In this document: one piece after another, positions 1 to 64,000 of the stretch
How positions within the stretch are numbered: position 1 is the stretch's first letter
Layout of the letters: each line of letters opens with the position of its first letter
Origin: Chiloscyllium plagiosum
Lineage: Eukaryota
NCBI RefSeq assembly: GCF_004010195.1
Contig: NC_057718.1
Location: 9,702,910-9,766,909, forward strand
DNA length: 64,000 nt
Direction of reading: 5' to 3'
Translations under genes and position numbers: made by a program
The notes under the pieces: generated by a model
The model's database searches: none
What the model was told of the DNA's origin: nothing
What the model saw: only the letters and a program-made list of their open reading frames with translations

Positions 1-150
1 CCTCCCACACCCCTCCCCCTCCCAATTATCTCTCAGCCCTGGCCCACAAGCCTCATTCCTGATGAAGGGCTTATGCCCGAAACCTCGATTCTCCTGCACC
101 TCGGATGCTGCCTGACCTGCTGTGCTTTCCCAGCAACACACTCTCGACTC
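1..150 (+). mobile_element. Penelope-like element 3' end/pLTR with degenerate hammerhead motif (55-90)
   Basis: CTGATGAAGGGCTTATGCCCGAAAC followed by the ggatgctgcctgacctgctg tail found at the ends of PLE ORF copies in this window. Confidence 0.8.
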
Positions 151-235
151 AGTTCCTGGTCAAGTAAAATAGAGCAGAGCGAGTTGTTGAACAGCTTTCG
201 AGAACCTTCACTAGACTGCCTTCAGCTCAAGTATA

Positions 236-440
236 CAGGCAAGAGGCTGGAAGAACACAGCAAGCCAGGCAGCTTCAGGAAGTGTAGACGTTGACGTTTT
301 GGGTGTAGCCCATCTTCAGGAACCTTCTTTCACTTACTGTTGAAATGTCGACTTCTGCACCTCATGCTGCTGCCTGGCTTACTGTGTTCTTCCAGCCTCC
401 TGCCTGTCTACTTTGGATTCCACCATCTACAGTTTTTCTG
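236..440. mobile_element. Short inverted pLTR-like element (diverged PLE family) with degenerate hammerhead
   Basis: gctggaagaacacagcaagccaggcagc ... gctgcctggcttactgtgttcttccagc inverted arms; minus-strand CTGAAGATGGGCTACACCCAAAACGTC. Confidence 0.65.
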
Positions 441-792
441 TCTCCACCACAAGTCTGAAATATGCAGACCAAAACTACACATGGTATTCCAGATGTTTGT
501 CACCAAAGCCCTTATCATGGTAGTAAGTAAATAAGATTTTTTAAGCTGCCTGATGTCATCAGTTGTTAAGCCAGTGGCCTGATTTTTCATTGAGTACATT
601 ACTTTCTGTTTAATGACAGTAAATATTAAAAATACCTGAGCTACTGTCTTCTGCACTACAATTTCTGTTTTACCTTATATGTTTGTGAGCATTAAAGCAG
701 TCTGTAGCCTTTAAAACAAAACCTGTGCAGTGGAGGTTCCACTTGTGGGTAAATGGGAGTCTAAGATGCCCTTTATTATTGTCTGTCTTCAT

Positions 793-1660
793 ACGACCAT
801 AAGATATAGGAGTAGAATTAGGCCATTTGGCCCATTAATCATGCCTGATCTGTTTTTCAACCCCATTCTCCTGCTTTCTCCCCATAACTCTTGATCCCCT
901 TACTAATCAATAATTTATTTATCTCTGATTTAAATACACTCAGTGACTTTGCCTCCACAGACTTCTGAGGTAATGAGTTCCACAGATTAACCACCCTCTG
1001 TCTGAAAAATGTTCCTGCTCCTCTCAGTTCTAAATGGTTGTCCCTTCACTTTGAGATTGTGCCCTCGGGTCCTAGGTTCTCTTATTAGTGAAAACATCAT
1101 CTTTACATCCATTCTATCCAGGCCTCTCAGTATTCTGTAAGTTTCAATGAGAGCCCCCTCCTGAGTACAGACCCAGAGTCCTCAGCTGCTGCTCATATGA
1201 CCAGGATTTTATCCCAGGGATCATTCTTGTGAACCTCCTCTGGACCTCTCCAAGGTCAGCACATTCTTCCTCAGATACAGGGTCTAAAACTGCTGACAAT
1301 GTTTCAGATGCGGTCTGACCAGAGCCTTGATACAGCCTCAGCAGTATATCTCTGCTCTTGTATTTTAACCCGCAGAATGAATGCTAGCATTGCATTAGCC
1401 TTCTTAACTGCCAAGTAACCTCTGTGTTAACCTTAAGAAAATCCTGAGCCAGGACACGCAAGTCCCTTTGTTTCAAATTTCTGAAACCTTTTCCCATTTA
1501 TAAAATAGTCTGTACCTCCCTCCTTCCTACCAAAGTGCATTACCTCACACTTCCCCCACAGTGTATTCCATCTGTCACTTTTTGCTCACTCTCCTAGCGT
1601 GTCCAAGTGGTCCTTCAGCCTCCCTGCTTCAACACTAACTGTCCTTCCATTTATCTTTGT
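793..1660 (-). mobile_element. CR1-type LINE 3' fragment
   Basis: Reverse complement of the CR1 3' region at 58900-59970. Confidence 0.85.
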
Positions 1661-2253
1661 CACCAGATCCCGTAAGATGCTATCCTGTAAGTCTTTTAAG
1701 AAACCACAATTTTGACTGAAAGCACTGTGACTTAGTCTTATACATATGGAAATTCCCTTAAATGTTGAACAATTACACCAGATTTAATGTTTAACTTTGA
1801 GTTCTCTGCATGTAGTATGGCCACACAACTAATACAGATAATCAGTCTGTGGCTCATGTACATTCACAAGCAGGGGCCTGTTCTCTGCCAGCAAAAGGAA
1901 TATGTCCAAGCCCAGTGCTCTTTCTAAATTACCCAGAAACTTGGGGAGCCTATAGTTTGTTATTGCTCTTCCCATCTGAGCCAACTCATCATCACTGTCT
2001 TATCCTAGTGTAAATTGTTGTGATCATTTGAAATTTGGCATTCTCGCATTTGTCCTGATGAGAGAAGTTTCAGCAAATGTCTTTCTCTTCAGAAATAATT
2101 TTCATTTCACTTAGTTATAAGATTTGCAGTCCACATGATTAAAATGTAAAGCCTTGAGAACTTCAATCCTTTTAAAAGTACGTTTTGACATTCCTGACTA
2201 GTGCATTCTTAACCCAGCTGAAAGGTTTCAGCGACTGATAGTTTGCATTGAGG

Positions 2254-2384
2254 TTAGGTCTCTCTAATTGCAGCACGGATGGCACTTGCTAGTAAGGAGA
2301 GCCAGGTCATTTTGTCTTCCTCTGTCTCTGTAGCACAAATCCATTGGCGTTTTGGTCCTTGCAGAGCAAATGCATTTTGGATAT
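2254..2384 (-). CDS. ECT2L: ECT2L last coding exon (YIQNAFALQGPKRQWICATETEEDKMTWLSLLASAIRAAIRET*)
   Basis: PH C-terminal helix with conserved W; stop TAA at 2256-2254. Confidence 0.95.
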
Positions 2385-4169
2385 CTGAAACCGAATATTG
2401 GATAATTTTAACATTTGGAAACAAACTAACAGAAAATGATTCAGCTTCTGTGTACTAGAAAAAAAAACTGCTTGCAATCTGATTTAGTAAAAGCTGGTTA
2501 AAGTATAACTTGGGAGTCACGTTTGGACAGACAATAGATGTAGCCCTTATCTCTAACACCAAAGATGTTCACTGCCCCCACTCCATTCAGTATCCTTCCT
2601 CAAAATCGGGGCTGTGCAGTTGAATGGGTAGGCCATTTAAAAAGGTTAAGAAATTCACTGTCCTCTCTGCCTGGAGATATTTTACATGCACCAATTTTGA
2701 AGAGCAGAGTTCAATACTCAAATAGCCAATATTGCTCCATCAACCAAACTCCATTAGAAAGCAGATGGTCTGCCATTTATCTCAGTGCCGTTTGTGGGAG
2801 TTCTGTTTGCAAATTTGTTGCATTTCCTAACATTTCAAAAGTGCCAAAAACTTGAAAAAAAATTATTGATTGTAATAAGGATGGCCTTAAACTACGCTGT
2901 AACGAAAGTCCTTACCAAGTGCCAGAAATGAAATGGTACTTGCTGTTTTATAAATCTATTCCAACACAGTTTCCTGTCTTTCTTCTTTGGGGATATTATC
3001 CTGATGTTCCCATATTGGCCAGCCATTTATCTGGAATGACCAAACTGAGTTGTGTGCTGGTGAGGTGCACTAATACAGTGATTACATGTGAATTTTTATT
3101 CAATTGGGTACCAATCTTGGTGAGCCAGTTTGATCATTTTTATTTTGGTTTTAACTTTTAGTTGCTGGATTGAGTCATGGGGTCAGGGTTTTCTCTGGGG
3201 AAAACTTTCTTTAAAGCTAGATTCCTGAAGTATTCTTTCAGCTGGGGCAAGAGCAATGCAAATAAAGTTAGCACAGAATCATAGAAAGGTGCAGGAGAAG
3301 GCCATTTGGCCCTTCGAGCCTGCCCCACCATTCAATATAACTGATCATGCAATCTCAGTGTCCCATACCTGCTTTCTCTCCATAACCCCTTGATTCCTTT
3401 AGCCACAAGGGTCATGGCCACAAGGGCCATGTCCAGTTCTCTCTTGAATGTATCTAATGAACTGACCCCAGCTGTGGGAGAGAAATTGTGCAAATAACCT
3501 ACGGTGCTGCTATCTGTGACCTGAGAAGGTAGTCAGTGTTCACGGTGTGACATCAAGGACACATGACCAATTACACTAAAGTTATTCTTTAAAATCATGA
3601 ACAAAAACTACGAACAATAAGAAACCAATCCCTCATACCACAGAAGGCTAAGCAACATTCCTATTATCTTCAGGGCATAGACTGCAACTAAATCCTTGCC
3701 CTCTGAAAGTATGCATTTGAATATTGGATCATCTGAATATCATGGCCATCCCTTATGACCTTTTACCCCCTTGCGAGTTTATCTACTACTACTTTGAAGG
3801 ATTTGTAGACTCTGTTTCCATTGTTTTTTTTGAGGAAATGTGTTCCAAAAACTCTTTTTGAGAAAAGTCTCCTCTTTCTCTTAAATGGATGACCCCCTTG
3901 TCCTTAAACAGTGACCCTTTCTTCTAGATTCTCCCACAAGAGGAAATCTCTCCACGTCCACCCCTGCAAGAGCCTTCAGAAGCCTGTGTCTCAATCACAT
4001 TGGTGAACCTGGATACAAGTCTAGCATGAGCTGTCTTTTGGCAGAAGACAGCCTGCTCTGTCCAGTTATTTCTGAGAACTTCTGTGAACTGCTTCTAGTA
4101 CGTTTACACCCTTCCTTGAATAGGATTACCAATACTGTACAGACTTGATATAATTGAGCAGTGATGTAC

Positions 4170-4342
4170 ATTTGGAGTCTGGGATGTCTTTGATGAGCAG
4201 ACTGGAGAGAGCCACAGCCGCTAGGAACTGGAGAGACATCTTTGCAGTTCGTTCAAAGGGCAGGTGAGCAACTGTTCTTGAGGTGAAAACAAGGGCGTCG
4301 TTAAAGAGGAACAGATTCATATCGTTGATGTGCTCATAAATC
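4170..4342 (-). CDS. ECT2L: ECT2L exon, PH domain ([17 protein letters not shown]...IKDIPDSK)
   Basis: 173 nt; LFLFND motif; phase 2 to 1. Confidence 0.96.
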
Positions 4343-4705
4343 CTGGGGAGGAGAAACCATGTTCAACAATGAATAACATAATTGTACACTTTATATAGGA
4401 GCTGCTTGTATGTCGTTCAATAAACTATTGTTCAAGGCAAAATGCAGTCATCAACCCAAGCTCTGGAATTCTCTCACTAAATATCCTCATGTCACCTCTC
4501 TCTGCTTCCTCCCATCTTGTGTTCTGAAGACTTTCATTTATATAGCACCTTTTTGACCTCAAGGCATCCTAAGGTGCTTGATTGGCAAGTGAAAAACAAC
4601 ACAGGAGTATCACAACTTAGAAAAATCAAGTGACACACAGTGTCTTGCAGTTAAAAATGTTGTTTGAAGGGGTTGGGGGTACATTGAGACGGAGTGACAC
4701 TAAGG

Positions 4706-5290
4706 GAGGTCATGTTGCGGCTGTACAGGACATTGGTTAGGCCATATTTGGACTGTTTTGTGCATTTCTGGTCTCCCTCCTATCGGAAGGATGTTGTGAA
4801 ACTTGAAAGGGTTCAGAAAAGATTTACAAGGATGTTGCTAGGGTTGGAGGATTTGAGCTACAGGGAGAGGCTGAACAGACTGGGGCTGTTTTCCCTGGAG
4901 CGTCAGAGGCTGAGGGGTGACCTTGTAGAGGTTTATAAAATCATGAGGGACATAGGGTAAATAGCCATGGTCTTTGCCCTGGGGGTGGGGGGTCCAGAAC
5001 TAGAGGGCATAGGTTTAAGGTGAGGGCAAATATTTAAAAGGGACCCAAGGGGAAAATTTTTCACACAAAAAGGGTGGTACATTTCTGAAGTGAGCTGCCA
5101 GACAAAGTGGTGGAGGCTGGTACAATTACAATATTTCAAAGGCATCTGGATGGATATATGAATAGGAAGGGTTTAAAGGGATATGGGCCAAGTGCTGGCA
5201 AATGGGACTACGTTAACTTAGGATATCTGGTTGGCATGTACAAGTTGGAGCGATGACTCTCTTTCCATGATGTACACCTCTATGACGCTA
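4706..5290 (+). mobile_element. CR1/HER1-type LINE 3' fragment
   Basis: LYRTLVRP.L...WSP.YRKDV..LERVQKRFTRML...RLRGDL peptide typical of the CR1 ORF2 C-terminus. Confidence 0.9.
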
Positions 5291-5704
5291 TAAGAGTCTT
5301 TTGAGTTAGGGAAAGACTGCCTGACACCTTGGGTTGGTCAAATTGTGGTTTGTTACAAATCTGTAAGTGTTATCCAGCCAGAGCTAGCAAACTGAAAATG
5401 TATCCCTCTTCCCTTCTCCCAGTGAGTGGAAAAGAGATAAAAACAAGAAAGCATAAAAGCTAATTTAATGAAGACGAGACTTCAATCCACAGGTTAAACT
5501 ATCAAAGTGAAGAATGATCATTGCTTTCCAGATCACAGTGTGTAATCAGTGCTAAAACTCTATGAAATGTGAGGCACAATTTAACCCACACTATGCTCTG
5601 GAGTTTTCACTTTCAGAATTTTGTTCCCTATCTATATTTTTTCCACCCATAATGTGTCAAGCCATCTGTCTTTTGTTTGTCCTAATTGTGAATGAGTATT
5701 TTCT

Positions 5705-6020
5705 AATTAGATTACCTACAGTGTGGAAACAGGCCCTTTGGCCCAACCAGTCCACACTGACCCTCCGAAGAGTTACCCACCCAGACCCATTTCCCTCTGA
5801 CTAATGCACCTAACACTATGGGTAATTTAGCATGGCCTATTCATCTGACCTGCACTTTTTTTAGATTGTGGGAGGAAACCGGAGCACCCGGAGGAAACCC
5901 ACGCAGACACAGGGAGAACATGCAAACTCCACACAGACAGTCACCCAAGGCTGGAATCGAACCTGGGACCCTGGTGCTGTGAGGCAGCAATGCTAACCAC
6001 TGAGCCACCATGCCGCCCCA
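5705..6020 (-). mobile_element. HE1-type tRNA-derived SINE
   Basis: Minus strand has tRNA-like head GGTGGCTCAGTGGTTAGCA...GGTTCGATTCC and (AATCT)n tail; many copies in the window. Confidence 0.85.
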
Positions 6021-6424
6021 TATGTTTGTGTTTTGGGGGTTTGAAGGGAAATAGTTTAAGTTGCATAATTGTAAATTATTAACTCTCTTCTCTCTGCCAT
6101 GTTCAAATTAAAAATGAAAAGAAAATGCTGGACAAATTCAGCAGCATCTGTGGAGAGAAACCGAGTTAATGTTTCAAGTCTGGTATAACTTCAGTACTGC
6201 ATTCCGAAAAAGATTCAGTAACCTCAAAACATGAACTCTCCCTCTCTCCCCAGCTGCTGCCAGATCTGCTGAATTTTTCCAACATTTTCTCTTTTTTAAA
6301 TTCAGATTTCCAGCATCCGCAATGTTTTGCTTTTATTTCTTTGTGTGTTACAGTAAATAATTACTTTGTGTTAATCACAAAACCTGGTGTGATTACCTTA
6401 CCATGAATAACAATCTGTAAGGTA

Positions 6425-6778
6425 AACGATGGCCTAGTGTTATTATCACTAGACTATTAATCCAGAGACCTGGATAATGTTTTGGGGACGTGGGTTCAAA
6501 TCCCACCATGGCAGAAGGTAGAATTTGAATTCAATAATAATCTGGAAAGATGAGTCTAATGATGACTGTTAAAGCATTGTTGGTTGTCAGGAAAGACCAA
6601 CTGGTTCACTAATGCCCTTTAGGAATGGAAATCTACCATTCTTAATTGGTGTGGACTACATGTGACTCCAGACCCACAGCAATGTGGTTGACTCTTAACT
6701 GCCTTCTGTGCAATTAAGGATAGGCAATAAATGCTGGCCTAGCCAAGGGCACCCACATCCCATGAATGAATAAAAAAA
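6425..6778 (+). mobile_element. Second tRNA-headed SINE family (ACATGTGACTCCAGACCCACAGCAA core)
   Basis: A-box TGGCCTAGTG, B-box GGTTCAAATCCC, tail ATGAATGAATAAAAAAA. Minus-strand fragments at ~18210-18440, 33430-33720, 38850-39200, 45575-45715, 47020-47300. Confidence 0.75.
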
Positions 6779-7350
6779 GTCTGGGGAATTGTTTGTCTTG
6801 GTTAGCCAACAGGGTTTTGTACATTTTGTGAAGGTTTGTAAAACAGTATGTTTATCAGCACACTCCGTTAAGCCATGATAAAAGCAACAGATCTTTTTCT
6901 TTGGTACTGGTTGAGGGATTAGCAAGGGAGAATACCTCAGGTTTTCTTTAAAAAAAAATTTGGGATCTTACATCTCCAGCCTGGGACCTAGGCAAGGCCT
7001 CTACTGAAAGCACGTCCTTTGTATTTCTTTGAGCCATGAAGTGGTATAGGATGTCCAAACTTAAAATTCTACATAAATGCAGTTTTTTTTTGTTGTTTGA
7101 CTCAGTTTGCACTGTAGCTATCAGAATAATTGCTGATAACCCAAGCTCCCATGTCGATGTGTTCCAATAGTAACAGCCAAGAGGTTTCAAAGCTTTCTCA
7201 CGGCCAAGGGAGGGGAAATCATTGAGCTGTGTTGATGCATGTCACGGCAGGTATTCAAAGATACGGTTTCTACAACCAATGCAAACAGCTAGATCTCTCA
7301 GCAGGAGCTTCGGCTGTGTGCACGGACGAGGTTAGAACTTCAGAACCCAC

Positions 7351-7439
7351 CTGAAGGAAGGACAAATCTTTCCATCAAGGCAACTCATATGAGCCACTTC
7401 CTGAACCTGAATCAGGTACCTATTTGCCTCCAACAAGAT
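7351..7439 (-). CDS. ECT2L: ECT2L exon, PH start (ILLEANRYLIQVQEVAHMSCLDGKICPSFR)
   Basis: 89 nt; NRYLI.VQ.VA motif; phase 0 to 2. Confidence 0.94.
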
Positions 7440-9703
7440 CTGTAAAGCAATCACATCCAAATTTAACATGCAGCAAAAACCACTTTAGTGAAACAGATCA
7501 ATTTTAGAACAGCCCATTCTATTGTGGGAATTTCCAGAGACTGAGAGTGGCTCAGCTATCCTCTGACCCTTCTCTGTAGACCATGCAGCCCAATTGATTG
7601 GCACTTCTTGCATGACCTTCAACCTTTACTTCCTCCATCATTGATGTACTGTGGCAGCAGCATGTACAATTTACCCTGTGGTAAATCACCACGACTCCTT
7701 CCAAACCTAAGACCTCTTCACATCTAGAAGGAGAAGGGCAGCAGATAGATAGGAACACCACATGTTCCTGTACAAGCCACTCACTACCCCGATTTGGAAA
7801 TATATAATCGTTCCATCACTGTTGTTGGGTCAATGTCCTGGAACTCTCTTTCCAACGGCACTGAGGCTGTCAAGATATTTTCAGACACATTCAAGCCGTT
7901 CATCGTGATGTTTACTCTCCATAAAAGCCTCCACCCTGCTTATTTTGTTCTCATGCTATCCTTCCATTCCTCATCTGTTTATTTGCCTCCCCGTAGTTGT
8001 GTCAATACCATTCTCCTTGACCTGTTCACTCTCTGGTTAAATGTCTCTCCTGAATTCTCCTTTTGGATTTAATTCGTTACAGTTCTGATCCCATTATCTA
8101 AGAAGGGATGTATCTGCCATAGGCAGAGTGCAATGGAGATTCACCAGATTAATTGCTGGGATGGCCGGATTATCTTAAGAGGAGGGATGGAGGACAATTC
8201 CAAATTCTGCAGAGTTTTGAAAAATTAGAGGTGACCTAATTGAAACTTATAAATTCTCACAGTGCATGATAGGATGTATGTAGATGAGATGAGGAGGTTG
8301 GTTAGCTCAGTTGGCTGGTTGCAATGCAGAGTGATGGCAACAGTATGTGCTAGTTTCTGCACCAGCTGAGATTACCATGAAAGACACTGTCTTGAACTCT
8401 GCCTTTGCCTGAGGCGTGATGATCCTCTAATTAAACTACCACCAGTTGTGGACAGAGCAGGGCAATGGTTTGGTAGGACTAAGGGGACTTTCGCTTTTAC
8501 CTTTTTACCAGGGGAAACCCTGCCTGGTGGGTCTAGAACCAGGGGACCGAAACAGCCTAACCCTTACCCTGAAATGAAACGGAAGTTCTTCACTCTGAGG
8601 ATGGTGAATCTTTGGAATTGTTTGCATCCTGTAGAGGCTCATTCATTGAGCAGGTTCAAGACACAAATCCAAAGGTTTCTGGAGGCTAACGGCATCAAGG
8701 GTGGGAATGTGGCACTGAGGTAGTTAACCAATCATGATTTAATGCAGTGATTGAGTCGGTTTGAAGGGCAGAATGGCTTGCTCCTGTGTTCTTCCTTTAA
8801 GGTGGTTGGTAACACAGGAGACAGAGGGTAAGTACCTCGGGGGGGGTACAGGCAGAGAGAAACAGGGCATGAGGGATGACTGTCATTGAGGGAATAGATG
8901 AGAGGCTTCAATGCACAACAGATTAGGGAGGGGAGATAGGGCTGAACAAGGTGACAAGGACAAGAACAGGATGAGAATTTTGAAGGATTTGAGATCAGCA
9001 AACCCAGCAGTCATGGGCAATGCTCCCTTTTGTTGCTTTGTACCGAGCACTTTTAACAATGTATGTTACCTTTTTAAAAAAAAAAAGTGCTGGACATTGC
9101 ATACTCAATATCTTAAAGGGGACAAGCAAGGGCTGTGCAGAGGGTAGCAGGAACATTGGATGGGATTAAGATACGGTCAGCAGTGTTTTGGGTGAGCTGA
9201 AGTTTAAGTTCTTAAGAAGGCCTCCAGTTGGGAAGCTGGACACGGGACAAATGAAAATATGGGAGAGATGAATTGAGGCAGAGTGAGGAGTTGGGTGATG
9301 TTATGAAGTTGGAGATGGTGGTCCTGAACCTGATATCCTCGCATCGGCACGTGAATCTGTCTGTTTAGAAGTTAGCGTTCATTACAGCAATCTCTGGAAA
9401 AAGATTATGTAAAGTCAAGATCCCATCTCCATGTTGGAGACAGCAATAACAAACCTTTAATTTTATATGTAAAATTGATAAATTGTATGTAAAATGTTTT
9501 TGACAGCTGAAGGAAGCAGATCTGCATCCACTTTAAAAGATTTCATTATATTGTCATCTTCTGGCATTGAAAGGCTTTGTATTAATACAGCCCAAAGCAC
9601 ATTGACACAGTGCAGAAGCACAGATCCAGTTACTGGTGTCTGTCAGTAGAATAGAACTTAGCTCCACTTCCAGACATCAGACAAATGGCTACAATTGACT
9701 TAC

Positions 9704-9769
9704 CGGAGAGCCGGCAATGCTGCTCTGGGCTTCCACTATCTCTTGATCCCTCTGATGCCGCACTTTCAG
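9704..9769 (-). CDS. ECT2L: ECT2L exon (LKVRHQRDQEIVEAQSSIAGSP)
   Basis: 66 nt; acceptor tttgttccag; donor CCG|GTAAGT. Confidence 0.9.
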
Positions 9770-10689
9770 CTGGAACAAACAGTAACAGAAGGTTCAAATA
9801 GTGTCAGAAGATCACTTTATTGTCAAAGGCAGCTTCATTTATTTAAAAAAAACAGATTTATGCGGTGTTTTGAGCTGGTGGCAGGTGACGTAACCTCAAT
9901 TGAGAAAGACCTACTGCATCACAGAATCACACCCTAACAGAAGTTAGGAGCATCACCTGCACAAATCAGTACACTTGCATACACACCCAGATGTACACAA
10001 GACTATATGCTCAAATTTTCGCATATATATATATAATAGGCACTGTGCCTTGGAGTAGCGTTTGGAGGTGATTGTGTTCCCATGTAACTGCTTCCCTTGC
10101 CTTCTGAGAGGTAGAGGTTGTAGGTTTAGAAGGTGCAGCCTCAAATGTATTTGCAAGTTGCTCCGGAACATTGCACAGATTGTACAGGATATGGATACCT
10201 GGAGCATTTGGAGAAGTTGGCTGTTTAAGGTACCAACAATGGCAGAGCAATTAGACATGGGCTATCAGAAACAGAACATTGGATGGGTTAAATGGTCATT
10301 GCCTCGTTTTTCAATTTGTGCCCTGTTACTGTATGGTGCCCGCTATCAATCCCTTTCCTGTATGAGGAGGAGATGTAAAAAGTAAGATGTAATATAATGG
10401 ATGGAGTCAGATGCATCGCCAGAGATGGGTCAATAATGGGTCAATGTGAAGATGTAAATTGAGCAGTCTGTATTACCACTAGGAAATGGTGCAAAATCAT
10501 ATGAACGAGAAGGTGGATCACATGATCTAGAGGTTGCTGCCTTGACCTGTACATAGTATTTTACCATCTTTAATTAGAATGTTATGTTTGCAGACATCAA
10601 AAGGTCTCCGTCAAACATTTCCAAACCCCCTGCCTCAGTTTGAGTAGAAAATCTTGCGCTAATGTGTGAACACTTATGATCACATGACA

Positions 10690-12495
10690 ACAGGGAGGCA
10701 ATGGCCTAGTGGCCAAGGCAGATTTGAATTCATATTCTGAAATAGCCTTGTAAGCCATTCAGTTGTACCAATCACTACAAAGTGTCAACAAAGAAATGAA
10801 ACCAGACTGGTCACCTAGCAGTGGTCCAGGGATCGGAAGAGACAATGGCAAAAACAGCCCTGCCGACCCTGCAAAGTCGTCCTCACTAAGATCTGGGGGC
10901 TAGTGCCAGACTATCTCACAGACTAGTCAAGCAACAGCCTGACATAGTCATACTCACAGAATCATACCTTATAGGCAATCCCCCACACACCACCACCACC
11001 AACCCTGAATGTATCCTGTCTTACTGGCAGGATACACCCAGCAGAGGTGGTGGCACAGTGGTATACAGTCTGGAGGGAGTTTCTCTGGGAGTCCTCCACA
11101 TTGATTCTGCACCATATGAAGTCTTATAGCTTCAGGCCAAACATGGGCAAGGAAACCACCTGCTGATTTCCACATGCTGTCCTCCCTCAGCTAATGAATA
11201 GATATTCCTCCGTATTGAACAATATTTGGAGGAAGCACTAAGTGTGGCAAGGGCACATAGTGTACTCTGGGTGGGGGATTTCAACGTCCATACTAAGAAT
11301 GATTCGGCAGCAGTATTATTGATCAAGCTGTTCGGGTCCTAATAGACACAGCTGCTAGACTGGGTCTGCAACAAGTGGTGAGGGAACCAACAAGAAGGAA
11401 AAACATACTTGATCTCATCCTTACCAGTCTGCCAGCTGCAGATGGATCTGTCCATGTCAATATCGGAAACCGCACTGTCCTTGTGGAGACAAAGTCCCGC
11501 CTCCACTTTGAGGATAACCTCCATTCTGTTGTGTGGCACTATCACTGTGCTAACTAGGACAGACTTCAAGACTGGACATCCATGAGGCCCTGTGGGCCAT
11601 CAACAATAACAGAATTGTACTCTAGCACAATATGTAATGTCATGAACGGGCATATCCACGAATCAATGATTAACATAATGTCTGGGGATCAATGCAGATT
11701 CAATGGAGAGTGCAGGAGGGCATGCCAGGAGCAGCATCAGGCATACCTGAAGATGAAGGGTCGAACTGGTAAAGCCACCAAACAGGACAATATGCCCAAA
11801 CAACATAAGCAAAAAGTGACAGACTGAACTAAGCGATCTCACAATTAGCAGATCAGATCTAAGCACTGCAGTCCTGCCACATCCAATCAGGTATGATGAT
11901 GGACAGTTAAACAACTTGAGAAGGAGACTCTACAAATGTCCCCAGCCTTAATGACACATCAGTGCAAAGTTAAGGCTGAAGCATTCGCAGCAATCTTCAA
12001 CCAGAGTGCCAAGTGGATGATTCTTCTCGGACTGTTGGTCTCTTGACACCATCCAGGATAAAGCGGCCCACTTGATTGGCACTGCATCCACAAGCATCCT
12101 TTCCCTTCACCACCAATGCTCAGTAGCAGCAGTATGTACTATCTACAAGATGCTCTGCAGAAATTCGCCATAGATCCTCAGACTGCACCTTCCAAACCCA
12201 TGACCCTTATCATCTAGAAGGACAAGGGCAGGTAGACACATGGGAACACCACCAACTGTTAGATCCCCTCCAAGCCACTCACCATCCTGACTTGGAAATA
12301 TATCGCCTTTCCTTCACTGTCGTTGGGTCAAAATCGTGGAATTCCCTCCCTAAGGGCATTGTGGGTCAACCCACAACACATGGACTGCAGCGGTTCAAGA
12401 AGGCAGCTCACCACCACCTTCTCAAGGGACAACTAGGGACAGGCAATGAATGGTGGCCCAGCCAACGACACCCATTTCCCACAAGTGAATAAAAC
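10690..12495 (+). mobile_element. Internally deleted LINE (APE endonuclease remnant plus 3' end), CR1/L2-group
   Basis: GDFN (11275-11286) and PTRRKNILDLILT endonuclease motifs; 3' peptide KSWNSLP..IV...LQRFKK; 3' tail shared with the SINE at 6425-6778. Confidence 0.75.
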
Positions 12496-12618
12496 AAAAT
12501 ACAGCACAGGAGGCCTTTCAGCCCATCGAGCCTTCACTGCTTGGATTGATTTAGGTTTGGTTTTCAGACACCGTTGGAGCTGCCCGCTATGGCGAATCCT
12601 GTCCCTCGGTGGGCGTAC

Positions 12619-12775
12619 CTGCTGGATGTAATCCCGAAAGCGCTTGAGGTTGGCAATGGCTGCAGCGAGGTCATGGCGGTCCACATGTTGGATGGGAGTG
12701 TGTAGCCTCAGAGCGCTCAGCAGTATCACGTACTCATCGAAGCGGCTGCTGAGGCTCAGCAGCATTTCCTGAAGA
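12619..12775 (-). CDS. ECT2L: ECT2L exon, DH domain end (SLQEMLL...LRLHTPIQHVDRHDL...RDYIQQ)
   Basis: 157 nt; LHTP..HVD motif; follows a 126-nt intron. Confidence 0.95.
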
Positions 12776-12901
12776 CTAACGACAACAATGGAGACAGCCA
12801 ATTTAAAAGAGAATAAACCCAAAACTGGCAGTTGCCAGGGCTACTCCACCACACACTAATGCACACTCACTACGTTAGAGAGATGCCAACAGTCAGCATA
12901 C

Positions 12902-12975
12902 CTCAACATTTTTGTCACTGCCGATCGGTCGTGTCTGGTTAGGAAAACACGGAAACCTGGACTAGTGTTTCGACA
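12902..12975 (-). CDS. ECT2L: ECT2L exon, DH domain (CRNTSPGFRVFLTRHDRSAVTKML)
   Basis: 74 nt, phase 0 to 2. Confidence 0.95.
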
Positions 12976-13272
12976 CTGGAAGAACAGTAAAGCAAGGCTT
13001 CTGTTAATCAGCGAGAACCGAAATGCAAGTAGATCATCATCCCTATTACCCTCTCCTCTCAAGGTGCTGACATCCCCTCCCCGGGCTACACTTATTAGTT
13101 ATCAGTAGCTAATATCTACCCCATCCTTCTGGGCATTCTGAGCAGAGAAGGACAATACGAGATTTGTAAAACCATACAATGCTACAGCACGGAAAGAGGC
13201 CAGCATTGAGAGTGCAACAAAAATACTCAGCCAGGTCTGGCAGCATCTGTGGAGAGAGATAGAGTTAACATT

Positions 13273-13590
13273 TCAATCTGGTTTATTTCAGGGTGTCATG
13301 GTGGCTCAGTGGTTCACACGCTGCCTCATAGTGCCAGAGACTCACATTCCGTTCTATGTGCAGTTTGCGCACAGTTCTCCCCGTGTCTGCATGGGTTTCC
13401 TCCCACAGTCCAAGTTAGGCGGATTGGCCATGGGAAATTGCCCCACGGTGTCCAGGGATGCGCAGGCTAGGTGGGTTAGCAGTGGGAAATGCAGGGTTAT
13501 GGGGATAGAGGGTGAGTCTGGGTGGGATGCTTTTCAGAGGGTCAGTGTGGACTCAATGGGCTTAATGGCCTGCTTCCTCATGATTCTATT
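13273..13590 (+). mobile_element. HE1-type SINE
   Basis: GGTGGCTCAGTGG head and body similar to other copies. Confidence 0.8.
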
Positions 13591-13959
13591 CAAAACTCTT
13601 TTTCAGCACAGTTCTGGACTGGATTCAAAGCTGTGTTTCTCTAGTGATTTGTATTTTTATTTGAAGGGGACAATATTATTTCAATGGGTGCGGTCACCAA
13701 TGAGGAGTTATCACTCGAAGTCTGCTGCTAAGAAGTAGGAAGAGAAAGTGGAAAATTGTCCTTATTCAGAAAGCTGCTGTCACATAGAATGAGAATGGTT
13801 GAGATAGAGATCCTGACCATTGGCAGATAAATGTTTGAAAATTCGAGGAAGGTGCATGGGGAGAGGATCAGATCAGTGGGATTATTCCAGTGGACTGTCA
13901 TTGCAGAGGGAACAAAGTGCCTGCTCTCTCTGTGCCAGACATTTACTCAATTCATTTAT

Positions 13960-14432
13960 AAGCTTGTGTTATGTTGAGGTTGTACAAGACATTAGTGAGG
14001 CCTCTTCTGGAGTATTGTGGTCACCCTGTTATAAGAAGGATATTATTAAGCTGGAGAAGATTCAGAAGAGATTTGCCAAGATGTTGTGAAGGAATATAGA
14101 GGGTTTGAGTTATAAGGAGGGGCTGGGTAGGCTGAAACTTTCCTAGGGTGGGAGATTTTGAGGTGAGAGAAGGAAGATTTTAAAAAAGACACGAGGGGCA
14201 ATTTTTCTTTTACACAGCGTGGTTCATGTGTGAAATGAACTTCAGAGGAAGTGCTGGATTCAGGTATGGTTATAACATTGAAAAGACATTTCGATAAGTA
14301 CGTGAATAAGAAATATTTGGAGGCATATGAACCAAGTGAAGGCAAGTGGGACTAGTTTCATTTGGGGTTATGGTCGGCATGGACTGGTTGGACTGAAGGG
14401 TCTGTTTCTGTACTGTTTGACTCGATGACTAT
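13960..14432 (+). mobile_element. CR1 LINE 3' fragment
   Basis: WSPCYKKDIIKLEKIQKRF; 3' UTR tail. Confidence 0.8.
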
Positions 14433-14809
14433 GGGGATATGGTGTCTGAGACCTCCCCTGTCAATCAGATACACACTGACACACACAGGCACAGACAGAC
14501 AGACACACACACAGTAAGTTCACTGTACAGTGAGCATGAGTTGTAGAATTTAAAAGCTCAGAAAGAGACCATTCAGCCCATCACATTGATGCTAGGTCTT
14601 TAATTGGAAGGCCCAATTTAATTCCATATCTCCACACTCTTTCCCCCCCACCCCCCTCCAAACCCGCTGTTCAAAAATGTATGATTGTCTTTGTAAAGTT
14701 ACTGAGGACTGGCCCCTGGAGGGGGGCAGTCTACGTATGGTCTCTATCACAGCTTTACACTCATCTCAAGCATCTTCCAGCCACTTGAGAATTTTTGGAG
14801 TGAGATCGA

Positions 14810-15030
14810 GGAAAGAGGCGCAATACAGTGTGTGCACAGCAAGATCCCACAAACAGGAATGATATCATGAGCAGATAGTCTGTTGATAGAGGGAGAACTT
14901 CTTCCCCCAGTTGCCCTACTGTCCTCAAAACCATGCTGTGGAATTTTATACATCCCATGTGGGTCAGACTGTCTCAGTTAAACACCTTCTGGGAAAAACA
15001 GCACCTTCCAACAATGCAGCACTGGAAGTG
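14810..15030 (-). mobile_element. Old Deu-domain-like SINE fragment
   Basis: gcacagcaagatcccacaaaca ... cagcaccttccaacaatgcagcact. Related segments at ~2690-2880, 6860-7075, 23740-24000, 27850-28120, 39400-39560, 41950-42110. Family name from memory. Confidence 0.55.
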
Positions 15031-15039
15031 AGTCAATAA

Positions 15040-15213
15040 GCGTGTTGCTGGAAAAGTAAATCCGGTCAGGCAGCATCCAAGGAGCAGGAGAGTCAACGTT
15101 TCGAGCATAAGGTCTTCATCAGGGAGTGCCTGTTCCCTGGATGCTGCCTGACCTGCTGCGCTTTTCCAGCAACACACTTTCAGCTCTGATCTGCAGACCT
15201 CACTTTCTCCTCC
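15040..15213. mobile_element. Mini inverted-pLTR PLE derivative with minus-strand hammerhead motif
   Basis: gtgttgctggaaaag...cttttccagcaacac inverted arms; reverse complement CTGATGAAGACCTTATGCTCGAAACGTT. Confidence 0.75.
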
Positions 15214-16756
15214 GTGAACCTTGAGTGTGATTTTCAAATCCTCAATCAAAATCCCTTCATGATTCGGAATACCTTTCTGTTGCAGGAGCAGGTTTCGGAA
15301 CTGTGATAGCCCACCTCCTTGTCCATAAACTGACTGACTGAGTGAGCCTTAGCCAGACTATAGCAACAACCAGAGCTGGGGTGTGTTGCGAACTTTTAAG
15401 AATGATTGAATGAATCATCAGCTGAGCATCTGTGCCTAATGAAATCACATATTGCAGGAATTGAAAAGCTAGCTTCCTGACTGTGGGAAATGGGTCCATT
15501 ATCTTCAGACATTAGGAGGAAGTATCAAGGCTGAGTCTGACTTTAATTCTATCAAACCATTTCTCATTAGCAACAAAAAGCATAGAGACTGAACATGCAC
15601 AGGAAGACCCTAATCATTCAAACTGGCTTCAGATTGACAAACAAGGCAATGTTTATTAACCACACAGTTCAGCCTGGTGTTCCCTTGGCTATAGGCAATT
15701 GAGGAGTGATCAAATCAACCTTTAAAAAAATTTGGTAGGTGAGACGAAGAAAAGCAAATTCTTTTGATTGAGGGAGGGGATGAGGATATTGTTGCAGTTT
15801 ACTTTAAGCAAGGGGCAGACATAAGTATTTCTGACATAAGGACATCAAGGCTATGGAGCTAAGATGAGTGGATGGAGTTAGAAGCGAATGGCGGAACAGA
15901 CTCAATGGGCTGAATGTCCTTCTTCTGCATACGTACACCCATGAACATGACCATGTACACCAGAAAGTGCAGCTTGCATTTATGTAGCACTTTTAGTGTG
16001 GTAAAATGTTGCAAGGCACTTCAAACAAAATCTGTCCCCCAGGCTACATGGGGAGACTCTGGGGCGTGTGACCCGAAAGTTCGATTAAAGGGCTACTTTG
16101 AAGGAGCATGTTGCAAATGGAGAGGCTGAGGGAGGGCTCCAGAGCTTAGAGCCCAGGGAACTGAAGGCACAGCAGCCACTGGTGGGGGAGATTGAAATCA
16201 AGACTGAAATTGGATGATTGTAGACCTTGGAGGATTAGAGGGCTGGAGGAGGTTCCAGAGATGAACACAGGGGGAGGAGAAGCATTGAGGCCATTGCAGG
16301 ATTTAAAATGGATAAATGTAAGGCCAGCATTTGCAACTTTCTCCCACTGTCCCCTGTTCTGTTGTTTCAGAATTCCCATTATAGGTGGATACTGGTTTTG
16401 AGGAAGACAAGGCCACAGAGAGTGTCAGAGGGACGTGGCAGGTTAAAAAGCTAAGTTTTACTCATTAAATCAATTGCTCAACTGCACAGTTTGCCTTTGA
16501 TTCTGCCCAGGAAGGGGATCCCAGGCTGGTTGGTAACTAACCTGTTAGTTCAAGTTGCTGATTCTAAGTTCACTGGAAGTTATGAAACTTCAGGTGACAC
16601 ATTTTCAAGAACAGGATGAGAATTTCAGCTGAAGTTAACCTTTGCGAGATGCTCTTAGTTAACCTGTTCTCCCCAGCACCAGCTTATGTCCCATAGTAAT
16701 GTAGGAATACAGAAACAGGAATAGGCCATTTAGCCCATTAAGCCTGTTTTGCCACT

Positions 16757-17160
16757 TATAGTCACAGAAACAGGCCCTTCGGTACAACTTGTCCCTGCCA
16801 ACCAGATATTCTAAATTAATCTAGTCCTACTTGCCAGCATTTGGCCCATATCCCTGTAAACCCTTCCTATTTATGTACTCATCCAGATGCCTTTTAAATG
16901 CTGTAATTGTACCATCTTCACCACTTCCTCTGGCAGCTCATTTCATACATGTACCACCCTCAGTGTGAAAAAGTTGCCCCTTAGCTCTCCTTTAAATCTA
17001 AACCCATGCCCTCTAGTTTTGGACCCCCCCCCCCCACCCTTGGGAAAATACCTTGACTATTCACCCTAACAATTCCCCTCATGGTTTTATAAACCTTTAT
17101 AAGATCACCCCAGCCTCTCCCTATAGCTCAAATCCTCCAATCCTGGCAACATCCTTGTAA
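16757..17160 (-). mobile_element. CR1 LINE 3' fragment
   Basis: Reverse complement of the 4706-5290 family. Confidence 0.8.
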
Positions 17161-17164
17161 ATAA

Positions 17165-17465
17165 TTAAATTCCCTACAGTATGGAAACAGGCCCTTCAGC
17201 CCAACAAGTCCACACTGACCCTCCAATGAGTAACCCACCTAGACCCATTCACCTACATTTACCCCTGACTAATGCACCTAACACTACAGGCAATTTAGCA
17301 TGGCCAATTTACCTAACCTGCAGGAAACCGGAGCACCCGGAGGAAACCCACATAGACACAGGGAGAATGTACAAACTCTACACAGACAGTTGCCCGAGGT
17401 GGAAATTGAACTCGGGTCCCTGGCACTGCGAGGCAGCAGTGCTAACCACTGAGCCACCGTGCCAC
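17165..17465 (-). mobile_element. HE1-type SINE
   Basis: Same family as 5705-6020. Confidence 0.85.
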
Positions 17466-17569
17466 TTCCTTTCTGAACCCTTTCGGGTTTCACAACATCT
17501 ACAGCAGGGAGACCAGAATGCCATCATAACGTGATCATGCAAGATCAGGCACCTCAAGCAGACTCTCAC

Positions 17570-17717
17570 CTTGTCAATAGTCTTCAGAATGGTACTGTAG
17601 TTGTTGAAGAAGTTGGTATAGTTTGTCAGTCTGGTGCTGAACTTCACAAAGACATCTCCCAGACACTGCGACGGACCCCACTCGCTGAGACGCTCTCTCA
17701 AGTCCCTCAGTAAACTT
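17570..17717 (-). CDS. ECT2L: ECT2L exon, DH domain (SLLRDLRERLSEWGPSQCLGDVFVKF...YTNFFNNYSTILKTIDK)
   Basis: 148 nt; donor AAG|GTGAGA. Confidence 0.96.
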
Positions 17718-17857
17718 CTGCAACATTCAGAAGAACAGTCATTGTTATTAGAATGGACAAGGAATATGACTAACCGAACTAACATGACTAATGTGAGTGT
17801 CACTGACAGAGCCAGCATTTGTCACACATCCTTAATCACCCTTAAAATGAGTGGCTT

Positions 17858-18208
17858 CATAGAATCATACAATCACTACAGCGTGGAAGCAGGCCATCTG
17901 GCCCATACCGACCCTTCGAAGAGCATCCCACCCAGATCCACCTCCCTCTGCTATTCCCATAACCCCACTTTTTTACCATGGCTAACCCACCCAGCCTGCA
18001 TGTTCTTGGACACTATTTAGCATGACCAGTCCACCCTAAGCTGTACATCTGTGGATTGTGGGAGGAAACCGGAGCACCCGGAGGAAACCCACACAAACGC
18101 AGGGAGAACGTGCAAACTCCACACAGAGGTTGCCTGAGGCTGGAATTTAACCCAGGTTCTTGGCGCTGTGAAGCAGCAGTGCTAACCATCAAGCCACTGT
18201 GCTGCCCC
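17858..18208 (-). mobile_element. HE1-type SINE
   Basis: Same head and body; CR1-like tail. Confidence 0.8.
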
Positions 18209-18516
18209 AAATGGCTTGTTAGGCCATTTCAGAGTTAACCCGTTGCAGGTAAGGATGGCAGATTTCCTTCCCTAAAGGGCATTATTGAACCAGGTAGGTC
18301 TTGGCAGCAATTCTTACACGTTCACTATTAAGCCAGTCTTTTTGTATTCCAGACTTATCTGACATGGTGGGATTGGAACCCATGCCCCCAGGGTGAGATT
18401 CTGATTTACTAGTCCAGTGACATTCCCACTCGACACTGTCTCACCTTCATGTATAGACTAAGGGTTACCTGTGCGTGAGATACAAGCTGGGATCTGAGTG
18501 AGGGGTTTAACTGATT

Positions 18517-18644
18517 CCTGAAGAAGGGCCTGTGCCCGAAACGTCAAATCTCCTGTTCCCTGGATGCTGCCTGACCTGCTGTGCTGTTCCAGCAATAAAG
18601 TTTCAACTTTGATCTCCAGCATCTGCAGACCTCACTTTCTCCTC
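18517..18644 (+). mobile_element. 128-bp solo pLTR starting at a hammerhead motif, with 12-bp TSD
   Basis: GTTTAACTGATT at 18505-18516 and 18645-18656; element begins CCTGAAGAAGGGCCTGTGCCCGAAACGTC. Confidence 0.85.
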
Positions 18645-18817
18645 GTTTAACTGATTTACACATACAATGATTCAGACGGAAAGATGGTGCATTTGATTAA
18701 AGTCTCAGCAAAGTTGACCCAAGGGACAGTCCCCAGTTCCCACTCTTACACCCTTCAGATACCACGGTGGTTTGATAACCTGTGCTATCCTGCTTCAATA
18801 AAGTATCAGGTGTGCAC

Positions 18818-19032
18818 CTGTTGAGTTCCAGGATCAAGAGGATATCAGAAAAGATGATATGGATATTGGCCATGCTCAAGACTGCACGGTTGGAAGCCAG
18901 TGCTGCTCTGAGCCGAACCCAGTAAATGTCTTTCACAATCTCCAGAGTCTGCACGTAATTTTGCTCGCTTGACAAGGTCTCCCTGGCAAACTGGGTCCGT
19001 TTCTCCACAAACTTGCCACGTGGACTTCTGTT
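18818..19032 (-). CDS. ECT2L: ECT2L exon, DH domain start ([31 protein letters not shown]...[14 protein letters not shown])
   Basis: DH conserved region 1 (E.L.SE..YV..L); 215 nt, phase 0 to 2. Confidence 0.96.
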
Positions 19033-19309
19033 CTAAGAAACAAGAGTGGGAAAGATTAAAGGGTAGGTGACAAGTTGGAAATAAAGGTTTATTTTTAAGG
19101 ATGTTAATTCTGTGAAATGTTGGCAGCACTGATTCACCCAACATTTACCGCCCACTCTCATTTGCTCTCAAATATAGGGTATGTAGGTGAGTTTGATCTT
19201 AGAGTAGGATAAAAGGTGGGCACAACATCGAGGGCCAAAGGGCCTGTACTGTGCTGTTCTGTTCTATGTTTTATGTTCACTCCCTCTCATGTGCCCTGAC
19301 ACTTGTCCT

Positions 19310-21717
19310 GACAGAGGCTGAGACCTGAATGTTCAGGTTGGGTTTTTTTAGATCTTTCAGAATGACAGGAAGCTAGGAAATGTTGGAGAGGTAGCAGTGC
19401 TAAGTAAGGATGACATTAATTTAATAGAGATTGCGATTAATTTAATCCTAAAGATTAATGTCTAGACCATTTCAGGTTGGAAGTCATTTGTGAATGTAGT
19501 TTATAGACCATCTGACAGTCACAGTACCATGGGACAGGGAATACAGGAAAATCTGATGGGAGCTCGTGAGCAAAGTATAACAGTAATCATGGGTTATTTT
19601 AGTTCTCATGTAGCAATTGGGTGAATCAGATTGGCAAAGGTAGCCTTGAAGATGGGTTCATAATGAATTTTCAGGACAGTTTTCAAGAGCAGCACATTTT
19701 TAGTGTCAACCAGAGTTGACTCTTGTAGATGTGGTAACATCTAATGAGACAAAATTAATTAAATAACTCACCGTGAAGATGCCACTTGGTAGCATTGATT
19801 GTAACATGATTGCATTTTGCATTCAGTTTGAGGGAGAGAAGTGTTAGTCTAAGACTAATGTTTTAAACTTTAAAAAGGTCAGTTATAAAGACATGAAAAC
19901 AATTGGCTAAAGTGAATCAAGGAATTAGGATAAAGGTTAGGTCAGTAAAGATGCAGTGGCAAAGATTTGAGAATATATTACTGAGGAAGTTAAAGATAGA
20001 AAAATACAACTCCATGAAGATTAGTGACAGTTCAGAAGATTGAACATTTTTTAAAAAAAGCAAACAATTTCTAAAAGATTAGTGAGAAGGGAAGAAGTTA
20101 AATATAAGAGATAGCTAGCTTGAAATATGAAAACATATACTGAGAGTTTCTACAGGAAAAGGAATAAGTAAAATGAGAGTGAGCCTGGGGAATTAATAAT
20201 GGAAAAGAAGGAAACGGTGGATGAATTGAACAGATATTATGTAGTTGTCACACTGTGGAGGATAGAAATGACAGCCTAGAAATTTGGAGTATTGTGTTCA
20301 GTTCCTGGCATCTTAGTTAAGGAAGGATGTTAAAGCTGTGGAGAAAGTGTAAAAGAGATTTACTGGAATGATTTCAGGAATAAGAGACTTTAGATTCAAA
20401 AGAAGATTAGAGAAATGGGGCTTATTCTCCTTGGAGCAGGGAAGATTAAGAGGTGACCTTATTGAGGTGTTCAAAATTATGAACAAGATTCATTTCAATC
20501 TTGAAATGAACAATGGGGAGTAGTTTCTTTACTCAGAGCAGTTGGGATTTGGAATGTGCTGCCTTGGAGGAGGTGGAGGTTTCGAAAGAGAGTTGGATAT
20601 ATATTTGAAAGTGATGAATTTACGGGGCCATGCAAAATGGGACTCCATTCCAATGGGACTCGGTCTCTCTTTCGGGAGCTGGTACAGACATGGTTTGTTG
20701 AATGGGCTCCTTCTGTACAGTAAAATTCTATGATTCTAAATCATTCTCAATCAGGAGGTGGAAGTGAAGAAGGAACTGAAACAAAGTACAATCACCAGGA
20801 GCAATTAAAAGCTTTTCAATAATGCGTTCGACAATGTTCCCCATGGGACCCTGGTTAGCAAGGTCAGGTCTCATGGTTTATAGGGAGAACTAGCCATTTG
20901 GATATAGAACTGGCTCAAAGATATAAGATAGATGGTGGTGGTGGAGGGTTGTTTTTCAGACTGGAAGCCTGTGCCACAAGGATCGGTGCTGGGTCTATTA
21001 CTTTTAATGATTTATATAAATGATTTGGATGGGAGTATTAGAGATGTAGTGGACTGTGAAGAAGGTTACCTCAGATTACAATGGGATCTTGATCAGATGG
21101 ACCAATGAGCTGAGGAGTTTAATTCAGATAAATGAGAGGTGCTGCATTTTGGGAAAGCAAATCTTAGCAGGACTTATACACTTAATGATAAGGTCCTAGG
21201 GCGTGTTTCTGAATAAAGAGACCTTGGAGTGCAGGTTCATAGCTCCTTGAAAGTAGAGTCGCAGGTAGATAGGATAGTGAAGAAGGCTTGCTTTCCTTTA
21301 TTGGTCGGAGAATTGAGTACAGGAGTTGGGAGGTCATGTTGCAGCTGTACAGGACATTGGTTCGGCCACTGTTGGAATATTGTGTGTAATTCTGCTCTTC
21401 TTCCTATCAGAAGGATGTCGTGAAACTTGAAAAGGTTCAGAAAAGATTTACAAGGATGTTGCCAGAGTTGGAGGATTTGAGCTATAGGGAGAGGCTGAAT
21501 AAGCTGGGGCTGTTTTCCCTGGAATGTCAGAGGCTGAGGGGTGATCTTATAGAGATTTGTAAAATCATGAGGGACGTGGATAGGATAAGTAGACACAGTC
21601 TTTTCACTGGGGTGGGAATCCAGACCTAGAAGGCAAAGGTTTAGGGTGAGAGGGGAAAGATATAAAAGGAACCTAAGGGGCAACTTTTTTCACGCAGAGG
21701 GTGATATGTGTATGGAA
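19310..21717 (+). mobile_element. Cluster of degenerate CR1 LINE fragments (endonuclease, RT, 3' regions), ending in a gap
   Basis: AFD.VPH-, VPQGSVLG- and LEKVQKRFTRMLP-type remnants. Confidence 0.75.
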
Positions 21718-22201
21718 NNNNNNNNNNNNNNNNNNNNNNNNNNNNNNNNNNNNNNNNNNNNNNNNNNNNNNNNNNNNNNNNNNNNNNNNNNNNNNNNNNN
21801 NNNNNNNNNNNNNNNNNNNNNNNNNNNNNNNNNNNNNNNNNNNNNNNNNNNNNNNNNNNNNNNNNNNNNNNNNNNNNNNNNNNNNNNNNNNNNNNNNNNN
21901 NNNNNNNNNNNNNNNNNNNNNNNNNNNNNNNNNNNNNNNNNNNNNNNNNNNNNNNNNNNNNNNNNNNNNNNNNNNNNNNNNNNNNNNNNNNNNNNNNNNN
22001 NNNNNNNNNNNNNNNNNNNNNNNNNNNNNNNNNNNNNNNNNNNNNNNNNNNNNNNNNNNNNNNNNNNNNNNNNNNNNNNNNNNNNNNNNNNNNNNNNNNN
22101 NNNNNNNNNNNNNNNNNNNNNNNNNNNNNNNNNNNNNNNNNNNNNNNNNNNNNNNNNNNNNNNNNNNNNNNNNNNNNNNNNNNNNNNNNNNNNNNNNNNN
22201 N
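21718..22201. other. Assembly gap (N); others at 28911-29627, 33893-34275, 40809-41183
   Basis: Runs of n, all inside young repeats. Confidence 1.
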
Positions 22202-22524
22202 CTCTATCCTAGGGAAAAGACCTTGTCTTTTCAACCTATCTATGCCCCTCATGATTTTATAAACCTCTAAGAGGTCATCCCTCAGCCTCCTACATCCTGG
22301 GAAACTAGCCCCAGCCTATTTGGCCTCTCCCTGTAGCTCAAATCCCAGTAACCCTTTCAAGCCACTTCAACAGTAAGAGCAAATGGAGTAACAAATTGGT
22401 ACAGATTGAGGGTTGGTAAGCTCACAAAAAGCAAAATGCAAGGTTAAATTGGTCATTTTCGGGGCAGCAAGATAAAGTGCGTGCCTCAGGGATCAGTGCT
22501 GTGCCCTGAACTATTTACATTCCA

Positions 22525-23580
22525 TATAGAGTCATAGAGATGTACAGCATGGAAACAGACCCTTTAGTCCAACTCGTCTATGCCAACCAGATATCCCAAA
22601 TTAATCTGATCCCATTTTCCAGCATTTGGCCCCTTTCCCTCTTAACCCTTTCTATTCATGTAACCAGAGTCTCTTTTAAATGTTGTAATTGTACCAGCCT
22701 CCATCACTTCCTCTGGCATCTCATTCCATACACGCATCATCCTCTGCATGAAAATGTTGCCCCTTAGGTCTCTCTTAAATCTTTCCCCCTCACCTTAAAA
22801 CACATGCCCTCCAGTTTTGGTAATATCCCCTACTCTGGGGAAAAGACTTTGACTATTCACCCTATTCATGTTCCTCATGATTTTATAAACCTCTGTAAAG
22901 TCATTCCTCAACCTCTGAAGAATCCAGGGAAAATAGCTCCAGCCTCTCCCTATAGCTCAAATCCTCCAACCCTGGCAACATCCTTGTAAATCTTTTCTGA
23001 ACCTTTTCAAGTTTCACAACATCCTTCTAATAGGAAGGAAACCAGAACTGAACATAGTATTCCAAAAGTGGCCTAACCAATGTCCTTTACAGCTGCAACA
23101 TGACCTCCCAACTGACAAATAAAAGCAAGTATACCAAATACCTTCTTCACTATCCTATCTACCTGCGACTCCACTTTCAAAGAACTATGAACCTGTACTC
23201 CAAGGTCTCTGTTCAGCAACACTCCTTACCATTAAGTGTAAAAGTCCTACCCTGATTTGCCTTTCCAAAACAGTTAAATTCACACAATACCAGGTTATAA
23301 TCCAACAGGTTTATTTGGAAGCACTAGCTTTCAGAGTGTGCTCCTTCAACCACCTGATGAAGGAGCAGTGCTCCAAAAGCTAGTGCTTCCAATTAAACCT
23401 GTTGGACTATAACTTGGTGTTGTGTGATTTTTAACTTTGTACACTCCAGTCCAACACTGGCTCCTCCACATCATGGTTTCCAGAACAGAACATCGCATTT
23501 ATCTAAATTAAACTCCACCTGCCACTCCTAGGCCGGAAGCTCACCTGATCAAGGTCCCGTTGGACACTGAGGTAGTCTTT
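22525..23580 (-). mobile_element. CR1 LINE 3' fragment interrupted by a PLE hairpin element
   Basis: Reverse complement of the CR1 3' region; insertion at ~23274-23475. Confidence 0.8.
23274..23475. mobile_element. Mini hairpin PLE derivative, family 2 (GGAGC-stem hammerhead)
   Basis: Inverted arms cacacaataccaggttataatccaacaggttt / aaacctgttggactataacttggtgttgtgtg; CTGATGAAGGAGCAGTGCTCC(A)AAAGCTAGTG; near-TSD tttccaaaacag/tttccagaacag. Confidence 0.8.
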
Positions 23581-24586
23581 TTAATGTCTGGATTAATGTC
23601 TGGTTGCTAACTTTGCTGGTGTCACCAAGGCAAGTAGGAAAGTAAGTTGTGTAGAGGACAAATTAATCTGCAAATGGACATTGATAGATCTGGGAAGCTT
23701 TCAACGTTGGGCTGATTTTGTAGTACAGTGGCTATTGTAGGAAACAGAGCAGGCAATTTGCATGCAACAAGCTCCCAAAACTATCTGAGCAGTGTCAGTT
23801 GATAGATATGTATTGGAGAGCCAGACATAACAGCCTTCACAATGAGTGTCAAGGGATCTTTCCTATTTATCTGAGAGTATGAACAATTTAACATTTCATC
23901 GAGAGCTGATACTTCTGTCTCTGCTACACTGGGACCATCAGCCTAGATTTTATGGTCAAGTCTTTGGAATGGGACTCAGAGCCAGAGGCCTTCCCCGTTG
24001 AACCATGTGTGATATCTGCAATCGCTTTGCAAATTCATTCCCCATCACGAAGCAGGGAACTCTGCAGAAGTCCAGAGGCAGTGGCCAGGCGGGTCACTGT
24101 AGGACCATGCAGTCATATTTATATGTCAAATTTGGTGAGAAATGTAGCTGCTTGGTTCTCAATATTCTTCTGCTGCTCAGTGTTGCCTGGACTGGAAATG
24201 TTTTAATCCAGTGCTGTGATTTCCCACCAATATTCAAAAGGAAATTCAGTGTAAACACTGGCACTAGGGATTAAAACTAACACTTATTGGACAATGGGGT
24301 AAGAACAGGGGAGTGGCACTAATGATATAGACCTTTCAAAGAGCCAGCTCAGGCAATGATGGCCCAAATGGCCTCCTCCTCTGTTGCATCCTTGTATGAT
24401 TCTTTTTGATTAAAGGCAGGTAGATAGATTCCTGATGAACAAAGGGTATTGGGGGATAGCAGAAAAGTGACATTGAGACTCCAGTTTGGGAGCCATGGTT
24501 GCAATGAATGGTGGAGAATGGACCACTCCTACCTCCCCTGTTCATAGGTTCACACATAGGCTGCGATGGTTTATGTGAGGACTCAC

Positions 24587-24676
24587 CGGGTGGATCAGCT
24601 CCTGCATGGTCTCCTCATGCTCCTGAAGTGGCTGAGAGTGAGGACTCAGACTCCCAGCTTCATCCACTTCCCCTTC
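24587..24676 (-). CDS. ECT2L: ECT2L exon (EGEVDEAGSLSPHSQPLQEHEETMQELIHP)
   Basis: Acceptor ctgttacag, donor CCG|GTGAGT, 90 nt phase 0; poorly conserved linker. Confidence 0.75.
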
Positions 24677-24737
24677 CTGTAACAGTGAACACAAAGGAAA
24701 ACAACATGCATGTGTGAAAGGATGAGGTGCAGAGTGT

Positions 24738-24970
24738 CTGCTGGGATAGTGACAGGGTGCGGTGTAGAGGGTGTGGCTGGGATAGTGACAGGGTGCGGTG
24801 TAGAGGGTGTGCTGGGATAGTGACAGGGTGCGGTGTAGAGGGTGTGCTGGGATAGTGACAAGGTGCGGTGTAGAGGGTGTGCTGGGATAGTGACAGGGTG
24901 CGGTGTAGAGGGTGTGCTGGGATAGTGATAGGGTGCGGTGTAGAGGGTGTGCTGGGATAGTGACAGGGTG
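24738..24970 (+). repeat. 35-bp minisatellite (CTGGGATAGTGACAGGGTGCGGTGTAGAGGGTGTG), ~6.5 copies
   Basis: Units start at 24741, 24777, 24812, 24847, 24882, 24917, 24952. Confidence 0.95.
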
Positions 24971-24984
24971 AGGGGCAGAGGATG

Positions 24985-27795
24985 TATTATTTTTTCCAAA
25001 GTGCAAGACCTCGCATTTGCTCACGTTGAATTTCATCAGCCATTTCTTGGACCATTCACCTAAACTGTCACCTAATCTTTCTGCAGCCTCCCCATCTCCT
25101 CAGAACTACCTGTACATCCACCTAACATCGTATCATCGGCAAACTTCGCCAGAATGCTCCCAGTCTCTTCATCCAGATCATTAATATATAAAGTGAACAG
25201 CTGGGGCCCCAACACCGAACCCTGCGGACACCACGTGTCACCAGCTACCATTCTGATAAAGAACCTTTTATCCCAACTCTCTGCCTTCTGTCAGACGGCC
25301 AATCCTCAATCTATGCCAGTAGCTCACTTCAAACACCATGGACCCTCACTTTACTCAGCAGCCTCCCGTGAGGCACCTTATCAAAGGCCTTTTGGAAGTC
25401 TAGGTAGATAACATCCATTGGGTTTCCATGATCTAACCTACTTGTTACCTCTTCAAAGAATTCTAACGGGTTTGTCAGGCATGACCTCCCCTTACTAAAT
25501 CCATGCTGACTTGTTCTAATTTGACCCTGCACTTCCAAGAATTTAGAAATCTCATCCTTACTGATGTATTCTAGAATTTTACCTACAACTGAGGTTAGGC
25601 TAATTAGCCTATAATTTTCCACCTTATGTCTTGATCCTTTCTTGAACAAGGGGGTTACAACAGCAATTTTCCAATCATCTGGGACTTTCCCTGATTCCAG
25701 TGATTTTTTGAAAGATCACCACCAATCCCTCCACTATTTCCTCAGCCATCTCCCTCAGAATTCTACGATGTAGCCCATCCGGGCCAGGAGATTTATCAGT
25801 TTTTAGACCTTTAGCTTTTCTAGTACTTTCTCCTTTGTAATGGGCACCATACCCAACTCTGCCCACTGAATCTCCTTAATTGTTGGGATATTACTCCTGT
25901 CTTCCACTGTGAAGACTGACACAAAGTATTTATTAAGTTCTTCAGCTTTTTCCTGATCTCCCAGCACTAGCCTTCCTGCATCAGTTTGGAGCAGCCCAAT
26001 CTCTACTTTTGCCTCTCAGTTGTTTCTTATGTATTGAAAGAAACTTTTACTATCATTTCTAATATTACTGGCTAGCTTACCTTCATATTTGATCTTCTCT
26101 ATCCTTATTTTTCTCTTTGTTCTCTGTTTGTTGTTGTAGTCTTTCCAATCTTCTGATTTCCCAGTGCTCTTGGCCACTTTATAGGCTCTGTTTTTCTGTG
26201 TTACATATCCTGAGTTTCTTCATCGGCCACGGTTGTCTAATCCCCCCTCCCCCCGGATAATCTTTCTTTTCTTTGGGATGAACCTCTGTACTGCATCCTC
26301 AATTACACCCGGAAACTCCTGCCATTGTTGCTCTACTGTCTTCCCCACTAGGCGCTGCTTCCAGTCAATTTTCATCAGTTCCTCTATCATGCCCTTGTAA
26401 TTACCTTTATTTAACTGTAACACCATTATATCTAATTCTACTTCTCTCTTTCAAACTGTAGACTGAATTCGACCTTACTATGTTCGCTGCATCCTAAGTA
26501 CTCCCTGACTTAAGGTCTTTTATAAAGTCTGGCTCATTACATAGCACTAAGTCCAGAATAGCCTGCTCCCTTGTGGGCTCCATCACAAGCTGTTCCAAAA
26601 CACCATCCTGTAAACATTCCATGAATTCCCTTTCTTTGGATCGACCAGCAACATATTCACCCAGTCCATTTGCATATTGAAGTCCCATGATCACCATGAC
26701 CTTGCCTTTCTGACATCCCTATCTATTTCCTGGTCCTGACCACTGCTGGGAGGTCTATATGTAACTCCCATTATGGGTTTTTTGCCTCTGTGATTCCTCA
26801 ACTCCACCCACACAGACTCCACATCATCTGACCCTGTATCATTTAATGCCATAGATTTAATTCTTAACTAACTTAACTCTTTCATTCTTAACTCTGCCCA
26901 CCTTCCTGTCTTTTCAATAAGTTTGTAAATCCTTGGATGTTTTACAGCCAGTCCTGAACCCCCTGCAACCACATCTCTGTGATGCCTACCACATCATTAT
27001 CATTCAAGATGATTTGTGCTGTTAATTCATCTACTTTGTTTCAAATGCTTCAAGCATTCAGATAAAGCATCTTAATGCTAATTTTTTTTATCCTCATGAT
27101 TTCCATCACCTCTACCTAAGTTATCCTTCCTTTTTGCTTCATTCCTAGTCAGCCTTGAACTTAAACCCTGCACACATGCTAAGCTGCTGCTTATCTTTCT
27201 ACTTGACTCCATACTCCCTGTTGCTTTCCCCGCCCCCCCCCGACTCACAAGTTTAAAGTCTTAGTGACCACTCTATTTATCCTTTTTGCCAGAACACTGG
27301 TTCCAGATTGGTTCAGGTGGAGACTGTCCCATTGGTACAGATCACCCCGGTTCCAAACCTGATGCCAATGTCCCATGAAATGGAATCCCTCTTTCCCATA
27401 CCGATCTCTTAGCCATGTGTTTCCTTCCCTAATTTTCTTATCCCTATGCCAATTAGCATGTGGCTCGGGCAGTAATCCAGAGATTATGACCGTCGAGGAC
27501 CTGTTCTTCAATTTCCTTCCTAGTGCTTGATAATCCTCCTTCCTAGCCTTGCCTATGTTGTTAGTGCCAACGTGGGCCACAACAACTGGATCCTCCCCCT
27601 TCCACTCCAATATCCCTTCAAGCCGGTCAGAGATGTCCTGCACCCTGGCACCAGGTAGGCAAAACGCCATGTGGGACTCCTGATCTGGCTCGCCAAGGAT
27701 ACTATCTGCCCCCTTAATTAAAGAATCCCCTATAACAACTACTTGTCTTTCTGCTCCCACCTCTTGAATGACCTTCTGCACCATGGTGCCATGGT
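24985..27795 (-). mobile_element. Long CR1 LINE: ORF1 SGNH/GDSL esterase, ORF2 endonuclease and RT (disrupted)
   Basis: ORF 27245-27985 has VVVIGDSL, CLPGARV, HVGTNN, DSLHLN. ORF2 remnants: PTREQAILDLVL, KSPGPDGLH, NYRLISLTSVVGKILE, YLDFQKAFDKVPH. Confidence 0.92.
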
Positions 27796-28424
27796 CAGCT
27801 AAAGACATCCCTAAAGAGCCTACAAGTTGATTTTGTAGTGCAGTGGCTGTTGTAGGAAATGGAGCAGGCAATTTGCATGCAACAAGCTCCCAAAACCATT
27901 CTAGCAATGTCAGTTGGTAGATATGTTTTGGAAAGCCAAATGTAACAGCCTTCAAAATGAGTGTCATGGGATCTCTCCCATTCATCCTGAGAGTATGAAC
28001 AATTTAACATTTCATCAAGAGCTGATACTTCTGTCTCTGTTACACTGGGAGCATCAGCCTAGATTTTATGGTTAAGTCTTGGGAATGAGATTCAGACAAA
28101 GGTGTTCACCATTGAGCCATGTATGATACCCGCAATTGCTTTGCAAATTCATTCCCCATCACAAAACAGGGAACTCTGCAGAAGTTGGAGGCGGAGGCCA
28201 GGTCGGTCACTGTAAGACCATGCAATTATATGTATGTGTCAAGTTTGGTGAGAAATGTAGCTGCTTGGTTCTCATTATCATTCTTCTGCTGCTCAGTGTT
28301 GCGTGGAGTGGAAATGCTTTAATCCAGTGTTGTGATTTCCTACCAGCATTCAAAAGGAAATTGGGTATAAACACTGGTACTAGGGATTAAAAATAAAACT
28401 TACAAGAGAATGGGGTAAGAACAG

Positions 28425-30554
28425 AGATGATGAGATGTGAAGGCTCAGGGCGCTTGAGGGTTACAAGGTAGCCAGGAAAGACCTAAAGAGAGAGGCCAGG
28501 AGGAGACATGAGAAGTTGTTGGCGGATAGGATCAGGGTAAACCCTAAGGCTTTCTATAGGTATTTAAGGAATAAAAGATGATGAGAGTAAGATTAGGGTC
28601 AATCAAGGATAGTAGTGGGAAGTTGTGTGTGGAGTCAGAGGAGATAGGGGAAGCAGTAAATGAATACTTTTCAACAGTATTCACTCTAGAAAACAACAAT
28701 GTTGTCGAGGAGATTGCTGAGATACAGGGTATTAGACTAGGTGTGATTGAGGTTCACAAGGAGGAGGTATTAGAAATCCTGCAGAGTGTGAAAATACATA
28801 AGTCCCCTGGGCCGGATGGGATTTATCCTAGGATCCCCTGAGAAGCCAGGGAGGAGATTGCTGAGTCTTTGGCATTGATCTTTAAATCATCATTGTCTAC
28901 AGGAATAGTGNNNNNNNNNNNNNNNNNNNNNNNNNNNNNNNNNNNNNNNNNNNNNNNNNNNNNNNNNNNNNNNNNNNNNNNNNNNNNNNNNNNNNNNNNN
29001 NNNNNNNNNNNNNNNNNNNNNNNNNNNNNNNNNNNNNNNNNNNNNNNNNNNNNNNNNNNNNNNNNNNNNNNNNNNNNNNNNNNNNNNNNNNNNNNNNNNN
29101 NNNNNNNNNNNNNNNNNNNNNNNNNNNNNNNNNNNNNNNNNNNNNNNNNNNNNNNNNNNNNNNNNNNNNNNNNNNNNNNNNNNNNNNNNNNNNNNNNNNN
29201 NNNNNNNNNNNNNNNNNNNNNNNNNNNNNNNNNNNNNNNNNNNNNNNNNNNNNNNNNNNNNNNNNNNNNNNNNNNNNNNNNNNNNNNNNNNNNNNNNNNN
29301 NNNNNNNNNNNNNNNNNNNNNNNNNNNNNNNNNNNNNNNNNNNNNNNNNNNNNNNNNNNNNNNNNNNNNNNNNNNNNNNNNNNNNNNNNNNNNNNNNNNN
29401 NNNNNNNNNNNNNNNNNNNNNNNNNNNNNNNNNNNNNNNNNNNNNNNNNNNNNNNNNNNNNNNNNNNNNNNNNNNNNNNNNNNNNNNNNNNNNNNNNNNN
29501 NNNNNNNNNNNNNNNNNNNNNNNNNNNNNNNNNNNNNNNNNNNNNNNNNNNNNNNNNNNNNNNNNNNNNNNNNNNNNNNNNNNNNNNNNNNNNNNNNNNN
29601 NNNNNNNNNNNNNNNNNNNNNNNNNNNCTGGATGAGGGCGTAGAAGGGTGGGTTAGTAAATTTGCAGACGACACTAAGGTTGGTAGAGTTGTGGATAGTG
29701 AAAAGGATGTTGTAGGTTACAGAGAGACATAGATAAGCTGCAGAGCTGGGCTGAGAGGTGGCAAATGGAGTTTAATGCAGACAAGTGTGAGGTGATTCAC
29801 TTTGGTCGGAGTAACTGAAATGCAAAGTACTGGGCTAATGGTAAGATTCTTGGTAGTGTAGATGAGCAGAGAGATCTCGGTGTCCAGGTACATGGATCCT
29901 TGAAAGTTGTCACCCAGGTTGACAGGGTTGTTAAGAAGGCATACAGTGTTTTAGCTTTTATTAATAGAGGGATCGAGTTCTGGAACCATGAGGTTATGCT
30001 GCAGCTGTACAAAACTCTGGTGCGGCCGCACTTGGAGTACAGTGTACAGTTCTGGTCACCGCATTATAAGAAGGATGTGGAAGCTTTGGAAAGGGTGCAG
30101 AGGAGATTTACTAGCATGTTGCCTGGTATGGAGGGAAGGTCTTACGAGGAAAGGCTGAGGGAGTTGAGATTGTTTTCGTTAGAGAGAAGAAGGTTGAGAG
30201 GTGACTTAATAGAGACATATAAGATAATGAGAGGGTTAGATAGGGTGGACAGGGGGAGCCTTTTTCCAAGAATGGTGATGGCGAGGACAAGGGGGCATAG
30301 CTTTAAATTGAGGGATGATAGATATAGGACAGATGTCAGAGGTAGTTTCTTTACTCAGAGTAGTAAGGGTATGGAATGCTTTGCCTGCAACGGTAGTAGA
30401 TTTGCCAACATTAAGTACATTTAAGTCGTCATTGGACAAGCATATGGACGTACATGGAATAGTGTAGGGTAGATGGGCTTCAGGTTGGTATGAAGGTCGA
30501 CGCAACATCAAGGGCCGAAGGGCCTGTACTGTGCTGTAATGTTCTATGTTCTAT
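28425..30554 (+). mobile_element. 5'-truncated young CR1 LINE with (GTTCTAT)n tail and AACAG TSD; contains a gap
   Basis: KSPGPDGIYPR, KFADDTK, LYKTLVRPHLEY; AACAG at 28420-28424 and 30555-30559. Confidence 0.92.
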
Positions 30555-30681
30555 AACAGGGGAGTGGCACTAATGATATAGACCTTTCAAAGAGCCAGCT
30601 CAGGCAACGATGGCCCAAATGGCCTATTCCTCTGTTGCATCCTTAAATGATTCTTTGATTAAAGGCAGGAAGTGACTGTAC

Positions 30682-30798
30682 CTTCACCGGATCAATCCCA
30701 CCTCCACCTTGCGTCAAGAATGTTTCTTCAACTTTAAACCACTTGCTTTTCCCTGCTTGGCTTTTAAGAAAGTCAGCGAGAAATCCCAGGGGGTTCTC
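30682..30798 (-). CDS. ECT2L: ECT2L extra exon (ENPLGFLADFLKSQAGKSKWFKVEETFLTQGGGGIDPVK), second half of a Dpy-30-like motif
   Basis: Acceptor ctcatctttcag, donor AAG|GTACAG, 117 nt symmetric phase 0, open frame, in non-repetitive sequence. Confidence 0.8.
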
Positions 30799-31428
30799 CT
30801 GAAAGATGAGCAGAACACTTCATGTTACACCATGCCGGGAGACCCCTTTCGGCAGAATACCTAATGGAGCATGCCTCACTGTAGAACCACTCAGAACCTT
30901 GTAGTTGAACACCCTTTTGAAAGTTATTGAAGCTGCCTCTTTCCCTTTCAGCTCATGTATTTTCTGTCACAAGAATTCAGTATTTTTACTCTCCAACTCT
31001 TTCACCAACTCCCTTGTACCTTGTCTTGAGGTCAGCTAGCTGGACCTTACAGAAGTGAATTCCCTGATTGGGGCTGTTAATCTGGCCCAATCAGGGAGCC
31101 CTGAAGAGGCAGTACTGAAGTCAAGGACTGTTCATGTACAATAAAGGGTGACTTGGTGAAGGGATATTGGCCTTTGTAGAGTTACTTCACTGTCTGGTTA
31201 CTGATGCTCTTGTCAATGTTTAACCATTGCTTCTTATTTACCCCTGACATATCTCTTCATGATATCCAAACCTGCTTTAATTCTCCACCTAGCTTTCCTT
31301 GTTTTGACAAAAGTCCCAGTATCTTCCGATCTCACGCAGTTAGCGAAGAACACCATCCCTGTTACAATTCCAATCTCGAGAAGGTTTCTCTCTAAAGGGA
31401 GGTAAAGAAGCCTCTGATTCTCACATAC

Positions 31429-31532
31429 CTGCTTTTCTCTTATCATTGCGATCAGCCCTTCAGTTAAGGTTTGAGCAAGTTCCTGGTTCTGAAGCATCTG
31501 AGTTGTACTCATCGAGTCAAACATGAGCTGCC
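31429..31532 (-). CDS. ECT2L: ECT2L exon (GQLMFDSMSTTQMLQNQELAQTLTEGLIAMIREKQ)
   Basis: 104 nt; donor CAG|GTATGT; GQ.MFD motif. Confidence 0.94.
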
Positions 31533-31649
31533 CTGCAGAGAAATAACAGGACCAGCTGAACCCTCCGTCAGCTTTGAGAAACTGTCCACCCACACTGATC
31601 CAGAGGACACTTCATGGAACTCTAGTTTCAAAAACTGCCCAAACTGACT

Positions 31650-32870
31650 GCAAGAAAACACACTCAGGTAAGGCAGAGTTATGGGGTGTATGAGCAAGAA
31701 CTGTACCACAGGGATCAATGCTGGGACCTTTGCTGTTTGTCATATGTATTAATGACTTTGATGGGAATGTAGAAGGTCTTATTAGTAAGCTTGCAGATGA
31801 CCTGAAAATTGGGGGCTGTTGATCATGAGGAGTTTGGTCTCAGGCTACAGTCTGATATTGGATCAGCTGGTACATTGGGCTGAGTGATAGCAGATAGAAT
31901 TTAATCCCGATAATTGTGAAGTGTTGCACTTTGGGAGGCCCAGCAGAAAAGGGTATACAAAATGAGTAATGGGTCCCTGGACTGTCCTGAGTACCTTGGT
32001 GTGCAGGTCCATAGATCCCTGAAAGTGCCAGCACAGGTAGACAGGCTGGTGAAGAAGGCATACAGGATACTTGTCTGCATTAGTTGGGGCATAGAACATA
32101 TGAGCAAGCCTAATAAAACATTGAGCTGAAAATGTGTTGCTGGAAAAGCGCAGCAGGTCAGGCAGCATCCAAGGAGCAAGAGAGCCTTCTTCAGGAATGC
32201 CCAAAACGTCGATTCTCCTACTCCTTGGATGCTGCCTGACCTGCTGCGCTTTTCCAGCAACACATTTTCAGCTCTGATCTCCAGCATCTGCAGTCCTCAC
32301 TTTCTCCTAATAAAACATTGATTAGGCCACAGATGGATTTCTGTGTGCACTTCCAGTCACCACCATTATTGGAAGGATGTATTTGCACTGGAGACGATGC
32401 AGAGGAAATTCATCAGGATGTAGTCCGGGATGGAAAGTCTCAGTTACAAGGAGAGATGTGGATAGGCTGGGTATGTTTTCCTTGGAGCAGAGGAGGCTGA
32501 GGGGGAATCTGACTGAGGTATACAGTATTATGAGAGACTTGGACAGGGTAGATCATGAGAATCTTTACCCCATGGCCGATGTGTCTAAGACCAGATGGCA
32601 CAAGTTTAAGGTGAGCAAATGGTTTAGAGAAGATCTGAGAAAAAACATTTTTCACTCAGAGGTTGATATAAGTACAGAAGGTGCTGCCTGAGAGGGAGGT
32701 GAAGGTAGGTACTCTCACAACATTGAACAAACATCTGGATGAGCACTTAAAATGCCAGGGCACAGTAGGCTCTGGACCAAGTGCGGGTAAATAGAATTAA
32801 TGCAGTTAAATGTTTGTTGGTTGGCATAGACTGGGTGGGCTGAAGGGCCTGTTCCTATGCTGAATGACTC
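31650..32870 (+). mobile_element. CR1 LINE RT/3' fragment interrupted by a PLE hairpin
   Basis: VPQGS.LGP and ADD remnants; RRLRGNL; 3' tail. Confidence 0.8.
32124..32307. mobile_element. Mini inverted-pLTR PLE derivative with 13-16 bp TSD
   Basis: TAATAAAACATTG at 32111-32123 and 32308-32320; long inverted arms around scrambled hammerhead halves. Confidence 0.85.
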
Positions 32871-33743
32871 TTTAATTGTATAACTGAGTGAAAGAGAATA
32901 GAAGAAGGATTTATGTCAAGAAAAAAGGTGCCAGGAGAGTGAATGAAGGAGATGGGAAATAAAAATAATTAAATGAGGAGCTGGCCAGAAGAACAGTGCC
33001 AGGGAAAGAGATGGTGGAAGAGGAGGAGAAGATGCTTGGGGAGAAGAAAAATGGCCGGACAGGTAGACAGATGGATAGTTAGATCATTGAAAAATCCTCT
33101 TGGTGGCAGGTGTTGAATGGTGATAACAATACAAATGAAAAAATGTAATTGAGGGACAAGATTGCAGCATGGTGTTCATTTCACTGGGCGAGTGATCCAC
33201 AGGCCCAACTTAATACCCTGGGGACACAGGTTCAAATCACACCATGGCATCTGGACCTACTTAATGCAGTTAATGATTTTTTTAAAAATCATTTGTAACA
33301 TTGTTGTAGACAGTTATAGATGTAAATGTTTGCTGTTAATTTATCTGAACTTCTCAGCATACAAATAATTGCAAAATGCAGATCATTTTATTTTGTAGAA
33401 TAAAAATAAAAGATTCCTGCATCAGCTTTTTTAAAAATGAAGCTGTTTCAGCATTTATTGCCCTTTCTTATTGAACTGAGCGGTTTGTCAGGTCCATTTC
33501 AGAGGGCAGTTCATAGTCAACCGCATCTGGAGTCACATGCAGGCCAGACCAGGTAAGGGTGATAGAGTTCCTTCCTGCTTTAATGACCATTGACAATGGT
33601 TACAATTAGACTAGATTTTAATCAATCTGCTGTGAAGGGATTTGAACCAATTTTTCTAAAGTATTAGCCTGGGTCTCTGGATTACCAGTCCAGCAGCATT
33701 AAGCACGTTGCCACCACCTCCTGACATTAAAGGTAGTAGGTAA

Positions 33744-35202
33744 AAACAATGACTGCAGATGCTGGAAACCAGATTCTGGATCAGTGGTGCTGGAAGAGCA
33801 CAACAGTTCAGGCAGCATCCGAGGAGCAGTAAAATCGACGTTTCGGGCAAAAGCCCTTCATCAGGAATAAAGGCAGAGAGCCTGAAGGGTGANNNNNNNN
33901 NNNNNNNNNNNNNNNNNNNNNNNNNNNNNNNNNNNNNNNNNNNNNNNNNNNNNNNNNNNNNNNNNNNNNNNNNNNNNNNNNNNNNNNNNNNNNNNNNNNN
34001 NNNNNNNNNNNNNNNNNNNNNNNNNNNNNNNNNNNNNNNNNNNNNNNNNNNNNNNNNNNNNNNNNNNNNNNNNNNNNNNNNNNNNNNNNNNNNNNNNNNN
34101 NNNNNNNNNNNNNNNNNNNNNNNNNNNNNNNNNNNNNNNNNNNNNNNNNNNNNNNNNNNNNNNNNNNNNNNNNNNNNNNNNNNNNNNNNNNNNNNNNNNN
34201 NNNNNNNNNNNNNNNNNNNNNNNNNNNNNNNNNNNNNNNNNNNNNNNNNNNNNNNNNNNNNNNNNNNNNNNNNNNNGCCTTGGATAGAGGTGTGGGAGGA
34301 GGTGTGGGCGCTGGTTTTACAGTTCCTGCGGTGGCAGGGGAAAGTGCCAGGATGGGAGGGTGGGTCGTAGGGGGGCGTGGACCTGACCAGGTAGTCACGG
34401 AGGGACCGGTCTTTGCGGAAGGCGGAGAGGGGTGGGGAGGGAAATATATCCCTGGTGGTGGGGTCTTTTTGGGGTGGTGGAAATGTCGGCGGATGATTTG
34501 GTTTATGCGGAGGTTGGTAGGGTGGAAGGTGGGCACCAGGGGCGTTCTGTCCTTGTTGCGGTTGGTGGGGTTGGGTCTGAGGGCGGAGGTGCGGGATGTG
34601 GACGAGATGCGTTGGAGGGCATCTTTAACCACGTGGGAAGGGAAATTGCGGTCTCTAAAGAAGGAGGCCATCTGGTGTGTTCTATGTTGGAGCTGGTCCT
34701 CCTGGGAGCAGATACGGCGGAGGAATTGGGAATATGGGATGGCATTTTTGCAAGAGGTAGGGTGGGAAGAGGTGTAATCCAGGTAGCTGTGGGAGTCAGT
34801 GGGTTTGTAAAAAATGTCAGTGTCAAGTCGGTCGCTATTAATGGAGATGGAGAGTTCCAGGAAGGGGTGGGAGGTGTCAGAGATGGTCCAGATAAATTTA
34901 AGGTCAGGGTGGAATGTGTTGGTGAAGTTGATGAATTGCTCAACCTCCTCGCGGGAGCACGAGGTGGCACCAATGCAGTCATCAATGTAGCGGAGGAGGA
35001 GGTGGGGAGTGGTGCCGGTGTAATTATGGAAAATCAACTGTTCTACGTAGCCAACAAAGAGACAGGCATGGCTGGGGCCCATACATGTGCCCATGGCTAC
35101 CCCTTTGGTCTGGAGGAAGTGGGAGGATTCGAAGGAGAAATTGTTAAGGGTGAGGACCAGTTCGGCCAAACGAATGAGAGTGTCGGTGGAAGGGTACTGT
35201 GG
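33744..35202 (-). mobile_element. Penelope-like retroelement (RT C-terminal part plus pLTR), 5'-truncated, with 12-bp TSD
   Basis: QTKGVAMGT.MGP, RYIDD, DIFYKPTDSHSYLDYTSSHP (PLE-type RT); GGTAGTAGGTAA at 33732-33743 and 35203-35214. Confidence 0.92.
33833..33868 (-). ncRNA. Minimal type I hammerhead ribozyme motif in a PLE pLTR
   Basis: Reverse complement ATTC-CTGATGA-A-GGGC-TTTT-GCCC-GAAAC-GTC-GATT. Confidence 0.8.
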
Positions 35203-35970
35203 GGTAGTAGGTAATTTTTAAGTCAAAGTTCTGATCATTTGCATACTATATATGAGTTTTGTAATGTAGGAGATTGAGCCATATTGTAGTCTGTTTGTCC
35301 TGATACTTAGTTGGGGAATGTTGTTCCATAATTTTATCACACGTTGACTCCCAAGTGATTGTGACAAGAAATAGTGGTGATGGGAGGTGGTATTCAGGAG
35401 TTTTCTGGTCAGGTGCAGACAAACGTCCCTGAAACGGCTGAACCATTATGTTTTTGGGAATGTAAAATTAATGCCTCTGCGACATTTGTGTTTATAAATG
35501 GTCTGTAAATTTCACCAAGGGAAGAAGAGGGGAAATGAGAGGTAAAGACTGAGTAAGAAAAAAGAGCAAAAATTCAGTAAGTGGGAAATCTCAATATTAA
35601 TCTTCCACATCGATTTCTATAGGGAAAAAAAACCCGAAAGAACTGCAGATGCTGGAAATCAGAAACAGTGAGAAAGCGTCACTGGACCTGAAACTTTAAC
35701 TCCGATTTCTCTCCACAGATGCTGCCAGACCTGCTGAGATTTTCCAGTAATTTCTGTTTCAATTTCTATAGAATTCACTGGGTTCTTTGACAGAGAATGC
35801 CAGGATATCAGGAATGAAAGAGCCCGCTGATTATATATCAGGGATAACAACAGAGAAATTACACAGCTTTGCTTATTATGGGAGTTTAAAGAAATTCCAG
35901 TAACTTAACAAGTATTAGGTACCTAACTATTAAATGCAGGAGGAGGAATAAAACATGACTGAAATCGTAC

Positions 35971-36153
35971 CGATCATCCGTGCACAGGTGTCTCGCTGCA
36001 GTTGTCTGAAATACGGCCTCATCTGTTTGCGGACTGTTCTCAGGACCTCCTCCTGTAACTGGGCTGTCCTGCTCCATTCCTGCAGCTTCCTCTCATTGAA
36101 GTACGTGGCTGGGGGAGCTGTATCCCCATCATTCCGCAGCCACTCACTGAAAA
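35971..36153 (-). CDS. ECT2L: ECT2L exon (IFSEWL...YFNERKLQEWS...TVRKQMRPYFRQLQRDTCARMIG)
   Basis: 183 nt, phase 1 to 1. Confidence 0.95.
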
Positions 36154-36413
36154 CTGACAGCCAACAGAGCAAGCATTTAATCTACCATGAGAGGAATGTG
36201 AGGGTTACACAAGAACACAGGACAGGAAGAAGGCCATTCAGCCCCTCCAACTCTCTCTGCCATTCAACTAGATCTTGGCTGATCTTTTGACTCGATGCCA
36301 TTTTCCTGCACTATCTTCATATCCTTTCATACCATCAATCTCAGTTTTGAATGTGTTCAATAAACTCAAGTTGCCTGACATTATTACCAGTGCCCGTAAA
36401 CTGCAATGCATGC

Positions 36414-36742
36414 ATAGAATACCTACAGAGTGGAAACAGGCCCTTCGGCCTAGTGCCCACACTGACCCTCAGAGTATCCCACCCAGACCCATTACCCTAT
36501 TACTCTACATTTGTCCCTGACTAATGCACCTAACCTCCACATCCCTAAACACTATGGGCAATTTAGCACAGCCAATTCACCTATTCCACACACCTGTGGA
36601 TTGTAGGAGGAAACCGGAGCAAACCCGCACAGACACAGCGAGAACGTGCAAACGCCACACAGACTGTCGCCCGAGGCTGGAATTGAACCCGGGTCCCTGG
36701 TGCTGTGAGGCAGCAGTGGTAACCACTGAGCCACTGTGCTGT
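36414..36742 (-). mobile_element. HE1-type SINE
   Basis: Same family as 5705-6020. Confidence 0.85.
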
Positions 36743-36839
36743 CCTAATTCCATTAGCTTTCTTGATTATTTTCTGTAGGGAAAGGCAGGTTGGAACTCGA
36801 AGCTGCTCATGGTTATGTCACAGACCAGAGTTTTGGGGG

Positions 36840-36925
36840 AGGGCGGGTGTGTGTGTGAGGGCGGGTGTGTGTGTGAGGGCGGGTGTGTGTGTGAGAGGGC
36901 GGGTGTGTATTAGGATGGGTGTGTG
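36840..36925 (+). repeat. 18-bp G-rich tandem repeat (GGGCGGGTGTGTGTGTGA), ~4 copies
   Basis: Directly visible. Confidence 0.9.
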
Positions 36926-37157
36926 GGTTTTGGGGAACAGCAGAGGGCGCAGAGAGCAGGAAAGTGGAAGAGAGAGCAAGACGGGGAGAATGGTGGGGTA
37001 GGTGGTAGTATACAGCACAGTGAACCCTATTGACTTTGGTACATCATGCATGTGTGATAACAACAATCGGTTGAACAGCCTGTCAGGGTTGAGATACTGC
37101 ACTTTCGGAACTAAACGCATCAAGGCAGGAGCACGGCAAGAGTCCCAAGATACTCAC

Positions 37158-37250
37158 TGTGCTGATACGATCCTGTGGCGATCCCAGTCGGTGAGCTGTG
37201 ACATACAGCAGTCAGTGCTGAGAGCTGGCAAAGGAGCTCCATTCCTGCTT
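37158..37250 (-). CDS. ECT2L: ECT2L exon ([31 protein letters not shown])
   Basis: Read manually; 93 nt; [11 protein letters not shown] motif; donor A|GTGAGT. Confidence 0.95.
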
Positions 37251-37492
37251 CTGGCCACACACACGGAGATGGGTTAAACTCATAAGTGAATCACACAGAC
37301 CTTTTAAAAACAGTAAGGCCATTCATCCCAAAGAGCCTCTCCCTCGCTCTTTCTCAAGTAGATGCAAATGCTACCTCTCTGCCTGCTTCCCAGATATTTC
37401 ATTTTATTCTCTTCAGAAACACTGTTGTTTTGCATTGTAAAATATCGTGCCCCTTGCAGGAGGAGAATTGAGAAGGCAAGTGTTCATCTATT

Positions 37493-37694
37493 GTGAAAAA
37501 TCACACAACACCAGGTTTCAGTCCAACAGGTTTAATTGGAAGCACTAGCTTTCAGAGCACTGCTCCTTTATCAGGCGGTTGTCTAGTAGTGCTCCGAAAG
37601 CTGGTGCTTCCAATTAAACCTGTTGGACTATAATTTGGTGGTGTGTGATTTTTAACTTTGTCCACCCCAGTCCAACACTGGCCCCTCCACATCA
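37493..37694. mobile_element. Mini hairpin PLE derivative, family 2, with 10-bp TSD
   Basis: TTCATCTATT at 37483-37492 and 37695-37704; homologous to 23274-23475. Confidence 0.85.
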
Positions 37695-38297
37695 TTCATC
37701 TATTATGGTCCAGCTGTGGTTATTTGGGTCTCCAGATGTGGTTAATCATTAAAGAAGCAATGTGCTATAGGCATTACCATTGGCTATGTGATCCATTACT
37801 CATTTGTATGTGAACTTTAAATTCTTTTACACGTATTGGTGAAAGAGGAAATTAAAAGTAAATTGTGCAAGTGATTTTTGATTATTAAAGCAGCTTCCAG
37901 AATACTTGCAAATGTTTATTTCTCGTATGTGTCTGTGTGGGTATGTGCGTGTACGTTTGTGTGTGTCTGTGAGTGCGCCTGTGTGTGTCTCTGTCTCTGT
38001 ACCTGTGTGTGTGAGGCACCTTCTGCTAGTATCAGTGCATGTGGCTAAAAACACTGGCAGAAAGTGGAAATAAAAATTGTCCCCCCCTTGACTCTATCCC
38101 CTCCGACCATTCCTGAGGTAGGGACATCAAGGGGTCAAAATGAACTTGCCCCAGCTCATTCAAAAACAAAGAAAACCAAAAGAAAATCAAATCCCCTCTG
38201 GTCCGTTCCCCATTGAATGTTCCTGGGCCAGGTTCAAAAAGGATTTCAAAATCCAGAGCAGAGTTCCTTTACTCATTTTAACTAAAGGTAAAATCCT

Positions 38298-38585
38298 GGC
38301 ATGGTGGCTCAGTGGTTAACACTACTGCCTCACAGCGCCAGAGACCGCAGGTTCAATTTCAACCTCAGGTGACTGTCGGTGTGGAGTTTTGAACATTCTT
38401 CCCGTATCTGCGTGGGTTTCTTCTGGGTACTCTGGTTTCCTCCCACAGTCCAAAGATGTACAAGTTAGGTGGATTGACCATGGGAAATGTGGTGTTAGAG
38501 GGTCGGTCTGGGTGGGATGCTCTTCGGAGGGTTGGTGGACTCAATGGGCCAAATGGTCTACTTCCACAGTGCAGGGATTCTATGA
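38298..38585 (+). mobile_element. HE1-type SINE
   Basis: GGCATGGTGGCTCAGTGGTTAACAC head. Confidence 0.85.
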
Positions 38586-40053
38586 TCAATCAAGCACACA
38601 TGGGACAGTACAGGATTTAAATAAAAGTCTCCTTTTGGGTCCAAAATCAATACAAAAGAAAAATAAAACAGCCCTTTTCAGGGCACAACACCAAGAACAA
38701 ACACAAACTTAATGTGTCGTATGAAAGCTATGCTACTAACTGTCCATCATGACCTGGTGAAAACTCATCTCTTCTTCTCTCACTTCCTGACAATTGTGGC
38801 TCAGTGGGTGGCACTTTCCCTTCTGAGGCACAAGGTCATGGAGGCTTGACTTTTTTTTTCATGAGATGTGTGTGCCATTGGCAAAGCTGGTATTTGGTGC
38901 CTACCCCTAATTACCCCCTTGAGATGGAGGTGGTGAGCTGCAGACTATCTGGCATCTCCAAGCATTTCCATCTCCATGGCTTATCCGAGAAGTGAAGACA
39001 TTTCTGTGGATCTGGAGTCACATGTAGGCCAGACTGGGTAAAGACAGCAGATTTCCCTCCCAAAAGGGCAGGAGCGAACCCCATGGGAACTTTACAACAA
39101 TTGGTGATCAATTCAGCTACCACAGTGAGATTTGAACTCCTGCCCCAGAGCATTAACCTGGATTGCGAGTCTGTTAACATTACAATAGTGACGCCAGCTG
39201 CCCCCAGGGTTGAAGCCACAATCCCAAGCCTTACACAAAGGATTCAGGATGACACCCCAAAGCTGTACCATGAGCGTGGTGAGATTTGGATGAGATTGAG
39301 GCCCTGCCTGCCTTCTCAGATGGATGGATGGAGAAGATCCCATATCAATATTTCGACAAGCATGCTTGTTCCATCTGCTGTCCCAGCCCTCACCAACATA
39401 ACTGGAAAGGGTTGACCTGTTTGTTATTTCACTTGTTTGTGGGAGCTTGCTCTGCACAAATGTCTCTCTGCATTTCCTACACACTCATCCAAACAACTTC
39501 ATTGGTTGTAAAGCACTTTGAGAATTCCTAAGGTGATATATAAATGCAAGTTCTTTATCCTTTACGTAAGAGGTCACAGTTTGAAGAGGTCTACAGTACA
39601 GAACAGCCAAAAAAATTACAGCTCAGGGAAAGTCAGTGTTGAAAGAGTGACATTGGTAACGAGGAGAAAATTGTCCACTTTCTGTTTGGATTCTAGAAAC
39701 TTCCTAGATACAAGTCAGGATAGTGTGTGGCTTGGAGGGGAACTTGCAGGTGGTAGCATGGTCCCATGACAAGGCTAGCAGAGACATGGCAAGATCACCA
39801 CCATGAAAGGAGCAAGACCCCGTCCAAGCCACTCACCTATGGCCTTGAGGGGAATGTTCAGGTGGATCCCAGTCCAAAGTTGGACATCAAATCTGGGCAA
39901 AACCATAAGTTATCTCTGACTGAGAAACGACTTACTCAGGGAAAGCCTTCCAAAATAATTTCCTTGTCTGGTCTACTCAGTACTGGCTCTGACTGGATGA
40001 TGCACAAATAGTTTTGCACCTTCATCTTAAACCGTTGAAGATCAGACACGAAC

Positions 40054-40182
40054 CTGAGGCAGCCAATGGCACAAAGATATCGATACGTCCTCCCTCTTCC
40101 TGCGACAAGACGCAGCCACTCATATTTTCCCAGAATCCCCTCACCTCAGCCTCTGGAAGATTCTTTGAGCTGATTTTGCAGC
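40054..40182 (-). CDS. ECT2L: ECT2L exon (CKISSKNLPEAEVRGFWENM...EEGGRIDIFVPLAAS)
   Basis: 129 nt, phase 1 to 1; EVR.FWE and EEGG.ID.FVPL motifs. Confidence 0.95.
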
Positions 40183-40693
40183 CTGGAGACAGGGAGAAAT
40201 GGGGAAGGGTTGAGAATATCACCTTCTGTCAGTGATGCTCCTGCAACACACCTCAGGATCCTGGAGGATTGGTAGACCTCAAGCCTACTCTACCTGTTGA
40301 GGAAACTCCCAGCAGAGGCCCCTGAAGGAAGGTGCCCAAGTCTTCAGTCACGCAACACAGGCTACTCCCAGTCTGGAAAGGGCCAGGTGGGTAGATGGCT
40401 CATAGAGGCCACAATGGCTGGTCAGTGTCCATTTTAACAGGCATTCATTAGAATATAAGAAATCAGAGTGGGAATAAGCCAATCAGCTTATCGAGCCTGT
40501 CCTTCTATTCAGTAAGATCATGGTTGAGCTGATTGTGGCCTTAACTCCTCTCTCTTGTTGACCCGCTCCCGTAACCCTTGACCATAACATGTCAACCTAA
40601 AATCCACAGAAGGCAATTTCAAAGATCAACACAACCAGAGAAAAACATTCATCAACTTCTACTTAAATGGGGCTCACCTTGTTTTTAAACTGT

Positions 40694-41312
40694 AAAGACC
40701 ACTCCCTCCGTGACTCCCTCGTCAGATCCACACCCCCCACCAACCCAACCTCCACTCCCGGCACCTTCCCCTGCAACCGCAGGAGGTGCAAGACTTGCGC
40801 CCACACCTNNNNNNNNNNNNNNNNNNNNNNNNNNNNNNNNNNNNNNNNNNNNNNNNNNNNNNNNNNNNNNNNNNNNNNNNNNNNNNNNNNNNNNNNNNNN
40901 NNNNNNNNNNNNNNNNNNNNNNNNNNNNNNNNNNNNNNNNNNNNNNNNNNNNNNNNNNNNNNNNNNNNNNNNNNNNNNNNNNNNNNNNNNNNNNNNNNNN
41001 NNNNNNNNNNNNNNNNNNNNNNNNNNNNNNNNNNNNNNNNNNNNNNNNNNNNNNNNNNNNNNNNNNNNNNNNNNNNNNNNNNNNNNNNNNNNNNNNNNNN
41101 NNNNNNNNNNNNNNNNNNNNNNNNNNNNNNNNNNNNNNNNNNNNNNNNNNNNNNNNNNNNNNNNNNNNNNNNNNNNNNNNNNNATTCCTGAAGAAGGGCT
41201 TATGCCCGAAACGTCGATTCTCCTGTTCCCTGGATGCTGCCTGACCTGCTGCGCTTTTCCAGCAACACATTTCCAGCTCTGATCTCCAGCATCTGTAGAC
41301 CTCACTTTCTCC
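40694..41312 (+). mobile_element. PLE 3' fragment (Cys linker CNRRRCKTC, gap, pLTR) with 10-bp TSD
   Basis: TTTAAACTGT at 40684-40693 and 41313-41322; inserted in a CR1 remnant. Confidence 0.85.
41184..41219 (+). ncRNA. Minimal hammerhead ribozyme motif
   Basis: ATTC-CTGAAGA-A-GGGC-TTAT-GCCC-GAAAC-GTC-GATT; predicted cleavage after GUC at 41215. Confidence 0.8.
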
Positions 41313-41620
41313 TTTAAACTGTGACCCCAGTGTAAATTCCCCCATGAGAGGAAACATTCCTCTCAGTATCTCCCTGGTCAGAGTCCCTCAGAACTTTACA
41401 TGTTGACACAAGGTTTTCTCTCATTCTTTCAAATCCTATTCAGTCCTGGTCCAAACTGCTCAACCTACCCTCATAGCACAATCCTTTCGTCTCAGGGATC
41501 AGGTCAGCGAACGTTCTCTGAGTTGACCCCAATGCAAGTATGTTCCTCTTTAACCTTGTGTCTCTGAGTTGATCATAATGTCCTGATTGATTAGTATCTG
41601 ATCACCAAGGTTCTACTTGC

Positions 41621-41789
41621 CTTGTACCAAGTCCATCTCCGTCGAGTCCCCCTCAGCGACAATCCCAATGCTTCTGGCTCTCCGACCCCTCAGCACTTTT
41701 TCCAGACGGTACAGGAGGCTGTCTGGCGTCGTCCCAGAGTACTCATATAACAGGGGTAGCACGCCAATCTTCACACAGTCCACAACCAT
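41621..41789 (-). CDS. ECT2L: ECT2L exon, DUF4347-like region (MVVDCVKIGV...GDSTEMDLVQG), ends at a GC donor
   Basis: 169 nt; donor CAAG|GCAAGT gives the required phase 1. Confidence 0.9.
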
Positions 41790-42915
41790 CTGCCAGCAGG
41801 AACAAACCTCAATAATGAGAACAGCACCCTCTTCCTCCATCCTTCCAAACCTGTATCATGGATTTCCCCACTTTGGTGAGACTGAGTTGGAGGAGGGAGT
41901 GGGGTGATATTTAGTATGTTCAAATGCCTTCCACCATTTTTAATAAAGGCACCTCAATCTTTTTGAATCAGAAGATCATAGGCACAAGCTCCCATCCAAG
42001 GACTGAGCACAGAATGGAGGCTGAAACTCCAGTATAGGTCTGGGCTATCTGAGGAGCTGTCTTTCAGTTTAATCAAGGCACTACCTCCCTCTCAGATGGA
42101 TTTAAGGCTGCGTGTCACAGTGAGAATACTGCATCCAGTTCTGGTACCCACACTTCAGGAGAGGATGGACAGGTTTGTGACACAACATAGAGGAGATTGA
42201 ACCAGAATGGTTCCAGCACTAATGGTGGGAATGGTTCCAGGAATGAGGGGCCTTTGCCATAGGTTTGGTTTGAAGAAGCTGGAGTTGTTCTCCTTGGAAT
42301 GAAGGACAGTGAGAGAAGCTTTGATCAATGGAGTGAGATGAATGACCAGGTTAGGTAAGGTTGACAAAGAAACACTGCTCCCTTGAGCTGATGGTATAAG
42401 GACTAGGGCACATGGGTGTCACAAGGCATGCAGATGGGAAGGTGAGGATGAAATGTTTTCCATTGTGTTCAGTAACAACGTGGCAATCACTACCTGTGAG
42501 GGCAGGGAATGTGGAAATGGTCAATGATTTCCAAAGAAAATCAGGTTGATACTTGCAGGAAATAAAATGGCAGGGATAGAGTGGAGAACGGAGCTGACTG
42601 GACTACTGTATACTGTATACAAGGCCCCAAAGGAAACTTCCATATCCGCCACAGATTCACCTGTACCTCCACACATATCATCTATTGCATCCTTTGCACC
42701 CGATGTGGCCTCCTCTATATTGGGGAGACGGGCCGCCTACTTGCGGAGCGTTTCAGGGAACACCTCTGGGACACCCGGACCAACCAACCCAACCACCCTG
42801 TAGCTCAACATTTCAATTCCCCCTCCCACTCCACCAAGGATATGCAGGTCTTTGGACTCCTCCATCGTCAGACCACAGCGAAACGACGGTTGGAGGAAGA
42901 ACGAGGGAACAGGAG

Positions 42916-42951
42916 AATCGACGTTTCGGGCATTAGCCCTTCTTCAGGAAT
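42916..42951 (-). ncRNA. Minimal hammerhead ribozyme motif (ECT2L sense strand)
   Basis: Exact reverse complement of 43029-43064. Confidence 0.8.
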
Positions 42952-43028
42952 GAGGAAAGTTGGTCCAGCAGGCTAAGATAAAAGATAGGGACTATCTTTT
43001 ATCTTAGCCTGCTGGACCAACTTTCCTC

Positions 43029-43064
43029 ATTCCTGAAGAAGGGCTAATGCCCGAAACGTCGATT
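43029..43064 (+). ncRNA. Minimal hammerhead ribozyme motif
   Basis: ATTC-CTGAAGA-A-GGGC-TAAT-GCCC-GAAAC-GTC-GATT. Confidence 0.8.
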
Positions 43065-43803
43065 CTCCTGTTCCCTAGATGCTGCCTGACCTGCTGCGCT
43101 TTTCCAGCAACACATTTCCAGCTACTGTATACAGAGCCAACACAGACCCAATGGGCTGAATGATCTCCTTCTGCATTTTTCTAACCCTTCCTCAGAGAGT
43201 AAAGACGTTCTCCACAGCATCCTGCCCAATATTTATTGTCCAAACACAGTTGCTCCTTGTGAGATCCAGCTGGACACAAATTGGGCTTCAATTCTGCATC
43301 GCAACAGTAACTACATAGTCAGGAGCGGGGTGCTGGGAAAGAACAGCAGGTCAGGCAGCATTCAAGGAGCAGGAGAATCGATGTTTCGGGCATGAGCTCT
43401 TCAGGCCTTTTTCAGCACCTTCCTCTCGACTCTGATCTCCCACATCTGGAGTCCTCACTGTCTCCAACAGTGAGGACATATCAAAGGTAACTATCCTGGC
43501 TGTGATGTGCTTTTGTTTGTCCTGTGAGGTGATGGTGGTGGTGCTTTATAATTGTATTGAAAATACTTCTGTTTTGCTGATCTCTCAGGCCTTCTGGATT
43601 GCCTGTGATCCTGACTCTCACTCAGCAACACCCCATCCAGGCTGGGCCTGAACATCACAGGAATTAGCTATCTTAAGACACCAATCAACAGGTCCTTGTA
43701 TTTCCATTCAGAACCTCCCCTCTCCTACCTCCATCCACCCTACTCTCGCCCCCACATGCCCTCGCCACTGCCAGCATGTTCCCTGGTTCAGGATAACCCT
43801 TAC

Positions 43804-43927
43804 CTCCCAGGCTGGAATCCTGGATGATATGAGGATGACCCGTGGTTGGTCAGAGCTGTTCCCTGCTGGTCGTGCAGATTCGGTGTGAGGCAGTACAGGG
43901 TAGCTCCCTCCTCCAGCCAGGCTTTTC
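43804..43927 (-). CDS. ECT2L: ECT2L exon (KSLAGGGSYPVLP...PRVILISSRIPAWE)
   Basis: SYP.L and LISSRIPA motifs; 124 nt; donor GAG|GTAAGG. Confidence 0.93.
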
Positions 43928-44249
43928 CTGTCATTAACCAAGAAATAACCGTCTTGACAACAAGCTCTCGGGTGGCCCGTGAGAGGAACCGTGTCTACGT
44001 TCTGTATAACTCAGCTTGGGAAGATTCACCAGAACAATACCAGCTCAATGCCCATGGGAAGGTCTAACCCGAGCATGCCAGAACTGGAGAAGTAGCATCC
44101 ATGTAGGTGCCAACCAGCTTGAGAGGCCCAGGTGGAAGCTAAGCAGAAGGGGCTTGTGACAACCCTCAATGTCCCACCCTCTGACTTCACACACTGCCTG
44201 CCCCAACGGTGTCAGAGTATGGGGATCCAGCATTGCACTGTACAATAAG

Positions 44250-46015
44250 AGAAAAGGTTCAGAAAAGACTTACAGGATATTGAAAGGTTTGAGCTATAAG
44301 GAGAGGCTGAATAGGTTGCTGTTTTCCCTGGAGCACGGATGCTGAGGGATGACCTTATAGAGGTTTATAAAATCATGAGGGGCATGGATAGAGTAAATAG
44401 ACAAGTCTTTTCCCTGGAGTGAAGATCCAGAGCTAGAGGGCATAGGTTTAGGGTGGGAGGGGAAAGATATAAAAGGGACCTAAGGGGCAACGTTTTCACA
44501 TCGAGGGTGGTGAGTGTATGGAATGAACAGCCAGAGGAAGTGGTGGAGGCTGGTACAGTTACGGCATTTAAAAGGCATCTGGGTGGTTATATGAATAGGA
44601 AGGGTTTGGAGGAATATGGGCCGGGTGCTGGCAGGTGGGACTAGATTAGGTCAGGATATCTGGTCAGCATGGACAGGTTGGACATCTCTATAATTTCCGT
44701 GCTGTACATCTCTATGACTCTGTGTAAGAGCAGAAGCAGGCCATTTGGCCCATGGAGTCTGCTCCGCCATTCAATGACATCATGGCTGATCTGACCATCC
44801 CTGACTCCAGTTTTCCCCATAACCCTTGATTCCCTTTCTGCTTAAAAATCTGTCTCTCTCGGCTTTGAATATACTTACTGACCCAGCCTCTACAAGCTTC
44901 TTTTGTTATGAATTCCATATATTCACAACCCACCGAAAGAAGAAATTCTTCCTTATCTTTGCCTTAAATGTGCAACAGCTTGTTCTGAGATTGTGCCCTC
45001 AGGACCTAGACTTTCCCACAAGGGGAAGGAATCTCTCGTATCTACCCTTTCCAACTACCTAAGAACCTGTGTTTCCTATGAAATCCCTAAGGATGTGTTC
45101 CAATAAGGTCCTCTTCCATTCTGTGTTACTCTGATGAGTACGTGCCCAACCTACACAACCTCTCCTCAGAAGGCAGTCCCTCCATACCTGGGATCAGCCC
45201 GGTGAACTTTCTCTGGACTGCCTCCAGTGGCTATATATTTCTCCTTAGGTAAGAGGAACAAAGCTGTTCATAGTATTCCACCTGTGATCTGACTAATGCC
45301 TACTACAGTTTTAGCAAGACCTCTCTTTTTATATGACATTCCTTTTGAAGTAAAGGCCAACATTCCATTTGCCTTCCCTATTACCCTCTGAACTTGGATG
45401 CTAGCTTTTTGTGATTCATGGATGAGGACTCCCAAATCACTCTGTTTCATAGCTTTCTGCAGTCTATTTAAATAATATTCAGCTCCTCTCTTCTTCCAGC
45501 CTCACATTTCCCCACATTATAGTCCATCTGCCTACGACACGGAGTGGAAGAAAGTCATCCACCGTCTCAAGAGACGTTTTTTATTCATTCACAGAATGAG
45601 AGAGTCGCTGGCCAGCCCAGCATTGATTGGCCATCTCTAAATGTCCAGGGGGCTGTTAAGAATGAACCTGGCATTGCTGTGGGTCTGGAGTCACATGTAG
45701 GCCAGACCAGGTAAAGGAATTGTACCAGCCTCCACCAATTCCTCTGGCAGCTCATTCCATTCATACACCACCCTCTGTGTGAAAAAGTTGCCCCTTGGGT
45801 CTCTTTTATATCTTTTCCCTCTCACCTTAAACCCACGCCCTCTAATTTTGGACTCCCCCATCCCAGGGGAAAAGACCCTAGCAATGCCCCTTATGATTTT
45901 ATAAATCTTTATAAAGTCACCCCTCAGCCTCCAACATTCCAAGGAAAAATAGCTCCAGTCTATTCAGCCTCTCCCTACAGCTCAAACCCTCCAAACCTGG
46001 CAACATCCTTGTAGA
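44250..46015. mobile_element. Cluster of CR1 3' fragments (44250-44720 +; 44722-45530 -; 45718-46012 -)
   Basis: RYKRDLRGNVFT..VV.VWN and RLRGDFI peptides; CR1 tails. Confidence 0.8.
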
Positions 46016-46470
46016 TCAAAACAGCGTCTGGATGTGTATATGAATAGGAAGGGTTTAGAGGGGTATGGGCAAAATGCGACTAGATTTATATGGGATATCT
46101 GGTTGGCATGGACAAGGGGCTTGTAGGAGAAAACCAGAGCAGCCGGAGGAACTCCATGCAGACACGGTGAGTCATTCGCCCGAGGGTGGAATCGAACCCA
46201 GGTCACTGGCGCTGTGAGGCAGCAGTGCTAATCACTGAGCCACCGTGCACCACATGGAAACACATGTGGACCTTCACAGAGACACATGCAAGGACTCATA
46301 CCTGGTCACAGACACATAATACACACGTGGGCACATATGCATGGACACACACAAACACGGCCAGACTGTATCCGCAGCAACGCAGCCGGACTCTTGGGTG
46401 TGACACACCCCGCTAGACTTCATACATACACTGCTCAGCCAGTCAGTCTCCTCTGTACTTCTTCACCAAC

Positions 46471-46598
46471 CTGTTACTCAGCATTCGGAGCGATCCCAGC
46501 ACCTGCCTTTTCTCCACTTCCGGACTCCACAAACCTGGCGATCGGATCTCCTCCCTCAGGAGTTGGGAAAGAGTCACATTAATCTGGAGGGTTTTATC
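46471..46598 (-). CDS. ECT2L: ECT2L exon (DKTLQINVTLSQLLREEIRSPGLWSPEVEKRQVLGSLRMLSNR)
   Basis: Not in the ORF track. Acceptor ttttattctag (an alternative in-frame AG gives a start at 46583); donor AG|GTTGGT. Needed to restore phase 2; resembles recalled human LSQTVRE...EKQLVLTSL. Confidence 0.8.
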
Positions 46599-46690
46599 CT
46601 AGAATAAAATTAAACAGAGGGGAACGTTGTCTGTGGGTTTAAAAATTCCACGCGTGCATGTGAACATGTTGCTCCTGCACCGTTCCATAC

Positions 46691-46857
46691 CCTGTATGAA
46701 CTGTGTATTCCCTCTTTAAAACTCCTCGGTGTTACTGTCAGCTGCAATAATGTGGAGCTGAGGTGAGGGCGCCCCAACACTGCCTGGGATCTTCTATCCC
46801 GATGGTGAGAATTCCATTTTCCACTCAACCAAGGGGGTCGGGACCTCAATAATTCCT
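46691..46857 (-). CDS. ECT2L: ECT2L exon (KELLRSRPPWLSG...GIHSSYR)
   Basis: RPPW.SG motif; acceptor ccttcag; donor AGG|GTATGG; 167 nt, phase 1 to 0. Confidence 0.85.
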
Positions 46858-47519
46858 CTGAAGGTTTAAGGCAGAGAATTAGCGAGTGATAAAGTGTCGT
46901 AACAGCAACAACATTGCATTTATAAAGCACCTTTACCCCAATAAAACGCCCCAAAAGGTGCATCAATAGAAATTGCCATCGTACAGAAATTTGGCCAAGA
47001 CATATTTGTTACGTCTATTCTTTCACCAGATGTGGGTGGACCAGCATTTGTTGCCCATCACTAATTGGCGTTTAACTCACCTGCTGGCCAGGCCATTTCC
47101 GAGGGCAGTGAAGTCAACCAGATTGCTGTGGGTCTGGAGTCACATGTTGGCCAGACTGGCTAAGGACGGCAGATTTCCTTCCCTGAAGGGCATGAGTGAA
47201 CCGGATGGTGATCGTGCCAGAGTCGCCATCATCGAGTTTAACTTTTAATTAATTGAATTTAAATTCCAGCAGCTGCTATGGTGGAAATTTTGGAATGAGT
47301 CAAGAATATCACTCTAAAGGCCTTCTTGCATGTTCTCTCCTGCTCCTCAGATGCTGTCAGACCCTCCCATCCTGGTCCCCTCACCCTCCTCCAGTGTGGT
47401 ATGCCCTGTCTTGTTCACCCACCATCAGTCACCTTTCACATTGCTGCAAATGGAGGAACAGGAAAATCAGAGACATTGACCGAGGACAGGAGAGGATGAG
47501 ATGCCTCAGTTTTACTCAC

Positions 47520-47772
47520 TCTTCTGCCCAGCCAGTCTGTCCTGGATTAACCTCCTCAGAAGCCTTTCGTTCCACTTGTCCTCACTGCCCTCCAGCTTCT
47601 TCTTGGGCTCTTCCAGGATTCCGTACATCTCAGCGGTTTCTGTTGGGGTGAGGTAGTCCAGGCTGCAGGCACACGCCACATAATGGCGTTTCCATGCCCC
47701 ATATTCATGGTCAGGGGGTGTGTACGGCAGGAACCAGCCTCGTTTCACACATTTGGGCATCCAGAGGCAATC
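47520..47772 (-). CDS. ECT2L: ECT2L exon (DCLWMPKCVKRGWFLPYTPPDHEYGAWKRHY...DRLAGQK)
   Basis: 253 nt, donor A|GTGAGT, phase 0 to 1. Confidence 0.96.
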
Positions 47773-47841
47773 CTGACAAAACACAACAGGGAGGCGCACC
47801 TTTTCCATTACAAGACCAGCATTTGTTGTCCTACGCAGCAA

Positions 47842-48962
47842 AACATAGAAACATTGAATATAGGAGCAGGAGTAGGCCATTCCACCCCTCAAGCCTGCTT
47901 CACCATTCAATAAGATCATGGCTGATCATCAAGCTCAATATTGTCATCCTGCCTCCCACCTTTGAGTAAAGAAATCTTTTCCTCAACTCATTCCTAAATG
48001 GTTTACCGTGTATCCTGAGATTGAGCCTCTGGTTTTAGACTCCACAACCAGGGAAAAGGGAAAACACCTTTCTGCATCTAGTCTGTCCAGCCCTTTTATA
48101 ATTTTATACGTTTTAATCAGATCCCCTCTAACCCTCCAAACCCATGAACATAAACACAGTCAAACCAATCTCTTCATGTCTAACAGTCCTGCCATCCCCT
48201 CCTCTATGACAAGTAAATGCTTTCTTAGGTAGGAGAAACCAAAACTGCACATGATGATCCAATATAGTCTCATTAAGATCCGGTATAATTGCAGTGAGAC
48301 ATCCCTACTTCTGAACTCACATCCTCTTGCAATGAAGGTCAATACTGTATATCATTTGCCGTCCTGATTACTTGATGCCCCTACTTGTTTAATATCAATG
48401 ACTGATGTAAAAGGATACCCAGATTCCCTTTGAACATCTACACTTCCCAATATATCACCGCTTAAATTATACCCTTCTTTCCTATTTTTCACATCAAAGT
48501 GCATAACTTCACATTTATCCACATTCCATAGAGTTATACAGCACAGAATCAGACCCTTCGTCCATGCCAACCAGATATCCTAATCTTATCTAGTCCCATT
48601 TGCCAGCACTTGGCCCATATCCCTCTAAATCCTTCCTATTCATATACCCATCCAGACGCCTTTTAAATGTTGTAATTGTACCAGCTTCCACCACTTTCTC
48701 TGGCAGCTCATTCCATACACTCACCACCCCTCTGTGTGAAAATGTTGCCCCTTGGGTTCATGTTATATCTTTCCCCTCTCAACTTAAACCTATGCCCCCG
48801 GGAAAAAGACCTTGGCTATTTACCCTATCCGTATCCCTCATGATTTTATAAACCTCCATAAGGTCAGCCCTCAGCCTCCGACGCTCCAGGGAAAACAGCC
48901 CCAGCCTGTTCAGCCTCTCCCTGTAGCTCAAACCTTCCAACCCCGGCGACATCCTCGTAAAT
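47842..48962 (-). mobile_element. Nested CR1 3' fragments
   Basis: LQLYRILMR, NVDKCEVMHF, RERLNRLGLFSLERRRLR peptides. Confidence 0.8.
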
Positions 48963-49272
48963 CTAAAAGGCATCTCCACCTGACAAAAGAGCAGTGTTTC
49001 GAAAGTTTGTGATTTCAAATAAACCTGTTGGACTATAACCTGATGTCATGGGACTTCTGACCAACTCTCGGAAGGCATTCAAAGATTCACAATTTAACCC
49101 AGGAAAGGTAGTTTGGGAAGAGGCAACTTGTGGAAGTTAAAATGTCAGGAACTTCCTCTATCTTTTATCACATTATACCACTAAGAATTGGTCCAATTTC
49201 CAAGCTGGGTTAGGAAGGCATTCAACCAAGTAAGAAAAGCATCTTGGCCATCTCCTTGTCCAGGCTCACAGT

Positions 49273-49900
49273 GTTATGGACCAGATCAAACCCCCTCAAC
49301 AAATATTAAAAGGACAGCCTGGACCCTAACTTTCTCTTATTTTAAAGGCTAGCACCAGGTACTGTGTTCCAGATGCACTTTGATTGGTCAAACTACCAGG
49401 CTTGAAGCAAGACACACTTTATTCATACACTATAGGTAAAATATCATAAAAGAACTCTACTGGAAAACTAAACAGAATAATAAATTATTTAACTACTAAA
49501 CAGTAACTGTTTCAATATATACAAACATCCCATCAACACACCCTTGGCAAAGGCAAGTTCAGTAAATTTGATTGTCTCACATGCAACTCCAGTCCAGGAG
49601 GTAAAACATCAAGAGAAAACTCAGAGAGAGAGTAGCAGGGAGAGATGGACTGCAGCTTCAAGACCCCAGTAACTGCTACTGCAAAACTGAAAGTAAAACT
49701 CTTGGGTTCTGTGGGAGCCTGACCCCCCCACACACACACACACAATTTGTGCTGCTTCTGTTGTTCCAAATTTAGCAAAATATCCCAAGGCCTCACAAGC
49801 TGTTTACTTCATGGGTTTTGAATCAGACTGCTTGTCACCCTCTGTCTCAACCTTTCTTAATAAAAAAATCCAGGACCAAATGTATCTGTTAAAGCCATAT
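49273..49900. mobile_element. Interspersed repeat, possibly solo-LTR-like (copy 1)
   Basis: Begins TGTTATGGACCAGATCAAACCCCCTCAA; collinear with 52598-53950. Confidence 0.5.
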
Positions 49901-50428
49901 CCCAATGTTAGTGAGGAGGTAGAACACTCTGGGCTTATAACCGAATGGATTCTGCAGAGCACCTAATGACCTCTCCAGCCCCACCTCTGCCTCTCCCTGG
50001 ACATCCATGACTATAGGATGTTGTCCAAAACCAGGTTTAAATGGTCCCATCAATGCCCCACTCCCCACACCCACCCTTTCTTGTGATACCAAAGAGCTTC
50101 ATGAGGAGTGAAAGTAATAGCTGGGGGAATTCCCCATTGGAAAGAGACAATGGGCTGAAGGGTCTCGTGTGCTAGTGTCCCCACTAAGGTTCCCTCCGGG
50201 ATGTTCAACAAAAGGATCTTCACTCACTCAGAGATATGGCATTATTAAGAAGGTGAAGGGAGCCGGAGTGCCGTTGGCTGACCTTCCCAATAAGCTTCAG
50301 TATGTGGTGGTCTCTAATTTGGGGACTGACAACGTCCAATCTCCTACATATTGATGACCATCCTGAGCCTCACACCGGATTCCATGGGAGTGCAGTCATT
50401 GGGAAAGTGCGAGAATGGAATTGCTGAC

Positions 50429-50591
50429 CTGCTCTGACAGAAACCTCCAGTGCCAGTTAACTTGGGAGATGGAGCACAACTCTCTGGGATTCAGGAATGA
50501 GAAGATGTAAAGCGATAGGAACCGTGGCAGGACGGTGGTGAAATCAAGGCTGGTCACTGGGATAGTCTCGGCAAACCATTTCTGGATGAAT
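50429..50591 (-). CDS. ECT2L: ECT2L exon, F-box (FIQKWF...[39 protein letters not shown])
   Basis: F-box pattern LP...IFSFL...L....V...W; 163 nt, phase 2 to 0. Confidence 0.96.
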
Positions 50592-52041
50592 CTGTGTGGA
50601 CATAAGAACCCCATTACTCCTCGATATATTTTCCAATCAACCTGTTCAGAGATATTACTCTGCCCCTCTAGAACATGAATATATGTCTCCTGGTCCAGAG
50701 CTACAGATACTACCACAATACCCAGCTCCTCTATTCTTCCTGATACTGGACTTGATGTTTTTTAATCAACCTGTTCAGATCCATGAGGTGTGCTGGGGAT
50801 TTGAACTTGGATCTTTTGGTTTGGAGATAGCAACATTGTTACAACATATATTGAATTCAAATTCCTTCAATAGATTAGATTAGATTCCCTACAGTGTGAA
50901 ACAGGCCCTTCAGTCCAACAAGTCCACACCAACCCTCCGAAGAGCAACCCACCCAGACCCATTCCCCTACATTTACACTCAATAATCAGAAACCGTCTTT
51001 ATGTCGTAACAGTAAGGACAAGAGAAAGCCATTCATCCTGTTGAGACTGCCCCATCATTTGATTACATCACTATTTGTCTGTATCTTACCTTCACTCAGC
51101 TGCCTTGTTTCCCTATCCCTAAGAATTTTATCCAATAAAAATCCATCAGTCTCAGTCTTGAGAGCTCTAATTGACACCCAGCATCCAGCAGCTTGGTAAT
51201 GCCAGGTTCATCTGGGTGAAGAAATGTTCCTTTCATGAACCCTTAGCAATTGGTTCTCTCACCATAACATCATCGCTGCTTGCCTGGATTCCCTCCACTG
51301 GGACATTGATGGGACCATTTAAAGCCTGGTTACATACCAACAATGGTAATACACTGATATTCAGGGATACAGAAGGCTCTATACTTACTGCTTCAGTATA
51401 GAAACATTGCACAATAGACGCTGCCTATAGCTAGTCAGTCTACGCCCATGTGATTCTCTCTTTGTGTTTTTAACATTCACACAGCTAGACTTTTAAGCCC
51501 TGGCTCGGCTGGCATCTATTTCTCCTTTCCTTAACTCCACCAACACTATACTATTTAGGGCCAGTGAGGAGCAACTCTGTGACATCATCACAATGTTGCT
51601 CCAGGATGCTAAAGCATTATTACAAGAACTTGCACCAAAAGGTGAACGGGCTGGAGATTTTACCAGTTATCTCTGGAGTTTTTAATATGATAATTTTCCT
51701 TAGTAGATTAAAGTGGACGAGTGGTGATCATAGGTGGTTTTCTGGTGCTGGTCATTAGTATCTCTACCTCTGGGCAAGGAACTCTGGGTTTGACAATGGA
51801 CAATAGGTGCAGGAGTAGGCCATTCAGCCCTTCGAGTCAGCACCATCATTTGTTATGATCATGGCTGATCAACCACAATCAGTACCCTTTTCCTGCCTTA
51901 TCCCCATAACCCTTGGTTCCACTATCTCTAAGAGCTCTATCCATCTCTTTCTTGGTTTGAGACCAAGACTTGATGGCCACAGTTCATAATGTGACCAAAC
52001 TGGTTGATTCTTAGCCTCTAAATTGTTCCAGTATGCCTGAT

Positions 52042-52375
52042 CATAGAATCCCTACAGTGTAGATAGAGGCCATTCGGCCCTTCAAGTCTACAACCACCTT
52101 CCAAAGAGGATCACCCCCTCCCCCACACCCATCCACCCACATTTCCCGTGGCTAACCTACCTAGCCTGCACATGATTGGACACAATGGGCAATTTAACAC
52201 GGCCAATCTACTTAACCGGCATATCTTTGGACAATGGGAGGGAACTGGAGCACCCAGAGGAAACCCACGTAGACACGAGGAAAACATTCAAACACCACAC
52301 ACAATTGCCCAAGGCTGGAATCAATCCCAGGTCCCTGGCACTATGAGGCAGGAGTGCTAACCACTGAGCCACTAT
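52042..52375 (-). mobile_element. HE1-type SINE
   Basis: Same family as 17858-18208. Confidence 0.8.
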
Positions 52376-52597
52376 GGTAACATTCAGTAAGTGCATGGGA
52401 GTTTCCTATTTGGCCACAATTGTGCAGAGTGATGACCTCATAAACTGTAGCCTCAGGCAATATTTTGTCATGAAAAATACAACTACAGAAACAGACACAA
52501 GCATCTGCCTCTAGGTGTGACCTTCGTACTGAGTTTGAGCAGGTTGTTCTGGGTTGTGGGAGGAACAGTTTGGATCGGCTGAATGTTCTATTGCCTT

Positions 52598-53950
52598 CTG
52601 TCATGGTCCAGACCAAACCCCCTCAATATATTTGAAGAAGGAAGCCTAGGCCTTAACGTTTTTTCATTTTAAAGGCAAGTGTAAAGTGCTGTGTTCCAGA
52701 TGCAATGTGACTGACCAAACTACTCGACATTAAGCAAAACACATTCATTTAAACATTGCAGTTAAAATACAAACAAAAGAAGGAGGAATTTAGAAAACTT
52801 AACTATTGGAAAGCTTAACTGAATAATAGATACAGTCCCTATTAGATTAGATTCCCTACAGTGTGAAAACAGGCCCTTCGGCCCAACAAGTCCACACCGA
52901 CCCTCCAAAGTGTAACCCACCCAGACCCATTTCCCCCTGAGTAATGCATCTAACACTAAGGGCAATTTAGCGTGACCAGTTCACCTGACCTGCACATCTT
53001 TGGACCCGAGTCCGTGGAACTGTGAGACAGCAGTGCTAACCACTGGGCCACCATTAATTACTAACTAACTGTTCCAATATTGTAACATCCCATAAACGCA
53101 CCCCTTGGCAAAAAAGGCAAATTCAGACACAGATTCTCAGATGCAGTTCCCGAATCTATGAGGAAAAAGCATCAAGATAAGAGTCAGAGGCAGTAGCAGC
53201 TAGAAGACATTCATTGAAGATTCCAACTCTTTTGAGGCCCCAACAGCTTCTGCTTAAAACTAAACCTAAAAACTAAAAAAAAGCCTGGTCTGTGAGAGTT
53301 GGCCACACCCAGGCTGCTTCCATCGTTCTGACTTTAAAATAAATGCCAAGACCTCACAAACTTGGTCACCTCCTTATAGGAAGGATGTGGAAGCTTTAGA
53401 GAAAGTGCAAAGGAGATTTACCAGGATGCCTCTTGGACTAGAGGGCATGTCTAATGAAGAAAGGCTGAGGGAGCTAGGGCTTTTCTCATTGGAGCGAAGA
53501 AGGCTGAGCGGTGACTTGGTAGAGATGTACAAGCTGATGAGAGGCATAGATGGAGTGGATAGCCAGGGTGGAAATTCCTGTCATGAGGGGAGCATAATTT
53601 TAAGGTGATTGATGGAAGGTTGAGAGGAGGTGTCAGAGGTAGGTTCTTTACACATAGAGCGGTGGGTGCATGGAATGCACTGCCAGCAGTGGTAGTAGAG
53701 TCAGATACATTAGGGATATTTAAACAACTCTTGGATAGGCAAATGGATATTTGGTTAACCTGATCTTAGAGTAGGATAAAAGGTTGGCTCAACATGGACG
53801 CCAAAGGGCCTGTACTGTGCTGAACTATTCTGTGTACTATGTTCAGAAATCATTTACTTACTTAGAGACAGCTCAGCAACTTTACCTGGCAATCTCTCCT
53901 CAAAAAAGAAACTAGGACAAAATAACCTTTTAAAGTGACAACATCGTCAT
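52598..53950. mobile_element. Interspersed repeat, possibly solo-LTR-like (copy 2), interrupted by an HE1 SINE (52841-53052) and a CR1 (53360-53842)
   Basis: Begins TGTCATGGTCCAGACCAAACCCCCTCAA; homology to 49273-49900 resumes after each insertion. Confidence 0.55.
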
Positions 53951-54194
53951 ATTTCCCCTTCCACATATTCTCATGGGGCATCTTACCACCCTGGGATGAG
54001 CTTGGACAGTTCACTGGAGCAGTAATGAATCTGTCAAATGGGACCTTTTCAGGCTAGGCTGCACCTCCCACACCTGCCTCAGGGACACATAGGAACATAA
54101 CACAGCACGGAAACAAAATATGCAAAACAGAAACAATGTTAAAAACAGCGTGAACTACTATTAAGTTGTCAGGTTGGGTTTTGATCACACTTAC

Positions 54195-54307
54195 CTGAGC
54201 AGCGATTTACTGCAGCGCATTAGGAGACTCTGTATAAACCGTTTCCTCTGTTTGTCGGTCCACAGGTCAAACCAATGACTTACCAGAGCCACTCTCTCAT
54301 CAAAGAG
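54195..54307 (-). CDS. ECT2L: ECT2L exon ([38 protein letters not shown])
   Basis: 113 nt, AG/GTAAGT boundaries, phase 0 to 2. Confidence 0.95.
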
Positions 54308-54757
54308 CTGTAAGAGGAGAAGATTCACTGCGTTATTGCTATGGGGACTTAACATTAAATTGTGTAATGAGAGGAGCAACACCGTCAGAGGCAGAGGAGG
54401 GTGTAATGGGTAGTGAGACCTGCAGGAGGAGCTCTTGTGTCAAATACCAATTTGGCCAGCCAACAAAATTACAGTCACTGCAAAAATCTACAGGCAGCAG
54501 CAGAAATCCTTTGAATATTTACAATTGTTTTTAGAAACAGCAAAAGAACATTCTACCAAATGTCACATCACCAGGTAACATGATCGAGCCCATTGAAATA
54601 AATGAAGGACTCTGCACAACCCCATTGGATGTTCCTCAGTTGAACTGAAGGCTGAGCCACAGAGTTTATACCACATCCCCATGCACCGTTAGTACAGGCT
54701 TCAGTACACCTAGCACATACCAGCTAGTAGGTAGCTGGAAGGTGATAACTTTAACAT

Positions 54758-56062
54758 TGCAGCACTCACTCAATATTGACCCTCGACAGTGCTGCACTCC
54801 CTCAGTACTGATCCTCTGACAGTGCGCCACCCCTCAGTACTGATCCTTGGACAGTGCAGCACTCCCTCAGTACTGGTTTTCCAACAGTGCGGCACTCCCT
54901 CAGTACTGACACTCAGACAGTGCTGCACACTCTCAATACTGACCCTCCAACAGTGCGGCACTCCCTCAGTACTAACCCTTGGACAGTGCAGCACTCCCTC
55001 AGTACTGATCCTCTGACAGTGCGGCACCCCTCAGTACTGATCCTTGGAAAGTGCAGCACTCCCTCAGTACTGGCCTTCCAACAGCGCAGCACTCCCTCAG
55101 TACTGACCGTCCGATAGCGCTGCACTCTCTCAGTACTGACCCTCCGACAGTGCGGCACTCCTTCAATACTGACCCCCTGACAGTGCGGCACTCCCTCAGT
55201 ACTGACCCTGTGGCAGTGCAGCACTCCCTCAATACTGACCTTCTGACAATGCAGCACTCTCCCAGTACTGATCCTTAGACAATACAGCATCCATTCAGCA
55301 CTGACACTTGGACAAGGTAATATTCCCTCAGAGTGCTTCAGTGTTGCTTCTGATGCAGTCTTCTCTACACTGGGGAGACAGGACGCCTACTTACAGAGCA
55401 CTTCAGAGAACATCTCCAGGACACCCGCACCCAACCAACCCTATCGCCCCGTGGCCGAACACTTCAACTTCCTCTCCCACTCCGCTGAGGACATGCAGGT
55501 CCTGGGCCTCCTCCATTGCCACTCCCTCACCACCCGACGTCTGGAGGAAGAATGCATCATCTTCCGCCTCGGGACCCTCCAAACCCACAGCATCAGTTTG
55601 GATTTCACCAGTTTCCTCATTTCCCCTCTCCCCACCTTATCCCAGTTCCAACCTTCCAACTCGGTATCACAGTCATGACCTGCCCTACCTGTCCATCTTC
55701 CTTCCCACCTATCCAATCCACCCTCCTCTCCGACCTATCACCATCACCCCCTCCTCAATCTACCTATTTCACTCTCAGCTACCTTCCCCCCAGTCCCACA
55801 CCCCTGCCATTTAGCTCACCACCCCCGGGCTCATTAATGAAGGGCTTACGCCCAAAATGTCGATTCTCCTGCTTCTCAGATGCTGCCTGACCTGCTGTGC
55901 TTTTCCAGTGCCTCACTCTTCACTCTAATCTCCAGCGTCTGCAGTCCTCACTTTCTCCTCAGTACTGGCTCTCTGACAGTGCAGCATTCCCTTAGTACTG
56001 ACCCTTGACAGTGCAGCACTCCCTCAGTACTGACTCTCCGACAGTGTGCAGCTCCCTCAGCA
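54758..56062 (+). repeat. 33-bp minisatellite (GACAGTGCAGCACTCCCTCAGTACTGACCCTCT), ~17 units plus ~3 units after a PLE insertion
   Basis: Periodic CAGTACTG; periodic peptides in all six frames. Confidence 0.95.
55325..55958 (+). mobile_element. PLE 3' fragment (degenerate GIY-YIG plus pLTR) inside the minisatellite
   Basis: AEHFN..SHS.EDMQVLGL...RRLEEE..IFRLGTL peptide; degenerate hammerhead at ~55835-55862. Confidence 0.85.
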
Positions 56063-56338
56063 CTATACATGGTCCAGAAAAATAAGAAGAAACGAAGCAC
56101 CGAAGTGCATCAATGTTCAAGAAAGGTTTGGTTGAAAATATGAAACAACAAAATCAAAAGCCAGAGAAGAGTTGGCAGGGGGAGGGGGGGTGGGTCTGAG
56201 GTGTGGGAAATCATGGAGAAAGTACAAAGTAAAAGGGTATAAGGTCATCACTGGTGTTGTTAAAACAAATTCGTTCATAAACCAAAGGTTGAGTAATACC
56301 ATTCTATTTGCTGCCCCTCACTACTATCTGTAATTCAC

Positions 56339-56542
56339 CTGCTGATTGGCTGCTTTATGGATCACTGGCGTCCATGTGCTGAATCTGGTTGGCTGGATAA
56401 TGGCATCCGGTTTTGAACTGGAGCCTCTGACAAAAGCCTCTGACCGCCCGAGGGGTTCAATCTCCCGCCATTGGCTCCCATGTGGCATGGGTCTAAGGCT
56501 GGTCAGCATAGCTGCCATGGCACTGGGCACCTTCTGAAACAT
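56339..56542 (-). CDS. ECT2L: ECT2L coding exon 1 (MFQKVPSAMAAM...TRFSTWTPVIHKAANQQ); exon acceptor at 56573
   Basis: TRFSTWTP motif; acceptor ttttttccacag|56573; donor CAG|GTGAAT, phase 0. The start codon choice is uncertain. Confidence 0.85.
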
Positions 56543-57139
56543 CAACCATGCACCATGCACAGGGATTGTTGACCTGTGGAAAAAATGTCACAAACACTTT
56601 CAAGAAAGGATATCAACAGGAAGGTTTCTGCTGCCACTGTCTGACTTTTCCTCCGTTGTGACTTCAGTCAGCCTGAATTAGTATCTTAGAGATAATAAAA
56701 CTAAGAAGGAAGTTTACCCTCTGGGAGGGTAAAGGCAGCTGATACACAAGAACACCACAAGCTGCAAGTTCCCTTCCAAGCCACATGCATAGACACTTAC
56801 AGCACAGAAGGCGGCTACTTGTTCCATTGTCTTCACACTGGCAAACAAACATCTGATCACACCATCCCTATTTGGAACCTAATCACTGTTCCTTCACTGT
56901 CACTGGGTCAATATCCTGGAATTCTCTCCCTAATAACACCATGGGTGCCCTTACACCCCAAGGACTGCAATTGATCAAGACGTCAGATCACCACAATCTT
57001 CTCCAGGGCAATTACAGATGAGCAATAAATGCTGGCTTTGATAGTGATGTCCACATTGCATCAATTAACAATAAAAAGGAGTAGGTTAAGGTGAACAACG
57101 AGGTTGGTAGAGAGGAACAATTCCTCTGGTTATGGCAGG

Positions 57140-58530
57140 GAATTCCAGAACAAAGATCCTTCATTGTAGGCTGGTCCAGATGACCAAGTCGCATAAGATC
57201 CATGGCACATTGGCAAATTGGATACAAAATTGGTTTGGTTATAGGAGACAGAGGATCATTGTTGAGGGGTGTGTTTTAAATGGACCAGTGGTGTTCTGCA
57301 AGGATTGGAGTTGGGACCTCTGCAGTTTGTAAGGTATATAGATGACAGTTGAAAATCTAGATGGTGTGAGCAGTATATTTGCAGATGACATGGACATTAG
57401 TGGAGTTGTGGATAGTGAGAAAGGTTGTCAAAAGATACAGCAGGATTTCGATCATTTGGAAAGTTGGGGGAAGAAATGGTAGATGGAGTTTAATCTGGCG
57501 AAGTGTGGCGTGATACATTTTGGGAGATCAAATGAATGAGGAAATAATACACTAAATGGCAGGATGTTTTGGGACATTAATATACAGAGGGATCTTGAGG
57601 AACAAGACCATATCTTTTGTAAGTGGCAACACAAGAGAATAAAGTGGTAAACATACAGCATGCTTGCCTTCATTGGCCACAGCATTGTTGCAGCTTTATA
57701 AGACTTTAGATTAGTACAGTGTGGAAACAGGCTCTTCAGCCCAACAAGTCCATACTGACCCTCCAAAGAGTAACCCACCCAGGCCCATTTCCCTCTGTCT
57801 AATGCACCCAACACTATGGGCAATTCACCTGACCTGCACATCTTTGGACTGTGGGAGGAAACCCACACAGACACAGGGAGAATGTGAAAACTCCACACAA
57901 TCAGTCACCCGAGGCTGGAATCAAACCTGGGACCCTGGTGCCGTGAGGCAGCAGTGCTAACCACTGAGCCACCGAGCCACATTAGGAGTATTGTTTGCAG
58001 TTCTGGTCACCACAATATAGGATGGATGAAGAGGCTTCAGACAGGGTGCAGAAGAGGTTTACCAGGATGTTGCCTGGATTGGAGTGTGTATTAGCTATAA
58101 GGAGAGGTTGGACTGACTTGGATTGTTTTCATGAGAGCGTCAGAGGCTGCAGAGCGACTTGAGAGAAATATTTAAAATTATGGTAGGCATGGATAGGGTG
58201 GTCAGTCAGAGCCTTTTTCCCAGGGTGGAAATGTCAAATAGTAGAGGGCATAGGTCTAAGACGAAATGGGGAAAGTTTAAGGGAGACGTGCGAGGCAAGT
58301 TTCTTGACACAGAGGATGTTAGGTGGCTGGAATGCACTGCCAGGGGAGTGGTAGAAGCAGGTATGACAGCAACGTTTAAGACGCATTGAGACAGACACAT
58401 GAACAGGCAGGGAATAGAAGGATTCAGACTATGTGCAGACAGATGGGATTTGTTTGGAATAGCATCATAGTTGGCACAGCCATGATGGGCCGAAGGGCGT
58501 CTTCCTGTGCTGAATGGTTTTATGTTCTAA
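57140..58530 (+). mobile_element. CR1 LINE fragment with nested HE1 SINE (57708-57975, minus)
   Basis: FADD remnant, RVQKRFTRMLPG, 3' tail. Confidence 0.8.
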
Positions 58531-58899
58531 AGAGACTGACCTTTAAAATGCTGTTTTAAAGGCTGTTTTAGGGAGTGATACCAGAATGCAGTCCAACAAA
58601 CGGTGTTGAGTACAGTTTGGAGCTCTCTCCACCAAGAAGCATTTAAGGCTGGGAGGCCAGTTGAATATGTTAAAACCAGATTGTTAGGGTTCCATTTGGC
58701 AAGGATATTTAGAGATTGTATAGAATGGTGAAAAATGGGCTGAATTACCTACTCCCTCCTAATGCATATGTTTCTTATCACAGGGTAGTCCTGTTTGCTG
58801 AAGTTCAAATGCGGCGCAGCCCAGAGAATTCTGTGTGCAATCCCAAAGCTTGGTGAGTGACCCAGTGATTCGGAACTTTTCAGTGTGTCAGGAGATTGG

Positions 58900-59970
58900 A
58901 TTAGGGCCGTAATGTTAGGGGCATGGCATGGATATAGGATTGGCTAACTGGCAGAGAGTGGGGATGAGGGGGTCTTTTTCAGGATGGCAGCCGGTGACGA
59001 GCGGGGTTACACAGGGGTCAGTGTTGAACTGCAACCATTCACATTATACATTAATGATCTAGATGGCAAGTGACTCAAAGCTAGGTGGAGGGGCAGGTAG
59101 AGTTGAGGAAGTGGGGAAGCTGCAGAAGGACTTGAACAGGCCAGGAGAGTGGGCAAAGAAGTGGCAGATGGAATACAGTGTGGGAAATTGGGAGGTTAAG
59201 CACTTAGATAGGAAGAATAGAGGCAAAGAATATTTTCTAAACAAGCAAAGGCTTCAGAAATCTGAAGCTCAAAGGGACTTGGGAGTCTGAGTTCATGATT
59301 CTCTTAACATACAGGTTCAGTTGGCAGTTAGGAAGGCAAATGCTACGTTAACATTCATTTCAAGAGAGCTGAAATACAAGAATAGGGATGTATTGCTGAG
59401 GCTGTATAAGGCTTTGGTCAGAGCACATTTTAAATATTGTGAGCAGTTTTGAGCCACACATCTAAAGGGTGTGCTGGCATGGGAGGGGGTCTAGAGGAGG
59501 TTTACAAGAATGATCCCAGGGATGAAGGGCTTGTTATATCAGGAGCGGTTGAGGACTCTGGGTCTGTATTCGATGGAATTTTGAAGGAAGAGGAGGGATC
59601 TGATTGAAACTTACAGAATACCGAGAGGCCTGGATAGAGTGGATGTGGAGAAGATGTTTCCACTAATAGGAGAGACTCGGACCCAAGGGCACAGCCTCAG
59701 AGTGAAGGGACGACCCTTTAGAACTGAGATGAAGAAGAATTTCTTCAGATAGAGAGTACTGAATCTGTGGAATTTATTGCTACAGAAGGCTGTGGAGGCC
59801 AAGTCATTGAGTGTATTTAAGACAAAGAGAGACAGGTTCTTGATTAGTAAGAAAGTCAAAGATTACAAGAAGGCAGGAAAATGAGGTCGAGAAGCATCTC
59901 AGCCATGATCAAATGGTGGAGCAGACTTGATGGGCCAAATGGCCTAATTTTGCTCCTATATCTTATGGTC
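58900..59970 (+). mobile_element. CR1 LINE RT/3' fragment
   Basis: QGSVL remnant, LQKDLNR..EWAKKWQM; tail ctcctatatcttatggtc. Confidence 0.85.
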
Positions 59971-60311
59971 ACATGTCACATCTGATATGAGAGGCATTTC
60001 AGTAACTTGCCTATAATTGTCCCTTTAATGATCATAAAGTTAAAAGAGGAAACAAATCTTTATCACATCAATTACCACAAATTAAGCAGCAAATCTTCTC
60101 TCCAGCACCTTCACTTTCTGCTTGTTTCTGATTGAAGTTCACTCACTTATGACACAAACTGGAAAGTAAATGGAAACAGGGATTTGTTTTACACCCACTC
60201 ACTGTGGGGAAATTCTTTCCAATTCATCTTGTCACACCAAGCAACGAGAAGCTCCCTGAAGAAACCCAGGTCCTCTGTTGAGAGTTTGAGCCATTATTGC
60301 TGATTTCTTAC

Positions 60312-60361
60312 CCTTTCAGCAGTCGCTCCTCCACAGGTGAGGCTCTCTGTATGCACAACAT
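60312..60361 (-). CDS. ECT2L: Putative upstream (first) ECT2L exon, MLCIQRASPVEERLLKG; may instead be 5'UTR
   Basis: ATG at 60361, 50 nt open, donor AGG|GTAAGA at 60311. Phase 2 joins in frame with the acceptor at 56573. Adjacent to an X-box. No homology support. Confidence 0.4.
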
Positions 60362-60375
60362 GTCACCAAGGCAAC
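60362..60375. promoter_or_regulatory. RFX X-box (GTCACC-AA-GGCAAC), candidate ECT2L promoter element
   Basis: Exact match to GTNRCC(N0-3)RGYAAC in a short non-repetitive island upstream of the gene, next to candidate donor sites. Confidence 0.65.
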
Positions 60376-60624
60376 CAAACACACACAAAACTCAATGCAG
60401 CAGGTGATTATCTTGGCAAACTCTCACAACTGCGTCTCTGGAGTATTGGATCACTGCCTCGTTACAGCTAATTCTCTACTCAAACTTCAGGGAGGCAGGG
60501 AGAAACTGGGTTCCGAAGGAGAGTCATAGTCAACTTTAAATACTCACTTTTGTTCCTCTTTCCTGCCAGACCTGCTGATGTTTTCAGCACTTTCTGATTT
60601 GACCAGTGAAAGGTAAGTTGGTTT

Positions 60625-61315
60625 CTGTGGTGCTGGAAAAGCACAGCAGGTCAGGCAGCATCTGAGAAGCAGGAAAATCGATGTTACAGGCAAAACCCCT
60701 TGATCAGGAATGAGGCTGGGAGCCTGGGGTGGAGAAATAAATGGGAGGGGAGTGGGGCAGGGGTGGGTTAGCTGAGAGTGCAATAGGTGGATGAAGATGG
60801 GGGTAGGTCAGAGGGGAGGGTGGAGTGGACAGGTGGGAAGGAAGATGGACAGGTAGGACAAGCATGATGGCGGTGCTGAGCTAGAAGGTTGGAAATTGGA
60901 TGGTTGAAACCGGAATAAGGTGGGGGGAAGGGGAAATGAGGAAACTGGTGAAATCCACATTAATGCCCTGGAGTTGGAGAGTCCCGAGGTGGAAGATGAG
61001 GTGTTCTTCTTCCACGCGTCAGGTGGTGAGGGAGTGGTGATGGAGGCGGCCCAGGACCTGCATGTCCTCGCCGGAGTGGGACAGGGAGTTGAAGTATTCG
61101 GCCACGGGGTGGTGGGGTTGATTGGTGCGGGTGTCCCAGAGATGTTTTCTGAAGCGCTCTGCGTGCAGGCGTCCAGTCTCCCCAATGTAAAGGAGACCTC
61201 ATCGGGAGCAATGGGTGCAGTAAGTGACGTGTGGAAGTGCAGATGGAACGTTGATGGATGTGGAAGGCTCCTTTGGGGCCTTGGACGGAGGTGACGGGGA
61301 AAGTGTGGGCGCAGG
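60625..61315 (-). mobile_element. PLE 3' fragment plus pLTR
   Basis: Reverse complement of the PLE 3' region; degenerate hammerhead at 60677-60707. Confidence 0.85.
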
Positions 61316-61544
61316 TTGATCCTTTTTCTCCAGATGCTGTTAAATAGGCTTTGGTTCCTCATTAATAAGGTATCCTAATCATGTCTTCATTTATTCCACA
61401 GAGTTAACATCATGCAAGGGGCTTCCAATTGTCTCTGAACTCCCTTGATATCAGGTCAAGGCTCAGCATCACTGGACCTTGTTAGAGTCATTGAAAATAG
61501 GAGCAGCAATAGGCCACTCATGGCTGGTCATTGAACTCAACCAT

Positions 61545-62440
61545 TTCCACCACCTACAAACAGAATCATCCTCCAACATTTTTGCCACCTACAAACGGAC
61601 CCTACCACCAGACATATATTTCCCTCCCCACCCCCACCCACTTTCCGTAAAGATCGTTCCCTCCATGACTATCTGGTCAGGGCCATGCCCCCCCAACAAC
61701 CCACCCTCCCATCCTGGCACCTTCCCCTGCCACTGCAGGAATTGCAAAACCTGCGCCCACACCTCCCCCCTCACCTCCATCTAAGGCCCCAAAGGAGCCT
61801 TCCACATCCATCAAAGTTCCACCCGCACTTCCACACGTCATTTACTGTATTCGTTGCTCCCGATGAGTTCTCCTCTGCATTGGGAAGGCAGGATGCATAA
61901 ATGCAGAGCACTCCAGAGAACATCTCTAGGACACCCACACCAATCAACCCCACCGCCCCATGGCCGAACGCTTCAACTCCTCCTCCCACTCCGCTGAGGA
62001 CATGCACGTCCTGGGCCTCCTCCATCACCACTCCCTTACCACCCAACCCTTGGAGGAAGAACGCCTCATCTTTCACCTCGGGACCCACCATCCCCATGGC
62101 ATCAATGTGGATTTCACCAGTTTCATCATTCCCCCTCCCTCACCTTACCCCAGTTCCAACCTTCCAACTTGGCACCGCCCTCATGACCTGTCCCACCTGT
62201 CCATCTTCTTTCCCACATGTCTGCTCCACCCTCCTCTCTGACCTATCACCTTTACCCCTAACTCCATCCACCTATTGTACTCTCAGCTACCTTCCCCCCC
62301 AGCCCTACCTCCCTCCCATTTATCTTCACCCTAAGGCTCCCAGCCTCATTCCTGTTGAAGGGCTTATGCCCGAAACAGCAACTCTCCTGCTCCTCGGATG
62401 CTGCCTGATCTGCTGTACTTTTCCAGCACCACACTCGACA
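61545..62440 (+). mobile_element. PLE 3' fragment plus pLTR
   Basis: PGTFPCHCRNCKTC, AERFNSSSHSAEDM; CTGTTGAAGGGCTTATGCCCGAAAC degenerate hammerhead. Confidence 0.85.
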
Positions 62441-62844
62441 TTGAACTCAATATTCTGCTCCCACTTTCTCTCAATTCCTTTGATCCTTCTAGCTCTGAGA
62501 ACTATACCTAAATCCTTCTTGAAAACTTTTTTTGTTCATTCACGGGATGGGGATGTCGCTGGCTAGGTTATCGTTTAGCGCCCATCGCTAATTGCCGAAA
62601 GGACAGTAAAGAGTCAACCAACATTCAATGCTTTGGCCACAACCGCTTTCTGTGGCAGAGAATTCCACAGGCTCATCACTTTCTGAGTGAAGACATTTTT
62701 CCTTATTTCAATACCAAATGGTCTGTATCCTCACACTGTGATCTGTAGTTCTTGACTCCCTTGTCATCAGGAACATCCTTCCTGCATTTACTTTGTATAA
62801 CCCTGTTGGAATTTTATGGGTTTCTATAAGATAGACCTCTCAGT

Positions 62845-64000
62845 CATAGAATCATAGAGTCAGACATCATGGAAACAGACCCTTTGGGGTCATACCCACC
62901 ATGTTCCCAACTAGTCCCACATGCCTGTGTTTGGTCCATATCCCTCCAAACCTTTCCTATTCATGTACTTATCCAAATGTATTTTAAACGTTGTAACTAT
63001 ATCTGCATTCACCACTTCCTCTGGCAGTTCTTTCCACGCACAAACCATTCTCTGTGTAAAAACATTGCCCCTTGTGTCCTTTTTAAATCCTTCTCCCCTC
63101 ACTTTAAAACCAAACCCCCAGTTATGAATTCCCCAACCTGGGGGAAAGACCCTTGTCATTCACCGTATCTATGCTCCTCACGATTGTACAAACCTCAATA
63201 AAAGTTCACCCCTCAACCTCCTTCACTCCAGTGAAAAAAGTCCCCGTATTTCCAGTCTTTTTTTTATCTCGAACCCTTCATTCCCAGCAATGAATATAGT
63301 CCCGCTGACCCAGTCCCTCTTCAAACACCAGCCCTGCCAACCCAGGAATCAATGCGGTGAACTTTGCTGCACTCCCTCCATAGCTAGAACATCCTTCCTC
63401 AGGTAAGTAGGCCAAAACGTCACACAGTTGGCATGCAAATACTAACCTCAAAGTAAAATGCTCAGGCAGCTGCCAACCTACAAAATGAAGTTTGGGATGT
63501 GGAATGTCAGAACTCCCACAGACAACCCCAGCAATGAAATGATATCTTTTCTTAAAGGTACTGCTCACTGTACTTCAAGTGTGGTCTTACCAACACCTTG
63601 TACATTTGCAGTAAACTTCCCTACTCTTATACTTCAACCCTTTTGAAATGAGGGCCCACATCTCATTAGCTTTTCTGATTACCTGCTGTCCCTGTGTGCT
63701 AGCTTTCTGTGTATCCCGCACTAGTTCCCCCAAGTCCTTTGCTGTTGCAGCTTCCTGCTGTTTCTCTCCAATTAAATAATACTGCATATCTGCCCCCCCT
63801 TCCAAAGTGAACAATTTCAAAATTTATCTACATTATACTCCATTTACCAACTGTTTGCACACTTAATCTATCAATAGATCTCTCTAAACCATTTACATCC
63901 TCTTGCAACTTACCTTTCCACCTATTTTTGTGGAGTCTGCAAATTTGGCTACAATCCATTGACTTCCTTCCTTAAGGTCTTTATTATATGTTGTAAATAG
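62845..64000 (-). mobile_element. CR1 LINE fragments
   Basis: FKVRGEGFKKDTRGNVFTQR; KANEMWALISKGL; FADS remnant. Confidence 0.8.

Follow-up and report, generated by a model that had tools for sequence, protein, structure and literature searches.

Penelope-like elements (PLEs) are defined by a reverse transcriptase (RT) joined to a C-terminal GIY-YIG endonuclease, according to the consulted sections of PMC11167929 and PMC8557442. In metazoans, their pseudo-LTRs (pLTRs) carry minimal hammerhead ribozymes (min-HHRs) which, as described in PMC4209133, combine CUGANGA and GAAA boxes with a G10.1-C11.1 pair and a short helix I of 2–5 bp, have a palindrome at 15.2–16.2 and no helix III loop, adjoin the RT/GIY-YIG open reading frame (ORF), and also occur as thousands of solitary copies and as close opposite-strand pairs. 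The unit described here is alike in these respects, a helix I of that length being seen in the commonest young copies. Cervera and De la Pena (2014) considered the solitary motifs to be ‘probably related to truncated PLEs’ (PMC4209133); the solitary copies reported below have a common 5′ boundary, which falls on the first base of helix I. With regard to insertion architecture, the available parts of two accounts describe a 30–40-bp ‘tail’ at one end only of PLE insertions (PMC8557442) and an inverted pLTR in a rotifer that is 37 bp shorter (PMC3846280). For an Anolis PLE studied in vitro, two adjacent RT starts were reported, along with an enzyme that cleaves and extends both strands (PMC11167929). 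Animal non-LTR retrozymes, as portrayed in the sections consulted of PMC7229834 and of Li et al. 2026, resemble the present unit in being ORF-less, hammerhead-bearing, PLE-associated and dispersed as monomers, and differ from it, as far as PMC7229834 was consulted, in that the unit is not in tandem and its hammerhead is minimal rather than canonical.

The window, a 64,000-nt stretch of contig NC_057718.1 of Chiloscyllium plagiosum (genome size 3.56 Gb), contains an insert at 18514/18518-18644 that measures 127 nt, or 131 nt when the ambiguous ATT plus C is counted. On direct reading it opens at 18518-18545 with CTGAAGA-A-GGGC-CTGT-GCCC-GAAAC-GTC, and the exact 12-bp target-site duplication (TSD) GTTTAACTGATT is found on both sides of it, at 18505-18516 and 18645-18656. 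A preliminary description of this DNA, which had reported a 128-bp insertion starting at a hammerhead core within a 12-bp direct repeat, is thereby confirmed at a length of 127–131 nt. Positions within the unit (q) are counted from the C of the CTGA box, and q127 is the 3′ end of the unit. Compared with the commonest young variant, the insert has a single difference, a CpG transition at 18546. The ‘tail’, which is missing from most inverted arms at other loci, is present, and an inverted arm is absent. RhoGEF-domain exons read on the minus strand lie on either side (Pfam matches at 18700-19032, 17381-17821 and 12436-12840), which places the insert in an intron, in antisense orientation relative to the host gene. 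The insert is the leader, or pLTR, of an RT + GIY-YIG PLE, extending from the first base of helix I to the end of the ‘tail’. This particular copy is probably inert: it runs antisense to the host gene, stands alone with no second unit in tandem to complete a dimeric hammerhead, and no longer has the G1.1-C2.1 pair. Coordinates of all features are collected in Table 1.

Table 1. Positions of the insert, its motif elements, related PLE sequences and the hairpin repeat. Positions are those of the window unless a locus is named.
Feature	Position	Strand	Basis or remark
Minimal hammerhead motif	18514-18549	+	Direct reading; feature list of PMC4209133
Helix I 5′ strand ATTC	18514-18517	+	Direct reading
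CTGAAGA box	18518-18524	+	Direct reading
Unpaired A	18525	+	Direct reading
Helix II GGGC/GCCC, loop CTGT	18526-18537; arms 18526-18529, 18534-18537	+	Direct reading
GAAA box	18538-18541	+	Direct reading
Palindromic ACGT replacing helix III	18541-18544	+	Direct reading
GTC triplet	18543-18545	+	Predicted cleavage after C18545
Helix I 3′ strand AAAT	18546-18549	+	GAAT in commonest young copies
Left TSD GTTTAACTGATT	18505-18516		Final ATT alternatively insert positions -4 to -2
Right TSD GTTTAACTGATT	18645-18656		Exact 12-bp repeat
Solo leader/pLTR of young PLE subfamily	18518-18644	+	127 nt (131 nt with ATTC)
‘Tail’, 36–39 nt past alternative 3′ end q88-91	18609-18644	+	Kept on the insert’s arm
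Head-to-head pair of unit	15045-15212		BLAST; inverted arm 15045-15122 (-), main arm 15129-15212 (+)
Head-to-head pair of unit	32124-32308		32124-32183 (-), 32198-32308 (+); 13–16-bp TSD
Older head-to-head pair of unit	43331-43465		BLAST
PLE fragment	42566-43123	+	GIY-YIG ORF piece 42566-42903, then leader inverted repeat 42904-43076
Older PLE 3′ part	55344-55960	+	GIY-YIG region 55344-55552, ORF end, unit 55839-55960
Older PLE 3′ part	61783-62433	+	GIY-YIG region 61783-62063, unit 62344-62433
PLE copy	33753-35217	-	RT piece 34276-35217, N block 33893-34276, unit 33753-33864
Older-subfamily unit	41188-41313	+	Directly after N block 40809-41183
Hairpin repeat	23274-23480; 37493-37700		Near-perfect 75-bp hairpin, -104.9 kcal/mol, z = -19
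ORF-less 224-nt tandem derivative	L106 39-614; L103 481-834		~37 places genome-wide

Every sequence feature listed for the PLE min-HHR in PMC4209133 was found in the motif of the commonest young copies. The insert itself has the CUGANGA and GAAA boxes and the H17 triplet, together with the unpaired base between positions 9 and 10.1 and the G10.1-C11.1 pair; the helix III hairpin is absent, and the ACGT palindrome (15.2-16.2) allows pairing between two copies. Helix I of the commonest young copies, such as that at locus L106, comprises 4 bp (AUUC/GAAU), and the minimum-energy fold predicted for the -4 to q40 RNA of the commonest young copy consists of helices I and II (-7.2 kcal/mol). The window copy carries A instead of G at 18546, directly after GUC, which disrupts the first helix I pair; three of the four pairs are left, and helix I is missing from the best fold. 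A dimeric hammerhead fold is predicted at -13.3 kcal/mol for the commonest young copy and at -8.3 kcal/mol for the window copy; for the former, the best predicted dimer fold has -18.5 kcal/mol. The earlier reading of the motif as a minimal type I hammerhead of PLE origin was thus the right one, the sequence features of the min-HHR being present. A match to a hammerhead model was not obtained: scanning the whole window and L106 with Rfam, whether the gathering score or E ≤ 10 was the limit, returned no hammerhead or other ribozyme family, as expected of a motif without helix III. Measured against the Rfam models, the motif lies outside the canonical type I hammerhead family.

The motif is overrepresented in the window. 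The pattern CTGANGA-N6-30-GAAAC was observed nine times against 1.17 expected, a count reached in none of 100 shuffles. Eight of these matches belong to one repeat; the ninth, at 2067-2092, appears to be fortuitous. With up to three mismatches allowed, the 28-mer core recurs five times, compared with zero expected. A BLAST comparison of the unit with the window gave 18 additional pieces spread over about 12 other places, the nearest 3.3 kb from the insert, and the previous count of roughly 15 motif remnants in 64 kb is accordingly a fair one. Five related units with inverted arms had also been proposed, several of them with TSDs. Three do contain the unit (15045-15212, 32124-32308 and 43331-43465), but those at 23274 and 37493 have no BLAST similarity to it. 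The TSD stands at 32124-32308 (13–16 bp), but no exact repeat of at least 7 bp flanks 15042-15212, and 43331-43465 offers just one doubtful 7-mer.

The units at 23274 and 37493 represent a separate long-hairpin repeat, perhaps MITE-like or a hairpin SINE, with about 50 nt of shared sequence after the hairpin and TTAA at both ends of the 23274 copy. An Rfam scan of 23250-23470 gave generic hairpin (miRNA-type) matches only and no hammerhead. A type III hammerhead was considered for this repeat and rejected, as the CTGATGA lies in the loop of the 75-bp hairpin and the other copy is without CTGATGA. The window also contains a LINE-type element on the minus strand (24545-28003) with RVT_1 at 25332-25715 and a GDSL-esterase-like ORF at 27248-28003, and an exon-like minus-strand ORF with an F-box domain (50399-50761, E 6.8e-8). 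A tRNA-like fragment on the plus strand at 6465-6508 comprises a T-arm and acceptor; its match to the tmRNA model (E 3.8e-6) falls short of the gathering score, and it possibly forms the head of a tRNA-derived SINE.

The association of the unit with PLE coding sequence is evident in the window. In three older copies the unit is located about 285 nt downstream of GIY-YIG coding sequence, and in one further copy (33753-35217) an RT piece precedes the unit with an N block between them. It had been stated that the same sequence ends the coding PLE copies, and the unit does follow the GIY-YIG region at two places (55344-55552 followed by 55839-55960, and 61783-62063 followed by 62344-62433). Elsewhere in the genome, the young copy L010 has a GIY-YIG match at the Pfam cut-off 158–968 nt upstream of its unit. 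At 42904-43076, a 173-bp inverted repeat with 98% identity covers the leader region to about -40 and abuts a cut-short GIY-YIG ORF; its arms are an example exceeding the usual -4 boundary described below. Runs of N occupy 21718-22201, 28911-29627, 33893-34276 and 40809-41183 of the window. Two of these lie directly upstream of PLE leader units, where PLE coding sequence is expected, and comparable runs cover PLE coding parts at many genomic loci.

A very large genome-wide copy number had been anticipated from the window, and an exact 32-mer from the 3′ end of the unit indeed occurred 29,917 times in the genome, while its reversed-pattern control occurred 0 times. The best 40 scored of 614 candidates were all 100% identical to the unit over 125–127 nt. 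Among nine head-to-head loci with an A after GUC in the main arm, eight have a G in the inverted arm (L001, L008, L013, L018, L021, L022, L023 and L030); this mismatch reflects either different templates for the two arms or CpG decay after insertion.

The positions of the 5′ ends were determined in two sets of copies. Among the 30 best matches, a set biased toward full-length units, 20 start at -4 to q1 and 10 continue upstream into PLE sequence; 10 have an inverted arm abutting the start of the unit, and 10 are simple units beginning at (A)TTC-CTGAAGA, with TSDs visible in most. For the unbiased sample, occurrences of the 32-mer were taken in order along contig 1 until 70 had been reached, with no rows dropped. 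In this position-ordered sample, main-arm 5′ ends fall at -10 to +7 in 40 of 70 loci, at q10 to q90 in 24 (including five at q16), and farther upstream, at scattered positions, in six. Inverted arms end at -10 to +7 in 25 of 34 cases. Exact flanking repeats of at least 10 bp were present at 37 of 70 loci, compared with 2 of 1371 mismatched-flank pairings, an excess indicating that the boundaries are true insertion ends and not limits of homology to the reference. In loci where the end can be placed from the TSD, (A)TTC opens the unit; the last bases of the TSD are often A, AT or ATT, which is compatible with the ATT-type target preference of the Anolis PLE (PMC11167929).

The same boundary emerged from a break test in the young subfamily, in which exact patterns were counted with a purine replacing C at a given position. 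A purine at -5, marking a break between -5 and -4, occurred 2,094 times. At q28, the hammerhead cut site, it occurred 135 times out of about 17,600 (intact C, 17,511), and at the control position q36, 150 times. Breaks between -5 and -4 are therefore about 15-fold more frequent than at the two other positions, while the hammerhead cut site has no excess of genomic breaks over the control. The element’s own C at -5 was retained in 7,033 arms, as against the 2,094 with a purine, indicating, against too simple a picture, that longer copies are common in the young subfamily; in the 70-locus sample, copies exceeding the unit length make up 4 of the 23 young ones and 2 of the 47 older ones. At L114, three arms all end at -4 and one jump joins q262 to -4, which fits repeated template jumps from the 5′ end of the RNA.

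The 5′ ends are thus common to the copies and not random. Ordinary random 5′ truncation of PLE cDNAs would account for the 24 of 70 ends scattered inside the unit and the six scattered upstream, and heavy 5′ truncation is typical of PLEs in the consulted parts of PMC8557442. With 40 of 70 ends within an 18-nt span and the 15-fold excess at the -5/-4 break, this explanation is barely credible as a general account, and the heavy random truncation entertained in the preliminary description was wrong, given that ends at -10 to +7 are found in 40 of the 70 main arms and in 25 of the 34 inverted ones. A shared boundary does not by itself imply an independent family, because it falls where the PLE leader begins, and this leader lies ahead of the PLE ORF start as well. 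The choice originally posed, between truncated or inverted PLE insertions and a retrozyme-like family, therefore divides: the PLE origin stands and random truncation does not, and an ORF-less tandem derivative exists although the insert is not one.

Recombination between the two direct pLTRs of a former full-length insertion would also leave a solo pLTR. The intact TSD around one pLTR is as expected from such an event, and solo pLTRs are mentioned for rotifer PLEs in the available part of PMC3846280. The copies are nevertheless very young, the best 40 scored of 614 being identical, and solo units outnumber longer copies by 40 to 6 among the 70 loci. Since inverted arms, the loss of the tail from one arm and arms ending within the unit are also left unexplained, recombination is very improbable.

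The tandem derivative is ORF-less and has a 224-nt period, in which the leader to q206 is joined to the last ~20 nt before the next leader. Its exact junction (q206/-20) occurs 39 times at about 37 places, in arrays of up to five units. Its layout may be called retrozyme-like by analogy, and it fits the genomic layout of non-LTR retrozymes given in the sections consulted of PMC7229834; short tandem repeats bearing a hammerhead are found in this derivative and not in the flagged unit. A route can be envisaged in which a tandem transcript is cut by dimeric hammerheads and circularised monomers are reverse-transcribed, the solo unit being the offspring of a monomer. The existence of the derivative at L106 and L103 speaks for it, as does an architecture suited to a dimeric hammerhead, with ACGU pairing between copies and a feasible predicted fold at -13.3 kcal/mol, and PLE pLTR-derived retrozymes are proposed in the consulted part of the Li et al. 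2026 preprint. Against it, the best dimer fold at -18.5 kcal/mol is not the hammerhead dimer, the flagged unit is single, its 5′ end lies 32 nt upstream of the predicted cut, and breaks at the cut site are no commoner than at the control. With 29,917 unit ends set against 39 tandem junctions, we judge this route to be improbable. Hammerhead cleavage was likewise considered as what sets the -4 boundary and was rejected, because GUC lies 32 nt further downstream and a hammerhead core cannot be brought against the boundary in any pairing scheme.

The place of the unit within the element was determined from copies that extend further. A targeted pattern search of the genome showed the unit continuing beyond q127 at 360 places; no shared continuation past q127 was present among 100 sampled units. 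The continuation reaches an ATG at q163, about 36 nt after q127, followed by an open frame of at least 113 aa in L107 and 236 aa more in L117, up to an N stretch. A Pfam search of these 349 aa found no domain. Protein searches with the frame gave three matches in one case and 1 of 8000 scored candidates in another, its only relatives in these searches being three proteins without domains, of which two are attributed by name to orectolobiform sharks. We infer that the frame past q163 leads on to the RT. As read from the sequence, the unit is the leader that separates one ORF's end from the beginning of the following ORF, in other words the pLTR; it starts with the minimal hammerhead motif and ends where nearly all genomic copies end. 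The solo unit is without the sequence downstream of the RT start and without a tandem partner.

We propose, with moderate confidence, that solo units are run-off cDNAs of the 5′ leader of the PLE RNA. The PLE enzyme would nick the target and prime reverse transcription within the leader at q127, with an alternative RT start at q88-91 yielding copies without the ‘tail’. The template RNA's 5′ end would be the A four bases before CUGA, so that reverse transcription begun in a 5′-proximal leader would run off after 131 nt as a complete cDNA, to be joined by 1–3 nt of microhomology with a 12-bp target duplication. The leader would be present at both ends of the full element RNA and would also head read-out transcripts. 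Starts in a 5′-proximal leader copy would yield nothing longer, which would explain the abundance of leader-length inserts. In units with an inverted arm, both target strands would have been primed and two cDNAs joined head to head. The run-off leader copies are most likely dead ends.

The inverted arms have the form described for PLE insertions. A head-to-head inverted arm is present at 34 of 70 loci and is usually 36–39 nt shorter than the main arm. Seventeen of the 34 end at q88-91, four at q92-97 and six at q78, the last in older subfamilies where the reference sequence diverges, and two reach q118 or beyond. This shortening matches the published inverted-pLTR and tail architecture of PLEs. 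The insertions also resemble those in the consulted parts of PMC3846280 and PMC8557442 in their TSDs of 7–17 bp and in the occurrence of ORF-less pLTR-only inserts. Unlike the insertions described there, they comprise tens of thousands of pLTR-only copies with a sharp common 5′ boundary and a pLTR of ~131 bp. The Anolis PLE is similar in having two adjacent 3′ ends that define the tail, both strands usable as primers, and a hammerhead ~100 nt upstream of the RT start (PMC11167929). It differs in that its RT start lies within the ORF and its hammerhead over the start codon, whereas the RT start here lies ~36 nt before the ATG (PMC11167929).

The 5′ end of the RNA is most likely set by a transcription start rather than by ribozyme cleavage. 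The A at -4 lies within the initiator-like CTCATTCC, which we take to match the initiator pattern, and a TTTTAT block is found 27–32 nt upstream. Both matches are short and could have arisen by chance, and they lend weak support to a transcription start. Of two raw RNA runs, X19 was the one with coverage; this single-cell polyA library, ill-suited to 5′ ends, contained the unit on both strands, with 86% of reads entering unrelated sequence and no start pile-up, ends or joints reported for the unit. In Drosophila, Penelope has an internal, LINE-like promoter, as described in the part of PMC2377424 consulted, with transcription starting upstream of the hammerhead (consulted parts of PMC2377424 and PMC4209133). 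The rotifer pLTR, in the portion of PMC3846280 available, has a putative TATA and initiator inside the pLTR and not at its edge, a placement that counts against a transcription start at the edge of the leader.

A promoter within the unit is also central to a further explanation, in which the 131-nt unit would itself constitute a mobile family, non-autonomous and SINE- or retrozyme-like, that PLE enzymes copy in trans and that comprises an internal promoter firing at its first base, the ribozyme and an RT entry site. Both boundaries are shared, as such a family would require, and only 2 of 47 older copies exceed the unit length. A cDNA ending at the transcription start needs an internal promoter in order to survive, and Drosophila Penelope has one according to the consulted part of PMC2377424; rotifer pLTRs alone are enough for mobilisation in trans according to that of PMC3846280. 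Most head-to-head junctions vary between loci in position and filler, the pattern expected of joints formed de novo at each insertion, which counts against the recopying of existing units; a few junction types (L036/L062 and L063/L088) do, however, repeat at different loci with different TSDs. Further against such a family, the lizard element needs ~55 nt of RNA beyond the RT start in vitro (PMC11167929), which is lost in solo units. A solo-only subfamily was not demonstrated, and the RNA reads of the single-cell polyA library X19 gave no sign of unit-length transcripts. We regard a non-autonomous family as rather unlikely. A stronger version, in which the 131-nt leader would be a complete mobile module with an initiator-type promoter, a minimal hammerhead and the PLE RT entry, its solo, paired and tandem forms being recopied in trans, is distinctly unlikely. 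If true, the module would rank among the smallest polymerase-II-driven retroelements, and PLE enzymes would begin on the 5′ leader and then jump, comparable to retroviral strong-stop DNA.

Much of this framework has already been published, namely PLE min-HHRs, their solitary and opposite-strand copies, solo and inverted pLTRs, the tail, internal initiation, and PLE-derived retrozymes. A non-exhaustive literature search met with no description of leader-only insertions having a common 5′ boundary on the first base of helix I, nor of a cut site without genomic trace. PLE replication is poorly understood with respect to the definition of the pLTR, the template RNA and the role of the hammerhead. 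With the run-off reading preferred here, tens of thousands of very young leader-only insertions provide ends that amount to a natural sequencing experiment: two reverse-transcription starts would be marked by the 3′ ends of the units, and a single sharp end of the template, at the hammerhead's first base, by their 5′ ends, with the cut site leaving no trace. This pattern points to a transcription start beside the ribozyme and not to ribozyme processing. PLE minimal hammerheads escape the Rfam models, and counts of ‘hammerhead’ motifs in such genomes would mostly tally dead leader copies.

Follow-up and report, generated by a model that had tools for sequence, protein, structure and literature searches.

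AK7 is one of the ciliary proteins that carry a Dpy-30 domain. As described in the relevant parts of two reports (PMC8339350, PMC3494852), Dpy-30 domains dimerise into a four-helix bundle with a D/D fold like that of the PKA regulatory subunits, and the partner whose amphipathic helix they bind is ASH2L/Bre2 in COMPASS and RSP3 in the radial spokes. With regard to ECT2L, the part of PMC4199137 that concerns the zebrafish gene states that ect2l is induced by FoxJ1 and needed for motile cilia, and that its knock-down shortens them. In a 2026 preprint (10.64898/2026.06.11.731632), a dimer of ECT2L was placed in the transition-zone linker of cilia from bovine trachea, and DZANK1, a transition-zone protein, was named as an interactor. 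This assignment was made by fitting predicted models into the density, and the section of the preprint that describes it does not state which part of ECT2L forms the dimer.

When ECT2L of the shark Chiloscyllium plagiosum is compared with these systems, it shares with DPY30/Sdc1 of COMPASS the same pattern of about 35 residues, L..GL..la.E.p.NP.eFLa.yL, by which it was aligned with HMMER to the chains 4riq_A, 3g36_A and 6chg_E, and it has the same predicted helix-turn-helix with a short helix ahead. However, DPY30 is a small protein that consists of little but the domain, whereas the module of ECT2L lies midway in an F-box/RhoGEF protein of 1011 residues. The module of ECT2L also differs in that it is split over two exons, the second half being an optional exon in mammals, in that its score lies at the Pfam cut-off or slightly below it, and in that its dimer is putative.

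The radial-spoke proteins RSP2/DYDC and RSP23/NME5 resemble ECT2L in that a Dpy-30-type module is combined with an effector domain in a protein linked to motile cilia, and two NME5 chains (8j07_X and 8wzb_E) were matched by the ECT2L module in the PDB. According to the section of PMC3494852 on radial spokes, their Dpy-30 domains dock to the amphipathic helix of RSP3. The effector of ECT2L is, in contrast, a DH-PH RhoGEF together with an F-box, and its place, as given in the assignment section of the preprint (10.64898/2026.06.11.731632), is the transition-zone linker and not the radial spoke. The RIIa D/D domain of PKA and the R1D2/R2D2 proteins (ROPN1, SPA17, CABYR) belong to the same clan as the ECT2L module. 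As outlined in PMC8339350 where this domain is treated, two RIIa D/D chains form a four-helix bundle to which an AKAP helix binds, and the same logic is proposed here for ECT2L. Unlike RIIa, ECT2L has the sequence signature of the Dpy-30 branch.

ECT2L is probably a RhoGEF/F-box ciliary protein that has a Dpy-30-type D/D module inside it, with half of the module encoded by an optional exon. It is already known that the exon is in the NCBI models and that PF05186 is placed on some orthologs in automatic Pfam lists, for example on ECT2L of Stegostoma (X2), Heterodontus, Ascaphus, Trichosurus and Monodelphis. The tie between the Dpy-30-type module and the optional exon was not found stated in the literature searched, and this search found no paper on ECT2L and Dpy-30 together.

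The shark ECT2L gene and its exons 12 to 14

The window, that is, the whole stretch of 64,000 nucleotides analysed, contains the complete coding region of C. plagiosum ECT2L on the minus strand. It runs from 56488 down to 2257 (2257..56488) and consists of 22 coding exons, as determined by the exact mapping of P0004 to the window. P0004 (XP_043551276.1) is C. plagiosum ECT2L isoform X1 with 1011 amino acids, and the product encoded by the window is 100% identical to it. Its domains are an F-box (residues 109-147), DUF4347 (355-525), a Dpy-30-like region (573-605), RhoGEF (DH; 678-857) and PH (about 915-1005). The gene was identified as ECT2L by the order F-box, DUF4347, RhoGEF and PH and by the orthology to named ECT2L proteins.

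A survey of Dbl RhoGEFs in 2017 (PMC5499878) reports, in the portion that deals with ECT2L, that an ortholog was absent from the searches of Callorhinchus, Leucoraja, Rhincodon and lamprey. In contrast to this, a full ECT2L gene of 22 exons was found here in a shark, and there are NCBI models in at least 12 chondrichthyans, Rhincodon typus included. The part of P0004 at residues of about 30-240 (exons 56488-46691), which is the DUF4508-like and F-box part, gave very many matches to short proteins of 140-450 amino acids with 40-60% identity, one of which, in a sea-urchin cluster (P0284), is named F-box only protein 16. In its front part, ECT2L thus resembles a module of FBXO16 type that has been fused to DUF4347-DH-PH. 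Some ECT2L models (P0156, P0308 and P0369) have an N-terminal CCDC28 domain (PF13270), which is probably due to read-through or to a prediction merged with the neighbouring gene.

Coding exon 12 (31429..31532, minus strand) has 104 nt and encodes residues 558 (in part) to 592. As its first two bases belong to a codon split by the preceding intron, its frame starts at 31530, and the translation is QLMFDSMSTTQMLQNQELAQTLTEGLIAMIREKQ. On the minus strand, the exon is bordered by ...tctctgcag upstream and by gtatgt downstream. AlphaFold2 predicts two helices in the encoded part with pLDDT of 79-84, a short one at 567-572 and the first helix of the module at 574-590, ..LAQTLTEGLIAMIREK. The part of exon 12 inside the Pfam Dpy-30 match (31429..31488, minus strand) corresponds to residues 573-592 and to profile positions 7-26.

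Coding exon 13 (30682..30798, minus strand) has 117 nt, is in phase 0 at both ends and encodes residues 593-631, of which the translation is ENPLGFLADFLKSQAGKSKWFKVEETFLTQGGGGIDPVK. Its borders on the minus strand are ...tctttcag upstream and gtacag downstream. The first 15 codons, ENPLGFLADFLKSQA (30754..30798, minus strand), encode the end of the turn and helix 2 (595-607), judging from profile positions 27-39 of Dpy-30, from the conservation and from the AlphaFold2 model. The remainder (30682..30753, minus strand; residues 608-631) consists of variable columns and is predicted to be a disordered linker, the pLDDT being below 50 from residue 612. Coding exon 14 (24587..24676, minus strand) has 90 nt in frame and encodes residues 632-661, an acidic linker predicted by AlphaFold2 to be disordered, of which the translation from 24676 to 24587 starts with EGEVDEAG.

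The NCBI model P0004 joins exons 12, 13 and 14 in exactly that order. The preliminary description of this DNA had joined 31429 to 30798 and 30682 to 24676, and both joins are those of the NCBI model. The exon joining and the translations given there were also correct, since the borders are canonical AG/GT and the joined peptide agrees with the NCBI ECT2L model at 100% identity. Exon 13 is already in the NCBI annotation and is therefore not a newly recognised exon. Because it has 117 nt and phase 0 at both ends, its skipping preserves the reading frame.

The introns beside exon 13 carry high-copy repeats at 29524-30554, 24888-27815 and 28304-29035. In four runs, contigs and reads accumulate on the repeats with a likeness of 90-95%; for X4 and X1, which are contig runs, the summed depths range from thousands to more than 100,000. 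The repeats have a sharp edge near 30553-30555, which is about 128 nt away from the donor site of exon 13, and the G+C content of positions 28001-30000 of the window is only 27.7%. In the sequencing runs X4, X19 and X1, nearly all aligned reads were on the intronic repeats (90-95% likeness), and in X20 no reads aligned. In X1 the depth was 0.9-1.8 in the bins with the three exons, and over the runs it was 0-1.8 in the exon bins. In the runs searched, 18 of which overlap the window with no RNA run among them, no exon-exon joint was found among the 15 of 99 joints listed, and the exon depth was very low.

Sequence match and predicted structure of the module

Apart from single regions, which are named where they were used, the searches were made with whole proteins and whole-protein alignments. 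P0004 matched Pfam Dpy-30 (PF05186) at residues 573-605, corresponding to profile positions 7-39 of 42, with 21.9 bits and an E value of 1.4e-4. As the gathering score of Pfam Dpy-30 is 22 bits, P0004 falls 0.1 bit short of it. Exon 13 alone gave 11.3 bits at profile positions 27-39. The zebra-shark (Stegostoma) orthologs gave 24.4 and 24.1 bits and P0125 gave 24.8 bits, which are above the cut-off.

The relation of this match to exon 13 was clear when orthologs with and without the exon were compared. At E <= 0.1, 36 of the 48 exon-holding orthologs matched Dpy-30 (the best E value being 2.3e-6) and 12 failed, whereas none of the 30 exon-lacking orthologs matched. The 48 exon-holders tested are 47 of the 90 in the vertebrate set described below and the langur protein P0296. 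The motif had at first been described as Dpy-30/RIIa-like. The Dpy-30 side of this description holds, with a match that depends on the exon among orthologs, but the score of P0004 is just below the cut-off, and RIIa (PF02197) gave no match at E <= 1 for P0004, P0005 and P0006 in the Pfam search.

The 57-residue stretch gave 18 matches to PDB sequences at E <= 10, of which 15 were chains of Dpy-30 domains and three were GRB7. The best match was Sdc1 (6chg_E, E 0.0097); DPY30 (4riq and 3g36) was matched with E values of 0.04-0.07 and NME5 (8j07_X) with 0.37, and another match of Dpy-30 type was a ciliate or algal 'Dpy-30 motif protein'. Each of these matches is weak, with E of about 0.01 or worse, and the dog form P0146 also matched DPY30 chains in PDB weakly (E 0.55-1.4). 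The pattern common to the PDB alignments made with HMMER is L..GL...A.E.P.NP..FLA..L. As far as can be judged from sequence, the match of the joined exons to Dpy-30 is more than chance.

The AlphaFold2 model and the conservation were both based on an alignment of 70 sequences. In the model of the whole P0004, there are a helix at 567-572, a helix at 574-590, a loop at 591-594 and a helix at 595-607 with pLDDT of 73-84. That is, the helix-loop-helix of about 40 residues with a preceding short helix, which is characteristic of Dpy-30, is present in the model. A helix of 48 residues (517-564) directly precedes the hairpin, and residues 612-665, with pLDDT below 50, are predicted to be disordered. 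L580, L584, P595, L596, F598 and L599 are conserved in at least 90% of the 70 sequences, and L603 is conserved in all of them. Because the conservation and the helix are found there and the chain is predicted to be disordered from residue 612, the functional content of exon 13 appears to be confined to the first 15 codons or so.

The helix-turn-helix fold that had been proposed for this region is probably right, as the Pfam match, the PDB sequence matches and the secondary structure in the AlphaFold2 model agree with it. We think that the region is probably a real and conserved Dpy-30-type helix-turn-helix, and that the formal Pfam membership of P0004 is borderline. A homodimer prediction with residues 556-625, which made no use of the alignment and gave an uncertain fold, reached a score of 0.02 where the mark is 0.32, and it weighs neither way. 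The ESM Atlas search with residues 564-615 gave no usable match. When the whole AlphaFold2 model was compared by Foldseek with a PDB library that contains entries to April 2026 and is without 11xu, only DH/PH RhoGEF structures were returned.

Distribution of exon 13, its skipping and its age

A homolog of exon 13, with the consensus D.PLEFLS.FLLKKC..., was found in 90 of 120 vertebrate ECT2L proteins, the other 30 being without it. It is present in 12 of the 13 chondrichthyan entries (sharks and rays) and in all of the 16 elasmobranch isoforms, which form four clusters. Sturgeon, bichir, caecilians, salamanders, frogs, squamates, echidna, marsupials and most placental entries also have the homolog. 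A model of the shark Cetorhinus (P0011) and a frog-like transcript fragment (P0167) are without exon 13. The preliminary description regarded exon 13 as an extra exon of the shark, but this is not in agreement with such a spread, in which primates are included.

In isoform X3 of Rhincodon typus (P0379), the exon-14 homolog, an acidic linker of 30 amino acids, is skipped and exon 13 is kept. The disordered linker is therefore also modular. In the 120-protein sample, all ten turtle and crocodilian ECT2L models (P0023, P0024, P0034, P0040, P0065, P0066, P0076, P0077, P0088 and P0098) are without the exon-13 homolog, and all five squamates have it. No bird ECT2L entry was found in this sample or among the best 120 of the 213 matches to the primate region described below. 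The exon may truly have been lost in turtles and crocodilians; alternatively, the gene may have been lost or may have diverged in birds.

ECT2L forms without the exon, with 904-921 amino acids, are annotated in many mammals. The full and the skipped forms of mammals differ by 41-42 amino acids, their lengths being 959 versus 917/918. At the level of annotation, both forms occur within the same species in Urocitellus parryii (P0055/P0112), Trichechus inunguis (P0100/P0121), Galeopterus (P0332/P0108) and Bos hybrids (P0314/P0109), and in these four the exon-holding form has 928-959 amino acids. Thus, in annotation-level evidence, the exon shows the features of a cassette, namely a length that is a multiple of three and both inclusion and skipping within one species. 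Contigs of transcript size also contain exon 13 in other vertebrates, that is, P0064 (947 amino acids on 3582 nt) and P0043 (1010 amino acids on 3173 nt). Since these contigs are too short for introns, exon 13 is included in mature mRNA of those vertebrates. Exon 13 is best described, on the basis of these sequence comparisons, as an ancient in-frame cassette, which most models contain and some skip.

The region of the capuchin protein that includes the exon served as the query of a search, of which the best 120 of 213 matches were listed. The exon is intact in orangutan isoforms X4 (P0295) and X5 (P0294), which are 91% identical across the whole capuchin region, and in the langur Trachypithecus (P0296), which is 90% identical to that region. 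It is also open and conserved in Sapajus, Callithrix and Saimiri (New World monkeys) and in Lemur and Nycticebus (strepsirrhines). The exon-13 homolog of orangutan encodes DKPLEFLSYFLL..., and its human counterpart would have 126 nt. No entry named Homo sapiens was found among the best 120 of the 213 matches to the exon-containing primate region. PDB entry 11xu contains two chains of ECT2L ('Epithelial cell-transforming sequence 2 oncogene-like') of 904 residues without exon 13. The ECT2L chain of 11xu reads ...ADGLMELSKEDS and then directly ERNVVEDN, which is the skipped form, and its exon-12 part is identical to that of orangutan. A form in which ...AQALADGLMELSKEDS runs straight into the linker had been given for human in the preliminary description, and such a form exists, as the 904-residue chain of 11xu reads so.

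Outside vertebrates, a search of 1.84 billion representatives with HMMER gave orthologs whose domains follow the same order. In P0151 of the ichthyosporean Chromosphaera perkinsii, this order is F-box, DUF4347, Dpy-30 (with 24.1 bits, which exceeds the cut-off), RhoGEF and PH. Two further relatives, P0208 and P0173, gave 18.3 and 13.7 bits against Dpy-30, respectively. In six invertebrate orthologs (amphioxus, acoel, Lottia, sea urchin, coral and sponge), no match to Pfam Dpy-30 was obtained at E <= 1. By an HMM made from the vertebrate module, LEFLGRYLL was found at the equivalent position in amphioxus, PPLQFLSDYL in the acoel and PLEYLGNYV in the limpet Lottia, and only a weak match was found in sea urchin. 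Because none of the six invertebrates gives a Pfam match, the motif outside vertebrates rests on the HMM derived from ECT2L and on one ichthyosporean. In the sea-urchin relative P0144, a Death domain replaces the F-box upstream of DUF4347-RhoGEF-PH, and a weak module-like motif, NPAAFLGETLL, is present at the equivalent position.

The suggestion that ancestral ECT2L already had the module agrees well with these data, as the module is at the same position in the ichthyosporean ortholog and is recognisable in amphioxus, acoel and limpet. An ancestral module is supported by the sequences, and this support is solid for vertebrates and one pre-animal lineage and softer in between. Given the module in the ichthyosporean ortholog, the architecture would date to before animals.

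Possible role of the module and other explanations

We consider it fairly probable that exons 12 and 13 together encode a Dpy-30-type D/D helix-turn-helix, by which ECT2L may pair and dock. The module would sit between DUF4347 and the DH-PH RhoGEF; helix 1 (L..GL..) would come from exon 12 and helix 2, '(D/E)NP.EFL..FL', from the first 15 codons of exon 13, while the codons after these and the whole of exon 14 would form a disordered linker. When exon 13 is included, two ECT2L chains would pair by an X-type four-helix bundle, like DPY30, the resulting groove would dock the amphipathic helix of a partner, and ECT2L, with its F-box and RhoGEF, would in this way be anchored where motile cilia have their base. 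Since exon 13 is an in-frame cassette, its skipping would leave half a module that is unable to form the fold, and ECT2L would then lack this tether.

It is also possible, though we find it doubtful, that the hairpin is an internal structural piece of ECT2L that packs on helix 517-564 or on DUF4347 of the same chain. If so, it would be Dpy-30-like by descent or by convergence, there would be neither a dimer nor docking, and the skipping would merely shorten the linker. The location of the hairpin directly after the 48-residue helix 517-564 in the AlphaFold2 model is consistent with this explanation, as are the borderline Pfam score, the absence of the Pfam signal in all six named invertebrate orthologs, and the two copies of the exon-less 904-residue form in 11xu. 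However, the residues conserved in ECT2L are those common to DPY30 and Sdc1 in the alignments, 15 of the 18 PDB sequence matches are D/D domains of Dpy-30 type, and known members of the family act as dimers, according to the parts of PMC8339350 and PMC3494852 on this subject. With regard to the dimer in cilia, the 904-residue chain of 11xu is without exon 13, and caution is therefore needed in equating the dimer of the preprint with the Dpy-30-like module. If the two chains of 11xu touch each other, pairing needs no exon 13. A further extension of the D/D explanation seems unlikely to us, namely that the inclusion of exon 13 switches ECT2L from a free monomer to a docked dimer at the transition zone, which would be the 'ECT2L dimer' of the transition-zone linker, and that the unicellular ancestor in common with ichthyosporeans already had the module.

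Far less probable is the first explanation given for this locus, in which the exon is extra in sharks, or only ancestral, with the module having been lost or cut short in the human lineage. The 904-residue PDB chain without the exon does match the peptide given there for human, and Homo sapiens is not named in the best 120 of the 213 exon-region matches. A loss or truncation in the human lineage is nevertheless unsupported, as the exon is intact in the models of orangutan, langur, Sapajus, Callithrix, Saimiri, Lemur and Nycticebus, and as it is held by 90 of the 120 vertebrate ECT2L proteins. Because exon-less forms sit beside exon-holding ones in many mammals, the skipping cannot be called a loss, nor is it specific to humans. 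As a general explanation, loss of the exon in the human lineage was rejected, since catarrhine and other primate models retain it. We can give hardly any credence to the view that exon 13 is an artefact of gene prediction in this shark and is in no mature mRNA. It is true that the NCBI model is a prediction and that the 15 of 99 joints listed include no exon-exon joint, but the borders are canonical AG/GT with phase 0 at both ends, the 16 elasmobranch isoforms in four clusters all include the exon, the residues of helix 2 are nearly invariant across vertebrates, and a homologous exon is present in the transcript-size contigs of other vertebrates.

We now return to the probable D/D module encoded by exons 12 and 13 and to what it may mean for ECT2L, which is a little-studied RhoGEF/F-box protein. 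If one half of a D/D module at a fixed position is encoded by an optional in-frame exon, this gives a hint of how ECT2L might pair and be anchored, and of how splicing could release it. Since the commonly used form of 904 residues is without the second helix, experiments or predictions using that form would miss the module. The presence of the module in the ichthyosporean ortholog appears to place this architecture earlier than animals. If the switch by exon 13 is true, ECT2L would be an ancient D/D-anchored link of Rho signalling or SCF ubiquitination to the flagellar base.
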